Assembly: GCA_001724265.1 (NCBI GenBank)
Contig: MEDY01000053.1
Coordinates: 1-64,000 of the forward strand
Source of the DNA: Rhizaria sp. SCN 62-66
Lineage: Eukaryota
Direction of reading: 5' to 3'
Length of the DNA stretch: 64,000 bases
The first letter of the stretch is position 1. Each line of letters starts with the position of its first letter. Below, piece by piece: positions 1-64,000 of the stretch. The translations under genes were made by a program, and so were the position numbers. The notes under the pieces were generated by a model that worked only from the letters and a program-made list of their open reading frames with translations, made no database searches and was not told the DNA's origin.

Positions 1-156
1 GGCCTCGAGGAGGTCCTTCTCCAGATCGAGTTTGTCCAGCTTAGCCTGGATGATCGCGAAGTGCTCTTTGTCATCGGTCCTTAGAGCCTTACTGACCTCT
101 GTGAGGCGAGCGTTGATGTGCTCCAGAGAGCGAACGTGCTCCTCGCGCGTCGCCAT
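1..156 (-). CDS. 5' part of an unknown, probably coiled-coil protein; runs off the window start
   Basis: ATG at 156 opens MATREEHVRSLEHINARLTEVSKALRTDDKEHFAIIQAKLDKLDLEKDLLEA, with no stop before base 1. Codon usage is coding-like, and a pyrimidine tract + CAG (163-161) lies just upstream. Confidence 0.55.
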   Translation of the reverse strand, partial: MATREEHVRSLEHINARLTEVSKALRTDDKEHFAIIQAKLDKLDLEKDLLEA

Positions 157-1189
157 GTCTCTGCGCAAGAAAAGCAAACAGACAGCAACAGAAGATAAAC
201 GGTTAGCAAGAGGCAAACCATTCCATGGTCGGTGTGAAGAAGGGCGAGCAACCAAAGAGGTCCAACTCCGCGCTGCGCTGGTGGCGACATCAACTCGACC
301 CCTTTTCCTGCCTCGTGAAACAAGCGTCAAACACTGCCACCAAACAAAGCGAACAGAACACAACAAACATAACAATAAGCAACTACTCTCATATCGGGAA
401 CATCTGTCTGCATGCCGTTTTCCTCACCCCAAAGTTCCTCTGAGAGCCGAAGGAAGGTCGCCTCCCCAACTCTCGGTCACCAGGAATGAATCAAAACAGC
501 AACGAATTGAAAAAATTATTATACATTTAAATATTAGTCGTTTAAATAAAAATATATACGATTTAATCGCTTCCGTCTTCTTGCGAACAATCCTGGGAAT
601 CGCATTCTTCCCAAACCTCGCCTCAACTCCTCTTTAGTACCCATCACCTCGCACGATGCAAATTAAAAAGTTACACCTGGGATTCAGGACCGTAAAATGG
701 CGTGAGGATGGCTCAGTAAATGACTGAGCGTCGGTTACTCTCTGTGAGGCAATGTGAGGCGTTATACTTATTATTCGTACAGTAGTATTAAATATTTAGT
801 TGTAGAATACTTTTTTCAATTCATAGCTATTTTGATTCATTCCTGAATTAAACACATTTTCTGACGAAAATTTCCGAAAAGTGTCTGGAATTTTTTGAAA
901 ACTACCTTGTTATGAATACGCACAGGAAGTGAAGCCTGCTCGCATTATGATTAATACTGTTACGCGGTGCTCCATCCGTAGTTGTTTGGTGCCAGCAGCG
1001 CGTGGCGATTTCGCGGTGACTGATGACAGAACAGAGAAACAGTTACGGCGGAGCAGCAAATTAGAGTGACCACGCGGATGCAAAAAGAATGAGCGCTTGC
1101 GCGATCGAGGCGGTGAGGTGTAGATGTACTAGTACGTGTGTGGACCTGTGCGGACAGCGTGGACCATGGTGAATATGGGCAAAAAATTA

Positions 1190-1261
1190 AGGTCTTACCG
1201 AGATTCGAACTCAGGACTATTGGATCAGAGCCAATCGTACTAACCGCTATACTATAAGACC
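1190..1261 (-). tRNA. tRNA-Gln, anticodon CTG
   Basis: Reverse complement folds as a cloverleaf: acceptor GGTCTTA/TAAGACC, D arm GTAT-AGCGGTTA-GTAC, anticodon arm ATTGG-CT CTG AT-CCAAT, T arm CTGAG-TTCGAAT-CTCGG. A Pol III T-tract (TTAATTTTTT) follows. Confidence 0.95.
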
Positions 1262-2202
1262 CCCTTAGACTGCGTAAGGGTCTAAATTCGAACAAATCAG
1301 ACGAATTGTGGCGGTTTCGCCCGAATTTAGCATACTATGTGATTCTAGAACACATTTTGTTTTCTGACAACATGAACTGTGATTACTTCAATTAAAAGAA
1401 AACATTCATGTGAAGAGAAATAAAATAGTGGCTATAGTCGGCATGTTCTGTAAACTTCATCTATCCACAGTTTCTGGCGTGTGCAACTTCGTTACTAGTA
1501 CTATACAGTCATTGACGAAGCAGTAACTCATACTGTACTAGTACGTACGTACCGTACTGACTTATCAACACAAGTATTGAATAAAACTTTTGTTCAATAA
1601 TATTGATTTGATATGTATTGCGACAAACCAGCATCACTTTGGGCTTTGGGCACAAGTTCCGACAAATCAGTGCACTCAGGTATGGTACAATCGATTTGTG
1701 CACAGCGAGATGTACCACAGGACTCAACTTCACCAAGCTTACGTCGGTCAGTTGCGCCGTGATCAACACAAGTATGTACACACACAAAGAGATGCAATAA
1801 AGATTGACCCTCATGTCAGCGATGTGCGTTCATACAACTGATTCATAACTGAAATTGATAAGTCAGTTGGCCATATTCACACGATTACATTATTACAAAT
1901 TGTACTGCTATCACAACTTGAAAATACAAAAGATAATTGTTGGTTTAGTGTCAGAAAAAAGCACACCAAGCTTTTCGTCAAATGCATATGTAAAAAATAA
2001 AGTTTGGCCCAAATATATCGGGGTCCTAATTAATTATTTATTCGTATTAAACCTTGTGCCTGCCTATGTATATAGACTAACAAAAAATGAGCATCACCAT
2101 TGCAAGTACTTTAAGGACCAATAACTATATCTCTAAGGCGCCTGACGCTTTATATAGCAAATATATACTACTGCATACTAAACAAATTCACTCAACAAGA
2201 CT

Positions 2203-3133
2203 TCAAGAGTGGGTCGCCGGCGCAAACCCGGGCCTCCTCGCCGTCTGACTCGCGGCGGCCAGCAGACTGCTCGAGTCGTTGCCGCTCATGTTGCCATTGC
2301 TCGCGCCAAACATCGGGGACGGCGCAGCGGGCCCCGCCGGCGCGAACCCAGGCCTGCGCTGCAGACCAGACAAGTCGGGCGTCACGCCGACGTTGCCGGG
2401 CGCGCCCACGCCGCTGAACGAGTCACGCGGCGACGGCGGCACGGGGGCCGCGGGCGCGAAGCCCGGCCGCGGCCGCATGCCTTCGAGACTCGCAAACGAG
2501 GCGTCCATGCTGTTGTTGTATGCCCCGCTGCTCGGCGAGGGCGCCACGCCACTGCCGCCGTTGCTGTTGGGCACGAAGCCGGCACGGCGCGGGAGCGTGT
2601 CAATCACGTCCGTGTTGTTGTCGCTACCGGAGGGCGTGCGGCCGCCGTTGCCACCCGCGCCGCCGCCGGAGCTAGAAGTGCTGAGCGTGAGGTCGCCGTA
2701 CATCCCCGAGTACGGCTTGGCGCCCGACGGTGGCGCGGGTGTGAAGCGGGACCCGCGCGGGCCGGGCGCGTTGATCAGCCGGCGCGCGCTGTCTGGCGGC
2801 GCAGAGGGGCCGAAGTCGGTGCGGATCGACCGGCGCCACGTGGCGTCGGCGCGCTGCTCGTACAGCCCAGGATTCGTGGCGAGGGTGTTGGGCCCGCTGC
2901 TGCCGGGGCCGATGCGGCCGCTGTAGGCGTTGCCGTTGTTGCTGTTGGCGCCGAACGTGCGGCCGGAGTCGTCCACGGTCGGGTACGAGGTCGGATAGGC
3001 GGTACGCGGGAGGCGCCACTCGCCGTTCTCTTCGTCGTAGCTCGAGGACCGGAGAATCACTTGCAAGTCGGTCGGACTGAATGCGTGATACATTGATAGC
3101 GTGAGCAGAGAAAGAGAAATAATGACAATTCGT

Positions 3134-3170
<37 letters not shown>

Positions 3171-5686
3171 AGTAGTGTTGTTACGATTGATTTATTTTTG
3201 ACGTACCGGTAAGCAGCGCGGCCAATGGCCTTGTAGAGCGCGACTTCGCGCGTGAGCTCGCGGATCGTCTTAAGGTAGTCGGCGCGGTCGCGCTCGAACT
3301 CGCCCTCTAAGTCCTGGAAGTCCTGTGTGACCGTGATAAGCTTATTGCGCAGGAGCTCGATCTGGCCGTCTTTGTCATCAAGAGCGGCCTTGGCGTTGTC
3401 GATGTGGCCCGCGAGGAGAAGCCTTTGCTCCTCCTGCTGGCGGCGCTCGCGCTCGGCCTCCTGCTGCTGGCGCTTCATCTTAAGCATGCGGCGACCTGCC
3501 TCGGCAACCTTGGCCTCAGCCTACATATACACACAAACAAAAAACAAAGTCAGGGATCATAAGTGCGTCAAACTAGTATATGTTGAGTGACAAACAGAGC
3601 AATAGAGTCATACAAACAAAGTAATTGCACTAATTGCACGTACCTGTGCCTGCGCGCTCTGCGCCTTTTGCCCGCCGTGAATGAGTTGCCTCTCCATTTC
3701 CTTCAGCTTGCGCTCGAGCTCTTCCTTCGCGGCCTCCTGTTGGGACAAAAGGCGCTCGAGCCGCTGCTGCACCTCGGCGGCCTTCTCGTCGCGCTGCGCG
3801 TCGCCGGCCTCCTGCTGCGCGCGCAGCTGCTGCGCACGATCCTCGCGCTCCTGCATCGACTCCACCAGCGCCTCGTGCGTTTCTTTCTCACGCTCCAGCG
3901 TCTCCTCGATCAGCGCACGATCCTCGGCCAGCTGTTCTAAGTCCTCTGCAGTCGCGCCGCCGCCGGCCTTGAGCTCTTGCTCGCGCCGCAGCAGACGCTT
4001 GCGCGCCGCCTCACCCTCTTTCGAGGCGTTTTCGAGCATCGCGATGCGGGCTGCGGACTCGGCGCGCTCGGCCTCGAACTGCTCCAGCATGTACTGCACC
4101 TCTTCTTGGCTCGCTTTCTTCTCCGCTTCCAGGCTATATGTGCACAAGTGACAAAACAAAAATGTTGAAACGGAATGATACGAGTTAGTTTGAAGTTGAA
4201 TTGTTACATGTAGCAGTGATGTCAATCGTGTCTTGTTTTAGTTTTTGTTCAGTTTTACACTGCTGATTAAATGAATAAACGTACCGCTTGATCTCGTTTT
4301 GCGCTTCGTCAACGAGCCGCTTCTTCTCTACCTCAAGCCCCAAGCTGACACCCCGCGTGGCACCGCTGTCGCCGCCGTCACTGGCGCCCGCAGCGGCGCC
4401 GGAGTCGACGCCCGATTGCTGCAGCAGCGCCTTGAGGCGCGTGATCTCGTCCGAGTACTCGCGCAGCAGCGCGTCGCGCGGGTCCTCGTTGATCTTGGGC
4501 TTGTTCTTGATGTTCTTGGCGCGGTTCGCGTAGCGCAGCGTGCACAGCGTCTCCTCGTAGTTCTCGCTCGCGGGCGACACGGCAGCCATCATTACCGTCT
4601 TGGCGTTGCCGCCGAGCGAGTTCTGCAGCAGACGCGTGAGCTTCGAGTCGCGGTACGGGATGTGGCCCTTGCCAGAGACGAGCGCCGAGATGACGTTGCC
4701 GAGCGCAGACAGCGACAGGTTGATCTTGGTCGCCTCCTTCAGCCGCTGGCCCTCAGCGCCCGTCTTGCCCGCGCGCTCTGAGCCGGCGAGGTCGACGAGG
4801 TTGAGCACGCCCTGCTTGATCGACAGGTCGTCGCCACCGCCCTCGACGGGCTCTGAAGTCTCGACTTCGACCATGAAGATCGAGTGCGAGCGCGACGAGT
4901 CGGCGTTCATGAGCGTCGCGCCCACGGACCGGTTCGCGTGGCCCTGGTCCATGAGCTTGGTGATCTGGTCGACCGAGTTCACGGTGTGTTTTGTGACGCC
5001 CATGACGTACACGCCCTTCTCGGGGTGCTCTTTGAGCTCGAGGCGCGCCGTGTGGTTGCTCGACAGCAAGTCGCGCACCTCCTCGTTGTAGATCTCGATA
5101 TACGAGCCCTGCACGAGGAAGTTCTTCTTCTCCACCGTGTTGGCGCGGATGGCGTCGAAGACCTGGTTGAACGCACGGGGGATGATGCCCGACAGCTTGG
5201 GGTCCGACGGCACGCCCATCATGGTGAAGGACTTGCCGCAGCCCGTCTGGCCGTAGGCAAAGATGGTGCCGTTGTAGCCCTCCATGACGGAGTCGACGAT
5301 GTCTTGTGCGATGTCCTGGTACACCTCGGTCTGGTTCGAGTCGTCGTCGAAGACGGCATCGAAGGTGAAGTCTTTGCCCGTCTCGCCGTTCTCTTCGCCG
5401 GGCTTCATGAGGGTCACTTTGCCCATCTTGGGTTCCATGCGCACACACTTGACACACTTGAGATTCTTCTCGCGCGTGTTCATGGGGCGGCAACGGATAA
5501 TCACCTGCGGGGGACGAAGGCAAAGGCGGAAGGCAAGCAACAACATGCATTGGAAGGGTGAGCGGTTGAGGAGGGAGCGAGAGATATGGCAGGGCGCAGA
5601 GGAGCAGGAATGAGGTGTGGCAAGAATATAAGAACAAAAGGGCGTACCTTGACAGCCTCAGTACTGTCCTTTTTCGCGTCGTCCAT
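2203..5686 (-). CDS. Kinesin-2 motor, KIF17/OSM-3-like (~978 aa, 5 exons: 5686-5648, 5504-4285, 4133-3644, 3520-3207, 3076-2203)
   Basis: Motor motifs GTIFAYGQTGCGKS, SSRSHSIF, LVDLAGSER and HIPYRDSKLTRLLQ; neck NKPKINEDPRDALLREY; coiled coil; tail segments EFERDRADYLKTIR and YDEENGEWRLP resemble KIF17. All four GT-AG introns keep the frame. Confidence 0.9.
3137..3169. repeat. 33-nt T homopolymer (poly-A on the gene strand) in the last kinesin intron
   Basis: Directly visible, within intron 3206-3077. Confidence 0.9.
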
Positions 5687-6030
5687 TGCACAACGCTTCT
5701 AAAGAGGTGCAGGGAAGACATAAAAGAAGGTGAAGAGTGAGAGCCGTTACAAGAGCAAAGCTGCGAAGTTCTGAGACGAAAATAAGCAAAAAGGAGGCTT
5801 TTGTTTGGGATATAATATCATAAAGTAAATAAAAATATTAGAAAAATATCTATTGCACAGACAAACAGTCGATGATAACGAGAAAAGATGGCTAGCAAAG
5901 GGGTGCTGTTATTCAAAGTTGATCAGCCACGCACAGCCGCCGACTGAGACCACCGCAAAGCTTCGCTGACGAGCGATCTTTCCTCTGTCTAGATTTCGTT
6001 CTACGTATCGTTAACGTTCGTGTTGAAACG

Positions 6031-7500
6031 ATGTCTGCTATTGGTACGTCTCCAAGTCAACTTTCTTTATTTCAGTTTCTTCACAGTCGCACTTCTTTCC
6101 CTTTAACTCCACGTGTATCTTCTCACTCGTCTCCCTGTTGCTCGTTGTTGCACTGTGCTTTTTGCTTCCCAGCTGCCACTGTCAAGGCGTCCTGGACTGT
6201 GTTTGGTGGTACTCTTACCCAGTACACCCACACTTCCGAGTCCACCAAGACCCTGATGACCTTCTCCGTGTTCCTTCCCCCCAAGGCTGCCAACGTGCCC
6301 GTTCTCTACATGCTCTCCGGCCTCGAGTGCACCGACCAGAACTTCGCCCAGAAGGCCACCCACGCCTTTAAGGTACGCACAACTTGCACTCGTTTTTACC
6401 TTTTTTCTTAAAATTAAACGTCTTACTCTACCTTTTTATGACGGAATGTTGCTCTCTGCTACTGTTCTTATTCCTTTCTTCGAGTATGTTTCTTTGCCCG
6501 CTCTCGTCATTTCTCGCTTGTTAACAGGTTGCTGTCGAGACCAACATCGCTATCGTTCTCCCCGACACCTCCCCCCGTGGCGCTGGTGTTCCCGGTGACA
6601 AGGACTCCTGGGTACGTTTTACCTTTTCTCAGTTGCAATGCTTTTGCGCTTTTGACTTTGCTCACTAAGTCAGTTAGTACTTGCTCTCAATTTTGACACT
6701 CGTATCACATCATCACCCGTCATATCAACATCATTTAAGTCATCAAGATCAATTTCAATAAGAATTTATTCGCAGTTTATTCTGGATATTATTGTTTAGC
6801 ATGCAGTACCTGTATTTGTCTCTCTCATCAATATCTTATATGGCTTCATTGAATGTGTGTGCACGATTCATTGCTTTTTACGCAGGACTTCGGCGAGGGC
6901 GCTGGCTTCTATCTCAACGCCACCACCCCTGGCTTCAGCGCGCACTACAACATGCGCACCTACGTCTCCGCCGAGCTCCCCGCCGTGCTTGCCGCAACCG
7001 TGGGCGCCGCGGTCGACGCGTCCAAGTCCTCTGTGATGGGCCACTCGATGGGCGGCCACGGCGCGCTCACGCTGTATCTGCGCCAGGACGCGCCGTACCG
7101 CTCCTGCTCCGCCTTCGCGCCCATCGCGCACCCGTCCGTGGTGCCCTGGGGCGTCAAGGCCTTTACGGGCTACCTGGGCGCGCTGGGCTCGGGCGAGACC
7201 GAGGCGGACAAGGCTGCTGTGGCTGCCGCGTGGGCCGAGCACGACGCCACCGCGCTCGTCGCCTCCTTCCCCGCGCGCGCGGGCGCCGACAAGGCCAAGC
7301 AGGGCGTGATGATCGACCAGGGGCTGGCCGACAAGTTTATCGACTCGCAGCTCAAGCCGCAGGACTTCCTGGCCGCCGCCGAGGCCGCGGGCGTGACCGT
7401 CGCGTACCGCGGACTCGAGGGTTACGACCACGGGTACTTTTTCATCGCGTCCGTCGTCGAGGACCACGTGCGCTACCACGCGCGCTTCCTTCACGCGTAA
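6031..7500 (+). CDS. ESD: S-formylglutathione hydrolase / esterase D (~303 aa; exons 6031-6043, 6173-6372, 6528-6611, 6886-7500)
   Basis: Motifs MTFSVFLPP, PVLYMLSGLECTDQNF, PDTSPRG, WDFGEGAGFYLNAT, nucleophile GHSMGG, DQGLADKF and GYDHGYFFI. Introns are frame-consistent. Confidence 0.95.
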
Positions 7501-7968
7501 GTTGACTTGTGAAGGCAGTACTTGCTGTGGGGGAGTGACTGTGAGTGATGACCACGCTTGTCTGTAATATGATAGGTGTGCGTATATGTGAACGTTGTTG
7601 TGATCTTCGTGATACGACTGAAATAAAGATGTCATTGTTTGTTTACTATGTTAAGAAACATCGGCGATGCGAGTGCAATTGAGGAAGATTTATTATTGAT
7701 AATAAATTAAGTACATAAAAATCTTCATTTGAATAAAAATACGGGTTTAACTTTTCTTTTACTTTTCATTTTGTTCTTTTACACGCGTGTCGACAAAAAA
7801 TACTTAAACAAAAAAACGCGTTTCGATCAAACATACATCCGATTGCAGACAAGACAAGGTAACAGCATAAACAATATTATATAATACAATTGCTCCACAC
7901 CAAAGCGCAGCAAAAGCAATGACACACAGAGAGCAGAAGATATCAGTCAACATTACGATCCCTCTCAC

Positions 7969-10900
7969 TTACATCTCGAAGCGCAGGTATGCGTCGAGGT
8001 GCTTGGCGACGGCGGGCGCAAAAGACCACTCGTCGAGCCGCTCCCGGTAGGCCGCGAGCAGCCGGTGCAGCGCTGTGCGCACGGTGGTCGCCATAAGTGC
8101 GGTCTCGGCGCCGGCGCGCGGGGCCACAAAGCCCAGCGCGACGACTGCACCCTTGCGCACGACCTCGCCCTCCGCGCCAACAGCGCCGCCGCCGAGGCCG
8201 CCGGCGCCGGCGCCGGCGCCGACCGCGGGCGCGAGGATGGGGTCGGTGTCCAGGTCGCGCAGCGCGAGCTCGAGCTGCGCGAGCGCGTCAGCCAGCGCCT
8301 GCGCCGACTGGGCCGCGCCGACCGTGTTGTCGACGTCTTCGTCGCGGGCCGCGATAACCAGGTCCGTGGCGGCGCGCACCGCGGCCGCAACGAGCGCGTG
8401 GTCGCACAGAAGCGCGCGCAGCCGCTCCTGCGGGGTGAGTGTCCACAACCGCGCAGAGAGGCCCTGCGCGGGGGCCGCGAGCCCGGCGGCGACGAGCTCC
8501 AGCGGCGGCGGCGCGGCGCCCGAGGCCGAGGCCGCGGCGGCGCGCGCGAGAGCGAGGTGCTTGTCGAGCGCGGCCTGGTGCGCGGCGTAGAGGTGGCGGT
8601 AGACCTTGCGCGTGGTGTTGTGGATGAGGCGCTCGATGAGCACGTCGTGCAGCGATCGCCACAGAGCCGGCGTGCGGTGTCCGCTCGTCAGGCACGCCGT
8701 CGACGCGAAGGCCGCCACCGACACGCCCGCGGCCAGCGCGGCCTGGGCGCCGCCGCGCAGACGCGCGTGCTGCTCGCGCGCGTAGGGCTCCGAACCGGGC
8801 CACAGCGGGAGGTCGTCGAGCCGCGAGAAGAAGACGCCGCGCGCGCGCTGGTCGCGCTGTGCAGAAAAGGCGAGGTCGAGCATGGCCAGGTGGCGCAGCG
8901 CCTTGTCGCGCGAGTCCGTCAGCCCCTTGAGCAGGTAGCGGCCGAAGCGGAGCGCGCCCGAGAAGACGACCTGCGCAAGCGCAGAGTGGAGGTGCCACAC
9001 CAACGCCACGAGCAGCAGCAGCGCCAGCGACTGCGCGACCGACGCCGTGGAGTCGCTCAGCGCCTCGAGGCCGTAGGGCTGCGGCACGTAATAGAGCGCG
9101 TGGCCGGCCGCGCATTGGAGCGGCGCGAACACACGCGCGCGCAGGGCCGCGTCGGCCGCGGCAGCGAAGGGCAGCGCGGCGTCGGCGGACTGCAGCGCGC
9201 GCGCGTACGCCGTCTGGTCGCTGACGGCGCGGGCGAGAATGGGCGCGAAGCCGCCTGCGACGGCCGCGGGGGCGGCCGAGACGACGCGGTCGACTGCGGC
9301 GGCGGCGGCGGAGGCCGGGGAGCCGCCTGTGGCGAAGGCGGCCTTAGCGGCGCCTGTCGCGGCCACGCGCGCAGACTGCAGCAGGGCCGCGAACAGGCCC
9401 GACACGGGCTCCGCGGCCAGCGCGGCGCGCGCGGGCGCGATGGGCAGCAGCGAGAAGAGCGCGCCACCGTGCAGCAGCGCGACGGCGCGCGGCAGCAGCC
9501 AGGACTGCAGCGCGGCGAGCGGGACCACGGAGAGGGCGAGCAGCACGGCGTCGCGCGCGGCGGCGGCCAGCGCGGCGGGCAGCGCGCGCGCGAGGCGCGG
9601 GAGCCGCGCGCGGCGGGAAGCCACGGCGTGGAAGCTCAGCGCAAGCTCGTCGGTGAGCGCGCCGCGGAGCGCGAGGACGAGGCCCAGCAGCAGGGCGAGC
9701 GCGCGCGAGAGCTGCAGAGGCGTGTCGAGCGTGACTGGCAGGAGCGCGACGCCCTCGACTTCGGCGGCGGCGACCGGGAGCGACTCCAGCAGCGCCGGCA
9801 GCGGGACGCTGGGGTTGTGTGCCAGAGACGGTACCGCGCCGCGCAGGGCGGCGACGCCGGTGACGGGCGCGTTAGCAGAGAGCAGAGCGTCGGCGTGACC
9901 GTAGCCGTGACCGCGGCCGGCAGCAGCGGAGGCGGAGGCGGCGTAGATCGAGCCCGGGTCCGCGGGGTCCGTGACGGCAAGACAGGAGCGCACGTAGAGC
10001 CGGTGCGAGGGCGCGATGTACAGCAGCCGCTCGGCGCGCGGCGCGGGGGCCACGGTGGCGCCCGCGGCCAGGCCGTCCCAGGGCGCCTGCGCAACAGCAG
10101 AGCCACCGTTCGCGTCGCCGTCCAGAGAGCTCGCACCGTGAGCGTACGCGTTGGCGCCGGCGCCGTTAGAGGTGGCCGTGTTCGTGTTAGAGGTGGCGGA
10201 GGCGGAGGTGAAGGCGGAGGGATCGCCGATTGGGAGGTCCATGGCGGAAACGAGCGGGACGTAATCTGCGACACCGGGTACCGCAGCCGCAGCCGAGTCG
10301 CTCTGGGCCGCCACCGTGGCGGCATCGGCGCTGGTGGCCGAGGAGACGGGGAGCGCCGCGGCGTAGGACAGGAGCTCGTGCGTGGCGCAGGCGAGCAGCG
10401 GCGCGGCGACGAGCACCATAAGCGCGCGGAAGGGGCGCGACAGGAGCGCGCGGACGGCCACGCCCAGGGGCTCGACCGCGCGCGGCGGGGCGATGAGGCT
10501 CATGCGCGTGTACAGTAGCGCCGTGGCGGCCGCGGCGGCGAGCGGCGTGGCCAGCAGCGTCTGCCAACGGAACAGGGCTGCGAGCACGGCGCCGACGCCG
10601 CTGAGGAGCAGCGAGGGGCGCGCGACGAGGGGCCCGGCGGCGAGGACGGCGAGCGCGGCGACGGCGGCCCACACCAGGAGCGAGATCTCGCGCCACTGCA
10701 GCACGCTCGCGGCCCAGGAGCGGTACTGGCGGTCCTGCGCGGCCAGCTCTTCCCAGTCAGGCTCGCCGACGTAGCTCGACAGTGACGACGGCACGTCGAG
10801 CAGGGCGTCGGCCAGGTTCGCGGGGGCCTGCGCGCGCGGGGCGGCGCCAAGGCCGGCACCGGCGCCGGCGCCAACGCCGCGAACAGCGAGGCCCGCCGCG

Positions 10901-11199
10901 GCGACGGCGGAGGCCGAGGCGGGCTTGGCGGCGGCGAAGGCGGATGCGGACGCGGCGGCAGCGGCGGCGGCGGCGGCGCCGGTGCGGGGGTAGAGCCCGC
11001 GGGCCGCGGCGGCGACTTCAGGGGAAAAGGCAAGGCTGCGATTGAGCGCGGCGTTACGCGCTTCGGGCCCCACGGCGTGCGCGCGGTTGGAGCGCGTGGG
11101 GGAGCCCGTGAGCGTGCGCGGCGCGAGGCCGGTCATAGACGCGGCCATGCGGGTGGCGCGGGAGTAGGACTCCACGCGCACATCGGCGTCAAAGTCCAT
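7969..11199 (-). CDS. NDC1: Divergent Ndc1-family transmembrane nucleoporin (1076 aa, intronless)
   Basis: Several N-terminal hydrophobic helices. The C-terminal blocks RHLAMLDLAFSAQRDQRARGVFFS, ALVAAAVRAATDLVIAARDED and TTVRTALHRLLAAYRERL...HLDAYLRFEM follow the recalled Ndc1 consensus in order. Confidence 0.65.
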   Translation of the reverse strand: MDFDADVRVESYSRATRMAASMTGLAPRTLTGSPTRSNRAHAVGPEARNAALNRSLAFSPEVAAAARGLYPRTGAAAAAAAAASASAFAAAKPASASAVAAAGLAVRGVGAGAGAGLGAAPRAQAPANLADALLDVPSSLSSYVGEPDWEELAAQDRQYRSWAASVLQWREISLLVWAAVAALAVLAAGPLVARPSLLLSGVGAVLAALFRWQTLLATPLAAAAATALLYTRMSLIAPPRAVEPLGVAVRALLSRPFRALMVLVAAPLLACATHELLSYAAALPVSSATSADAATVAAQSDSAAAAVPGVADYVPLVSAMDLPIGDPSAFTSASATSNTNTATSNGAGANAYAHGASSLDGDANGGSAVAQAPWDGLAAGATVAPAPRAERLLYIAPSHRLYVRSCLAVTDPADPGSIYAASASAAAGRGHGYGHADALLSANAPVTGVAALRGAVPSLAHNPSVPLPALLESLPVAAAEVEGVALLPVTLDTPLQLSRALALLLGLVLALRGALTDELALSFHAVASRRARLPRLARALPAALAAAARDAVLLALSVVPLAALQSWLLPRAVALLHGGALFSLLPIAPARAALAAEPVSGLFAALLQSARVAATGAAKAAFATGGSPASAAAAAVDRVVSAAPAAVAGGFAPILARAVSDQTAYARALQSADAALPFAAAADAALRARVFAPLQCAAGHALYYVPQPYGLEALSDSTASVAQSLALLLLVALVWHLHSALAQVVFSGALRFGRYLLKGLTDSRDKALRHLAMLDLAFSAQRDQRARGVFFSRLDDLPLWPGSEPYAREQHARLRGGAQAALAAGVSVAAFASTACLTSGHRTPALWRSLHDVLIERLIHNTTRKVYRHLYAAHQAALDKHLALARAAAASASGAAPPPLELVAAGLAAPAQGLSARLWTLTPQERLRALLCDHALVAAAVRAATDLVIAARDEDVDNTVGAAQSAQALADALAQLELALRDLDTDPILAPAVGAGAGAGGLGGGAVGAEGEVVRKGAVVALGFVAPRAGAETALMATTVRTALHRLLAAYRERLDEWSFAPAVAKHLDAYLRFEM

Positions 11200-11594
11200 T
11201 GGGCAGGTAAAACCAACGCGAGACGGGAGAAAAAAGGGGCGGCAGTGGGGAGCAAAAGCACGGCCGCGAGAGCGGGAGTGCGTGGGGCGCGGACGACGGG
11301 AAGCGCTGCGCGAAGAGGGACTTGCTGACGGCCCAGGCTGCGGTCAGAGGGCGTTCAAAAGAGACGGGAAATGACGCGGTTCCGCTACGATGGCGACACA
11401 AAAAGCAAGAATAACTAAAATAAGCAATCGGAAATAATCCAGATCAACGTCGCAATGCTACACAACGGTCATATGAGGTTATAATTCAATTCCATGGTCC
11501 GGCCATCTCCGCTGTCAAGCAACGGTCTGCGGCAGCGGCCGTATGATCGGTCGGTCAGTCGGTCGCTGCCAGTTTGACGCCGTTGCTTGCTCGG

Positions 11595-11747
11595 TTTCCC
11601 GCCCAACACTGCTCCCGATCTGCACGATCTTGAGCGATGGAGATTGCAATAAAAGCCGATTAAAAGTGGGATTTTCTTATCATTTATGGATACATCTTAT
11701 AGTTTTCTTTATTATACCTATTTAACACTTTGATCCACCCGCGGAAA
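11595..11747. promoter_or_regulatory. Candidate E2F-type sites upstream of RNR R2 (TTTCCCGC at 11595-11602; CGCGGAAA at 11740-11747)
   Basis: Match or near-match to the TTTSSCGC E2F consensus, upstream of a classical S-phase gene. Confidence 0.35.
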
Positions 11748-11843
11748 GTGGTATATATTTGTGACAATGCATTCGCTCACCGAAGTCCTGTTTCGCCTCA
11801 TGCCTGCTTCTCGCCCCGCTCTGCCCAGCACCGCACCAGCCCG

Positions 11844-13693
11844 ATGTCTGCCCCCGAGGACACCAGCTTCAGCCCTCTTCAGGAGGAGCTCGACAAGGCC
11901 GCTCTCAGTTCGGCCGCCCGCGAGCCTATGATCGACCCCAAGCTTGAGAAGGAGGGTACGTCATTACTCTGCTTTCCCGCCTTGCCCTTGTTCTCACTCT
12001 TACGAAGATATCACAATCTTCCTCCCCTTCATCCGTAACCAAACTTCACTCTGTTGACAACCAGGCTGTTTCCCGTAATTAATACCATTTATCAGAGTTT
12101 TGCCTGAGCTAATCTTGTGATATCCAACTTACCTCTAACACCGACTCACTAAACTAACTCCCTTTTTACTCGTCACTACCATCTTTCCCCTCCACAGAGA
12201 TGCTTCTTCAGGACAACCCCGGCCGCTTTGTCATGTTCCCCATCCAGCACAAGACGATTTGGGAGATGTACAAGAAGCATAAGGCGTCTTTCTGGACTGC
12301 CGAGGAGATCGACCTCAGCGCCGACCCCAAGGACTGGAAGACCCTCTCGGCCGGCGACCAGCACTTCATCAAGAACGTGCTCGCCTTCTTCGCCGCCTCC
12401 GACGGCATTGTGCTTGAGAACCTCGCTGTCCGCTTCATGAAGGAGGTCCAGATCCCCGAGGCCCGCTGCTTCTACGGCTTCCAGGTACGGACGCAAATAT
12501 TCACTATATCGTTTTATTGACACCCTATATATTCTCCAATCCAATCTGACTTGAACCCAAACATAATATGAATTAACATTACATAAGCACTATATTCCGA
12601 AGTCAGCTCACCTTCTTGCTTTAATCGCCTGTTTTATAACTTTTCCCTCACAGCTGATGATGGAGAACATCCACGCCGAGACCTACTCGCTCCTGATCGA
12701 CACCTACATCACCGACCAGGTCGAGAAGACCCGTCTCTTTAACGCCATCGAGACCGTGCCTTCGGTCCGCACCAAGGCGGCCTGGGCCCTCAAGTGGATC
12801 AACAACCCCACTGCGTCGTTCGCCGAGCGCCTCGTCGGCTTCGCCTGCGTCGAGGGCATCTTCTTCTCCGGCTCCTTCTGCGCCATCTTCTGGCTCAAGA
12901 AGCGCGGCAAGATGCCCGGACTCACCTTCTCCAACGAGCTCATCTCGCGCGACGAGGGCCTCCACACCGACTTCGCCTGCCTGCTCTACTCCATGCTCCA
13001 GCACAAGCTGTCCCAGGTATGTAGCACTGTTTACTCTTACAACGAGATAACTTTAACGTGAAATGTGTGGAGTGGTTTTCGAGTTATATGAGGGAATTTC
13101 ATGTATATAACCTTATGTCATTTGGTTTTGTTTCTAAATATTCGTATTTGTTTGAACAGCACTCACAGCCTGTATGTTATCTATGCACTTTTGTTCATTT
13201 GTTCAATCTCAGGCGACCGTGCACGAGCTGGTCTCGCAGGCGCTCAAGATCGAGGAGGAGTTCGTGACAGAGTCCCTGCCCGTCGAGCTCATTGGCATGA
13301 ACGCCACGCTCATGTCGCAGTACGTCAAGTTCGTCGCCGACCGCCTCCTCGTGTCGCTCGGCTACGAGAAGCTGTACAAGACCACCAACCCCTTCGAGTG
13401 GATGGAGATGATCTCCCTCCAGGTACGATATATCAACCATACCTTACTTCACCCAACTAAAACAGCAGCGTTACTTGTATTTGTTGTATTTGAATGTGAT
13501 TCATTGTTTGCATTCAATTTTACTCACATCTTGGACTATATCAACTATGTTTTATGTTTGTAATGTGACACAGGGCAAGACCAACTTCTTCGAGAAGCGC
13601 GTCGGCGACTACCAGAAGGCCGGCGTCATGGCCAAGGCCGCCGGCGAGGGCACCACCGCCGGCGACGGCTTTGCCGTCGATGCCGACTTCTAA
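11844..13693 (+). CDS. RRM2: Ribonucleoside-diphosphate reductase small (R2) subunit (exons 11844-11955, 12198-12484, 12654-13016, 13213-13422, 13574-13693)
   Basis: Motifs [33 protein letters not shown] (iron ligands and radical Tyr), [30 protein letters not shown] and C-terminal DADF. Confidence 0.97.
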
Positions 13694-14552
13694 GCGCCTT
13701 TGTTTCGCTTGATCGGAAGTCGCAATGGACGTTAAGTCACATCTCCAAAGCAACTCGTTCGCTCTCTTGTTTTCCAACGCGCGACAACAACAACAACGAC
13801 GACGACTGCAACAGCATCAACTTTTTTAATGACGTCGAAAACCGATGAAATTATTTTTATATCGTTGTTTGTAGCTGTCGGCTTTTGGTTACTCTGTAAT
13901 CTTTCTTATAGTTTCTAGTTTCTTTCTCTCGCTTGTCTCATCACTACTCTCGGCAAGTGACAACCATTCACCAACAATACCACCGACGATGTATCATCAG
14001 TGTCTTTTCCGCTTCAATGCTTTACTGAGCTTGTTTAGTGATGTTGTTGTGATTACTGTCGCTTGTTTTGTTTTGGTGGCAGTAGAGATCGCTTTTTTCT
14101 TAGCACCCTGTACCATATAATCACTACACTACAATTGTCTGTAATAAGACCCTTTACAACAAAACGCAAAGCACCCTGTATTTTTTTCTCTTGCTCTCGC
14201 CCAGCCTTAAAGCGATCAAGTTCAGCGTCATCTCTCAAACATGTGACAAAGAGATCGCTTTCCTACCGCTTTTGCTTGTTGAGTTGAGCGAGCAAGCATG
14301 CACACTGGTAGCCTATCTGTATCAATCTGACTCCCGTACACAATGGCTATTTTTTTATTCCAAGTATACAATTGCAATACATGTATAATTCACGTTAAGT
14401 ACTGCATTTCTCTCTGTTGCAAACCTCCGCAGTTACGCTGCTGCGAGTGACCGTGAATTGTTTTTCAAGTTGCACTGTGGGCGAGTCCCACTTTGACGAC
14501 TAGGTGAGATCCGGTTGGTCTGGCGACATCACACGTTTGAGACAGATTGAAA

Positions 14553-15547
14553 ATGTCCCAGGCGTCTCTTAAGCGCAAGCAGTCTTCGCGGACTGATTTA
14601 TTCGCCCACAACGAGGAGCCAATCGTGCAGCAGAACAAGGCGCCTCGCACCCACTCCCAGCCCACGGTGCACGAGCAGCGCACGCCTTCTCCGCGCACCT
14701 CCAGTCGCCGTCCCGCGCTCATGAGCCCCTCGCCTAACGACAGTCAGGAAGAGGACGACAGGTAAGTCCCAATCTTTCCTTTTTACTTCTAAGTCGCTGA
14801 TATTACTGTTTCAAGCCAATGTCTTAGCACTCTCCCTCGCCCGCACTCTCACTTTCTATCCTTGTCCTGTTTGCGTGCGCACTCACAGCGGCTCGACAAT
14901 GCAGCGCGTCGTGGAGCAGATCCAGCTGGCGAGCAAAAAGAAGACGAGCAAGTACAAGGCCAAGATGGAAGTCGTGGTCGAGCAAGGCCTCAAGAACGTC
15001 GAGACCGCCGTGGCCAAGGCCCTCCGTGAGGTACGCCACATTCCTCAAAATATGTCAATAGACTTGGCATCTTCAAGTTTATTTCTTCAGTTTCTCAATT
15101 TAAAAATTAATGCTAAGTCTATTTGCGTAATTTTTATCCTTCTTGTGAATGATTTTCGTTCTCCTTTTCGTTTCGCCACGGCAACAGGAGGAGGCCGCGT
15201 ATCGCCAGTCGCTCTCGCAGCTGCACTCTGAGTTCAAGAACGTCACTCAGGGCCTGCAACAGTGGGCCAATTCAGTCCACGAGCTCAACACCTCGTACAA
15301 CCTCTCGATGAAGGGGCTGGCGTCGCAGTTCGACAAGCTCACACGCGCCTTCTCCGAGCAGCTCAAGGCCATCTCACGCGACGCTCTGGCGCCCGACGCG
15401 GCCCACGAGCGCCAGGAGCGTGTCCAGCGCGAGTGCCGCGCGCTCATTGCCGCCGTTAAGAGCGAGATCCAGCAGGCGCCCGAGCCAGCCAAGGGGGGCG
15501 CGCAGACGGCGATGCTGCTGCAGGCGCTCGTCAACTCGATGACGTAA
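14553..15547 (+). CDS. Coiled-coil protein, SYCP3/Cor1-like candidate (~236 aa; exons 14553-14761, 14889-15030, 15188-15547)
   Basis: Frame-consistent GT-AG introns. Disordered N-terminus followed by a long helix with GSTMQRVVE...KME...GLK, LQQW and terminal LQALVNSMT. The gene model is solid; the family call is tentative. Confidence 0.6.
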
Positions 15548-16020
15548 GCGCACTGTGCAAATGCGCGCTATTACGGCAGCAACAATAGCAACAATAACAG
15601 AACGAGAGAGTAACAGCGGACTCAACTGAGGCGCAACGGCAGCAACAGTGAGGATAGGGATTGAGCTTTTGTAGCAACTCAAAAAGTGACAAAGTGACAG
15701 TGATGAAGCAATGTGACTCAGAGATAAAAATGGCAGTGCTGGGTTGAAATTAAGTAGAATGCAATATTGCAAGAGAGATACGTAGAATAGTCAGACTGAA
15801 TGTTAGTAATGCTGAAGAAAAAATGTTCAATTTCGAATGTGAGATGATATGCTTGTATAAACTCAAGTGTGTATTCGAGGTAAGTACAAACGCGACTTAG
15901 AGAATCAGAAAAAAATTAATCAAAAAAGAAAAGTTGTTATCGCAAAACAAATAAAGTTAGGTGTTTCATAGTCAAGTGTTACTAGTTTTGTGTGATAGCC
16001 GATGTCGTTGTTACTGTTAC

Positions 16021-19000
16021 TTAAAAGAGCTCCTTGACGCAGCGCACACTCAGCCCATTGTTCTGACTGTTGTTGTGAGCGCTGTTTGTATTGTTCGTGC
16101 TCGCATTGCGCTGCTGCGCGGCGACCACCGCCATCGCTTCAGCGGCCGCAGCTTCAACTGCCTCACTCAGCGCAGGCGGACAGCAGCAGTACGCACCGAC
16201 CTCTACCGTGCGCCGTCCGCGCTGCTGCGCATAAGCGTTACTAAGATTTGTGCTGGCACTACCAAGCGCGGCGGCTACAGCGTTAAAGTCGCGGTGCTCC
16301 ATATTATTGTTGTTGCTTATAGCAGCGTTCGCGAGCTGTGCCTGCGTGAACACGTGAGTGAAGTACGCTTGCGAAGGACGCTCAAAGTGCACCAACCACG
16401 TGCCTTGGCGCTGAGGAACACGCTTATCAACTGCATCAACGCTTGCGCGCTCACTGTGAGCATGTTTGCCGCTAGTGACAACGATGTCAGTGCTGCCGTT
16501 TTTGCCGGCAAGCAGCGGGGCAACAAGGTACTGGCCGTGCAGCAGGAGCAACGAAGCCGGGTCTGAGTAGGGGAACGCGGCGTGCGCGTCGCGCGCCCAC
16601 TGTTGCTTTTGTTGCGACGGCAGCTGTGACCATCCCGACTGAGCGCCGTCGAAGTGACTGTGAGTGCTGTTGCCGCCAATCTGACTGTATGCGCCGCCGT
16701 AGCTGCTCGCGTTGCTGTTGTCAACGGTACCTGCCGTTAAGCCAGCACCGAGACTTGTGGTCGCAGCTGCGTTGGCAGTAATACTGCCGGTGCGTGGTGT
16801 TGGAGCGATCTGTCGATACAGCCGTGGGTTGGGCGATACAGCCCCAGCGTAGCTAAAGCCCCTTGTCAGCGCTAAACCGCTAATGTTCGCGTTGGTGCTG
16901 CTGTTGTTGCCGGTGCTGCTTGACGCGTGAGTCCAACCAGACGGTCCGCGCCCGCGGGCTGATGGCAGCGGCCGCGGTGGCTTTGGCGTTGCGGGCCCTA
17001 CGTTGCCGTTGCCATCAGCGTTAGCAAATAGCGCAGCGCTGATTGCGTGATTGCTGTTTGCGTTTGCGTTCGTGGGCGTGGGCGCAGCGGGTGGCAGTGC
17101 TGCTGGAGTGCGCAGAGACATGCGCGCGCTACGAGGCGCTGCAGGCGGCCACTGTAACTGCGACAGCGCTTGTGATCCTGCCCCAGAGTGCTGTGAGAGG
17201 GTGACGTTGGCAGTGTACTGCGACGATGATGTCAGCGCGAGTGAGAGCGCTGCGCCAGTCATCGCGCTGCTGCCGTCACTACTGCATGATGAGGACGAGG
17301 ACGATGAAGATGAATAAACGAGCCCATTACCGTTTGTGATGTTATTGGTCCCGAGGTATGACGCGCGATTACCATTACCAGCAGCTACACTGCCCTGAAC
17401 AGCGACACTATGCCGCTGAGCAAAGTACTGTTGCTGCTGTTGCACGATGTGTTTCGACTGCTCGCGAAGCCACGGCATCGGGTTCATGGCAAGTGCACGC
17501 AGTTTTGGGCACGATATAAACAGGCTCACGCACATACGCACACGCGTGATGAACGGCGCCAACAGCGCGGCTTCCGCCAAAGCGCCCTCGCTGCCGGTGT
17601 TGCTTCCATTGTGCGCCGCCTGCAGCAGCCCGTCACTGTGCAGCGAGAGATCACTGGCCACCACGAGGCGGTTTAGAGGACCGTGAAACAGCGCAGCGTG
17701 CCTGAGGGACCGCACCGCCCACACCAAGTGCAGCTTTGGCGAGGCGTTGATCTGCGGCCCAAACGGCGCGCTCTGCGGGAACGGCGTCGGCCGCGTTAGC
17801 GACGTCATTAGCAGCTGTAGCGCAAACTGGAGAGCGGACCCAACGGCTGGGTCGCGGCTGCGGGCGTAGGAAGAGACTGTGGCGGCAAACGCTGCGCGCG
17901 CCTCGGCAACAGAGGCAGCAGCTGCGGCTGAGGCAGAGCAAGAGGCTGGAGCAAGAGAGCTAGAGCTATTAGCGCGGGGCGGAGCAACAAAGTTATTTGT
18001 TGCTGCGTTTGTGAGCGTATGCGAGACAAAGTTTGCAACGGCATCCCAGCTGTGTTGCTGCCGTAATGAATGCTGCTCTTGCGGCCGTGGCTGCATCATC
18101 ATTGCTGCCGTGTGCGCACGCACACGGCACACACTGCTCCCGTCAGTCGGACTGTGCGTCTCGTTTGTGTGCAGGGCCCACGCACTCTCAGCTCTAGTCA
18201 GCGCCGCGCCGTCGTGCGTTGCAGCAGCGCTCGGCGACTGCGGGCGCGAAGTCGTAACATTGTTCGCAACTCCAGTCAACGCAGTTGTCGTAGCCGCCGC
18301 CGCAGACGACGCAGCGGCAGCAGCGGACGCGGCGGAAAGCGTTGGAGCGCGGCGCTCGCAGTAGTGCGGGCAGCAGCCCATATCGTCGCGCGCAGACCCG
18401 CAGCCGCAACCCCCGTTGACTGAGGTGCTTGCGCCGGTGCCGCGCGGAGTAGGGTTTAGGCGTGGAGTCGACAGACGCGGGGTTGCGCCTGCTGTGGCGC
18501 CAGTGCTGCTGTTTTCCGCAGCGCCATTGCAGCCACTTGTAACGCTCTCGCGGACTGTATGCTTGGCAGCGTTGGTGAGCAGCGCAACTACTGGGCTAGC
18601 GTTGGCAACAAGACCGGTGTCATCATTGTTTGCGTTGTTCCCATCCGCATTCAAGGAGTTGTCGTTGTTAATGTGAGCCTGCAGACTTGCCAGTGTGCCG
18701 CGCATGCTGCGTCCGCGTACGCCTCCGTAAGGGGTCATCACGTGTGAGCCTGCAAGTGGTGTCGGAGCAACTGCAACAGCGATGGCGGCAGAAGCCTTTG
18801 CCTCGTCCTCCGCGGCAATGTTACTGTTAACGCTGCAGTTGTTTACAGGCGTGGCCGCAAGCAACGCCGAGGAGGCTTCATGGGACGGATGGCTCAACAG
18901 GCGCGGCGCCGCCAATACTGCTGTGTCGTCGCCACATTGTTCCAAGCTGTTTGACTGCGGGAGCAGCTGAGAGACCGACAACGACGCAGGTGGTGCGCGC

Positions 19001-22000
19001 GTAGCTAACGGTGTTGCGGGAGCGCCATTGTTAGTGTTGAAACCTGTAACACTTAGGCTTGCAATGACTTTAGGTGCGGGCCGTGCTGCCCCAGCGCCTT
19101 TTACAAAAACAGGAGAGAGACTGCTCGCAGCAGCGCTTGGAGACACGGGCTCAGTAGGACCTTGTGGCACTGGCGGAGGCGGCAGGGGTTGCGCTGTGTT
19201 GTTATTGTTGTTGATGTTGCTGCGCACACGGCGGAGTGCGTCAACGGCTTCTTGTGCACCATCACTAAGCCTGCTAATGCTCACCTCAAAGCCATCGCTA
19301 GCGCCTCCATCACTCATATTATCACCATCCTCAGCGCAGTCATGATCTTCGTTATTGTCACAGTCTACGCTGATGTTCTTAGTGTTTTTAAGGCTCATGT
19401 CGATATTGCGAGGAGCCTCAGCGTCACTGCCAACGGGACTGAGCGCAAAGTCACTGTTGTTTTGTGTTGCAGGCCGCGCGTTGTCACACGCACCACTGCT
19501 CTCAATCACAGTGTTGTTCCCGGTGTTGCCGTTGCCGCTGTTGTTTACATTGTTATTGACCTCGCACAACTCATCAGGCATTGGCGTTGGCATCACGCGC
19601 AGCATCTGCGCAAGTGACTCGAGTACACTTGCAAACGGCGTTACACCAATGCCGCCAGCCACCATCACACATTCGTCAGCACTGCTGTGCCCGCGGAGAA
19701 TCGACTGGACCTCGGTCGTCGGAGCTCCAAGAGGGCCATTGACACTGACGATCACGTCTTCCATTGACACCCACTTGGTTGCACGCGCAGCGTATGAAAC
19801 GCTGCTACTCTCACTAATGTTGTTTCTGTCACTTGCTCCTGCGCTGTTAACACCCCCATTGTTGTTCACGCTATTGAAGTCGACGCGAAGCGAGGAGCCT
19901 ACAAGTGAAGTCAATTCGGAGTTATTGTTGTTGCCAATATCGTTGCAATTATTGATAGACTTGCCGCTTGCATTTACCGCACTCACAGCTGGGTTTGCAT
20001 CTATTGCAGTGCTTGCACTTGGACCACGTGCTGCTAAAGTAACGCGCGCACGCACCAGCTCACTCAGCGAACGCGTCCAACGTCCCGCAACCTTGATAGT
20101 GAGTGTAACACTGCGCTGATCAAGCGGGGAAGACGAAATAGTGAACGGGTGCCACGCAGCCGACACTGACGGAACTTGCACTTGCACATATTGACCGGCT
20201 TTGAAGTTGAAGAGGCGCGCTGGCGGACATGGGCGAGCCATTTCGAACTCAATGAATGACTCATAGGTTGTAGTGTTCTTAGCAGAGGTTGAGTCAGAGC
20301 TGGTTGCAGAGCGCTCATTGCTAACGATTGGGATGTCAATAACGCGGGCGCGGCGGGCAACAAAGCGGTGGCTTAGTTTGGCCTGCACAAAGCGAACGAT
20401 GCGGTCGATACCATAGATAAGCACGGAGCACAATAAGTAGCGCCACGCATGCGGTTTCTGAACCCAGCCCTCTAAAGTAACACAGAAAGAAAGAACGGCA
20501 ACAAAACAAGAGAGAATCGCTTCAGACAATATTAACTCAATTTTGATTTCTGTGCATATTGTTACTTGCAAGTTGACGTACGAAATCCGTGCATGCAAAG
20601 CAGGATGACAATAAGGATAAACAGTTGATGAACAATGAAGAATGTGTCAAAGTTTTTGGCACGAAAACGCTCTGTTGACGTGAGCAAGATTGCGCTAAAA
20701 CACACCCAGAGCAATACGCCTGTTAAGCCAGGAAGAGACTTGAACAGCAGCTCCCAGTACGTGAGACCACAGAAGGGCGGGTCGTGTACGGGCGCAGGAG
20801 CAGCAGAGTGACTGTCCGCGCCGACCACTGTTTTACTGCTTGCATCAGTTGTAGCTTCGCTTTGCGGCAATGCAACGCCAGCACCCGCGCTTTCAGTGTT
20901 TCTAACACTGGCCTCTCTATTGTGTGCGTTCGCGTTTGCTTCAGTGCTTGCCAATGTTGCAAATGCATGACGCACGCCTGCGCTGCAAGCGCCTGCGTTA
21001 TTGCCACTGCAGCTAAGCGTATGCAGCTGGCTGTTTATAAGTTGAGGATGTACGTAAGCAGTACTGGTAACAAACTGCGACTGCGGCTGTAAATGCGAGT
21101 TTGCGCGCAGGTGAGCACCTGCGTCGACGTTATCATGTTGAAGCATGTGAACAACAGAAACATAGGATTGCGGCTGCCAGAGGTGGCCGGTCTGATGTTG
21201 TGCCTGAAACTGCTGTTGCAATTGAAGGTAACTGAGAGCAGCTCCCATAACTCCCATTGTGCGGCCGATATTCACAGCAGCTTCACTTGCGCCTGTTCTT
21301 GTGACGCTAAGAGGTGTCATTGCAGCTGAGACAGCTTCAGTGTGCACATTAGTGTTTGCTTCCGCAATGCCAGGTCCGACAAACCCTGAATTATCTGGCG
21401 GCAATATGGCGGAGCTTGGACATGGAAAGTTCTGCAAGATGCGGAAAGTACCCGCCATGTGCATCGCGGAGTGACCGAGCCCGGCGACGACGATGCTAAT
21501 CGCAGCAATCTTATGGAACACAAACAGCCGCGCAACAGGGACGAGCAAGCGTGTTGTGCGACGCGCTTGTAAGAGCGTAACAAGGCCGTTGCAGACGGGA
21601 AGAAAGACAACGATGCAGTTGTAGTAGATGACACCTGCGAAAAACTTGGCAAAGCAGATCCAGTAGCCCAGCACCGCGAACAGCGGGGAAGTGCGAAACC
21701 TGCGCAAAATTTATTAAATTTACCAAAAAAGTAAGAGCACAAGGCAAATATGAGTTATCCAAAATTTTTAAGTCACGTTGAAAACGATTGAGGCTGCGTG
21801 TACGAAGAAACAATGTTGCTGTAAGAACTTGTACTTACGCGTAGAAGTAGTAACCAGCAGTGGCAGCAGCGCCGAGCCAGTAGATAATAGTAAAAATGAG
21901 CATTGACTTGTCTGCGGTAAGACCACCGCAGCATCCACGAGACACACGTGGCTCATCGTTCGTGTTTTTGTTCATGTCCTTGCCCGTGGTGTCGCTCTTG

Positions 22001-22445
22001 TTGCTACTTGCAGCCGTCGTTCGACTACTTTGGCGTGCGGCGACAGCAGCGTCAATCAAGGCGTGAGCGGTTGCCTCAAGGTACTCATTGGAAAAATGCA
22101 TTGCTTTAGCTATATTGCAAGACGGATTCCCAACAGGGCAAGATTGGTGGAATAACAAAGTTTAGGTGAGTGTGGACGACGACTTAAAGAACAGAGCAGA
22201 ACCATGGTTATTCACAAGCAGCATAGAGAGGTGGAAGCTGTGGGAAACGGACCATAGTCACTTTGGCACATAATTTCAACACAGCGCGCTGTTAACGCGT
22301 TGCGTTCTGAGGCGATATCGTCACTGTCCGTGGCGCTGAGCTTGTCGAGTAGAGAGAGATCGACCCCGCCAAACATCTCACCCCACTCTTCCAACACCGA
22401 CCGCTGCGCACCCGTGGGTGCATCGGGTGGCCGTAATGCCGACAT
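16021..22445 (-). CDS. NADPH oxidase / ferric reductase-like flavocytochrome, NOX/RBOH-like (~2010 aa; exons 22445-22253, 22109-21839, 21699-20582, 20471-16021)
   Basis: TM region GYWICFAK...NCIVVFLPVC; heme His pairs FHKIAA...GHSAMH and IVHQLF...CMHG; FAD motifs FKAGQY and WHPFTISS; NGPLGAP; NADPH motif AGGIGVTPF; LVWAVR; HFERP; VGAYCCCP; terminal KELF. Confidence 0.88.
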
Positions 22446-23084
22446 AAAAGATAGATGACAAGCTATCTGAGGTTTTTCACTATAAAGTATAGTGTTCTTA
22501 GTCTGAGTCTTGTGTCTGTGCGATGGAGGCCGAGCAAATGATCAGACAAGCATGTCAGTCCGCAATACCGACGTGTTTCGAAGTGCCATGCAATAAGACC
22601 ATCTTCCTCAGAAAAAATAAAAATACTTTCAGATACAGTTTTTATCAAGATACACTACTTCAAGTGACTTCGCTGATAGAACTGCACAATAGATGTTTCA
22701 GAGAGTTGAACAGAGATGCTTTTTGCTGCTGTTGATCTGCTGCTGTTGCTGGCTGCTGGACCGACTTTTTGAGAACCTGACTCGAAGTCGAAGTGGAAAA
22801 ACGGCTCGATCTTTCGCATTGCCTTGCTCGAGATTCTGATCGCCAAAGCTTTAGTTTTCATCAAGATAAGATTTTAACGACTGTGAATATTTGTTTTTCT
22901 TTTGTATGTTTTCTCTGCTTTTGAGGAGCCCTCTTTGTACTCACCGTCCGGTTCTGGCTACACCGCCTCTTTCCTGTCAACCCTTTCTTCTTTAGTTTCT
23001 CGCCACCAGGGACTGTCCCAAATCTTTTAATCCCCTAAGCACTTACCAGCGCGTTTTTGCACGCGTTTTAAGCCCTGGCCGCAT

Positions 23085-25611
23085 ATGGCCTACTACGCGC
23101 GGCTTCAGTCAGCTCCCGACAAGACTGTCGAGAAATTCTTTCAACTGAGCAGGTGCGTTCCCTTTCTCATCACATCCTTTTCTCTCCCTATTTCTACATT
23201 AGTGCTCATAGCTTACCAAACCGCTGTATATCGTTTAACGTTCTTTTTTCCGATTTAGCGAGGCTACTGCGGATGTCGTGGCTGAGGTCGAGGCCGTTAC
23301 CTTGATCCAACGCCTCTGGCGCGGCTACAAGTACCGCCGCGAGCAGCGCCGCCTAAACACGGCCGCCATCAACATCCAGCGCGTGTGGCGCGGCTATGTC
23401 GACCGCCAAATTGCGCGTTACCTGGCGCGCCAGTTTTCCGCCGACGCCGAGCGCCGGTTTTATGATCACATGGCGACCAAAATCCAGCGCGTGTGGCGCG
23501 GCTTCGCGAGCCGCAAGGCGCACGGCGTGCCCGCCCACAGCCTCGCTGCGCGCCGCGCGCTGCTGGTTGCCGCCGCGGCCCGCGGCGAGGAACTGCGGCA
23601 ACACATCGAGGAGCACAACGCCGAGCTCTCCGCGTACAACGCCGAAGAAGCGTCGCGGCAAAACGCCGGTGAGTTCCAGCGGCTCGCCAAGTCCTTCCAC
23701 CACTTGGTCGGCACGCGCGCGATGCCGGGCGTCTTCACCTCCGCGCATGGACCCGCCTTCTCCGCTACCGTGGCCGGCATCCCCATGGACGCCGCGCTCC
23801 GCGCAGCCCGCTCCGGCGTCGCCAAAGACCAGCGCGCGCGCGCGCAGCAGCTGCGCCGTGCCGCGGCCGCGGCTGCCGCGGCGCAGACCGCGACGCTGGC
23901 CGCCGCGGCGCAGCGCGTTGAGGGCGGCTTTGGTACGCTGTCGGCCGCGCGCGCGCAGGCGCTGCGTAACGCGCAGAGCTCCTACGGGCCACCGCTGGGC
24001 GCGACGAACAACCGCGTCGGCGGGGCCCACACCACGGGGCTAGTCCTGCCCGCGGCCCGGGGCGCCGCCGCGCTGGCCGCGGCGCGCGCGGCCGAGGAGG
24101 AGGAACAGGAGCAGGAGAGCTGCGTGGGCCGCCCCAAGCTCAAGCCGGGGCAGACCTTCGACGACTACTACGCAGAGCAGCAGCGCCTCTTCCGCGTTCA
24201 GTTCGAGAAGGACAACGCCGCCGCCGCCGCCGCCGCAGCAGCAGCAGCCGCCGCCGCGAACGTCGCGCTGTGCGGTGGCGCCGCGCCCCCGCCGGCCGTG
24301 CTGCCGCCGCTGTCGTCCCGCGGCAGCGGCGCGCTGGCTGCTGGCAGCATCGCGGCCGGCGGCAGCAGAAGCAACAGCAGCGCGCGCAGCCGACCCGCGT
24401 CGGGCGTGGCGTCCGCGCGGTCGCCGCAGTCGCCCTCGCGGTCCGGCTCGCGCAACTCGGGCTCGCCGCGCGGCTCCGTCTCCGGGCTGACGGGCGCCGC
24501 GGCCGCGCTTAGCGCCGCGGCGGCCAGCGCCGCTTCGACCGCCGCTGGCAGGCTCGCGGCCGCGGCCGTGCGCGAGCAAATGCGTGCCGCCAACGCCGTG
24601 CTTCGGCCTCATTCGCAGGCGCAGCAGGCGCAAGCCCAGCAGGGCCAGCAGGGCGCGGGGCCGCAGGGGCAGGGCCAGAGCTCGGCGGCGAGCGGCCGGA
24701 CGTCCCCTGCGCCGAGCCCGCGCGCGTCGCAGTCGCATTCGGGCGCAGGCTCGACGAATGCGACCCCGTCCCTGTCGTTCGTGCCCATGATGGTACCGGG
24801 ACCCGGCGCGCTGATCGTGGACCGGCTGGCCATGGAGAGCGGCACCACCGCGGCTAACAGCGGCGCCAACTCGACCTCGGGTCAGGACACGCCGCACGCG
24901 TCTCAGCAGGGCGGCAATGCTGCCGCCAGCTCGGCGGTCGCGGCCGCGGTCGCTGCGGCGGGCGCGGTGGGCAGCGCGTCGATGCAGGTTCGCTCGGTGA
25001 GTCGCGCCAAGCGCGGCAGCCTTGCGGACCTCGAGAACCCGCAGGCCTCGGCCGTGGGCAACGTCTGGTCGGCCACGGCGGCGGCGGCGGCGGGTGCGGC
25101 GCTGATGCAGCAGCAGCAGCGTGAGCACCAGCAGTTCATGCTGCAGCAGCAGCTCAACGATCAGCAGCAGTACCGCGCCATCAGCCCGCTTGACATCAAC
25201 CCCGACGACAGCAGCCCCGTCGCGTGGGGCGCGGCCCTCGGCGGCGGCGGCGGCGGCGCGGGCCCCGGGCTGTCGCTCATGGCGAGCGCCAACGGCGGCC
25301 ACGTCAGCACGGCGCCGAGCGTGCAGAACACGCCCAGCAGCGCCGCCAGCAGCACCAGCTTCAGCTACGGCAACACGCCCAGCGCCACCGCAGCGGGCAG
25401 CAGTTTCAACGGCAACGGCGCTGCGGTGAACAGCGGGAACGCAGGCGGAGCCAATGGGGTCACGATGCGGTCGTTCCTGCCCTTGCATGAGAACGACGAC
25501 GAGGATTTTGGGATCAATGTGCATGTGCACGCGGGCGCGGGTAGCCTGGCCGTGACAAAACGCTCCATGTCGCAGCAGCAGCAGCACCAACAGTATCAAA
25601 ACGCGTTTTAA
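23085..25611 (+). CDS. SPATA17: SPATA17-like IQ-motif (ciliary) protein with a long low-complexity tail (~806 aa; exons 23085-23152, 23259-25611)
   Basis: Three IQ motifs (IQRLWRGY, IQRVWRGY, IQRVWRGF), then HHLVGTRAMPGVF, which resembles the SPATA17 HxLLSTxxIPGxY block. Confidence 0.78.
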
Positions 25612-26185
25612 CAAACATCTGCATGGAAGCGAACTCTGCAGGAGTAACGCGAGCTTGCTTAGCAGGATCAACTGTGATTTCTTGGAAATAAAACAAGCAT
25701 TTCAGGTCTTCTAGAAAATTGTACTGTAACATTAGAAGTCCCATTTTTGAAAGTAATCTTCCAACTATCTTGATGATATGCTTGTGTCCGTATTGTATTT
25801 CGATTTCTATTTGTGAATTACTGATGTCTTAGTCTTAGGCAGCGCTGACAAAACATGCAAATCAACGTCAGTTCAACTGTGAAGACCCATTTTTTGTATT
25901 AGAATAGAATGCGAAAACACTGCGTCATTTTGAGAACACATATAATGATGTGTACAACAAAGACAACGTGGTCATCTACCAGCGAGCTCACAAGCTCTTC
26001 ATTGATCTTCTGACCAGTTGATCTGGGAGTCGGGCGGACTTTTTTTTCGGTCCATTGTCTCAAAGCAGGCGAGACGGGCGAGCGGGAGAAGCGAGCGAGC
26101 GAAGCAAGGAAGGCAGTGACGAGGAGACTGGAACTTAGGAGAAAGATTGCAAGCTATCCGGGCGTCCCTCGTCGATCATTTGAAT

Positions 26186-27514
26186 ATGGCGGTACGTAAA
26201 TAACGATGGATGGTGTTGACTGTTTTTCTTTTTGTTTCTGCGCCTGTGCAGCCACCGTACAATCGTGGTGCGCTGACGAGGCTTGGATACTTCCCATTGA
26301 CGTCGCTCTTCTTGTTTCTCACTACGTCCTCGCCCTTGTGTTGCTGCTGCATGTTTCCCCGCTGCGTTTGTAGAGTTTTTTCGGCTTCGGCTCTCGTCCT
26401 GAGATCGACATTCAGCTTGACGGTGAGCATGATTCCGTCACCGTGATGAATGAGAAGAACAAGGCGGTGGCCCTGCCCCTCTTCACGGGCAAGGAGACCA
26501 TCTCCGGCACCGTCGTCGTCACCGTTCCTAAGGGCAAGAAGTACGAGCACCTTGGCATCAAGATTGAGCTTGTCGGCCAGATTGGTACGTTTCACTCGCA
26601 ACCTCTTAGTACCTTTTATGCTTTCCGAAACACCTTAATTGCTGGTCTTGTTTTTGTCTCGTGCTTGAGCCGCAATTGTTCTGGCTTATTCTTTCCCACC
26701 TGTCCTGGCGTTAACTCATTATTTTACGGAGCAAAATCTTGTTCTAACGATACTTATTAATCTTCTGCTGATATTTCGCTTTGTTTCCGCGAGTGCAGAG
26801 TTCAGCTACGATCGCTTCCACCCGTACGAGTTCTTCCCCCAGCACGTCCGCGAGCTCGAAAACGCGGGCGAGCTGACTGACTCCAAGACGTACAAGTTCG
26901 AGTTCGCCGACATCGAAAAGACCTCCGAGTCCTACGCCGGTAATAACGTGCGTCTGCGCTACTTCCTGCGCGCCAAGATCGTGCGCCAGTACAACTCCAA
27001 CGTTACAAAGGTGCTCGACTTCGCGGTCCAGAACGTCGTCGCGGCTCCGGAGCTGAACAATCCTATCAAGATGGAGGTCGGCATCGAGGACTCGCTGCAC
27101 ATCGAGTTCGAGTACCAGCGCTCTAAGTACAATCTCAAGGACGTCGTGGTGGGCAAGATTTACATCCTGCTCGTCTGTCTCAAGATCAAGCACATGGAGA
27201 TTGTGATCATCAAGCGCGAGTCCTTGGGCTCGGGTGCCAACGCCTTCAATGAGCGCGACAACATCGCCAAGTTCGAGATCATGGACGGCGCCCCCGTGCG
27301 CGGCGAGGTTATTCCCGTCCGCCTCTACCTCAGCCCCTACAAGCTCACGCCCACGTACCGCAACGTGCACAACAAGTTCAGCGTGCGCTACTACCTCAAC
27401 CTCGTCCTCGTCGACATTGACGACCGGCGGTACTTCCGCGAGCAGGAGATCTTCCTCTGGCGCTCCGAGATGACCCCCGACACCGGCGCCACGGCCTCCA
27501 TCGAGGAGCTCTAA
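26186..27514 (+). CDS. VPS26: Retromer subunit VPS26 (~310 aa; exons 26186-26191, 26374-26584, 26799-27514)
   Basis: Motifs SFFGFG, EHLGIKIELVGQIE, ESYAGNNVRLRYFL, IKMEVGIEDSLHIEFEY, FEIMDGAPVRGEVIP and FSVRYYLNLVLVD...RRYF. Confidence 0.97.
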
Positions 27515-28168
27515 GCGCAGCGTGTTTGCCCTCTGGCCATTCATGATCACAACAACAATTACAGCAGCTGTCGCCATTTGCCTTCAAGCATGAGCGGCAA
27601 GTCTTCGCTAGTTTACGTAGCTTTTTTTCCTTTGTTTGTCTTTTCTCTAACTTTAAGTGACAATATACGTGCACGACGCTCATTATGTTTACGATATTTG
27701 TCGTCGGTTTGTGCGGGGTTGTAATTATTGTTTATATTTGTCGCATGTTACATTTCATTTGTCTATAGCAGTAGTATTTCACTCTCGATTTCTTTGTGTG
27801 AGAGATAGCTCTCGCATAATCAAAAACATAATAATACACAAAAATAATATTAAATCACATCGTATACGAGGAGTAGTATCATAAAAACCTCGTGTGTATT
27901 CTTATCTTCTCTCGTACTACAAGCAACAGCAACATTTAAGCAGCTGCGCGGAGCAACGACGACAAAGACACACATCAGATAGTACGATAACGTACTGAAA
28001 CCGATTAATACAAGAAAATATTACATAGCATAAGAGATATTATGTTCATTTTTACCAACTGTTTTTCTTACATAAACCCATAAACATCCAACAAACAAAG
28101 CACTTGAACAAACCTCAACACACCTGCGTCACGCACGAGCAGAAGCACCGCGCTGACGCCACCGCCGC

Positions 28169-31100
28169 TCACTGGTTGTGGCCGGCCTCGTCGTCGTTGT
28201 CGTGCATTGCGTAGCCGGGCGTGGCCGCGTAGGCGGGCGTGGCGCCGCCGTACGCGGGCGTGGCGCCGCCCAGGTGCGGCGTGGCCCCCCCGAGGAACGG
28301 CGTGGCGCCGCCCAGCATCGGGGTCTGGCCCGCGCCGAGCGGCCCGCGCGCGCCGCCCGCGGCCGCTGCGGCAGGCGCGCCCGTCTTGATCTCTTCGACG
28401 GCGGAGCGCGGGAGCTGGAACTTGCCCTTCTTGGCGGTGAGCTCGAGCAGGAAGGCGTCCTGCATGCAGTCGACGACGCGCGCGACAAGCCCCTTGTGCA
28501 CGCCGGTGATGATGCGCACGTTCTGTCCGCGCATGCGGTCCGTGCGCGCGTTGTACGCCGGCATCGATTCCGCGGCCGCGCCGAGCGAGGGCGACAGCGA
28601 GGCGGGCACGCTCGACACGGGCACGCCGGGGGCGCCGGGGCCCGCGCGCATGGCCGCGGCCGAGGGCAGCGGGGTGTCCTTGACGGCGGCGACCTTGCTG
28701 GCGTGCGCTGTGAACATGCCGCCGTTGGCGATGACGTCCTTGTTGTACAGGAAGAGGTTCGACTGCACGATCTGGCGCACGGTGCAGCGCCGGCCCGCGG
28801 CGGGGCCCGAGGTGGGCACCACGATGTCGCCGCGGTGCACGGGCGCGCCGCGCGAGTCGAGAGCAGAGGCGAAGCGCGAAAAACGCTTCTGGCCGACCTC
28901 CGTGAAGGGCACCGAGTGGACCGCGCCCGAGGGGTCCATGATGCGGACCTGGAAGGCCTCGACGGCGACGACGTAGCCCAGGTACGAGTGCATCTGCACC
29001 AGGTCGCCCGCGGCGCAGCGCACGTCCGTGGCGGCGTCGCCCGCGCGGACTTCGAGCGTGTGCACTGCGTCCTCGAAGGTGACGTTGGTGGCTTCGTGGG
29101 TCACGTCGGTGGTGACGGCCAGCTGATACGCCTCTTGGTCGACGTAGGTGACTGTGGCGGAGAAGTTGGCGAAGGGGCCCGTGCGGATAAGAACGCGGTC
29201 GCCGACGGAGAAGCGCTTGATGGCGTCCTCGACGCGCACGGCGAGCAGTTCCTCCAGGTCAATGCTCTCGGCCTTGACTGTGAGCGTGCGCCCGTCATCT
29301 GAGAGCCCCACGACCTCGCCCTCGAGCCCGGCCAGGTCTGACTGCACAACGAGGATCTTGTCGCCCGGCACAAACGCCGCAGCCGGGACGGCGCTGGCGG
29401 CCGAGCCCGCGGCCGAGAGTGCCTCGGTCATGTACGCCCCGCTGCCGCCGGCGCCGAGTCCGAGCCCGGCACCGGCGCCGGCGCCGGTGACGGCGAAGGC
29501 GCTGAGGGCCTGGCCGGGCGCGGCGGCGGCCTGCGCGGCGGTCGCGGCAACGGCGTCGGCCAGCAGCTTGGCCTCCTTGCGCAGGTAGGGCTTGTTGTAG
29601 CGCGCGGCCGCGGTGTTGCCCGAGCCGGAGGCGAAGGAGTCCTCGTCGTCGTCGTCGTGCTCGTGGCCCTTGGCGATCGCAGAGGCCACGGGTCCGTTGA
29701 AAAAGCGGTCCACCTCGGCGTGCGCGGGCGGCGCGGGCAGCTCCGACACGACGCCGGACTGCTTGTACTGCTTGTAGAGGAAGCCGTCGAGGTAGAGCCC
29801 CGTCTTGAAGGCGTCGAAGGACGCGAAGCCCATGGCTTGCTTGCCGCGCGCGCGCGAGACTTCACCGCCCGCCATGCGCACGCGCTCGGGGTCGAACAGG
29901 CCCTGAGCGGGCCGCGCACCGCCGCGGGCCGCCGCACCGCGCGCCTTGACGCCTGCAGACGACATGTCCACGCGCGGGACGATCTTGAGCACGCAGGCCA
30001 TGCCGCGGTCGAAGACGCTGACCACGAGCGCCAGGTCGTCCTTGTACAGGCCCGTGCGGATGCGCACGAACCGGCCGCGCTGCAGCACCTGCGTCGTGAC
30101 GCCCGTGACCGTGGGCGCGTGCGGAGGCACGAAGAGCGTCTCGGTGATCTGCGACAGCGGCACACTCTTGATCGAGTAGCCCTTGAGCCACTCGACCTGG
30201 CGCACGGCGCGCTCCACGTGGGCCTTGCGCATCGCCTCGATGTACACGTAGCCCTTGGCCGAGGGCACGAAGTAAGCCGCCTTGATCTGCAGCAGGTTCT
30301 CCTCGCCGGCCTCGAGCCGCTCCTGCTCGTGCTGGTTCAGCTCCCACACCGCCATCGTCTCCTTGCCCGGGTTGCACCGCACCATGAACACCTTGTCGTT
30401 GACCGTCGGCAGTGGAATGTCCACTGCGGCGCCGTAGCGCCCGCGGTTCTCCTCCTCGAGCGCCTCCAGCTCGAGTTCCTCCTGATACGCGCGCTCGCTG
30501 TCGGCGCCGTAGCGGCTCTCGACGTGCGCGCGTAGCTTCGCCGCCTCGGCCGAGTCCATGTCGTCCAGCAGACGCGCGTTGTCGCGCCGCATCACCCGCG
30601 CCGCGGCCACGGCGTCGGCGGCCTCGTCGGCCTCGTCCTCGCTCTTGTCGTCATCGTCGTCGTCGTCGCCACCGTCGCGCTCGTAACGCGGCGCGCGCTG
30701 CTGCTGCTGCAGCTTGTGCAGCTCGGCGGCGCGCGCAGCTGCGGCGGCGCGCTTCAGGGCGGACTCGCGGTTGCCGGCAGCGGCGTCGTCGTCGTCGTCG
30801 TCGCGCTCGATGAAGTCGGCCATGTCCGCCGCGTCGTCATCGTCGTCGTCGTCGTCGCTGAGGCCATCACCGTCGCTGTCGTCGTCGTCCGCGGCGGTCT
30901 CGTCGAGGAAGCGGCGCGCGTCGCGGCTCTTGGCCACCTTGACGGGCTTCACGGCGGCCGCGGCGGCGACGGGGGGCTTAGAAGAAGAGGAGGACTTGCT
31001 GCTGTCTTTGCTAGAGTCCTTGGAGTCGGACTTCTTGGAGAGCTTGTCTTTCTTTTCCTTCTTCTCCTTCTTGTCCTTCTTGTCTTTCTTATCCTTTTTG

Positions 31101-31663
31101 TCCTTCTTGTCCTTCTTATCCTTCTTGTCCGCCTTATCGCCGGAGCGGGCCTTCTTGTCCTTGTGCTCAACACTGTCGCCGCCCTCCTTCTTGACCGACA
31201 CGTCGGCGCCATCCTTGTCAGCGCCGTCGTCGGCGCCGTCGTTGTCGTTGGCGTCGCCACTGTCCTCCTCGTCGTCGTCGTCGCCGAGGTGGCGGCGGCG
31301 CTTCACTTGCTTCGCGCTCGCGCTGGAGCTCTTCGTAGATGAGGCCGAGGCCGAGGCGTCAGAGTCGCCTTCCTTCTTGACAGCCTTGTCCTCGCCCTCG
31401 TCGTCGTCATCATCGTCGTTGTCGGAGCCAGAGCCGCTGCCGTCGTCGTCGTCGTCATCGTCTTCAGTGTCGGCCTCCTCCTCCTCCTCATCTTCGGCCG
31501 GGCTCTCGTCGGGCAGCTCCAGCAGCGGCGAGTCGCCGCCGCGGCGCCGCCGCGAGCTCGTCGCGGCAGCAGGGGCCGGCGCGGGCGTCGCGGGGGCCGC
31601 GGCGGGGGCGGGCTCGGACTTGACGACGATGGCGTCGGGGACGTCGCCGACAGGATCGGACAT
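28169..31663 (-). CDS. SPT5: Transcription elongation factor SPT5 (1164 aa, intronless)
   Basis: Acidic N-terminus; NGN domain (LPTVNDKVFMVRCNPGKE...KGYVYIEA); KOW motifs (FVRIRTGLYKDDLA, FVPGDKILVV, FSVGDRVLIRTG, GQNVRIITGVHKG); C-terminal GGATP repeats. Confidence 0.93.
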   Translation of the reverse strand: MSDPVGDVPDAIVVKSEPAPAAAPATPAPAPAAATSSRRRRGGDSPLLELPDESPAEDEEEEEADTEDDDDDDDGSGSGSDNDDDDDDEGEDKAVKKEGDSDASASASSTKSSSASAKQVKRRRHLGDDDDEEDSGDANDNDGADDGADKDGADVSVKKEGGDSVEHKDKKARSGDKADKKDKKDKKDKKDKKDKKDKKEKKEKKDKLSKKSDSKDSSKDSSKSSSSSKPPVAAAAAVKPVKVAKSRDARRFLDETAADDDDSDGDGLSDDDDDDDDAADMADFIERDDDDDDAAAGNRESALKRAAAAARAAELHKLQQQQRAPRYERDGGDDDDDDDKSEDEADEAADAVAAARVMRRDNARLLDDMDSAEAAKLRAHVESRYGADSERAYQEELELEALEEENRGRYGAAVDIPLPTVNDKVFMVRCNPGKETMAVWELNQHEQERLEAGEENLLQIKAAYFVPSAKGYVYIEAMRKAHVERAVRQVEWLKGYSIKSVPLSQITETLFVPPHAPTVTGVTTQVLQRGRFVRIRTGLYKDDLALVVSVFDRGMACVLKIVPRVDMSSAGVKARGAAARGGARPAQGLFDPERVRMAGGEVSRARGKQAMGFASFDAFKTGLYLDGFLYKQYKQSGVVSELPAPPAHAEVDRFFNGPVASAIAKGHEHDDDDEDSFASGSGNTAAARYNKPYLRKEAKLLADAVAATAAQAAAAPGQALSAFAVTGAGAGAGLGLGAGGSGAYMTEALSAAGSAASAVPAAAFVPGDKILVVQSDLAGLEGEVVGLSDDGRTLTVKAESIDLEELLAVRVEDAIKRFSVGDRVLIRTGPFANFSATVTYVDQEAYQLAVTTDVTHEATNVTFEDAVHTLEVRAGDAATDVRCAAGDLVQMHSYLGYVVAVEAFQVRIMDPSGAVHSVPFTEVGQKRFSRFASALDSRGAPVHRGDIVVPTSGPAAGRRCTVRQIVQSNLFLYNKDVIANGGMFTAHASKVAAVKDTPLPSAAAMRAGPGAPGVPVSSVPASLSPSLGAAAESMPAYNARTDRMRGQNVRIITGVHKGLVARVVDCMQDAFLLELTAKKGKFQLPRSAVEEIKTGAPAAAAAGGARGPLGAGQTPMLGGATPFLGGATPHLGGATPAYGGATPAYAATPGYAMHDNDDEAGHNQ
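28209..28338 (-). repeat. SPT5 C-terminal repeat region, ~6 imperfect G(G/A)ATPxx heptads
   Basis: GAGQTPML GGATPFL GGATPHL GGATPAY GGATPAY AATPGY. Confidence 0.85.
31045..31135 (-). repeat. Coding 9-nt repeat encoding (KKD/KKE)n in the SPT5 N-terminus
   Basis: DKKDKKDKKDKKDKKDKKDKKEKKEKKDK. Confidence 0.9.
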
Positions 31664-32512
31664 CCTGGGTGCGGGGGCGCGCGGGAAGGCGGGAAAGCAA
31701 CGGAGGCGCGGCGCGAAAGAAAAAGGATAAGCTAGAAAAACGCGGTGAGTGCGCGCGGGGAAAGGTTAGGGCTGCGCTGGGGGCGGGGGAAGAGAGCGGG
31801 GGCGAAAGGCGGGGTGAGTTTGCGACGTCCGTTGAGCCGTTGGGGCGAGGCGAGAGATAGGAGTGGAAATACACAGCGATGAATACGCAGAAACGAAATA
31901 GATACGACGAGAATAGAATCAACAGTAGCGATAAAATGCAGATTTTAGCACATCCACGCTATGAAGTCGCTATGTGGGCGGCACAGAAGAGGATGACAAG
32001 AGTGGATGAAATGAGTCCGCAGAGGGCGAACGTGCTGCGCCGTATCGCGTGAATCGAGACGAGAACAGTCACACACACCACAGGAAAACAAATATGAGTG
32101 ACATCACTCACGCATGCTAGCTACGATCCGCATCCGACCCTTAATAAACGGTCTCTAGACACTCTGAATCTGGTTTGAATCCGTCGTTGATGCCTTCTTC
32201 GGTCAGCTCTCGCCCTGCGACGATTTTTTTAGGAACCGACCGTTTTGAGCCTCTCGTCAGCACCTCGTCAACACGCTTCAAAACGGACTCCAGATGACAG
32301 CCTTTCTGTCCTCTGGTCAATACATGACTTCGATGTGGAATTTTGCCGAGGATCGTTTATGCAAATCCAGTAATGTATCTACTATACTCCTTATCTTGGT
32401 TTCGTAATCCCCTCATTTCTCTCACACATCTTCGTATCTGCCGACGTCCCCTTTCGCTATCTCTCGCCCGCGCCTGCGCTCGCTTCCTCGATCTTGCCTG
32501 CTCCTGCGACAG

Positions 32513-34096
32513 ATGTCCTACACCAGCGGACACTACCAGCAGGTGGACTCGCTCTCGGCGCCCCCGCCGGAGTACGCCTCGGTGCTCAACGACGGCGACG
32601 AGGAGGCCCTCATGTCCGTCCCCGTCCACAGCGCGGCCGACCGCTTCAACTTCGGGGCCCCGCAGACCTCGCAGTCTTCGTCCTCCTCTTCTTCCCACGC
32701 GTCGGCGCACTCGTCCTCGTCCATCTCGTCGACCTCGGCGTCCGCGGAGAAGCCGCGCTACCGCGACATGCCTTTCGCCGTCATGTTCGTCGGCCACCTG
32801 CTGCTGCTCGCTGTGGCGTGCTACATCTACGGCCGGCGCTTCGCTTACGAGGGCGGCTTCTCGACACCCTACTCCGCCGAGGGCTCCTTCGCGCCCTCGG
32901 CCCGCTTTATCCTTACGCAGCTGCTCGTGTCCGCCGTCACGGGCGCCGTCGCCGCCTTCTTCTGGATCGAGCTCATCAAGGCCTTCCCGACGGGAATCAT
33001 GCACATCTCGCTCGGCTGCTTCCTCGCATCCCTCCTCGCCTTTGCCGTGTACTCGCTCATCTTCACCGCCATCTCCTGGGTCCACGCAGTTGTCCTTACT
33101 GCGGCTACGATTATCACCGTGATTTACTTTTACGCGAATCGCTCTCGCTTCCCCCTCGCGATCGCCATGCTCCACGCCTCGGCGCAGGCCCTCTCGGCCA
33201 ACTCGGGGCCTGTGTTCACGGCGCTGGTGCTCGCCGCGGCCCAGGTGCTCTGGGCGCTGGTCTGGGGCGTCAGCGCCGTGTTCATCCTCTCTGCGCACGG
33301 CGTGCTGACCGTGGGCGGCGTTGACCCCGACCTCCACCCCGCCAGTGCGCACGCCGTCACGGTCGTCTTTGCGCTGCTCCTGTCCTTTTTCTGGACCTGG
33401 CAGGTCGTCATGAACGTCGGCCACACCACCACGGCGGGCGCCGTTGCCGCCTGGTGGCTGCTGCCCGGCTACTCGCGCGACTCCACCACGCTGGCCTCGC
33501 TGCGCCGCGCGCTCACCACGTCCTTCGGGTCCGTGTGCCTGGGCTCGCTCGTCGTCGCTGTCGTCAGCGCGCTCCGCTCCACCGTGCGCTTCTTCGTCAA
33601 GGAGGACGAGACGTCGTTCGCGCAGTTCTGCCTCAACTGCCTGCTCGTGTGCATCGAGCGCGCGCTCGAGTACTTTAACCACTACGCCTTCACCTTCGTG
33701 GCCGTCTACGGCGACTCGTTCATCGAGGCCGGCGCGCACACGTCGCAGCTGTTCGAGCGCCGCGGCTTTACGCTCATGATCAACGACGACATCTCCTCGC
33801 TGCCGCTGCAGCTGGGCACGGCCGTGTGCGGCATCGTGACCGCGCTCGTCGCCGCCTCGCTCGCGCTGCTCCAGGGCGCGCACGGCGGGGCCGTCGCCGG
33901 CGCGGCCGTGCTCGCGCTGCTGTTGGGCTCTGCCGTCGCGGCCGTCGTGCTCGAGGTTGTGCGCTCCGCGCTCAGCTGCACGTTCGTGCTCTGGGCCGAG
34001 CTGCCCGCCGAGATGGCCGAGGTCCAGCCTGAAGCCTTCCGTGCAATCGCCAACGCGCAAAAGGCCGTCTACGGCGGCGAGAGCAGCTCGGGCTGA
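32513..34096 (+). CDS. Choline transporter-like protein (SLC44/CTL/Pns1 family), 527 aa
   Basis: RYRDMPFAVMF, about 10 TM helices, FFWTWQVVMNVGHTTTAG, RRALTTSFGSVCLGSL, YFNHYAFTFVAVYGDSFIEAG and INDD. There is an N-terminal PPEY motif. Confidence 0.9.
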   Translation: MSYTSGHYQQVDSLSAPPPEYASVLNDGDEEALMSVPVHSAADRFNFGAPQTSQSSSSSSSHASAHSSSSISSTSASAEKPRYRDMPFAVMFVGHLLLLAVACYIYGRRFAYEGGFSTPYSAEGSFAPSARFILTQLLVSAVTGAVAAFFWIELIKAFPTGIMHISLGCFLASLLAFAVYSLIFTAISWVHAVVLTAATIITVIYFYANRSRFPLAIAMLHASAQALSANSGPVFTALVLAAAQVLWALVWGVSAVFILSAHGVLTVGGVDPDLHPASAHAVTVVFALLLSFFWTWQVVMNVGHTTTAGAVAAWWLLPGYSRDSTTLASLRRALTTSFGSVCLGSLVVAVVSALRSTVRFFVKEDETSFAQFCLNCLLVCIERALEYFNHYAFTFVAVYGDSFIEAGAHTSQLFERRGFTLMINDDISSLPLQLGTAVCGIVTALVAASLALLQGAHGGAVAGAAVLALLLGSAVAAVVLEVVRSALSCTFVLWAELPAEMAEVQPEAFRAIANAQKAVYGGESSSG

Positions 34097-34804
34097 GCGG
34101 AGAAGAAAAAACGAGAAAAGAGACTCAGTTACATCAGTGTTGTGACTTGCTGGCTATACCAGGTTTTTGGTTTATGGGCAGGTGTCTCTGAAGCTGTCTT
34201 TGTTCAGATTTGTTCAGTTCAACATGTTTAGTTGTGATTTTGTGCATTGTCATACGTATTGTATTTTGTTGTTTATTTTTCGTTGACAAGTAGTTGACAG
34301 GTAGTATGACTACTGAGCGTTGACTCAATATTAACAAGACAAAGCAAGACAAGACATGTTTTCGGGTCACCAGAGGTGAAGGTGTTTGAAGATAAGCGAA
34401 GCGATCTTCATTGTGTAAGTTTAATGTTCTGTGACTATTACGGCCTGTCGTATCGCATTTTCTACTCATATTTCTGTTATCTCTTGTGGTAATACACATC
34501 TGTGTTGAGATTCCTTATATTCGGAGAATAGATCCACTGTATTGCAACATTCAAGTTGCATTAGTCGCAGAAAAGTGCGCGATTATGACCGCAGGGTTGT
34601 TTTGAAGATAAGAAAACTAGATAAGATGGGTTCTACTGATATATGATACATATAACTATTATACCACTACTACCTACAATCCAATACACATCATGGCTCA
34701 CAAATTATCATTCTGACTGTTTCTACGCATGGCGCTGCGACAAGTAGTTGAGTCTGCTCGCGCCATGCTTTGTAAGTTGTGAGGTGAGACTTGGCCAAGT
34801 GCAT

Positions 34805-35626
34805 TCACAGCTCACTGTGAAGACGAATCTTACGCTTCACATGCTGTTCCTGCTGATCTTGCTGCTGCTGCTGTTGCTTGGCTTCGGTCTGTTGTTGCTC
34901 CAGCTCAGCCGCAATGCCTTGCCGAATAGCCGCCGCGGCCTCGGCCCGGCCCCTCTGTGCGACCCTGTCATCGCCCAGCGGCAGCTCCATCTCGACCACC
35001 TCGCCGCGACCGCTGCCCGCGCCGCCACCCGCGCCGCCGCTGTCGCCGTCGCGCTTGTTGCTGCCGGCCAGCGCGCGCGCCACGGCGGCGACGAGGTCGG
35101 CGAGCCCATCGGCAAAGGTGACCGTAGGCACCCAGCCCAGCGCCCCGTACAGCGCGCTGCGGGCCAGCCGCGGCGGCGGGCTCGCGCGCGCCACGGCCAG
35201 GCGGTCGCTGAACGCGAACTCGCACAGCTTGCTGCCGCTGCTTGCTGTTGCTGTTGCTGTTGCCGTTTCTGTTGTTACGGCGACTGCAGCAGCGAGGGCG
35301 GGCGCCACGTCCTCCCTGAGGGTGACCGTGACGGCCGACGTCAGGTCCGTCACCTCGTCCGCGACGGCGAAGCGCCGCATGAGCAGTGCCAGCGCGGCGG
35401 CGGCGTCCTGCCCGTGCAGGAACTGCCTCTGCTCGCGGCCGTCGGTAAGCGCCGCGACGGCCCCGCGCTCGAGGCACTGAAGCGCCCAGTCGACCAGGAC
35501 GTGCGACTTGCGGCCGACGCGCTCGCGCCCGTACAGGTTCCACAGGCGGACAGACTTGCCCTGCTGCGGCTTGACTTGGGCCAACGCAGCAGACTCAGCG
35601 GGCACACTCGCACTCGGATCCGAGCT

Positions 35627-35659
<33 letters not shown>

Positions 35660-36259
35660 GAGTGCGAGAAGCGAAGGCAAGGGAGGGAATGTGTTGACCC
35701 AGCTCTCCCCAAGCCGCTTGACGGTGCCGTAGGGTGTGGGCTCGGTCTGCAGCACGGAGCTGATGAACATGAACGGCACCGCGGTGCGCCGCAGCCATGG
35801 AAACACGGCGTCGTAGATCTGCACGTTGTGGCGCAGAATCGCCTGCTGCGTGTCCGCCGCCGTTGAGTCAATAAACTTCGACCCGCCGACCTCGCAGGCG
35901 AGGAAGAAACAGAAGGACACGTTCAGCGCGCGGGGCGGCGAGGCGGGTGAGACTGACGCGGCGGCAGAGTCTGTGGAGGCCCAAGCGTCGGGGCGGGAGT
36001 TGAGGAACGCGGGGAGCGCTGCCGGGTTGCGCAAGTCAACGTGGCCGCGGCCGGTGACGCCGATAACGTCGTAGCCGTCGCGCGCAAGCTGCTGGGTCAG
36101 GTACTGGCCGAGAAATCCGCCGGAGCCGAGCACGAGGACCTTGCCGGCGCCGGGCGGCACCGTGTCTGGGACCTCGAAAGCCGGCTCAGATGCAGCATCT
36201 GCGGAGACGCAGAGCGCGACTATCGCGACTGCAAGCGCGGCAAGGCGGCGAAAGCGCAT
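34805..36259 (-). CDS. Extended SDR, NAD-dependent nucleotide-sugar epimerase/dehydratase, with signal peptide
   Basis: VLVLGSGGFLG Rossmann motif, FFLACEVGG, FISS, catalytic YGTVK, RLWNLYG and DGREQRQFLH. The N-terminus is hydrophobic (MRFRRLAALAVAIVALCVSADA). Confidence 0.85.
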
Positions 36260-36823
36260 CAAAGCAGTGAGAAACCTGAGCCGTCAATGATTATAAAACT
36301 AATTATAAAGCTTTGGAGATGTTGCGATGGTTGATGACTCAGCCAGCCGGCACTTTGAAGGTGTCGGTACTTTTGACAAGTCCACAGCGAGTCGAAACCG
36401 GAGAGCTAAAGAAAAGTAATAAGAAAAGACATATATTTTGAGCAAAATAATTTGAAGATACAAGTTATATTGACGACAACGGAGTCTGTATGAACGAGGC
36501 CATGCTCGAAGATAGAGATAAGGGGTGGGCCATCTTCAGCAAAGTAAAGACGCACCAGAAAAAAAAGCGCATGTGGTCAAGACGCTAAATGCATCGTTTT
36601 ACCGAGGATAGCAGTGACTAAGACACGCATTAAGATCACATTGAAAAGAAAAGAACTTCATAATTAATAAAATACAACAATATCGGCGTTATGACAAAAC
36701 TTATAATCCTGTTAAACCACTTTAACTACCGACAGCATGACACGCAGCATAGTTCGTTCTCTTACAGACACAGACACAGACATACAGTCGCTCGCTTGCT
36801 GCTATCGGTTATCGTTATCTTGC

Positions 36824-39800
36824 TTAGCCGCGTCCGGGGTTGCTGGCCGCGGCCGCCGCAGCCGCGACTGCGTCGGCGGCCTCCTCCTCCGCCGCGGCGG
36901 CCTCTTGCGGCTGCTCTTGCGCCACCAGCCACGCCCTCTCGGCAGGGTTGGTCGCGAACTTGACCGTGACCAGCGGCACCGCGCCGGCGGCCGTCACGGC
37001 GGGCGAGGTCAGGTAGCGCTGCAGCATCGGGCCCAGCACGGGCTCGGGCGAGATCTCCACGCCCAGCGTCTGCGGCGCCAGCGCCGGCGCAGAGCTACCG
37101 CTCGAGCTCACAGCCTCGCTGCTGTTGCCGTTGCCGTCGCTGGTGGCATTGGGGAGGCGCGAGGCGATGAGCGCCTGCGTCTTGGTCCAGAGCACGGGCA
37201 TGGCGAGCTGGCGCGACAGCAGCTCGGCGAGCATCGTCGACACGGGCACCGAGTAGCCGTTAGGCAGCACGAAGCCGAGCTTGCGCGCAGCCTCGAGCAC
37301 GAAGGCCGAGGACGCGAGCGAGGCGTCCTTGTGCGAGAGCGCGAAGACCACGTCGCCGAGCAGGTTGGGCACGTAGCGGCCCGAGAGCCCCGAGAGGTCG
37401 GGCTCCGCGGTCCCGGGCTCGGGTTCGGCGTAGACGGACCCGCCGCGCAGCACGCGGGCGATGGCGACCCGGAACGGCGCCACGGCCTCGTGCAGCATCG
37501 ACGTGTGGAACGGCGTGTCGACCGAGGTGAAGGCGACTGACGCGCGCGAAGACCGCGGCGCGCACAGCCAAGAGCGCACTCGCGGCGCCGTGGGCGCATG
37601 CGCCGCGGGGATCTGGCCGAAGGGCACGAACGGCACGCGCACAATGTGCCCCGTGTCGTCGTCGTCGTGGCCCTCGGCCGCGGATGTGGGCACGGCCACC
37701 TCGTCGCCGAACTGCGCGTCGGCCTCGGCCAGGCGCGGGAACGCGTCTTCGGACGCCGCGGCGACGAGCTTCGCGAGCTCCTTCGCGAGCGCCTCCTCGG
37801 TTGGCACGCCGGGCTCCCCGTTGGGGCCCGGGGTTGCGGCGGCCGCGGCGGCGGCAGCGGCGGCGGCGAGCGCGTCGGAGGTCGGCAGCACCGCGTAGGG
37901 CGCCGCGGTGGCCGCAGCGAGCGCGGCGGCGGAGGCAGCGTCGTTGCTCTGCGCCGCCCGCGATGTCGAGTTCGCAGAGGTGTAGGACGAGTACGCGGGG
38001 CGCACGAAGAGCCCCTCGGCGCCCGCTGCGGCGGCAGCTGCGGCGGCGGCGTCGGCCTGCTGCTGCTGCTGATGCGAGTGCGAGAGCGCGGAGGAGGAGA
38101 AGGACGCCGGAATCACGGGCTCGGCGTTGCGCGCGCTCAGCAGCCGCGTGATGTCCGCGCGCGCGTCGCCGACGGCGGCCGTGGCGCTGGAGCGGATGAT
38201 GGTCACCAGCGCGTCGGCTGTGGGCACGGTGCGGTGGCGGAAAAGCCCGTTGAGCGTCTGGCGGAAGGTCTCGAGCAGCAGGTGCGAGCCGGCGAGCATG
38301 TACTGCTGTCCGGCCGAGTTGTGATTAACGACCTCGAGCAGCAGACCGGGGTCGGACCGCACGTGGCGCTCAGGCACGCGCAGCAGCGTCTCTTTCATCA
38401 TGGCCAGCGCGCGGCCGACCTCGATCTTGGCGACCTCGGCCAGCAGGCGCAGGTAGTAGGCGTACGGGTCGTCTTGCTCGTACCAGCGGGGCTGGATTGC
38501 CTCGCCCAGGTGCACGCGGTACGACGACACGGACGAGTACGACGCCGAGCGCTCGAGACAGCCTTTGGCCTCGGCGACGGCGCGCGCGAGCACGTCCGAG
38601 TCGGGGTCCGCGGCCAGCGCGGCGGGCGACAAGAACGGCAGCTTGGCGGGCAGCACAGCGGCCATGGCGAGGCGCGAGCGGCCCAGCGCGTCGCGCGGCA
38701 CGCACCGCTGCAGCAGCCAGCCGCGGAGGAAGACGAGCTCTGCCAGTGCCTCGAGCGGGAGGCGGGAGCCGGCGCCGCCCCGGCAGTCGGCCGCGGCGGG
38801 GTCCAGGTCCGAGCAGAGCGCAGCAACGGCGGAGAACTCGCCCAGGCTGTGGCCCGCGTACAGCGCGCCTGGGTCCAGCTCGTGCATGAGCGGGGACATC
38901 TGCGCCACACCTTCATCAGACGCCGCGGCAGCCGCGGTCAGAGCGGCGGCGCGGCGGTTGGCCTGCGTCTGCGCGTACACGGCAACCTCCTGCGTCCACA
39001 CCGTGAGCTGCTGGAAGTGCGTGTGGCATAGCAGACCCTGGCGCGCGGACTCGGGCAGCACGGCCAGCGAGAGCCCCGTGGGCGCGGTCGGAGTCGCGGG
39101 GCCCAGCAGCATGATGTGCTCGACCGAGCCGTCGACGACGTCGGCGTAGCGCTCCAGCAGCCAGTGCGGGATGTGAAACTGCGCCGCCGTCGACGCGATG
39201 GCGTCGTCGCGCACGGCGCGGGCACGCTGCGCGCGCTCGTGCGCGTCCACGGCGGCGTCCGACTCGAAGTCCTCGGCCGAGGACATGGTGCCGTCGAGCA
39301 GCTGCTGCGACGCGGCGACGGCGTCGCGCTCGACCGTGTCGGCCGCGGCGCCGCCGATGACCATGCGCAGCAGGCGGCGCCAGCGCCAGCGCACAGCGGC
39401 GTTGTCGAGCGGGATGCGCAGCGCCGAGGGGTTGAAGTTGGCGATGTGGTCGAGCGGAATCGCGTAGTTCTCTTGCGCCCACGCCGTCACGCGGCGCCAC
39501 ACGGCCGCGCCGACGTCGTTGCCGGGGGGCACGCCGGGCTGACCGTCGATAGAGCTGGCGTCGATGAAGGCGTCGCTGCCCTCAACGTCGGCGCCCGCGC
39601 TGGGGTCTAGGAAGCCGCGCGCGAGCCCGGCACCGCGCGCCGCGTGCCCGCCCTGCCCGCCGAAGACGAAGAACGACACGGGACGGGCCGCGGTCACGGC
39701 GGCGGGCAGCGCGGCCGCGGCGGCGGCGTCAGCGGGCGAGAGCGCGGCGGAGGGCTTCTTGGGCGTGATGCAGAAGGCCGTGAGCGTGGGCGAGTGCGTG

Positions 39801-42718
39801 TGCACGGTGAAGCCACCCTTCATGACCAGCGGGTCCGACGGGTTCCACTGCGAGGTTGGCTTGAGCGTCACGGGCGCGGGCGTCACGACCAGCTGCACGG
39901 GGTCTGTCTCCGCGCCAGCCTCTGCGGCTTCGGCCGTCTCCGAGTCCAACAGCTCGCCCTCGGTCGTGGCAGTGCCCGTAGCGCTGCCCGCAGAGTTCAG
40001 GCTGGGAATGCCTGAGGCCGCGGCGGCGGCGGCGGCGTCGGGCGCGAGCGAGGGCGTGGCGAGCGTGCGCGACAGCGGGATGAGCCCGAAGCCGAGTCCG
40101 CGCACCTGGTACGTGAAGGTGTGCTCGAAGCGGCCGCTGCCCTGGCCGCCATCGACCACGGGCTGCGACGTCACGCGCTTCACCTGCACCGTGAGCGCAG
40201 CGCCCTCGGTCACGGGCCGGATGAACTCGCATCGGAAACCGGTGATCTCGACCGGCGTCGGCACAGACGACGCGGTAAAGGAGCCAGAGATGCTCCCGTT
40301 CGCGTTGTTGCTGTTGCTGTTGGCGTCGTCTTGCGCGAGGACGGAGGCGAGGTGCTCGCGGACGGCGGCGGCAAGGACGCCGGCCATGGCGACGCCGTGG
40401 ACCGGCATCGTCGTGTGCAGCAGCATTGACTCCATCTCCACGTCGTCGCCCACTGTGATGTCGGGGCACTCGCCCGTCGCCATAGCGCTCGACGCCGCAG
40501 AGGACGCCGCGGAGGCAGCAGCGCCAGTGTTCGAGGCGCTGGCGTCGGTGTAAGAGCCCGCGGAGGCGGCGCCGAGCTGCCCCTTGTCGGCCGAGAGACG
40601 GGAGTACTGACTGCGCAGCGCATTGCGGTTACGGATCAGCTTCGACGCGCGGCGCTTCATCACGTCGATCCACTTGACGCCCGACGCCATCGCAGCGGCG
40701 GCCGCGGCCTCGCTGGACGAGTCCGAGGCGCCGAGGCCTGCGACGGCGACCGCGCTCTCGGCCGCCGAGCCCGACGCCGCGGCAGCGGCTGCGGCGGCCG
40801 CGGCGGCGTCGATGGCGGCCGAGAGCGCGGCGCGGTGGCGGATCGCGGCCAGCACCGCGGCGGCGCCGCGCTCACGCGCACGCATGCGCGAAGGCCGGCT
40901 GTAGATAAGCCGGTTCATGTCGACGAGCGAGCCCGCGGCGGCCTCGCCGCCGGCGCCGCCGCTGCCGGCCTGCGTGGTGGCCGCAGCGCTAGCCCAGGTG
41001 TCGAAGGCGCCCGCGGCCGTGGCCGTGCGGACCGGCATGAGCTGCGCGCGGACCTCTTCGAGCGCGTTGGACAGCGGCGAGATGCCCGCGAGGGGCACGC
41101 TGGCGTGGATCGGGTTGTGGTCGCCCGACACGAGCGCGAACGCCGACGACAGGCCCAGCGGGACGGAGAGCGTGAAGGACGCCGGCACCACGGGCCCTAG
41201 CCCGCGCGCGGCGCGGTTGCGGCGGCGCGCAGCGTCAAGCACGGCCGTCGCGGACCCGGGCTCCGCGGCCAGCCCGTCGAGGAAGGGCGCGATGGGCGCG
41301 CGCGTGGTCAGCGAGAGCTCGTAGCGCACGGCGTCGCGGGCGCGAGCGGCGCGCGGGGACAGCAGCGACACTGCGCGGCGCGCGCCGTCGTGCGCATAAT
41401 CCTCGGGCACCCAGCGCGGGTCGTTGTAGTCGCCGTGCACGTCGCCGCGCAGCACCGTGTACTTGTTCGACAGCGTCGCCACAGGTACTATGCCCAGCAG
41501 CTCGCCGCGCTCAGAGCTCTCGGCGTCGTCTGCGGCGACAGCGTTCTCGCTGGCGCCAGTGCCCTTGTTGTGACTGAGAGGTGCGTAGATCGGGTATCCG
41601 ACCCAGCTGGTGATGATCACGGTCTTGCCGGTAACGTGCGTGGCGCCGCACGTGAGCGCGGAGCGGTCGCCGCCCGTCAGGCCGGAGACCTGGGTCACCG
41701 CGCTCGTGATCACGACGCGGCGCGGGTCGGCGCGCGCGCCGCGGGGCAGCGTGCGCACCAGCGCGGCCGTCTTCTGCCACTGGTTACCCTGTGCCTGCGC
41801 CTGCTGTTGCTGCTTCTCGAGGTCACTGCCGCTGCTGTTGCTGCTGACGCCGTGGTTAGGGAAGCTCATCGTGTCTCTAACTAGCTCCGGCGCGAAGCGG
41901 GGCGCGAAGGTGCGCGTGAGCTGCCGCCACGCAGAGGCTGAGAGCGCGGTGGGGCCGTGCGCAGAGGCGGCGAGCGACGCCGCGGCCGCGGGCGACTGCG
42001 TGATCTCGGCCGACGCCGGCCCGGCGGTGTCAGAGCCGGCGTTCGCGTGCGCGCCGGCGAGCGCCTCGACAACCGCCACGACCGCGGCGCGCGAGTCGGG
42101 GAACAGTGGTGCGTACGGGCGCGCCGCCGCCTCCTCCACGGCCGCCGAGACAGGTTCGCGCTCGCCCACGGCGGCGATGGTGTCGTGGCGCGTCACACGC
42201 GAGGACGCGTGCATGAGCGAGGACAGGTCGTCGCGCGTGCGGGAGAGCGCGGGGAAGAGCGCACGCACGATCGACGGCCACGCCAGCGCGTACAGCGTCG
42301 CCTCGGGCGGCAGCGGCGCCGACAGCAGCAGGTGCGGGGCGCCGGCGCCCACCGCCGTCGCCGCGCCCGCGTCCGCGTCGGCGTTGGCGTCCGCGTCGGT
42401 GTTGGCGGTGGCGTCGGCGGCGGTGAGCGAAAAGAGCGAGATGCCGTTGCCATTGCCCGACAGCGGACGCGGCAGCAGCGGCGTCGCGAGCGGGTTCCCG
42501 TGCGGCAGCGTGACCGTGAGCAGCTGCAGCGCGCGGTTCAGCGGGTCGCGCGCGTGCCGGGCGGCCGACAGCGCCGCGAAAGTGCTGTCGACGCGGGCCA
42601 GCTCGGCGAAGATCGGGTCTGTCGGCGGCCGCAGAAGCGCCGCGGAGGGCTGGTCGAACAGCGAGTGCGACCGCGGGGACAGCGCGCGCGGCCTGTACTC
42701 GCCCTCGGCAGTCTCATC

Positions 42719-42752
<34 letters not shown>

Positions 42753-45571
42753 CTGATGTCGCTGTCCGTCGTGGAGCGAACGCGCGGGCGGCCGCGCGTC
42801 TCGGCGGTGCGCCAGGCGGCCTCGAGCGCAATGGGCGCCGACACGGGCGCGACGCGCGACGTCACACTCAGCTCCGCGCCCGCGCGCGGCTCCCAGGCCG
42901 CCTTGTACACGCTGAACACGGCCGCGTGATTGTGCTCGGCCGCCGCGGCCTCCTCGGAGAGCATCCAGCCCAGCAGCGGCTGCGCGTGCACCGCCGCGGC
43001 GTGCGCGTCGGCCGCCGCGGACGAGTCCGCCGTCACGGAGCCGCCACCCAGCGCGGAGGGCACCGAGGGGCCGTGCGAGTTGTGGCTCTTGTGTGGCGCG
43101 GGCGGGCTGGTGGCCTTGCTCAGCGTGAAGCGCATCGCAAGCACCGGCAGCTCCGGCGGCGGCGGCGGGCGCAGCGTGTTCCCAATCGCACCATTTGCAC
43201 TTGCGCTCGCAGGCGCATTCGCGGTCACACTTGTGTTCGCCGCAGATGCAGCCTTGTTTGTCGGAGCAGAAGCGTTGGCGTAGTGATGAGTCCTGCACTT
43301 GCTGTCGTCGACGGAGTTGGCCCCGCCGATGACGGTGCCGCCGCTGACGCCCGGGTCGGCGCTCGCGCTGTTGATCGCGGCCTGCTGGTGCAGCATCGCC
43401 GCCGCGGTGCCCGTCGCGGACTGGTTGGCGTCGAGCACGACCACGACGGCGGGCTGGGCAGGGTGTGCGTGTCCGTCGAACACGCTCACGCTGTCGCCCA
43501 GCGCGCTGCTCGCAGCGGCTCGGCTGCCGCCCGCGGCCGCTCTGGCGCCGCTGCCGCTCGCACTGCTGGTGAAAGCGCTGGCGGGGCGGTCGAGCCCCAG
43601 CGCGGCGGCCGAGGTCACGACGGCGGCCGCCGCCGGGTCGCACTCGTGCTCGAGCAGGTACCGCAGCAGCGCGGGCAGCCGCGACGGCGTCTCGGCCACC
43701 TCGCCCTCATTCTCGCTGGCGCTCGCACTGGCGCCGTGGGCGGCGGCGCGGTGGGCCTTGCTGGCTTTGAGCGCGCGCCGGTGCAGATGCGCGTAGTAGC
43801 GGTCGAGCTCGCCCGTCTCGCGGGCCGCCTCGAGCGCTGCCATCAGCTCCGCCGTGCCACGGGCGCCGACCGGTCCGTCGATGGGCAGCGGGGAGACGCC
43901 GATGGCCGCCACGGAGAGGCCGGTCTCGCCCTGCCGGAGGCCCTGCAGCGGCGAGTAGCGCACGTACTTGGCGCCGGAGCCCGAACCAGCGGCCGCAGCA
44001 GAGGCGACGTTGTCGAGGTCGTCACTGACACCGTCGTCATTGGTATTGTTGTTGTTGCTGTTGTCACTGCTGCTGTTGTTGATGGGGGCGTCGACCTCCG
44101 CACGGTAGCCGTAGACGGTGAGCACCATGCCGGGACGCAGCGCGAAGACGGCCGCCAGCGGATTGGCGCGCGTGCTGACCGCGCCGACCCCGGCCGCGCC
44201 CACGGGTCCCAGGCCCACGCCAGGAGTCTCCTTGTCGCTGCTGCTCGCGTCACCGGAGTTGCTCGCAGCGCCGTTCGCCGCGGCGGCGTGGCTGCCAGGC
44301 GCTCGCTTGCCCCTGGCTGCGGCGGCCGCGGCGGCGATGCTGCTGTTGAGCGCGGCGGCCTCGGTCGACGGCACGTGCACGCGCGAGTGCACCAGCGCAG
44401 AGCACCACGATAGCAGCGCGGGCGGCAGCCGCACGGGCCCCTCAACCGACGCGGCGCTCGCGGGCGCGCCGTCGCTCTCGGCCTGCGCGAGCGCCTGCGC
44501 CTGGGCCTGCGCGAGCTCGGCCGCGATGTGCTCCTCGGTGGTGTTGTCCAGCGTCGCCTGCATCCACTGCAGCACCTTCATCGTCGCGCGCGCGCCCAGC
44601 GACGCGCCCTGCGCCGTGCGCGTCCAGCGCTCCTCGGCCACCACAGTCTCCTGCCGCGCCAGCAGCGTGAGCAGGGCCTCCATGAGCCCCGCGGAGACGG
44701 GCCGCGCGGCCGCGGCGGAGGACCGGTGCAGCAGGGTCGCGGCCGGGAACGCGGCGGCGGCGGCGGCGGCGGGGGAGGCGACGTCAATGCCGCCCGCGCC
44801 AGACGCGGCCGCCGAGGCTGAGGTCGCCGAGACGAAGGGGATCACCACGGTCGCGATCGGGATGAGGTCGTGCGCGGCCAGCACGGACGCGGAGGCGAAG
44901 GCCGGCGAGGCGGGCACCACGGGGGGCCTCGCCACCGACGTCGCACCGCCGACACTGAGCCCGGCGGCCGTGTCGGCGGCGGCGGCCGCGGCGGCGGAGG
45001 CAGCGGCAATGGCCGAGGCGGCGGCGCGGGTGTTAGCGGCGCGCGGGGCCGTGGCGGCGGCGTGCGTGACTTCGATGGTCTTGAGGGAGAGCAGCAGCGG
45101 CAGCTGCGAGGGCAGCTGCTGCACCGAGACGAGCGGCGATGTGTTGACGTGGAACAGCGACGAGGCCGAGAGCTCCAGCGCGGGCAGCGACGCGTGGAAC
45201 AGCACGGGTGTCGCCGCGCTCGCGCTCGCGCTCGCACTCGCGCTGGCGTTGATGCTGTCATTGCTGCTCTCGTCTGCGCTCGAGCCGTTCGGAGACGGCG
45301 AGGACGAGTACAGGCGGCGCAGGGACGCAGGGGCGGGCAGGCAGGCGCTGGAAAACGCCAAAGACGCCGGACGGAGGGGCGCAGAAGCGCGGGCGCGGGT
45401 GGGAAGGAGGCAACGGGACGCAGAGATTGTAGCCGACGATGGGAGCGGCGGTGCGAGACCGACCGCAGTCTTCGCCGTAGCCGTGGAGCTCTTGCTGGCC
45501 AGGGGGAGTGAGACGGGGAAGACGCGGAGCGCAGCGGCCCGGGCGCCGAGGCGCGCGCGGAGAGAGAACAT
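36824..45571 (-). CDS. Fungal/mycobacterial-type FAS-I-derived dehydratase (MaoC double hot-dog) + malonyl/palmitoyl transferase protein with a probable mitochondrial presequence (~2915 aa, intronless)
   Basis: Motifs in FAS-I order: NPLAAVFALRPGM, LAWPSIVRALFP...DLSSLMHASS, SGDHNPIH, VHG, FVFGGQG, THFQQ, AGHSLGEFSA, LVFLRGWLLQRCVPRDALGRS, LLEVVNHN, VDTPFH, GRYVPNL, AELLSRQLAMPVLWTKTQ, VEISPEPVL. First ATG is at 45571. Confidence 0.85.
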
Positions 45572-46253
45572 ACCCTGAGGAAGGAAGGAGGGAAGAGGGA
45601 GAGGCGCCGCCTTGCTAGCCACAGAGGTGGAGGACGCTACTCTTGAGAAAACTCGGGGTCTGCGTGGCGAATACAGAAGTAGACAAGATATCAGCAAGCG
45701 GAAAAGTTAGAAAAAAGCACAAAAAATCAATACACAATAGGCTTGCAAAGCGGAGTGATTGTTGCAGAGAGGTCTACAGCACGGCGAGAGCGAGATTTCA
45801 ATCGGTCGGGGTAGCAGAACGTGGTGAGATCCGGCGGGATTTGCGCGCGGTAATCACACAACCGCGCAAAATGCACAAAATGGGTTAGCTATTACACGCC
45901 GTAGAAATGCTAACCAAGCGTGTTAGGGCGTATAACAACGATCCACCGAGTCGACTGCCTTGCCGAACGACTTAGTCCCCCCAAGCCACCACTTTCGCGA
46001 GTCCGCAGCGCTGCGGCCGCTGCATCGAAAACGTGCCTGAGGATATCGTGAATCAAAAGCACAATATATCGATGCATTCCCATCCGTTTCCGCACTTGAG
46101 ACGCCTTTGACAGGATATTTTAGTAGTGTTTATACCTTATTCAAACAATTATGCATGCCTCACGCTCGTTCTCTGTGCCCTAAATCTTTCCCCAAACAGG
46201 TCACCCCTCGCGTCACCCCCAGTCTATCTCGATCGGCAGCCCGGGCTCTCACG

Positions 46254-48067
46254 ATGCGCGCTGACCGCGAAACCTCCCGCCTGCTGCGCGAGGGCAGCTC
46301 TTCGGCCGCGGCCACGTCTTCCCTGTACGACGGCGGCGACGACACGGACCACGGCGCCCACTCGGAGGCAGCCCCCATCCTAGTCAAGGCCAACAACTCC
46401 AACACCGCCATGAGCTCTGCGGACAACGCGCAGTCCTTTGGCACCGCGTCGGGGGGCTTCTACGCCCCCAGCGCGGGCTCGGGCGACTACTACGCGCTCT
46501 CGGACGCGGACGTGGACCCCGAGCACCTGCGTCAGTTCGACCTCGTCGTCTCGATGCGCCAGGTCGACGTGATCCGCGGCCCAGTCAAGGGCATCCCCGC
46601 ACTCGACCTCTTCATGTCCTGGTGCGCCTTCTGCGGCGTGCTACCCAGCGCCGCGCTCTTCCACCCCACCTCGGGCACGCTCGACCTGCGCTCGCTCATG
46701 ATCCTCTCCTACCGCGCCTTCTTGTGGCTCGCGCTCGTCTTCATGACGCTCGTCGACATCGTCCACGCCGTGTCCCGTGAGGGCCCCTCGGCCTGGACCG
46801 CCGTCTCTATTGCCGTCTTTATGTTCCTCGCCTGCGCCGCGTCCTTCGGGCTTGCGCGCGACGTGTTGCGGCGCCAGGTCATCCAGACGCGTGTGACCCA
46901 GGTGCTCACTAACTCAGGCGACCCCGAGCTCTCGCGCTCCTACCTCTCGGCGCGCTTCTACTTCTCGCTGGGCTTCGCCGTGCTCGTCACCGCGCTGGGC
47001 GTTGTCGCCGACGTGCTTGACAGCTCCGCTTTCCTCCAGGACTCGTCTTCTCCACTCTCGTTGCGTCTGGGCCCCGGCGGCATCCTGCTGTACCGCGTCG
47101 CCTCCTTCTTCGTTCAGCTGCAGGTCACGGTGGGCATCACGGTCATCTCCGCGCTGCTTAGCGTCTTCCAGGTCCGCGTGCTCTCGGCCGCGCGTGCGCT
47201 CACCGTCGAGGAGGAGACCACGTCGGTCGAGCAGGCCATTCGCCGCCTCATCGACCTCGACATTACCGTTTCGCACGCCGCGCACAAGTACGCGCGCGAC
47301 ATGGCTATCGTGCTCCTCAGCTTCATCCTCAAGTTCTTCCTATCTGCAGTCTACCAGGTTCGTCATATTACGACAATATATACCGTCTTTGCGCTTCGTA
47401 TCATGCTACTCGTGTTAAGTCGTCTTTTGGTTCAGGTTTTAGTTCCGAATCTCCATATATCTCACCACAAATCATTTTTCTCTTCTTTCCTGCTTTACTC
47501 TTCTTGCGATGCATCTTTGTCCTCCCTCAGGTGACGTCCAACTCGAAGGACCGCTTCATCGCGCGCGAGCAGTTCGGCGTCGCGGCAGCCATCGACATGG
47601 TCGTGCAGCCGGGCATCGCGGCGCTCTTCCTGCTCATCTCCATCGGCGTGCTGAACCAGGAGATCGAGTACCTGCTCAAGGTCTGCGCGCGCTTTAGGTA
47701 CGTCACGCGAAACACGCACATTTGTCATCGGTGAGATACTGTATAGCTGCATATCAATGCTGGCTTTCGAGTTTCACTTTGTATTACGCTGTTTTATAAT
47801 TGCCCTATATCACAGAACATTCGATATCTCACAATACCCCCATAACCGCTTTCTGTCTCTTTGCCCTTGTACAGTTTGCGCCAGCGGTCGAAGCCGCAGC
47901 ACGACAAGAAGCTGGTTAAGGAGCTGCAGACGTACTCGAAGAACGGTGATTTCGATTTCCGCCTCTACGGCTTCGCGGTGACGCTGTCGACGGTGTGGAA
48001 GCTCGTCGCCGTGTCCGTGTCGACATACATCCTCCTGCTCCGCTTTAAGCGCTGGGGCATCATCTAA
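46254..48067 (+). CDS. Gustatory-receptor-like (7TM ion channel superfamily) membrane protein (~487 aa; exons 46254-47357, 47531-47697, 47875-48067)
   Basis: About 7 hydrophobic segments. The C-terminus FRLYGFAVTLSTVWKLVAVSVSTYILLLRF matches the GR/GRL TM7 signature (F..xGf.....TYhhhhhQF). Introns are frame-consistent. Confidence 0.7.
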
Positions 48068-48496
48068 GCATCCGCGACGCTTCACTGCGCTTAATGGGCT
48101 ACAAAGCAAGCAAGCGACTGCACGTGCTCATTGCGAGCTGTAGTTGTTGTGACAGGTGGGGTGTGTACGAGTAATACCTAGGAGTAATAAGAACAAATTA
48201 TGATTTATTGACTATTTTAATACAGAATGATATGAGTAATGAAAACAAGAAGCGAAATTGGAGCCTTGTCACTGACACTGAACTAGGAGAAGAAGAAAAA
48301 CGATGTGTATTAATCAACACATCGTTGTCTGGGTCAAGATATTCGCGTCATTGTTGCTTCTCCCTAGATGCATAATTGCATTATATTATTGTCAACTTAC
48401 ATGGAACATATTGTATTGGCTACTTAATTTTCTGACATGAGACTAACTATGATAAACTCATCGAGATATTTGTGTCATTGTTTCTTCTCAACAGCG

Positions 48497-51400
48497 ATGT
48501 GGCGGCAGCGTGTTTTGGCTGCCCAATCGCAGCCCACCGCTCTTTCCACAACTTCCCCGCCCACCCCGGCGTCTCCCACAGTCGCCCCCGCATTGTCAGC
48601 TCTTGCCCCTGCGCGCCACATAGAGCCCGCAGTTGACCGTGATACCGCGTCAACCTGGGGAGACGAAGACGAGCTATCACAACTTCAAGCCTCGACAATA
48701 TCTGCTTCCGCGGCTCATGTCGCTGCTGCTGTTAGCTCTGCAGACATGAGTGCATCGCAGCAACAGCGCAAGCGACGCGGCAGCGCCAAGCTTGCGGCGC
48801 CCGCGCTCCAGCCGACCTCTGAGGCGTCCCTCCGCAGCGAAAGCGCCGCCACCGCATGGCTCTCGTTTACCCCCCACCCGGTGTTTCCCGCCAAACTCGT
48901 GCGCCTCTCCTCCCTCTTCCCCCCGCCGCTCACCGCAGCGACGCCGCGATCCCCGGCCGACGCGGCGCAGGGCAGGGCGACGGTGGCGCTGCTGCCGCAG
49001 CCGCTGTCCGCGCCCGCGCTCGCAAGCGCCGCGCTGGTCGCGCTGGCCGACGGTCGTTCGCGTCCTCTTCCCGTCCCTCGGTCAAGCGCTCTCCAAGGCC
49101 AGGCCGCCGCAGGTGCCGCTGGCGGCGCGCGCGCTGCGTCGGCCGTGGCGTCGCTGGCGCTGGCGCCGCGGTTCGCGGCCGCGCCGCTGCTGCTCGTCGA
49201 CGGCGACCGCGGCCGCCGCGCCGCCGCCGCGGCCCGCCTGCGGGTGCTGCTGCCGACGGCCGTCGTCGCGACGACGGCCAGAGCGGCGGCCGGGCAGGCA
49301 GCGCCGCCGCATGCTGCTGCGAGCAACGCTGTTGTAGAGTCTGACGACGACGGCGACGGCGACGGCGACGGCGATACCGACTCGAGCGGCGCTACCGATT
49401 CGAGCGGCGTTAGCGCAAGTGGTGCCTGCGCAGCCACGATCGCGCCGCCGCCGCCGCTCGTGCTGCTGCTGTCTGCGCGCGCCGCGCTTGCGTTCGTGCG
49501 GCGGCAGCGGCGCGTCCCCGGCAACGCGCCCACCGTCATCCTCGCCCCGGCGACCGCGTGCTCAATCCCACGGTCACAGTCGCTCTCTGCGGAGGACACG
49601 GCAAGGGTGCTGTTGCAGCTGCTCTGCGCGCTGCCACGGAGGCACAGGCCTGCGGTGCTGGCGCTGGCGGAGACTGAGGCAGAGGCGGCGGTCACAGCTG
49701 CGGCGGCGAATGCTGCTGTCACCGCTGTTTCAACTATTCCACAGCCAAAGCCAACGTCCAGCTCTAAGTCGAAGCAGCTGCAGGTTTCCCCGAATGTATG
49801 CACTCTTGGTGTGAGGGTTGTGGAGTGGGATTGCACTTATAACCCGCCTTTTACACGCGTATTCTCTGCTACAGACGATCACGAGCAGCTATCACATGAC
49901 TCTGACCAGCAACTCATGGGTTTGGCGACTCTAACACTCCAGTCCTCTGTGGCAAAGTCATCCGCCCCCGCTGCTTCTGTCGCGGAGACGGTGGCCGAGG
50001 CAGTGCTCTCGCTGCTGGTCGGCGACAGCGACGCTACCGTCGACGCGGCCGTGGCTGCCGCGAAGCAGCGGGACGCCGCGGCTGTGCGCGCGCGCTGGGC
50101 CCGGACGCAGGCTCTGCGGGCCGCGGCTGCCGTCAACACGAACAAGACGGACATCGACGCGAGCAGCGGTGAGAGCAGCGATGTTGATGTCATTGAGAGC
50201 GGCGACGACAACGCCGAGAGTGCAAGCGACAGCGACGTGATCACGCTGTCCGACAGCGACGACGACAATACTCACATCGCGACTAAGAAGAACACGAACG
50301 CAAACGCTCTCTTGATGCGCGACCACGATAGCGGTAGCGACAGCGACGCGACTCCGCGGAGCAAGGCGTTGACGCAAGCTCTGCCGCGCCCGCCTCTTCC
50401 CCCGCATGCCTTGACGGCCGCCGCAGCGACCGCGGTAGCGTCTCTCTCAGTCACGCACAGACCCGCAACCGCGCTGACTGCGGCGGCCGTGGCGGCGGTG
50501 CTCGCGACCAGGGACGCGCGCGCGCTCGTCACTACAGTCACCGCGCTGCCGAAACCGGCTCCGGTCTTTGCCACCGCTGCCGCCGCCGCCGCGCAGTCCG
50601 CGGCGCAGTGCGGGGATGTCGCGGTGTACTTGCCCGACGCCGCCGCGGCGCGGCTGTGCGCGCGCTTGCTCTCGGTGGCCGCCGCTGACTGGCCCCCCGG
50701 CCCCGCGCCCGCGCCCGCGGTGCTGCTGCTGCAGCCCGGGGACGCTGCCGCCGCGGTCGCCGCCGAGGCCGACGCGGCGGACACGGCGGCCGCGGCCGCG
50801 CACGCGCGCCGCCGCCGCGAGCGCAGTCGCGCGGAAGGCCGCAGTCTTAGCAGTCTCGATGCAGAGCCCACGGAGTCCTCCGCGGACGCAGACCGGCCGT
50901 GGCGGCGACCTCGGCGCGTGTTCGTGACTGGCGCGCCGCTGGCGGCCTTGAGCGGCGTGCCGGCCGTGCGCGTCGCGGTCGACGCAGCGCGCGTGGCCCT
51001 GCCGTGGGCCTTTTTTCTGCCGCCGCACTCGACAGCGACTGCTGCAGTCACTGCTGCTGCTTCCGTCGCTGCTGTTGTCGCGGCCGCGCAGCGGTGGGCC
51101 ACCGCGGCGGGCGCGAGTGTCGCGCTCGAGACGGCGACGCCGCGGTGGCTGTCGCATCGCCGCGCCCAGCTCGTCGCGGCCGGCCCCGCCGCTGCGCCTG
51201 TGTTGCACCTGGGCGCCAACGATACCCAAGGGGACGACAGTGAAACCGCGAATGGCGGCGGCAGTGGCGGCGAGTACGGCGTGTACATCACACTCGGCAG
51301 TGCCCTTGCGCCGCGCAGTGCACGTGACAACGAGCTTGGCAGTGATGCGTTTACTCTCAGTGACTGCGAGCGTGGATTGATGTCGCCGGCACTCGCTCTT

Positions 51401-53443
51401 GCTGCCTTGGCGTCGCCGCCGCACCTGCTGCCAACCACAAACGCGTTTGCGCGCGCTCGCGCTCTCGCTACACTGGCCTCATTGCAACTGCTTACACCGA
51501 CCTCAGGTAACAACAGTCACAGTCTGAATCTGTCCGCGAGCGCCGCTTCGATGGAGACTCCTGCCATCTCACTGCTGGGCTCGCTTGTCGCCGCACTGAG
51601 CCCGCCGCTGCCACCGTTTTTAGCGCGTGGTCTCTTGCTTGCGCTCCGTGCCGGCTGCGCTGCCACATTCGCCGCGCTTGCTGCCGTCATCTCAGTCTCT
51701 CTCGAAGCATCCGCTGTTAATGACAGCAACGAAAGCAATAACGATGACAGTGATGCAAGCGTGAAACATGATGACTCTCTGACTGGAGTCGACCCGCTGC
51801 GTGTGTTCTCGCCCCGCCGCGCCGCCGCCGCCCGCACGCGCGCGTTTGCAACCACCCGCGGCCGCTCCGCGCTGCGCGGGGTGCGCCAGGGCCGCCGCGC
51901 GGCGGGCGACGCGGTGCGCGCGCTCTCGCTCGCGGGCAGCTTCGCCAACGACAGCGCGGCTGCGAACGCCGCCGTGGTCGCCGTGGCGGCTGCGACGACT
52001 GCTGCGACGTCGAACAGCGCAGGCGGCCTGAGCAACAGCGGTAGCAGCGGCAACGGCGGCGGGGCGTTTGTTGCGACTGGAGACGTTGGCGCTTTGTGGG
52101 GCGGTGACATCACAGCTTTGTGCGCTGTCATGGCCGAGGCACAGCGGCAACGGCAGTTGGCGACTGACCCACGCCACATCAGTTCGAAGAGCAGCAACGA
52201 CTCTCGTACTAGTAGCAAGCGAGGGCGCTTTGACGTGCGACACGAGCGTGACAGTGAAAGCGACCGCAGTGCGAGTGATGACCACGGCGGCAGCGACGAC
52301 GACGTTTACATCGGCGCCCGCCCTCTCGCCAGCCCCATAGCTGCGACCGGGGCAAAGTCATCGAAAGCACGGAAATCAGGGAAATCTGTCTCCGCAGTGG
52401 ATCCAACTGACGACAGTGCAGCTGTTGCCAAGTGGGCCCGCGGGGCTGGCCTGAACGCGCCCACGGTCACTGCGGCGCTGCGGCGGCTTGACTTCCTGCA
52501 GACCCGCCTCGCCCGTCTCGCACCGCTCACGCTGGACGCTCTGCGCCAAGCCGAGGTCGACGCCGCGCTGTCTGCCTCGACTGCCGCGACGACCGCAACT
52601 GCAGTAGTCGCAGACACGACCGCTGCGACCGCGGCAGCAGCTGCGCTGTTCGACGCCGCGTCGGCGCGCGTCCCCGGGCTGCGCGCAGCGCACGCGGCCC
52701 CGCACGCGCTGCGCGCCGCCGCGGACGAGTGCGGCACCGCCGAGGCCCGCGCCCGCGCCGCGCTGTGTCTGCTGGCGGGCGGTGCGGCGGCCGCCGCGGC
52801 GGCGTACGTCGGCGTCCGCGTGCGCGCGGCGACAGGCACCGCGGGCCACGCGTGGGCCCCGCTGGCTGCCGGCGGCGCCGATGCGGGCGTCGTGCTATTT
52901 GCCGACGACGAGAGCGCGCTGACAGCTGCGATCCCAGAGACTAACGCCCCCGCAGCAGCAGGGACAGGGGCCGTGACTTCTGCAGTGCCTCTTGTTGTGG
53001 CTTTCCTCGCTGTTGAGATGGACCCTGCATCACTCTCAGAAGTATCACAGTCACAACGACGTTCGCAGTCTCACACTGCTCAGGGCGTGATGCGCGGCGT
53101 GTTTCCCGTCGCAGACCCTGCGCTGTTGCCCGCGCTTGCCCCGCACGTGTTCACATCTCCATCGTACTCTACAGCAGCAGCTGCCGCAACAGCAGCGGGG
53201 ACCCGCAACGGTAGCAGCTCAACCAGTCAAACTGCGAGTGTCAACGACGGCGGGCTCGAACAAGTGCTCGACGCTGCTGTCGCCCGCGTCATTGCGCGCG
53301 AGACGGGCGCTGCGCTGCCTGATGCGGTTGAGGCGGAGGCTGCTGCGGATGCGGACCGGTACGACATCAGGCGCGGGGTGGGGCGCGAGCGCGTGATTCA
53401 GTCAGGGCCTGAGAAAGGAAAAATCCTGCGTGACGTATTTTAA
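48497..53443 (+). CDS. Degenerate DEAH/RHA-family helicase-like protein, probable pseudo-helicase (~1648 aa; in-frame upstream ATG at 48437)
   Basis: Relic motifs in the correct order: LLLVDGDRGR (II), LLLSARA (III), GDVAVYLPD (IV), RRVFVTGAPLAALSGVPAVRVAVDA (V), HRRAQLVAAG (VI), HA2-like ISLLGSLVAALSPPLPPFLARGLL...GC...LAAVISV, GDITALC and KWARGAGLN. Confidence 0.65.
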   Translation: MWRQRVLAAQSQPTALSTTSPPTPASPTVAPALSALAPARHIEPAVDRDTASTWGDEDELSQLQASTISASAAHVAAAVSSADMSASQQQRKRRGSAKLAAPALQPTSEASLRSESAATAWLSFTPHPVFPAKLVRLSSLFPPPLTAATPRSPADAAQGRATVALLPQPLSAPALASAALVALADGRSRPLPVPRSSALQGQAAAGAAGGARAASAVASLALAPRFAAAPLLLVDGDRGRRAAAAARLRVLLPTAVVATTARAAAGQAAPPHAAASNAVVESDDDGDGDGDGDTDSSGATDSSGVSASGACAATIAPPPPLVLLLSARAALAFVRRQRRVPGNAPTVILAPATACSIPRSQSLSAEDTARVLLQLLCALPRRHRPAVLALAETEAEAAVTAAAANAAVTAVSTIPQPKPTSSSKSKQLQVSPNVCTLGVRVVEWDCTYNPPFTRVFSATDDHEQLSHDSDQQLMGLATLTLQSSVAKSSAPAASVAETVAEAVLSLLVGDSDATVDAAVAAAKQRDAAAVRARWARTQALRAAAAVNTNKTDIDASSGESSDVDVIESGDDNAESASDSDVITLSDSDDDNTHIATKKNTNANALLMRDHDSGSDSDATPRSKALTQALPRPPLPPHALTAAAATAVASLSVTHRPATALTAAAVAAVLATRDARALVTTVTALPKPAPVFATAAAAAAQSAAQCGDVAVYLPDAAAARLCARLLSVAAADWPPGPAPAPAVLLLQPGDAAAAVAAEADAADTAAAAAHARRRRERSRAEGRSLSSLDAEPTESSADADRPWRRPRRVFVTGAPLAALSGVPAVRVAVDAARVALPWAFFLPPHSTATAAVTAAASVAAVVAAAQRWATAAGASVALETATPRWLSHRRAQLVAAGPAAAPVLHLGANDTQGDDSETANGGGSGGEYGVYITLGSALAPRSARDNELGSDAFTLSDCERGLMSPALALAALASPPHLLPTTNAFARARALATLASLQLLTPTSGNNSHSLNLSASAASMETPAISLLGSLVAALSPPLPPFLARGLLLALRAGCAATFAALAAVISVSLEASAVNDSNESNNDDSDASVKHDDSLTGVDPLRVFSPRRAAAARTRAFATTRGRSALRGVRQGRRAAGDAVRALSLAGSFANDSAAANAAVVAVAAATTAATSNSAGGLSNSGSSGNGGGAFVATGDVGALWGGDITALCAVMAEAQRQRQLATDPRHISSKSSNDSRTSSKRGRFDVRHERDSESDRSASDDHGGSDDDVYIGARPLASPIAATGAKSSKARKSGKSVSAVDPTDDSAAVAKWARGAGLNAPTVTAALRRLDFLQTRLARLAPLTLDALRQAEVDAALSASTAATTATAVVADTTAATAAAAALFDAASARVPGLRAAHAAPHALRAAADECGTAEARARAALCLLAGGAAAAAAAYVGVRVRAATGTAGHAWAPLAAGGADAGVVLFADDESALTAAIPETNAPAAAGTGAVTSAVPLVVAFLAVEMDPASLSEVSQSQRRSQSHTAQGVMRGVFPVADPALLPALAPHVFTSPSYSTAAAAATAAGTRNGSSSTSQTASVNDGGLEQVLDAAVARVIARETGAALPDAVEAEAAADADRYDIRRGVGRERVIQSGPEKGKILRDVF

Positions 53444-53701
53444 CAAAGGAGTGTCCATTTGTTCTTTAGTTTAAGGTATATAGTTTCTCAATGTTTATTT
53501 AGGTAATACGAATAAAATATCGTTTATTTTTATGTAGATACATGAATTGGCAATCATTTTGGCCATCATTTTGCAAGAAGAGTTCCAAGCATCCAATCAC
53601 TCACCAAGAGCTCACCAATCGAAGCTTCCGAAGTTCTTCCAAACAACAATAGTCATAACAACACCTCCCCAGCGGTCTCAACACCGCGCTCAGACTCATT
53701 C

Positions 53702-56700
53702 TCAGTCCTCGTAGTCGTCGAGGTCCTCCTCGCCGCCCGCGTCCTCTTCGCCGCGCAGATCGTCCATGGCGCGCGCGAGCTTCGCAAAGGCCTTGTCGAG
53801 CTTGCGCAGCGACTTGACACGCTGCCGCACGCCCTTGCGCAGTCGCTTAAACGCGCGCTTGCACTCGCGGTAGTCGCCGTCACTGGCCGCCGCGAGCGCG
53901 CACCGGTGGCGCGGCGAGAAGGCCCGCACCGGCGCCGCGAAGGGCGTCCACGACGACGCGTACGCGCGCTGGAGTTTCGCGGCGATCGCCCCAGCGTGCG
54001 AGGCCAGCTGAGAGGCGGCTGCGTCCACCACAGCGGCCTCGTACACGCGCGGGGACAGCGCCGCGGTCGTCGCGGAGGCGATGCGGTCGCGCTGCATCGC
54101 TTCAGTCGCGCGTTCAAGCAGCAGCGACACGGGAGCGGAGTCGTTGCCGTCGGCGAGCGCGAAAGCAGGGGGAGGCGTGCCCGCCGTGGCGAGGTCCGCG
54201 GGCAGCGGGGCCGTGTAGTCGCCGAGCAGCGCGGCGGCGTAGCGCGCGATGCTGGGGCAGGAGGCGTCGGGGAGCCCCGTCTGCTGCGCGAAGGAAAAGG
54301 TGCGCACCCACATGCTCTCGCGGTTCGCGGTGAGCTGTCCGCTGCCACCGCCGTGAGACGAGGAGGCGGTGACGCCGGCGCTGGAGCCCAGGGAGTAGGA
54401 AGGTGACGCCGCGGACGCGGACGGGGACATGAGCGCCGCCTCGGCCTCGGCGGCGGCAAACACGGTGGCCGCTGAGGCCTGCTCGCTCGACAGCGGCAGC
54501 GCCCAGTCCTCCCAGTCCCGCAGCACCAGCCGCACGGGCTTGCCACTACCGCCGCCGCCGCCGAGGCTGCCGGAGCCAATAAGCAAGCCCGGCGTGGCGG
54601 CGCCCAGCGCGGAGCGGCCCGCGAGCAGGATGCTGGCGGCGGACCCGGTGCCCCGGTGCGGCGCGGGCGCGAAGTCGAGCCGGCGCACGGCCAGGCCGCC
54701 GCCCTTGCGCGGAGAGCCGCCCGCGGCGACGAGCGCGCACACGGGCACCGTCGTGCCCGCCGCGGCCGCGTTGGTGCCTGCCGGGTCGTGCGACGCGAAG
54801 GGCCGCAGCGTGACGGGGACGGCGCGGACCTCGTTGCGGGACAGGTCGCCGTAGAGCGAGGCCAGCGTGATGTCCGCGTAGCGCGCGAGCACGGAGAAGA
54901 GGTGCTGCTCCTGCAGCGGGTCCATGCCCGACTTGGCGCCCGGCGGCACGTGCGACATGAAGATCACGTCGGTGCCCGCGGCGCGCGCGGCGGCGAACTC
55001 CTTCTCGAGCCACTGCCACTGCAACGACATGGCGCGCAGCGCGGCCTTGCGCGCGGCGATAAGGCGCTGCTGCTCGGGGGTGGGGCCGCGGCGCGCCTCG
55101 GCCGGCAGCGGCTCCAGCGCGTCGGCGCCGTAGACGGAGGCGTAGTAGGCCTCGGCGGCCGCGGACGAAGCCGGCTCGGCGTCGGTGAAGGGCGCTGGCA
55201 CGAAGGGCGAAGCGAGCTCGTCGTAGGCGTCCGGCTGGAACAGCATCGTGTTGGCCACAATCACGCGCACGGCCACGCGCGGCGCCGCGTTGCTTTCGCT
55301 CCCCGCAGAGTCACTGTTTCCGTCGTTGGCGGAGTTGAGGTTGGACGTAGGGAGCATGACGGTGACGGCGTGGTAGCCGCCGCGCTCAAAGGCGTCCCTC
55401 TGCGGCGACGTCAGGTCCGTCACCGGCGCCGTCGCACCCCTGCGCGCGCGCGCCGCGGCCACGGCGGCCGAGGTCGAGGTGAGCATGCGCGCGCGGCCGT
55501 CGGGCCCCTTGGAGCCGACGTCGACCTCGAAGTCGAAGAGCGGGGCCAGGTCGCGCCACAGACGCGCGTGCTCGTCCGCGCTGGGCCGGTCCGGCGGCGA
55601 GTAGTCGTGGTTCCCGGGCGCAAAGACGATCGCGGCCGCCGGGAACGCGGCGCGCAGCTCGGCGGCCGCCTGGCGCTGCACGGCGGCGCGGATCGCGGGG
55701 CACGCGACGCCGTGCGCGACGACGTCGCCCGTCAGCAGCACCAGCGCGGGCGCGGCGTCGGCGGCGCGGATGCGGTGCAGCTGCGCCTGCAGCCCCGCCA
55801 GGGGCGCGTCGCAGCCCGGCACGCCCAGCGCGTGCTCGGGGCCCAGCGAGGCCGCAGCCACGGGCAGCGAGCGGTTGCCCACAAAGGAAAAGAGCGGGTG
55901 CGGCAGAATCGTGTTGGCGTGCCCACGCGGGCCAGCGACGCCCGCGGCGGCGGCCTGCGCGGTGGCGGCGGCGCACAGCGCGGCGTCGTCCTCGGCGTCG
56001 GCGGGCGAGTCGTGCGAGCGGCACAGGCGGCGCGCCGAGTCGAGCGTGCCGCTGAAGTAGGGCTCCACGTGCAGGTCAGAGATGTGCCACACGCCGCCGC
56101 TAAACGGGGCGCGGTTCGCAGCGCCCGCATTGCTGTTGTGGGACGACTCGAGGAGAGACGCGGACGCCTTGGCGGCTTCAGCAGCAGCAGCAGCAGCAGC
56201 AGCAGCTGCGGCTGCTGCGGCGGCAGCCTTGGCCTTGGCCTCAGCATCGGCCTTAGCCTTAGCCGCTTTGGCAGCTCTCTCAGCGGTGCGCTTGCGGTCG
56301 GCCTCAAGCTGGAGCTCCGAGGGCATCATAGTAAAGCCGCCCGAGTGCGCGGGCGCCGGCAGCAGCGTTCCGTCCTCACTCTCAGCAGGCTCCGTCGCAG
56401 TCGTCTCATCGCTGCCGCCAGCAGCGGACTCCGAGCCAGAGTCACTGGAGCTAGAGCTAGTGCCAGAGCCTGTGCCTGCGGCGTCGGTGGACGACTTGGA
56501 AGTGCCGAATGCGGCGTCAACGAGGGAGGCGATTGTGCTACCGGGAGTGTAGAGCTTGACTGACACAGTCTCAGTCTCGTGCGCAGGCTCGGCAGTGGCG
56601 GCAGTGCCAGCGTTCGAGTCCGAGTCAGAAGCGGTCTGCTTTGCATCAGTCGCCGCGGCCGCTGCAGTATCAGCGGCGGGTGTTGCGGGGGCGTGCGGGT

Positions 56701-57001
56701 ATATCGAGGCTGCTACCGACGAGGCGGACTCGAACAAAGCATTGCTGACAGTACTGCTGCTGCTGTTGCTCGCGGGAGAGTTATCAGCGGTGTCTGCGCC
56801 GGCGAAGGTTCTAGTGCGGCGGTTGTGCAGGTGCGTGACGCCGTAGAAGAAGAGCGCCGCGACGCACATCAGCACGATGACGACGAAGACGCGTTTGCGC
56901 GTGAGCGACGCGGCCTCCTCGCGGTTCGACATGCGGCGGTGCTGGTTGCTGTTGAGCGAGTGGCCGCGGGCCATGTAGGACGGCGCGTTGACCGCAGCCA
57001 T
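53702..57001 (-). CDS. Type II membrane metallophosphoesterase, acid sphingomyelinase-like (SMPDL3/Ppn1-like), 1099 aa
   Basis: N-terminal TM (VFVVIVLMCVAALFFYGV), WHISDLH, GCDAP, LLTGDVVAH, PGNHD, SHVPPG and a C-terminal HRCAL...YREC Cys pair. Confidence 0.82.
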   Translation of the reverse strand: MAAVNAPSYMARGHSLNSNQHRRMSNREEAASLTRKRVFVVIVLMCVAALFFYGVTHLHNRRTRTFAGADTADNSPASNSSSSTVSNALFESASSVAASIYPHAPATPAADTAAAAATDAKQTASDSDSNAGTAATAEPAHETETVSVKLYTPGSTIASLVDAAFGTSKSSTDAAGTGSGTSSSSSDSGSESAAGGSDETTATEPAESEDGTLLPAPAHSGGFTMMPSELQLEADRKRTAERAAKAAKAKADAEAKAKAAAAAAAAAAAAAAAAEAAKASASLLESSHNSNAGAANRAPFSGGVWHISDLHVEPYFSGTLDSARRLCRSHDSPADAEDDAALCAAATAQAAAAGVAGPRGHANTILPHPLFSFVGNRSLPVAAASLGPEHALGVPGCDAPLAGLQAQLHRIRAADAAPALVLLTGDVVAHGVACPAIRAAVQRQAAAELRAAFPAAAIVFAPGNHDYSPPDRPSADEHARLWRDLAPLFDFEVDVGSKGPDGRARMLTSTSAAVAAARARRGATAPVTDLTSPQRDAFERGGYHAVTVMLPTSNLNSANDGNSDSAGSESNAAPRVAVRVIVANTMLFQPDAYDELASPFVPAPFTDAEPASSAAAEAYYASVYGADALEPLPAEARRGPTPEQQRLIAARKAALRAMSLQWQWLEKEFAAARAAGTDVIFMSHVPPGAKSGMDPLQEQHLFSVLARYADITLASLYGDLSRNEVRAVPVTLRPFASHDPAGTNAAAAGTTVPVCALVAAGGSPRKGGGLAVRRLDFAPAPHRGTGSAASILLAGRSALGAATPGLLIGSGSLGGGGGSGKPVRLVLRDWEDWALPLSSEQASAATVFAAAEAEAALMSPSASAASPSYSLGSSAGVTASSSHGGGSGQLTANRESMWVRTFSFAQQTGLPDASCPSIARYAAALLGDYTAPLPADLATAGTPPPAFALADGNDSAPVSLLLERATEAMQRDRIASATTAALSPRVYEAAVVDAAASQLASHAGAIAAKLQRAYASSWTPFAAPVRAFSPRHRCALAAASDGDYRECKRAFKRLRKGVRQRVKSLRKLDKAFAKLARAMDDLRGEEDAGGEEDLDDYED

Positions 57002-57652
57002 GTCGCTGTTGCCGCCGCCAAAGCCCAGCGCGTTAACGCCGAGCTAGGTGCGGAAGAACATTCCGGTCGGGGGCGAGCGGGCCGCGCGACGCGAGGGCGG
57101 GGGAAGTGGACAGCAAGGAGACTTCGAGTGGGTGTCGAGAAGAGAAACGAGAAAAGCTGCTTGGAGACACAGAAGGTCAATGGGAAATGTGTAAAAAGAG
57201 GAAAAGCTGTGAAATCAAATAAAGTTTGCCAAAATCGTAGCTAAACGACTGTTGTGCGATCAGGTCATATAGATATCCTCTCTTTAAGATCGCCCTTTGT
57301 TCCTGCCGCTGCTAAGTCCCCTCCGCGGCGGCCTCACCAGGCCCGATTGGCCATCAACATTCCGCTTCGATATATTGGGTCTCATATCCGATTGTATACG
57401 GTTTGACACGTTTGCTAAGATATTTAACTTGCAGTACACTTTGGATTTTATTGTTTCTTTTATGTATGCACGACTTTGACCTCATTTCGCGGCGCTTTTG
57501 ATGTGACCCTCTTGCAGGCTTCACCACCTAACCATTCCACACCCACCACTCGCACCCGCCCCCGTTCCCCGCTTGCGCCGACCGCGCAGCTGCCTTTTTG
57601 CGGGACCCTCAGCGTCCGGACGCTTCACTCCGCCCCGTCTCGCACGCTCCTA

Positions 57653-59542
57653 ATGCTCCGCACTGCGCACACACCGCTGCAGCGTCTGGCGACCGCGGCC
57701 GCCCGCCTCGCCTCTCTCACGCCCGCCACTGCCGCTCCAGCGGCGACGACGACTGCTCCCGCGCTGCACCCCCGCACACACGGCACTGCGCGCTCTTTAG
57801 TTACTAGCTCCACATTTAGCACACGCTTACCTAGCCCTCACACCCGCCTTAGCGCGTCCCTAGCGCACTCCAAGTCCCTGCACTCGCGCTCGCAGCGCTC
57901 TGCCCTTTTGCTCTCGTTCCCGTTTTCTTCCGCTGCCGCCGCCGCCACCGTGGCCGCCGCTGCCCCGGCGGCCCCCGCACCCGCGGGCTCCGGTGCTGCG
58001 TCTGGCCGCTCCGCGCTCGCGTCCAACCCCGTGAGCTACTCGCTGTCCGACTCGTCCGTGATCGCGCCCCCCCAGACATTCCGCTACGTGTCCCACAACG
58101 GGCTGCCCCAGGCCAAGTACCCGCTCCCGGCCGGCACCACGCTCGACTCGGCGTTTGCCGACGCCTCGCGCGCGGGCCCCGCGGCTGACCCCTTCGCGCT
58201 GGCGGCGGGCGAGCTCTCTGCGATGGCCACCAGCGTGCACACAGTGGTCCACTCGCCGCACCCCGTGCTGCGCGCCGCCGCCGACTACCTGCTCGCCGGC
58301 GGCGGCAAGCGCTTCCGCCCGCTCGTGGTCTTCCTCGTCTCGCGCGCCGTGGGCGTGGCGGCGCGCGCGGGGCCCGCCGCGGCGCCCGAGTTCCACCACG
58401 ACGATAACACGGCCACCGCGGCCGCCAACGCCTCGCGGGCAGATGCCGCGCACGCCGCCGCGGACGCCGCCGCCGAGGCCGTCGTAGCCGCCTCACTGAC
58501 CGTCAACGCCAGCACGAGTGCAAGCATTGCGCCCTATGCGCCATATGTGTCCCCTTCGCTATGGCTCGGTCCCCACACCTGCCTCAACAACAACACAGGC
58601 AATGCCTATGCCTCTGCCTCTGCGTCTGCCTCTGCATCTGCTTCTGAGTGCGCGAGCGCGGGCGACGTCGCCGAGGGCAGCGCGCGCGTGGCGGCGACGC
58701 AGCTGGGCGGCGCGCCCTGCGCGGCTCTGGACTCGCTTCCTGTACACGGCCCCGCTGCGCAGCAGGCGCGGCTGGCCGAGATTATCGAGCTCATCCACGT
58801 CGCCTCACTCTACCACGACGACGTCGTCGACGAATCCGCCGCGCGCCGCGGCCGGCCCTCGGCCAACAACGCCTTCGGCGACCGGCTGGCCGTGCGCGCG
58901 GGCGTCTTCCTGCTCGCGCGCGCGTCGACGTTGCTGTGCCGACTCGAGAGCCACGGCGCGACGCAGCTCGTGTCGACTGTGATCGACCAGCTCGTGCGCG
59001 GCGAGGTGCTGCAGATGCGCGACGCGAGCGCCAACCAGGCCGGGCACCTGCACAGCAACCTCGACGCCTACGTTACCAAGTCCTACTACAAGACGGCATC
59101 GCTCATCGCCAACGCGTGCCAGGCTGCGGCCGTGCTCGGCGGCCACGGGGCCCCGGTCCAGGCCGCCGCCTACGAGTACGGCAAGTCGCTGGGGCTCGCG
59201 TTCCAGCTCGTGGACGACATCCTCGACTACACGGCGACCGCAGAGGAGCTGGGCAAGCCCGCGCTGAGCGACCTCACCCAGGGCCTCGCCACTGCGCCGC
59301 TGCTGTACGCCGCAGACGCGTTCCCCGAGCTCTTCGCGCTACGCGAGCGCAAGTTCTCGCGGCCCGGCGACGTGGCGCGCGCGCTCGAGTGCATCGCGGC
59401 CGTGGACGGCATCGGCAAGGCCACGGTCCTCGCGCGTGCGTGCGCTGAGAACGCCGTCGCCGCGGCGCTGCAGTTCCCGCCGGGGCTCGCGCGCGACGCG
59501 CTCGTGCGCCTCGTCGAGAAGACGCTCACGCGCCGTAAGTAA
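57653..59542 (+). CDS. COQ1: Long-chain trans-polyprenyl diphosphate synthase (COQ1/PDSS1/SPS-like) with a mitochondrial-type presequence
   Basis: GGKRFRP, IELIHVASLYHDDVVDESAARRG (FARM), GEVLQ, YYKTASL, GLAFQLVDDILD (SARM) and DLTQGLATAP. The N-terminus is Arg/Ser/Ala-rich and lacks acidic residues. Confidence 0.92.
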   Translation: MLRTAHTPLQRLATAAARLASLTPATAAPAATTTAPALHPRTHGTARSLVTSSTFSTRLPSPHTRLSASLAHSKSLHSRSQRSALLLSFPFSSAAAAATVAAAAPAAPAPAGSGAASGRSALASNPVSYSLSDSSVIAPPQTFRYVSHNGLPQAKYPLPAGTTLDSAFADASRAGPAADPFALAAGELSAMATSVHTVVHSPHPVLRAAADYLLAGGGKRFRPLVVFLVSRAVGVAARAGPAAAPEFHHDDNTATAAANASRADAAHAAADAAAEAVVAASLTVNASTSASIAPYAPYVSPSLWLGPHTCLNNNTGNAYASASASASASASECASAGDVAEGSARVAATQLGGAPCAALDSLPVHGPAAQQARLAEIIELIHVASLYHDDVVDESAARRGRPSANNAFGDRLAVRAGVFLLARASTLLCRLESHGATQLVSTVIDQLVRGEVLQMRDASANQAGHLHSNLDAYVTKSYYKTASLIANACQAAAVLGGHGAPVQAAAYEYGKSLGLAFQLVDDILDYTATAEELGKPALSDLTQGLATAPLLYAADAFPELFALRERKFSRPGDVARALECIAAVDGIGKATVLARACAENAVAAALQFPPGLARDALVRLVEKTLTRRK

Positions 59543-60121
59543 GCGAAGAGCAGAGACTGGGGCTGCGACCGAACGAGCACGCGAGGAAGGAAAGCCGACG
59601 CCACAATCAATCAAGCGTGAGGCCTGGTGAATACTAAAAACGTATTCGCAGGGCATTCTCAGTTCTATTCTAGCTGTGCTTGTTGTGCTGTATTTATTAT
59701 ATTCATGTTGTATTTGTTTGTATTGTCTGTTCACTAGTCACACAATGTGTGTTCGCGTTCAAGCAGTAATTTATTCTTTGCTGTTCTTCATCGGTTGTTA
59801 ACCTTTAAACAATACAAACAACTTGTGTCAGTATCATCACCTCTCTTGATTCAAGAGTAAATCGAATCAATGGTTGTATTTATGGCAATATTTTTTAGAA
59901 AAAGGAAAAGCTCGCATTAAATCTCACTAGCCCCCAAATAGTGATTATATTCAGACAGTGTACATGTGACAAACAATATCAAAGAGATAACACAGACAGA
60001 TTGACGGTCGACACGGAAACAAAGCAGTTCCACGCGCTGCCGCTGCCGCTGCCACACCTGCGTTCCTGCTGCTACAACTCCTGCTGCTGCAGCTCCTGCT
60101 GAGGCTGCGTCGTCTCACACC

Positions 60122-61261
60122 TCACTGGCGGCGGCCACGGCCGCTGTCCTGCGGCGGGAACTGCGTCTGCGTCGGCCGCGTGTAGCTGACGCCCCCGGCG
60201 AGGTACGCATCGTCGCTCACGTCCTCCACCGTGACCGCAGAGGCCGCGCTGCTGCTGTTGCTGCTGCCCGCGCCATGCGCGCCAGCGCCAGTGCTGATGC
60301 GGCCGTTGGCGCCCGCGGCGGCGCCGGGGCCCGCGATCGCCCCGCCGTAAACGTACCCACCATCGCTGGGATTGCCCGTGGAGTAGGCGTAGTTCGGCAG
60401 CGCGCCGGAAGTCAAGCCGCCCGCGGAAGTTAGGCCGCCGCCCGGCAGCGCCTGCGCGGCCCGGCGCTCCCACTCCTGGTCGAACTCGGCGCTGCCCACC
60501 ACGGGCGCAGCCCTGCTGTTGTTGCTGTTGCTGTTCGGGGCGACCTCGACTTCGACGATGTCATCGTCGTCGTCAACATTGCTACCGCCGCCGCTATAGA
60601 CGTTGCTAAAGGCGCCGCTCGCGAGCAGCTCGCGGTGCTGCTGCGGCGTCTCGGCAGCGTAGTTGCGCGTGCGCGCGACGGCCCCCACGCCCTCGAGTTC
60701 CCGCCGGTGGAAGACCTGGCCCTCGCCGGTGTCGCTGCGGTATGTCGCCGACTGCGTCTCGGCCACGCCGCCGCCGCCGACGCTGCGCGTGTGCTGCTCG
60801 CGCACGACCGGCCGCCCGTCGGGGCCCACGTGCGAGGAGTGCGAGCTGTGCGTCGTCGTGTAGTGGCCGCCGGGGCCGCCGCTGGACGACGACGACGATG
60901 ACGAAAAGCTTGAGAAGGTCTGGAAACCGCCGTTGTTGGGGGCAGCGGCGGGGAAACCGCCGCCCGCAGCCGCGGCGTTCATAGCGGCCGCGTGCGCGTC
61001 AAAGTGGCCGAAGCCGAGGCCTGGGAAGCCGAAGGCAGGGCCGCCGAAAGACTGGAACATGTTCCCGAACATCTGCTGCTGCATCTGCTGCATTTGCTGC
61101 ATCTGCGCTGCCATCTGCTGCTGCATCTGCATGTGCTGCTGCTGTGCAAGCTGCATGTGGTACTGTTGCTGCTGCTGTTGCTGCTGCTGCATGAGCTGCA
61201 TCTGCTGCTGCTGCTGCACGTGGGCAGGGGTGAGCGCGTTGTTGTTGGGAGGGTTCGGCAT
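60122..61261 (-). CDS. Myeloid leukemia factor (MLF)-like protein with an N-terminal Gln/Met-rich tract, 379 aa
   Basis: FSSFSSSS...GPDGRPVVREQHTRSVGGGGVAETQSATYRSDTGE...RTRN...AEFDQEW parallels the MLF domain (GGxxETxxxxRDSxSG...FDxEW). Confidence 0.72.
   Translation of the reverse strand: MPNPPNNNALTPAHVQQQQQMQLMQQQQQQQQQYHMQLAQQQHMQMQQQMAAQMQQMQQMQQQMFGNMFQSFGGPAFGFPGLGFGHFDAHAAAMNAAAAGGGFPAAAPNNGGFQTFSSFSSSSSSSSGGPGGHYTTTHSSHSSHVGPDGRPVVREQHTRSVGGGGVAETQSATYRSDTGEGQVFHRRELEGVGAVARTRNYAAETPQQHRELLASGAFSNVYSGGGSNVDDDDDIVEVEVAPNSNSNNSRAAPVVGSAEFDQEWERRAAQALPGGGLTSAGGLTSGALPNYAYSTGNPSDGGYVYGGAIAGPGAAAGANGRISTGAGAHGAGSSNSSSAASAVTVEDVSDDAYLAGGVSYTRPTQTQFPPQDSGRGRRQ
61070..61216 (-). repeat. 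Imperfect CAG/CAA polyglutamine repeat in the MLF-like gene
   Basis: QQQQQMQLMQQQQQQQQQYHMQLAQQQHMQMQQQMAAQMQQMQQMQQQM. Confidence 0.9.
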
Positions 61262-62311
61262 GCTGAGACGGGTCGCGTAGAGGAGTGTAAAAGAAAGAAC
61301 ACAAGACGCGAGTCGGTTTACAAAACATAGTTAGTGGCTTATATAATAAAACGCAGAGTTTACAGCTTGCGATCGAGATTAAGGCGAGTTATACAGGGAA
61401 ATCTGTCAAGTTTTGGGCGTGCTCGGCAGAGAGTGTCAGCAGATGTGAAGACACGCCAGATCTGACCAATGCAGAGGCAGACGGGGTACTGCCAAAATAG
61501 AGCAAAACTGAATCGATGCATTGAAACAGGTATCGTTCATATAAATACCGCTGATGGTGCTGGAGGCTCAGAGTGAACTGTACTCAGCTAGATTCTCGTT
61601 CCCTCTTTTCCAACGCAAGTAATCCTTTTAGTCGTTGGGCTGAGGTACCCTGTTTTCACTTTGCAAGTTCGCAGGGATAACAGAACGCCCCCACTGCGTA
61701 TTTGAAGATTGAAATGATGTTTCATGTGATGTTTTATAGCATATATTTTGTATCAACTCTCGTTGACGATGGCTTTATCTCGAAAGAGACCTTTCTCAAG
61801 ACGTCCACCACATCTATGAGCCTGCAACTTGGTCGGACGACCACCCTCCAGACCCCACCTCAGTCGTCCCTAACACTTATACCATCAACCACACGCAACA
61901 CATTCCAATTTTATGTCTAAACCTACTCGGGCTGACTTGTTCTTGCCTTATATGTCTCGACTATCCCCTCGCACGCGTCTCACCCCGTCCCCTCCTTCCG
62001 TGCTTCCACCCTGCCACACCGCGCGCCGCCCGCGTGCTCGCGCCCGCCCACGTCCCCAGCCGCGTTCAAGCAGGCGTGCCCACTCAGCACCCCTTCTTTT
62101 GCACCCCAAGGTTACCTTCTTCTAGTTCCCTCCGAACCCCCCGCGCCGCGCCGCCGCCTCGCTTTATCGTAGCCCGGCCTTGGCCCGCGCTCGCGCTCCT
62201 AGCAGCCTCGGCTGCCCCAGCCCTGCTCTGACGCGCACGCACGAGCCGGCGCCCTCCTAACCCCCGCACGCTCGGAGCGCTAGCCCTCCGCGCGGCCCCC
62301 GCCAGCTCACT

Positions 62312-64000
62312 ATGCGCCCCGGCGCGTCCTCGCAGCAGCCGGGCCAGCGCCGCCCCTCCGCGTCCTCCGCGGCGGCGGCGGCGGCGTACAGCAGCGGTGG
62401 CGGCGGCGGCGGCGGCGGCGCTGGAGGCGGCGGCGGCGGCGCGGGGCAGATCCCCGGCGGCATGCCGTCGCCGACCTCGGCGATGATTGGCCCCGCAATG
62501 TCGCCGTCGCCGCGGTACGGCACGCACACTGGCTCCACTCCAGCCTCCTCTGCCTCTGTACCTGCCTCAGCCTCGTCCTCAGTCTCTGCGTCTGCGTCCG
62601 GGTCCGGCTCTGGGTCGATCCAGGTGCCGGTGTCGGTGCCCGCCGGCTACAGCAGCCGCAGCAGCCGGCCGCAGCCGCGTAGCGTGCTCTCCTCGGCCCG
62701 CGGCTCGCACAGCAACTCGGCCGCGGCCACGGCGCCCGCCGGCAACTACACTTACACCGCGACCGCTTACACTGCGCCCGTCAGCAGCGCCGGCGCTGGC
62801 GTGGCCGCCAGCGCTGCGGCGCAGAGCAGTCAGAACCACAACCGCGGCAGCAGCCGCGGCGCGTTCAGGTTCCCGGACCCGCTGTCGCCGCGGTCGGGGT
62901 CGGGGGCCGTGCCAGCCTCGAGCAGCAGCGGCAGCGGCGGCATTGGTGGCAGCGGCAACAGCGGGGCGACGAGCGGCTCCGGCCAACTCTCGAGCGCCAC
63001 CGCCACCGCCGCTGCCGCTGCTGCTGCTGGGACGGGTCGTGACGCCGGTGACGAAGACATGGGCAGCCTGTTCCTGAGAGCAGACGACCTGCCCCTGTAC
63101 CCCGCCCTCAACACCACCGCGAACCTGACCAACTCCAGCAGCGGCAGCACTGCGAGCCGCCCCAATGCCAGCGCCAACGCCAGTGCGAGCTACGGCGCCG
63201 CGCGCGCGAGCGCCGCCCGCGGTTCGCTCGCCTCCCGCTCCGGCAGCGCCACCGCGGCCGCCGCGGCAAACGCAAGCGGTGCTCTGGGCGGCTTGGCGTG
63301 GGAGTCCGACACGTCCCCGTCGACGTCGCGGTCGCGCCCGCGGTCGCGCCCCGACCAGCCGGGCGGCTTCGGCGGCGGCGGCGGCGGCGGCTCCGGCGCG
63401 GCCGGGTTGGGGGGCGACGCCAGGAGCAGGCGCGAGGCAGCGCCGCCGCCGCGGATGCTGCCGCCCGCGCAACGCCGCGCCGTTGCGCAGTACCAGCAGC
63501 AACAGCCGTATCAGCCGAGGCAGGCATCTGGCGGCGCCAAGAGCCGCGGCGGCACCGCGGGCGACTTCGATGAGTACGCGCACTTGGCCGAGGGCCTGTC
63601 GTCCTCGTCGGCGTCGTCGTCCGCGCCGTCCTCTGCCGCCGCCTCGCCGCGCCGCGCGCAGGGCCAAGCGGGCGCCGCGGGCCGCGGGTATGCGCCGACG
63701 CTGAACACTGGCGCGCAGCAGCGCAACAGCAACAGCTACATGTACGGCAGCAACAACCCTGGCGGCAGCAACAGGCCTCGTGGCTCGATATCGAGCGCAA
63801 ACGGCGCTAGCAGCGTGAATGCAGCCAACAGTGCCGGGTTTGGCTCGATTTACATTCAAAACCAGAACCAAGCTCTGAACCAGGGCTCCGACGGCACTAG
63901 TCGCCCCAGCGGCAACGCCGCCAGCATGTCCCAGGGCCCCCGCGGCAGTTTCACCGGCGGTGCGAGCGCGAATGTGGGCGCCGGCGTCCACGCGAGCGGC
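62312..64000 (+). CDS. 5' part of a large Ser/Gly/Ala-rich low-complexity protein of unknown function; runs off the window end
   Basis: ATG at 62312 opens MRPGASSQQPGQRRPSASS...FRFPDPLSPR...DEDMGSLFLRADDLPLYP..., apparently without a stop before the window end, which would explain its absence from the ORF track. Confidence 0.7.
   Translation, partial: MRPGASSQQPGQRRPSASSAAAAAAYSSGGGGGGGGAGGGGGGAGQIPGGMPSPTSAMIGPAMSPSPRYGTHTGSTPASSASVPASASSSVSASASGSGSGSIQVPVSVPAGYSSRSSRPQPRSVLSSARGSHSNSAAATAPAGNYTYTATAYTAPVSSAGAGVAASAAAQSSQNHNRGSSRGAFRFPDPLSPRSGSGAVPASSSSGSGGIGGSGNSGATSGSGQLSSATATAAAAAAAGTGRDAGDEDMGSLFLRADDLPLYPALNTTANLTNSSSGSTASRPNASANASASYGAARASAARGSLASRSGSATAAAAANASGALGGLAWESDTSPSTSRSRPRSRPDQPGGFGGGGGGGSGAAGLGGDARSRREAAPPPRMLPPAQRRAVAQYQQQQPYQPRQASGGAKSRGGTAGDFDEYAHLAEGLSSSSASSSAPSSAAASPRRAQGQAGAAGRGYAPTLNTGAQQRNSNSYMYGSNNPGGSNRPRGSISSANGASSVNAANSAGFGSIYIQNQNQALNQGSDGTSRPSGNAASMSQGPRGSFTGGASANVGAGVHASG

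Follow-up and report, generated by a model that had tools for sequence, protein, structure and literature searches.

The window analysed here, a stretch of 64,000 nucleotides (contig MEDY01000053.1, positions 1 to 64,000), is taken from a metagenome assembly record, and its host is an uncultured flagellated eukaryote from wastewater. A single-exon coding sequence at 36824..45571 (-) encodes 2915 residues plus a stop codon, as judged from the ORF lists, the translation and the in-frame GC3; counted from an upstream TTG at 45697 instead of the first ATG, the product has 2957 residues. An identical 2915-residue protein (P0002) was called independently in a protein collection, which bears out an ORF of about this length proposed in an earlier note on this DNA. 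Across the ORF, the in-frame GC3 has a mean of 0.91 and a minimum of 0.62 (58 windows of 50 codons), with visibly lower GC1 and GC2, compared to a GC of 0.40-0.50 in the intergenic DNA and a putative intron. Because GC3 is high along the whole length, the ORF represents one coding exon, low-complexity inserts included. We compared the ORF with four sequencing runs, all consisting of contigs. Contigs of a polyA metatranscriptome run cover four stretches inside the ORF with 1, 15, 1 and 1 differing letters, which is weak evidence of transcription because DNA carry-over is possible. Among the listed contig joints, all at GCN-type repeats and with a shorter side of at most 31 letters, no splice within the ORF could be counted. 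Altogether, the ORF is a genuine single-exon nuclear gene. That it is a functionless product of decay from a type I fatty-acid megasynthase (FAS-I), or an assembly artefact, appears very improbable. The metagenomic origin of the record, an alanine content of 22% with long low-complexity runs, and a divergence so extreme that Pfam is blind to it would suit such a reading. However, the frame extends over 8.7 kb without a stop at a uniform GC3 of about 0.91, DNA contigs of another run match it with 0 differing letters, the same stretch is present in runs from several studies (shares 1.00, 0.88, 0.88, 0.35 and 0.31), and the catalytic residues described below are kept in two lineages.

The C-terminal ~925 residues (36917..39691 (-), residues 2003-2927 of P0001) constitute a complete malonyl/palmitoyl transferase (MPT) domain according to phmmer, hhalign and an AF2 model compared using VIA. 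Four motifs mark the domain: the oxyanion-type GGQGG (39647-39661), GHSLG with the catalytic Ser (38840-38854), FLRG, the Arg of which binds the malonyl carboxylate (38720-38731), and PFH with the catalytic His (37505-37513). Two inserts of ~85 and ~195 residues interrupt it, the larger of which is of low complexity and lies at about 37553-38140. In A3, an alignment of 22 sequences that includes canonical FAS-I MPTs, the Ser column is nearly invariant, and R341/G342 and H747 occupy invariant columns. The sole relative found, a 1338-residue protein from another metagenomic eukaryote termed P0007, also contains the Ser, together with ARG, PFHT and AGQGT. The domain is followed by an Ala/Glu-rich C-terminal tail and the stop codon (36824..36916 (-)), as seen in the translation and in the fold alignment, which ends at residue 943 of the 973-residue model. 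The stop thus lies ~30 residues past the modelled end of the fold, in agreement with the earlier claim that the ORF terminates directly after the MPT.

Searches of the MPT against the PDB using phmmer returned, at E<=1e-5, nothing but FAS-I beta chains, with 12 distinct sequences and a best E-value of 4e-8, and hhalign gave a probability of 99% with an E-value of 2.5e-18. A profile of the query and P0007 matched FAS-I structures at 4.7e-16, and FabD merely at 0.036. Among the named phmmer matches, Euglypha rotunda ranked top with 63.7 bits; next came a single-chain FAS-I of 3786 residues and a short protein from the cluster of the Schizochytrium type I FAS. The AF2 model of the MPT has a mean pLDDT of 61.8, and its residues 19..943 superimpose in VIA onto M. 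tuberculosis FAS-I 1337-1738 with a Z-score of 28.2 and an rmsd of 2.8 over 387 residues, compared to ~308 residues aligned for FabD. Taking the query and P0007 models together, Foldseek and VIA indicate a predicted FAS-I MPT fold (Z 28-29, 375-389 residues aligned), a likeness that is partly built in because FAS-I sequences formed the AF2 alignment. In yeast, the N-terminus of the alpha chain completes the MPT domain, as stated in passages of PMC6972935. The P0007 model extends to residue 1170; the yeast beta chain ends at 1086. Because the model continues beyond the yeast beta end, the MPT is complete as in single-chain FAS-I. The Pfam family Acyl_transf_1 did not reach its gathering score (no match at E<=10 for the query, 13.6 bits against a cut-off of 32.7 for P0007), a failure due to the inserts that split the domain. 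With Ser, Arg, His and GQG all in place and the modelled fold at Z 28 against the M. tuberculosis domain, the previously claimed completeness of the MPT is well supported.

Upstream of a linker (39692..40072 (-)), which separates the last DH profile match from the start of the modelled MPT fold, lies the insert-split catalytic MaoC-type hot dog of a dehydratase (DH) at 40073..41197 (-), delineated by its motif, HG helix, closing strands and profile. The catalytic pattern of hydratase-2 enzymes is G-D-x-N-P-[LIV]-H. The query has a motif of this type with the catalytic Asp and His, SGDHNPIH, at 41105-41128, and its counterpart in P0007 is VGDHNPIH. All motif positions given in the earlier note, for SGDHNPIH as well as GHSLG, FLRG and PFH, proved exact. 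A ~210-residue insert (about 40433-41059) follows the motif, and downstream of it come the HG helix PVHGVAM (40385-40405) and the closing strands near P0001 residues 1815-1843, all collinear with the canonical domain. A DH profile built from 12 canonical segments scored 24.7 bits in two collinear pieces, compared to 4.1 bits for the best of 300 shuffles, and hhalign found a collinear match with 34% probability (E 4e-4). Pfam MaoC_dehydratas fell short of its gathering score of 27 bits, with 21.9-24.6 bits for the query and 14 bits for P0007; in the AF2 model of P0007, the DH part has a pLDDT of <50 and no confident fold. Judged by motif and profile, the catalytic hot dog of DH is present upstream of the MPT. 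Of the checks proposed earlier, profile searching therefore recovered both the FAS-I MPT and, collinear with it, the DH, whereas in Pfam both families stayed below the curated cut-offs, MaoC being visible below threshold. Two MAFFT alignments that paired the DH region with canonical FAS-I sequences (A1 and A4) were set aside, as the inserts caused the catalytic motif to be mis-aligned.

Further upstream, the segment at 41198..43495 (-) (P0001 residues 735-1500) is a possible non-catalytic N-terminal hot-dog or SBS-meander region of DH, a lead that comes from language-model neighbours. With the catalytic motif excluded, the ESM Atlas neighbours of residues 735-1500 scored 0.87-0.89, below the tool's line of 0.9, and all belong to MaoC, SBS_FAS or FAS1_DH_region clusters; the leads overall for the N-terminal DH part range from 0.80 to 0.89 and add FAS_meander clusters. 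Against a 9-sequence FAS1 alignment, the best hhalign match of residues 1-1450 had a P of 0.034, a single weak collinear one of residues 1131-1184 to the FAS1 DH region; Pfam is likewise blank there, and P0007 residues 200-720 matched nothing in the PDB, FAS-I included. Of the double hot dog claimed in the earlier note, the catalytic C-terminal half is therefore supported by motif and profile, whereas the N-terminal half is suggested by leads under the 0.9 line; the post-ER structural region, to which language-model leads alone point, was not borne out.

A scan covering 1.84 billion protein representatives recovered P0007 as the single relative. It shares DH-MPT order, insertion sites and motifs with the query, its N-terminus is Arg-rich, and BLASTP aligned the two with E-values of 1e-14 and 1e-8. 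The shared derived motifs are KLPF, NS.GQQY..AGSHL.LE, ELLS.Q.A.PV.W..TQ and SPEPVL; the common insertion sites lie after GHSLGE and between NPIH and HG, and both chains end 40-60 residues past SPEPVL. In P0007, residues 565-1166 matched FAS1 1632-2080, hot dog and MPT in one stretch, with an hhalign probability of 99.7% and an E-value of 1.9e-25. The other 47 matches of the scan were rejected as family members, since every one of them scores far higher with canonical FAS-I than with the query or P0007; the seven longer ones scanned have ordinary FAS-I Pfam sets and appear to be fragments of canonical genes, and P0033 (903 residues, from the DH region to AT) might be either a fragment or a stand-alone protein of canonical type. 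A scan of JGI metagenomes with the two-member alignment and two peptide patterns yielded one stretch in 138 that codes for a relative, namely P0007's own locus, so that a family size of two is a lower bound. Word-indexed protein searches with the whole query and P0007 returned the query alone, and are uninformative on family size because low-complexity words swamp the index. In an MPT tree computed by a quick method only, after 4 of the 23 chosen rows had been dropped for want of an anchor motif, the median branch measures 0.9 changes per column, compared to 4.7 for the query and 7.6 for P0007. The two stand beside Euglypha without resolution, and the proposed phylogenetic check was hence uninformative on their placement.

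The order DH to MPT is collinear with FAS-I, as had been stated, and is found in the yeast Fas1 beta chain as well as in the single-chain enzymes of M. tuberculosis, Schizochytrium, Vitrella and Euglypha, with which the query also shares the motifs GD.NPIH, GQG, GHSLGE, RG, VPRD..G.S, N.N...QY..AG and PFH. Unlike canonical FAS-I, it is only ~25-30% identical even in the MPT core, falls below the Pfam cut-offs, carries large inserts in both domains and has ~690 additional residues at the N-terminus, the first of which resemble a presequence. Moreover, it lacks AT, ER, ACP, KR, KS and PPT: tblastn with five full-length FAS-I proteins (E<=1) found none of them in the ORF or the 64-kb window, as the earlier note had claimed, but matched the DH motif and the MPT blocks, plus one chance-level match (E 0.73, window 395-490). 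In hhalign against the FAS1 alignment, the ORF likewise gave no match to AT or ER, and tblastn with the same five proteins found no other FAS-I parts in the 21-kb locus around P0007 (L001). No synteny was detected between the window and L001. These results support the overall picture put forward before, in which the DH-MPT part of a fungal/CMN-type FAS-I stands alone and keeps its catalytic residues.

Stand-alone in sequence, the chain could still belong as a subunit to a cytosolic or organellar FAS-I that is split in an unusual way, with AT-ER and ACP-KR-KS-PPT encoded elsewhere, which we consider improbable. The Rhodosporidium chain that starts near DH continues through ACP-KR-KS-PPT, whereas the query chain ends after the MPT. 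Similar to the query, the natural split FAS of the Ascomycota, Tremellomycetes and Rhodosporidium types has FAS-I cut into separate polypeptides. Passages of PMC6972935 report that fungal FAS genes are naturally split at several sites, one of them (Rhodosporidium type) in the SBS sheet upstream of DH, and that engineered three-part versions still assemble, which would speak for a split; in the split forms described there, however, the pieces jointly carry the full domain set and form the barrel, and no chain of DH-MPT only is described in those passages. A split organellar FAS-I is less likely because of the very long branches (5 to 8 times the canonical FAS-I median for the query and P0007) and the large inserts in both folds; a tightly packed barrel would have difficulty accommodating the ~210-residue hot-dog insert and the ~85- and ~195-residue MPT inserts. 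The presequence-like N-terminus, the ~590 further residues without a FAS-I counterpart, the absence of other FAS-I pieces from the 64 kb and from the 21 kb around P0007, and the identical end point of P0007 after a complete MPT also argue against it.

The presequence-like stretch (45275..45571 (-)) comprises residues 1-99 from the ATG and was delineated by a composition count. These 99 residues are devoid of Asp and Glu and rich in Ser, Thr and Ala, with 10 Arg and 2 Lys among the first 90; the helical moment peaks at just 0.30. The first acidic residue occurs at position 100, compared to position 32 in P0007, whose 31 acid-free residues include 5 Arg. By composition, the N-terminus of the query resembles a presequence; the earlier note had called the protein apparently mitochondrion-targeted. 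Among the neighbouring ORFs, an acidic residue occurs by position 63 in eight of nine, two of which, without an assigned function, are acid-free for 36 and 62 residues; the exception is a polyprenyl synthase (position 133) with a similarly long acid-free N-terminus. Polyprenyl synthases are mitochondrial in many eukaryotes. We infer that the acid-free, Arg-rich N-terminus of the query is a mitochondrial presequence; a plastid transit peptide, or low complexity and nothing more, would equally account for an N-terminus of this Arg/Ser/Ala-rich kind. It leads into a mostly low-complexity Ala/Ser-rich stretch of ~590 residues (43496..45274 (-)), which is coding by GC3, has no detectable relative and matched neither Pfam nor, in hhalign, the FAS1 alignment. 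Pairwise comparison of the N-terminal halves of the query and P0007 gave nothing significant (best E 0.73).

As the best explanation, held tentatively and at somewhat less than an even chance, we propose that the protein is a fast-evolving stand-alone DH-MPT didomain that derives from a single-chain fungal-type FAS-I, moved to mitochondria and supplies the MCAT and HTD2 activities. The fragment would be imported into the mitochondrial matrix via its acid-free Arg-rich presequence. There, the MPT would carry out the MCAT/Mct1 step, transferring malonyl from CoA to soluble mitochondrial ACP, and the HTD2 step, dehydration of 3-hydroxyacyl-ACP, would fall to the DH. One FAS-I fragment would then cover two steps of the otherwise dissociated mitochondrial FAS, which makes longer acyl-ACPs as well as the octanoyl-ACP needed for lipoate. 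The low-complexity inserts might form surface loops, tolerable for a free-standing enzyme but probably not for the packed FAS barrel. Since the catalytic residues are kept in both the query and P0007, retained enzymology is favoured, although the very long branches would also fit loss of the original function. Compared to the query, MCAT/Mct1 (FabD type) and HTD2 (hydratase-2 type), which have the two activities in question, are separate small proteins of FAS-II descent. The MAT fold of human MCAT aligns with the MPT models at Z 24.5-26.4, and HTD2 is a MaoC hot dog as in the query; the Foldseek E-values of FabD are 6 to 11 orders weaker than those of FAS-I.

The same two folds also occur in the mitochondria of T. 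brucei, as mt-SAF36 (an MCAT homologue, 7pua/7pub chain Fg) and mt-SAF38 (a double hot dog). This raises the alternative, which we regard as rather unlikely, that the query is mainly a mitochondrial scaffold or assembly factor for pre-ribosomal particles, like MCAT and mt-SAF36/mt-SAF38, with catalysis secondary or lost. In Foldseek, mt-SAF36 is the best or joint-best neighbour of both MPT models (7pua_Fg/7pub_Fg, E 2.6e-9 and 2e-15), and VIA aligned 428 of its residues in both, more than for FAS-I or FabD (Z 28.1 and 29.0). The family profile matches mt-SAF36 at an E-value of 3.2e-6 (28 bits), and a 90-residue piece of the query has its best PDB match there (E 0.002). In addition, passages of PMC8784144 describe mt-SSU assembly intermediates that contain both the MCAT homologue and the double hot dog protein, and human MCAT is an mtSSU assembly factor according to passages of PMC9892005; fast evolution and large inserts would fit such a role as well. 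By contrast, neither of two very distant members has lost any catalytic residue of the two domains, the second half of the P0007 MPT matches FAS-I (E 1.4e-5) with mt-SAF36 not listed, and the 1.84-billion scan gave no kinetoplastid protein at E<=0.001. Moreover, mt-SAF36 and mt-SAF38 are separate chains that, in the passages cited, occupy different sites of the pre-SSU particle, and the trypanosome pair is therefore no obvious split form of the fused query. The two roles could also be combined: the FAS-I fragment might have displaced the FabD-type MCAT and HTD2 in mitochondria and in addition act in mitoribosomal small-subunit assembly, a proposal drawn from the same analogies that we judge distinctly unlikely. 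If it holds, the DH-MPT fusion would be a "Rosetta stone" joining the transacylase and hot-dog factors. The claim that no described protein has this architecture stands insofar as the literature searches turned up none, whereas the same two folds are known separately from MCAT, mt-SAF36 and mt-SAF38.

There is also a slim chance that the protein acts in trans in another lipid or polyketide pathway, or as a CoA-ester hydratase/transferase, unrelated to mitochondrial FAS; an example of the CoA-ester version would be an (R)-specific enoyl-CoA hydratase joined to an MPT resembling an acyl-CoA transferase or thioesterase. Enoyl-CoA hydratases are among the MaoC-type hot dogs, MFE-2 hydratase-2 clusters appear among the ESM neighbours, and the MPT of FAS-I also transfers palmitoyl between ACP and CoA. 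Nevertheless, the Arg for the malonyl carboxylate is kept in the query and P0007, partner genes are absent from the 64-kb window and L001, and such pathways are without positive support. Returning to a mitochondrial DH-MPT didomain, megasynthases of type I and dissociated systems of type II are commonly viewed as separate solutions in separate compartments. If the proposal of a free-standing, probably organelle-targeted DH-MPT of FAS-I descent is true, a type I piece would be at work inside a type II pathway, megasynthase fragments would be recyclable as ordinary soluble enzymes, and non-orthologous parts could replace two steps of mitochondrial FAS. The protein would also provide a third lineage for asking why malonyl transacylases and hot-dog proteins recur around mitoribosome assembly, and a natural minimal DH-MPT unit of use in fungal FAS engineering; domain databases miss such proteins, as Pfam fails on both the query and P0007. 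As for the surroundings of the gene, a neighbouring kinesin-2 has an 83%-identical relative in a metagenome only, and its next matches, at 55-64% identity, are spread across many phyla.

The DH-MPT gene, which carries the dehydratase (DH, a MaoC-type hot dog) and malonyl/palmitoyl transferase (MPT) of a fungal-type FAS-I, is an open frame on the minus strand that runs from a TTG at 45697 to 36824, its first ATG at 45571 giving a product of 2915 aa. P0002, an independent gene call in a protein collection, has exactly the same product. Re-mapping of the translation reproduced exactly the motif coordinates reported earlier: SGDHNPIH of the DH at 41105-41128 and, in the MPT, GHSLG with the catalytic Ser at 38840-38854, FLRG with the Arg at 38720-38731 and PFH with the His at 37505-37513, all on the minus strand; an additional GGQGG motif lies at 39647-39661 on the same strand. 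Ala accounts for 22% and Ser for 10% of the protein, which has long low-complexity runs.

Coding DNA in the window is ~70-76% GC and intergenic DNA 40-50%. Spurious long ORFs lie opposite real genes, for example one of 818 aa at 41957-44413 (plus strand) facing the DH-MPT gene, so ORF length taken by itself is no evidence for a gene here. Because stop-free frames are frequent in DNA so GC-rich, the codon-position composition was examined. In-frame GC3 averages 0.91 with a minimum of 0.62 (58 windows of 50 codons each), and GC1 and GC2 are ~0.7 and ~0.6, whereas the intergenic DNA on either side and a presumed intron in a nearby gene have a GC content of 0.40-0.50. All 8.7 kb, the inserts among them, thus behave as a single coding exon. 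This uniform coding signal, together with the conserved catalytic residues, argues against the gene being a decaying relic. Contigs of a polyA metatranscriptome cover four stretches within the ORF, with 1, 15, 1 and 1 differing letters, a support for transcription that is open to DNA carry-over because contigs of the same run also cover intergenic DNA. No credible spliced joint was seen among these contigs.

A phmmer search of the query against the PDB at E<=1e-5 revealed FAS-I beta chains only (12 different sequences, the lowest E being 4e-8). The match is centred on the GHSLGE...FLRG...VPRD..GRS block and accompanied by other collinear pieces. Against a nine-sequence FAS1 alignment, hhalign matched residues 2217-2489 with a probability of 99% (E 2.5e-18) and residues 2719-2781 with 78%. 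The MPT catalytic Ser, Arg and His occupy invariant or nearly invariant columns of a 22-sequence alignment. The AF2 model of residues 1985-2957, numbered from the TTG, has a mean pLDDT of 61.8, with most of the core at 75-94 and low values in the inserts. Structural comparison by VIA showed that this model resembles the MPT of M. tuberculosis FAS-I, with a Z of 28.2 and an rmsd of 2.8 over 387 residues, and FabD, with a Z of ~26.5 over ~308 residues, while Foldseek gave E ~1e-9 for FAS-I and ~1e-3 for FabD; the likeness to FAS-I is partly non-independent, because the input alignment of the model consisted of FAS-I sequences. In addition, the MPT alignment extends through the region supplied in yeast by the alpha-chain N-terminus, from which part of the yeast MPT is built, according to the available text of PMC6972935. 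The MPT domain of the query is accordingly complete, and the earlier note, which had read a complete FAS-I-type MPT here, fits with the hhalign E value, the conserved residues and the VIA score. Among profile and structure comparisons of the kind that it proposed, hhalign and Foldseek recovered FAS-I, whereas Pfam yielded only a sub-threshold MaoC match at the SGDHNPIH motif and no match to Acyl_transf_1.

Within the DH, ~210 inserted residues separate the hydratase-2-type motif from the HG helix (PVHGVAM) and closing strands that come after it. A profile from 12 canonical DH segments recovered two pieces in order, with 24.7 bits compared to at most 4.1 in 300 shuffles; the hhalign probability is only 34% (E 4e-4), yet the match is collinear. 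These matches point to a catalytic MaoC-type hot dog upstream of the MPT. The “post-ER structural region” formerly assigned to the ORF is not supported, as hhalign gave no significant FAS-I match upstream of ~residue 1450. The language-model neighbours of residues 735-1500 (motif excluded) all belong to MaoC, SBS_FAS or FAS1_DH_region clusters, with scores of 0.87-0.89 that fall below the tool's line and serve as a lead only.

A tblastn search of the window with five full-length FAS-I proteins detected nothing but the DH motif and the blocks of the MPT, in agreement with the previous reading that no other FAS-I domain is present. A divergent gene begins 584 bp upstream of the DH-MPT gene and an epimerase gene lies downstream, past 560 bp of 40% GC DNA, leaving no room for further exons nearby. 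As described in the available part of PMC6972935, fungal-type FAS is either single-chain or split within the MPT, the KR/KS four-helix bundle or the SBS sheet; unlike the query, none of the layouts in that part is a DH-MPT-only chain. A split FAS-I with the query as one subunit is possible in principle, but the inserts, divergence and N-terminus of the query count against it. Literature searches on DH-MPT didomains, mtFAS fusions, fungal FAS splitting and mt-SAF36/38 likewise found no description of a DH-MPT-only architecture, as the earlier note had supposed. The domains themselves are familiar, and what is new is the stand-alone, probably organellar form together with the extreme divergence.

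An exhaustive HMMER pass over 1.84 billion protein representatives, with residues 1480-2679 as a single-sequence query (E<=0.001), returned 49 proteins: the query itself and 48 weak matches on the Ser-Arg block. Forty-seven of the latter were rejected as family members, being ordinary FAS-I or its fragments (67-8739 bits against canonical FAS-I), and those put through Pfam showed full FAS-I sets. The sole exception is P0007, a 1338-aa protein without Pfam recognition, encoded by a single ORF on a 185-kb metagenomic eukaryotic contig adjoining a DOT1-like and a mitoribosomal-L15-like gene. The alignment of P0007 with FAS1 forms a single stretch that runs from its catalytic hot dog through the MPT (565-1166 against 1632-2080; 99.7% probability, E 1.9e-25), and P0007 matches the query at 1e-14 and 1e-8. 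The two proteins share motifs absent from canonical FAS-I (KLPF, NS.GQQY..AGSHL.LE, ELLS.Q.A.PV.W..TQ and SPEPVL), the positions of their inserts (one following GHSLGE, another between NPIH and HG), a C-terminal end 40-60 residues past SPEPVL, and an Arg-rich, acid-free N-terminus. The language-model neighbours of the N-terminal 560 residues of P0007 come from the SBS, meander and DH-region parts of FAS-I (0.80-0.88, a lead only). Among named canonical FAS-I, that of Euglypha rotunda scored best against the query in phmmer; next came a single-chain FAS-I of 3786 aa and a short protein that clusters with the Schizochytrium type I FAS. The MPT phylogeny suggested earlier was built, but it left the query and P0007 unplaced because of their branches of 4.7 and 7.6, compared to a median of 0.9.

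Residues 1-99 of the query contain no acidic residue, and the first 90 include 10 Arg and 2 Lys, whereas the first acidic residue occurs by position 63 in eight of nine neighbouring ORFs. Among these neighbours, only a polyprenyl synthase (57653-59542, plus strand) resembles the query in this respect: its N-terminal extension of ~360 aa lacks acidic residues in the first 132 positions. Polyprenyl synthase is mitochondrial in many eukaryotes. These long acid-free N-termini may represent the long mitochondrial presequences of this organism, and mitochondrial import is the simplest reading of the Arg-rich query N-terminus. The query retains the full set of catalytic residues of a malonyl/acyl transferase and of a 3-hydroxyacyl dehydratase; as the chain lacks carrier, condensing and reducing domains, we infer that it must act with a separate ACP. 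Once imported, its MPT would transfer malonyl to the mitochondrial ACP, the MCAT/Mct1 step of mtFAS, and its DH would dehydrate 3-hydroxyacyl-ACP, the HTD2 step. We put this reading, the import and the putative double role together, at somewhat under even chances; action in another acyl pathway is a rival.

Both MPT models (window 36827-39745, and 7901-11500 of L001, the 21-kb locus around P0007) have T. brucei mt-SAF36 (PDB 7pua/7pub chain Fg) as their best or joint-best match in structure. VIA gave a Z of 28-29 over 428-436 aligned residues, a longer alignment than with FAS-I or FabD (~290-310 residues for FabD). The alignments used for folding contained no kinetoplastid sequences, and mt-SAF36 seems to carry MPT-like extra elements. 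According to the available text of PMC8784144, mt-SAF36 is an MCAT homologue in mitoribosomal small-subunit assembly intermediates, which also contain, at different sites, the double hot dog protein mt-SAF38; human MCAT is likewise a small-subunit assembly factor of the mitoribosome in the part of PMC9892005 available. The top match and the presence of both protein types in small-subunit assembly support an assembly-factor role, as a rival or in addition to the mtFAS steps, although the sequence tie of the query and P0007 to mt-SAF36 is weak and uneven.

The window is eukaryotic and has genes on both strands, among them those for SPT5, an Ndc1-like nucleoporin, a choline-transporter-like protein, an NAD-dependent epimerase, a NOX/ferric-reductase-like protein, the polyprenyl synthase and a kinesin-2 motor, and the stretch was found in bioreactor, wastewater and activated-sludge runs of several studies. 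The kinesin-2 motor (4185-5546, minus strand) is KIF17/OSM-3-like; its closest relative is metagenomic (83% identity), and the next match (55%) comes from a fish assembly, where it is marked as contamination. As kinesin-2 drives intraflagellar transport, its predicted presence implies a flagellated or ciliated source organism. The NOX-like gene (16021-21464, minus strand) comprises two ORFs with Pfam matches, the Ferric_reduct membrane part (20562-21464) and the FAD_binding_8/NAD_binding_6 part (16021-20241), and the 320-bp gap of 47% GC between them is probably an intron, so that the organism would have introns, though few. Two plus-strand ORFs, at 46155-47534 (459 aa; the divergent neighbour across the 584-bp spacer) and 48437-53443 (1668 aa), have no Pfam family at E<=0.01 and begin with 36 and 62 acid-free residues, respectively. 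The sole RNA gene found in the window is a tRNA-Gln (CTG) at 1189-1262 on the minus strand.
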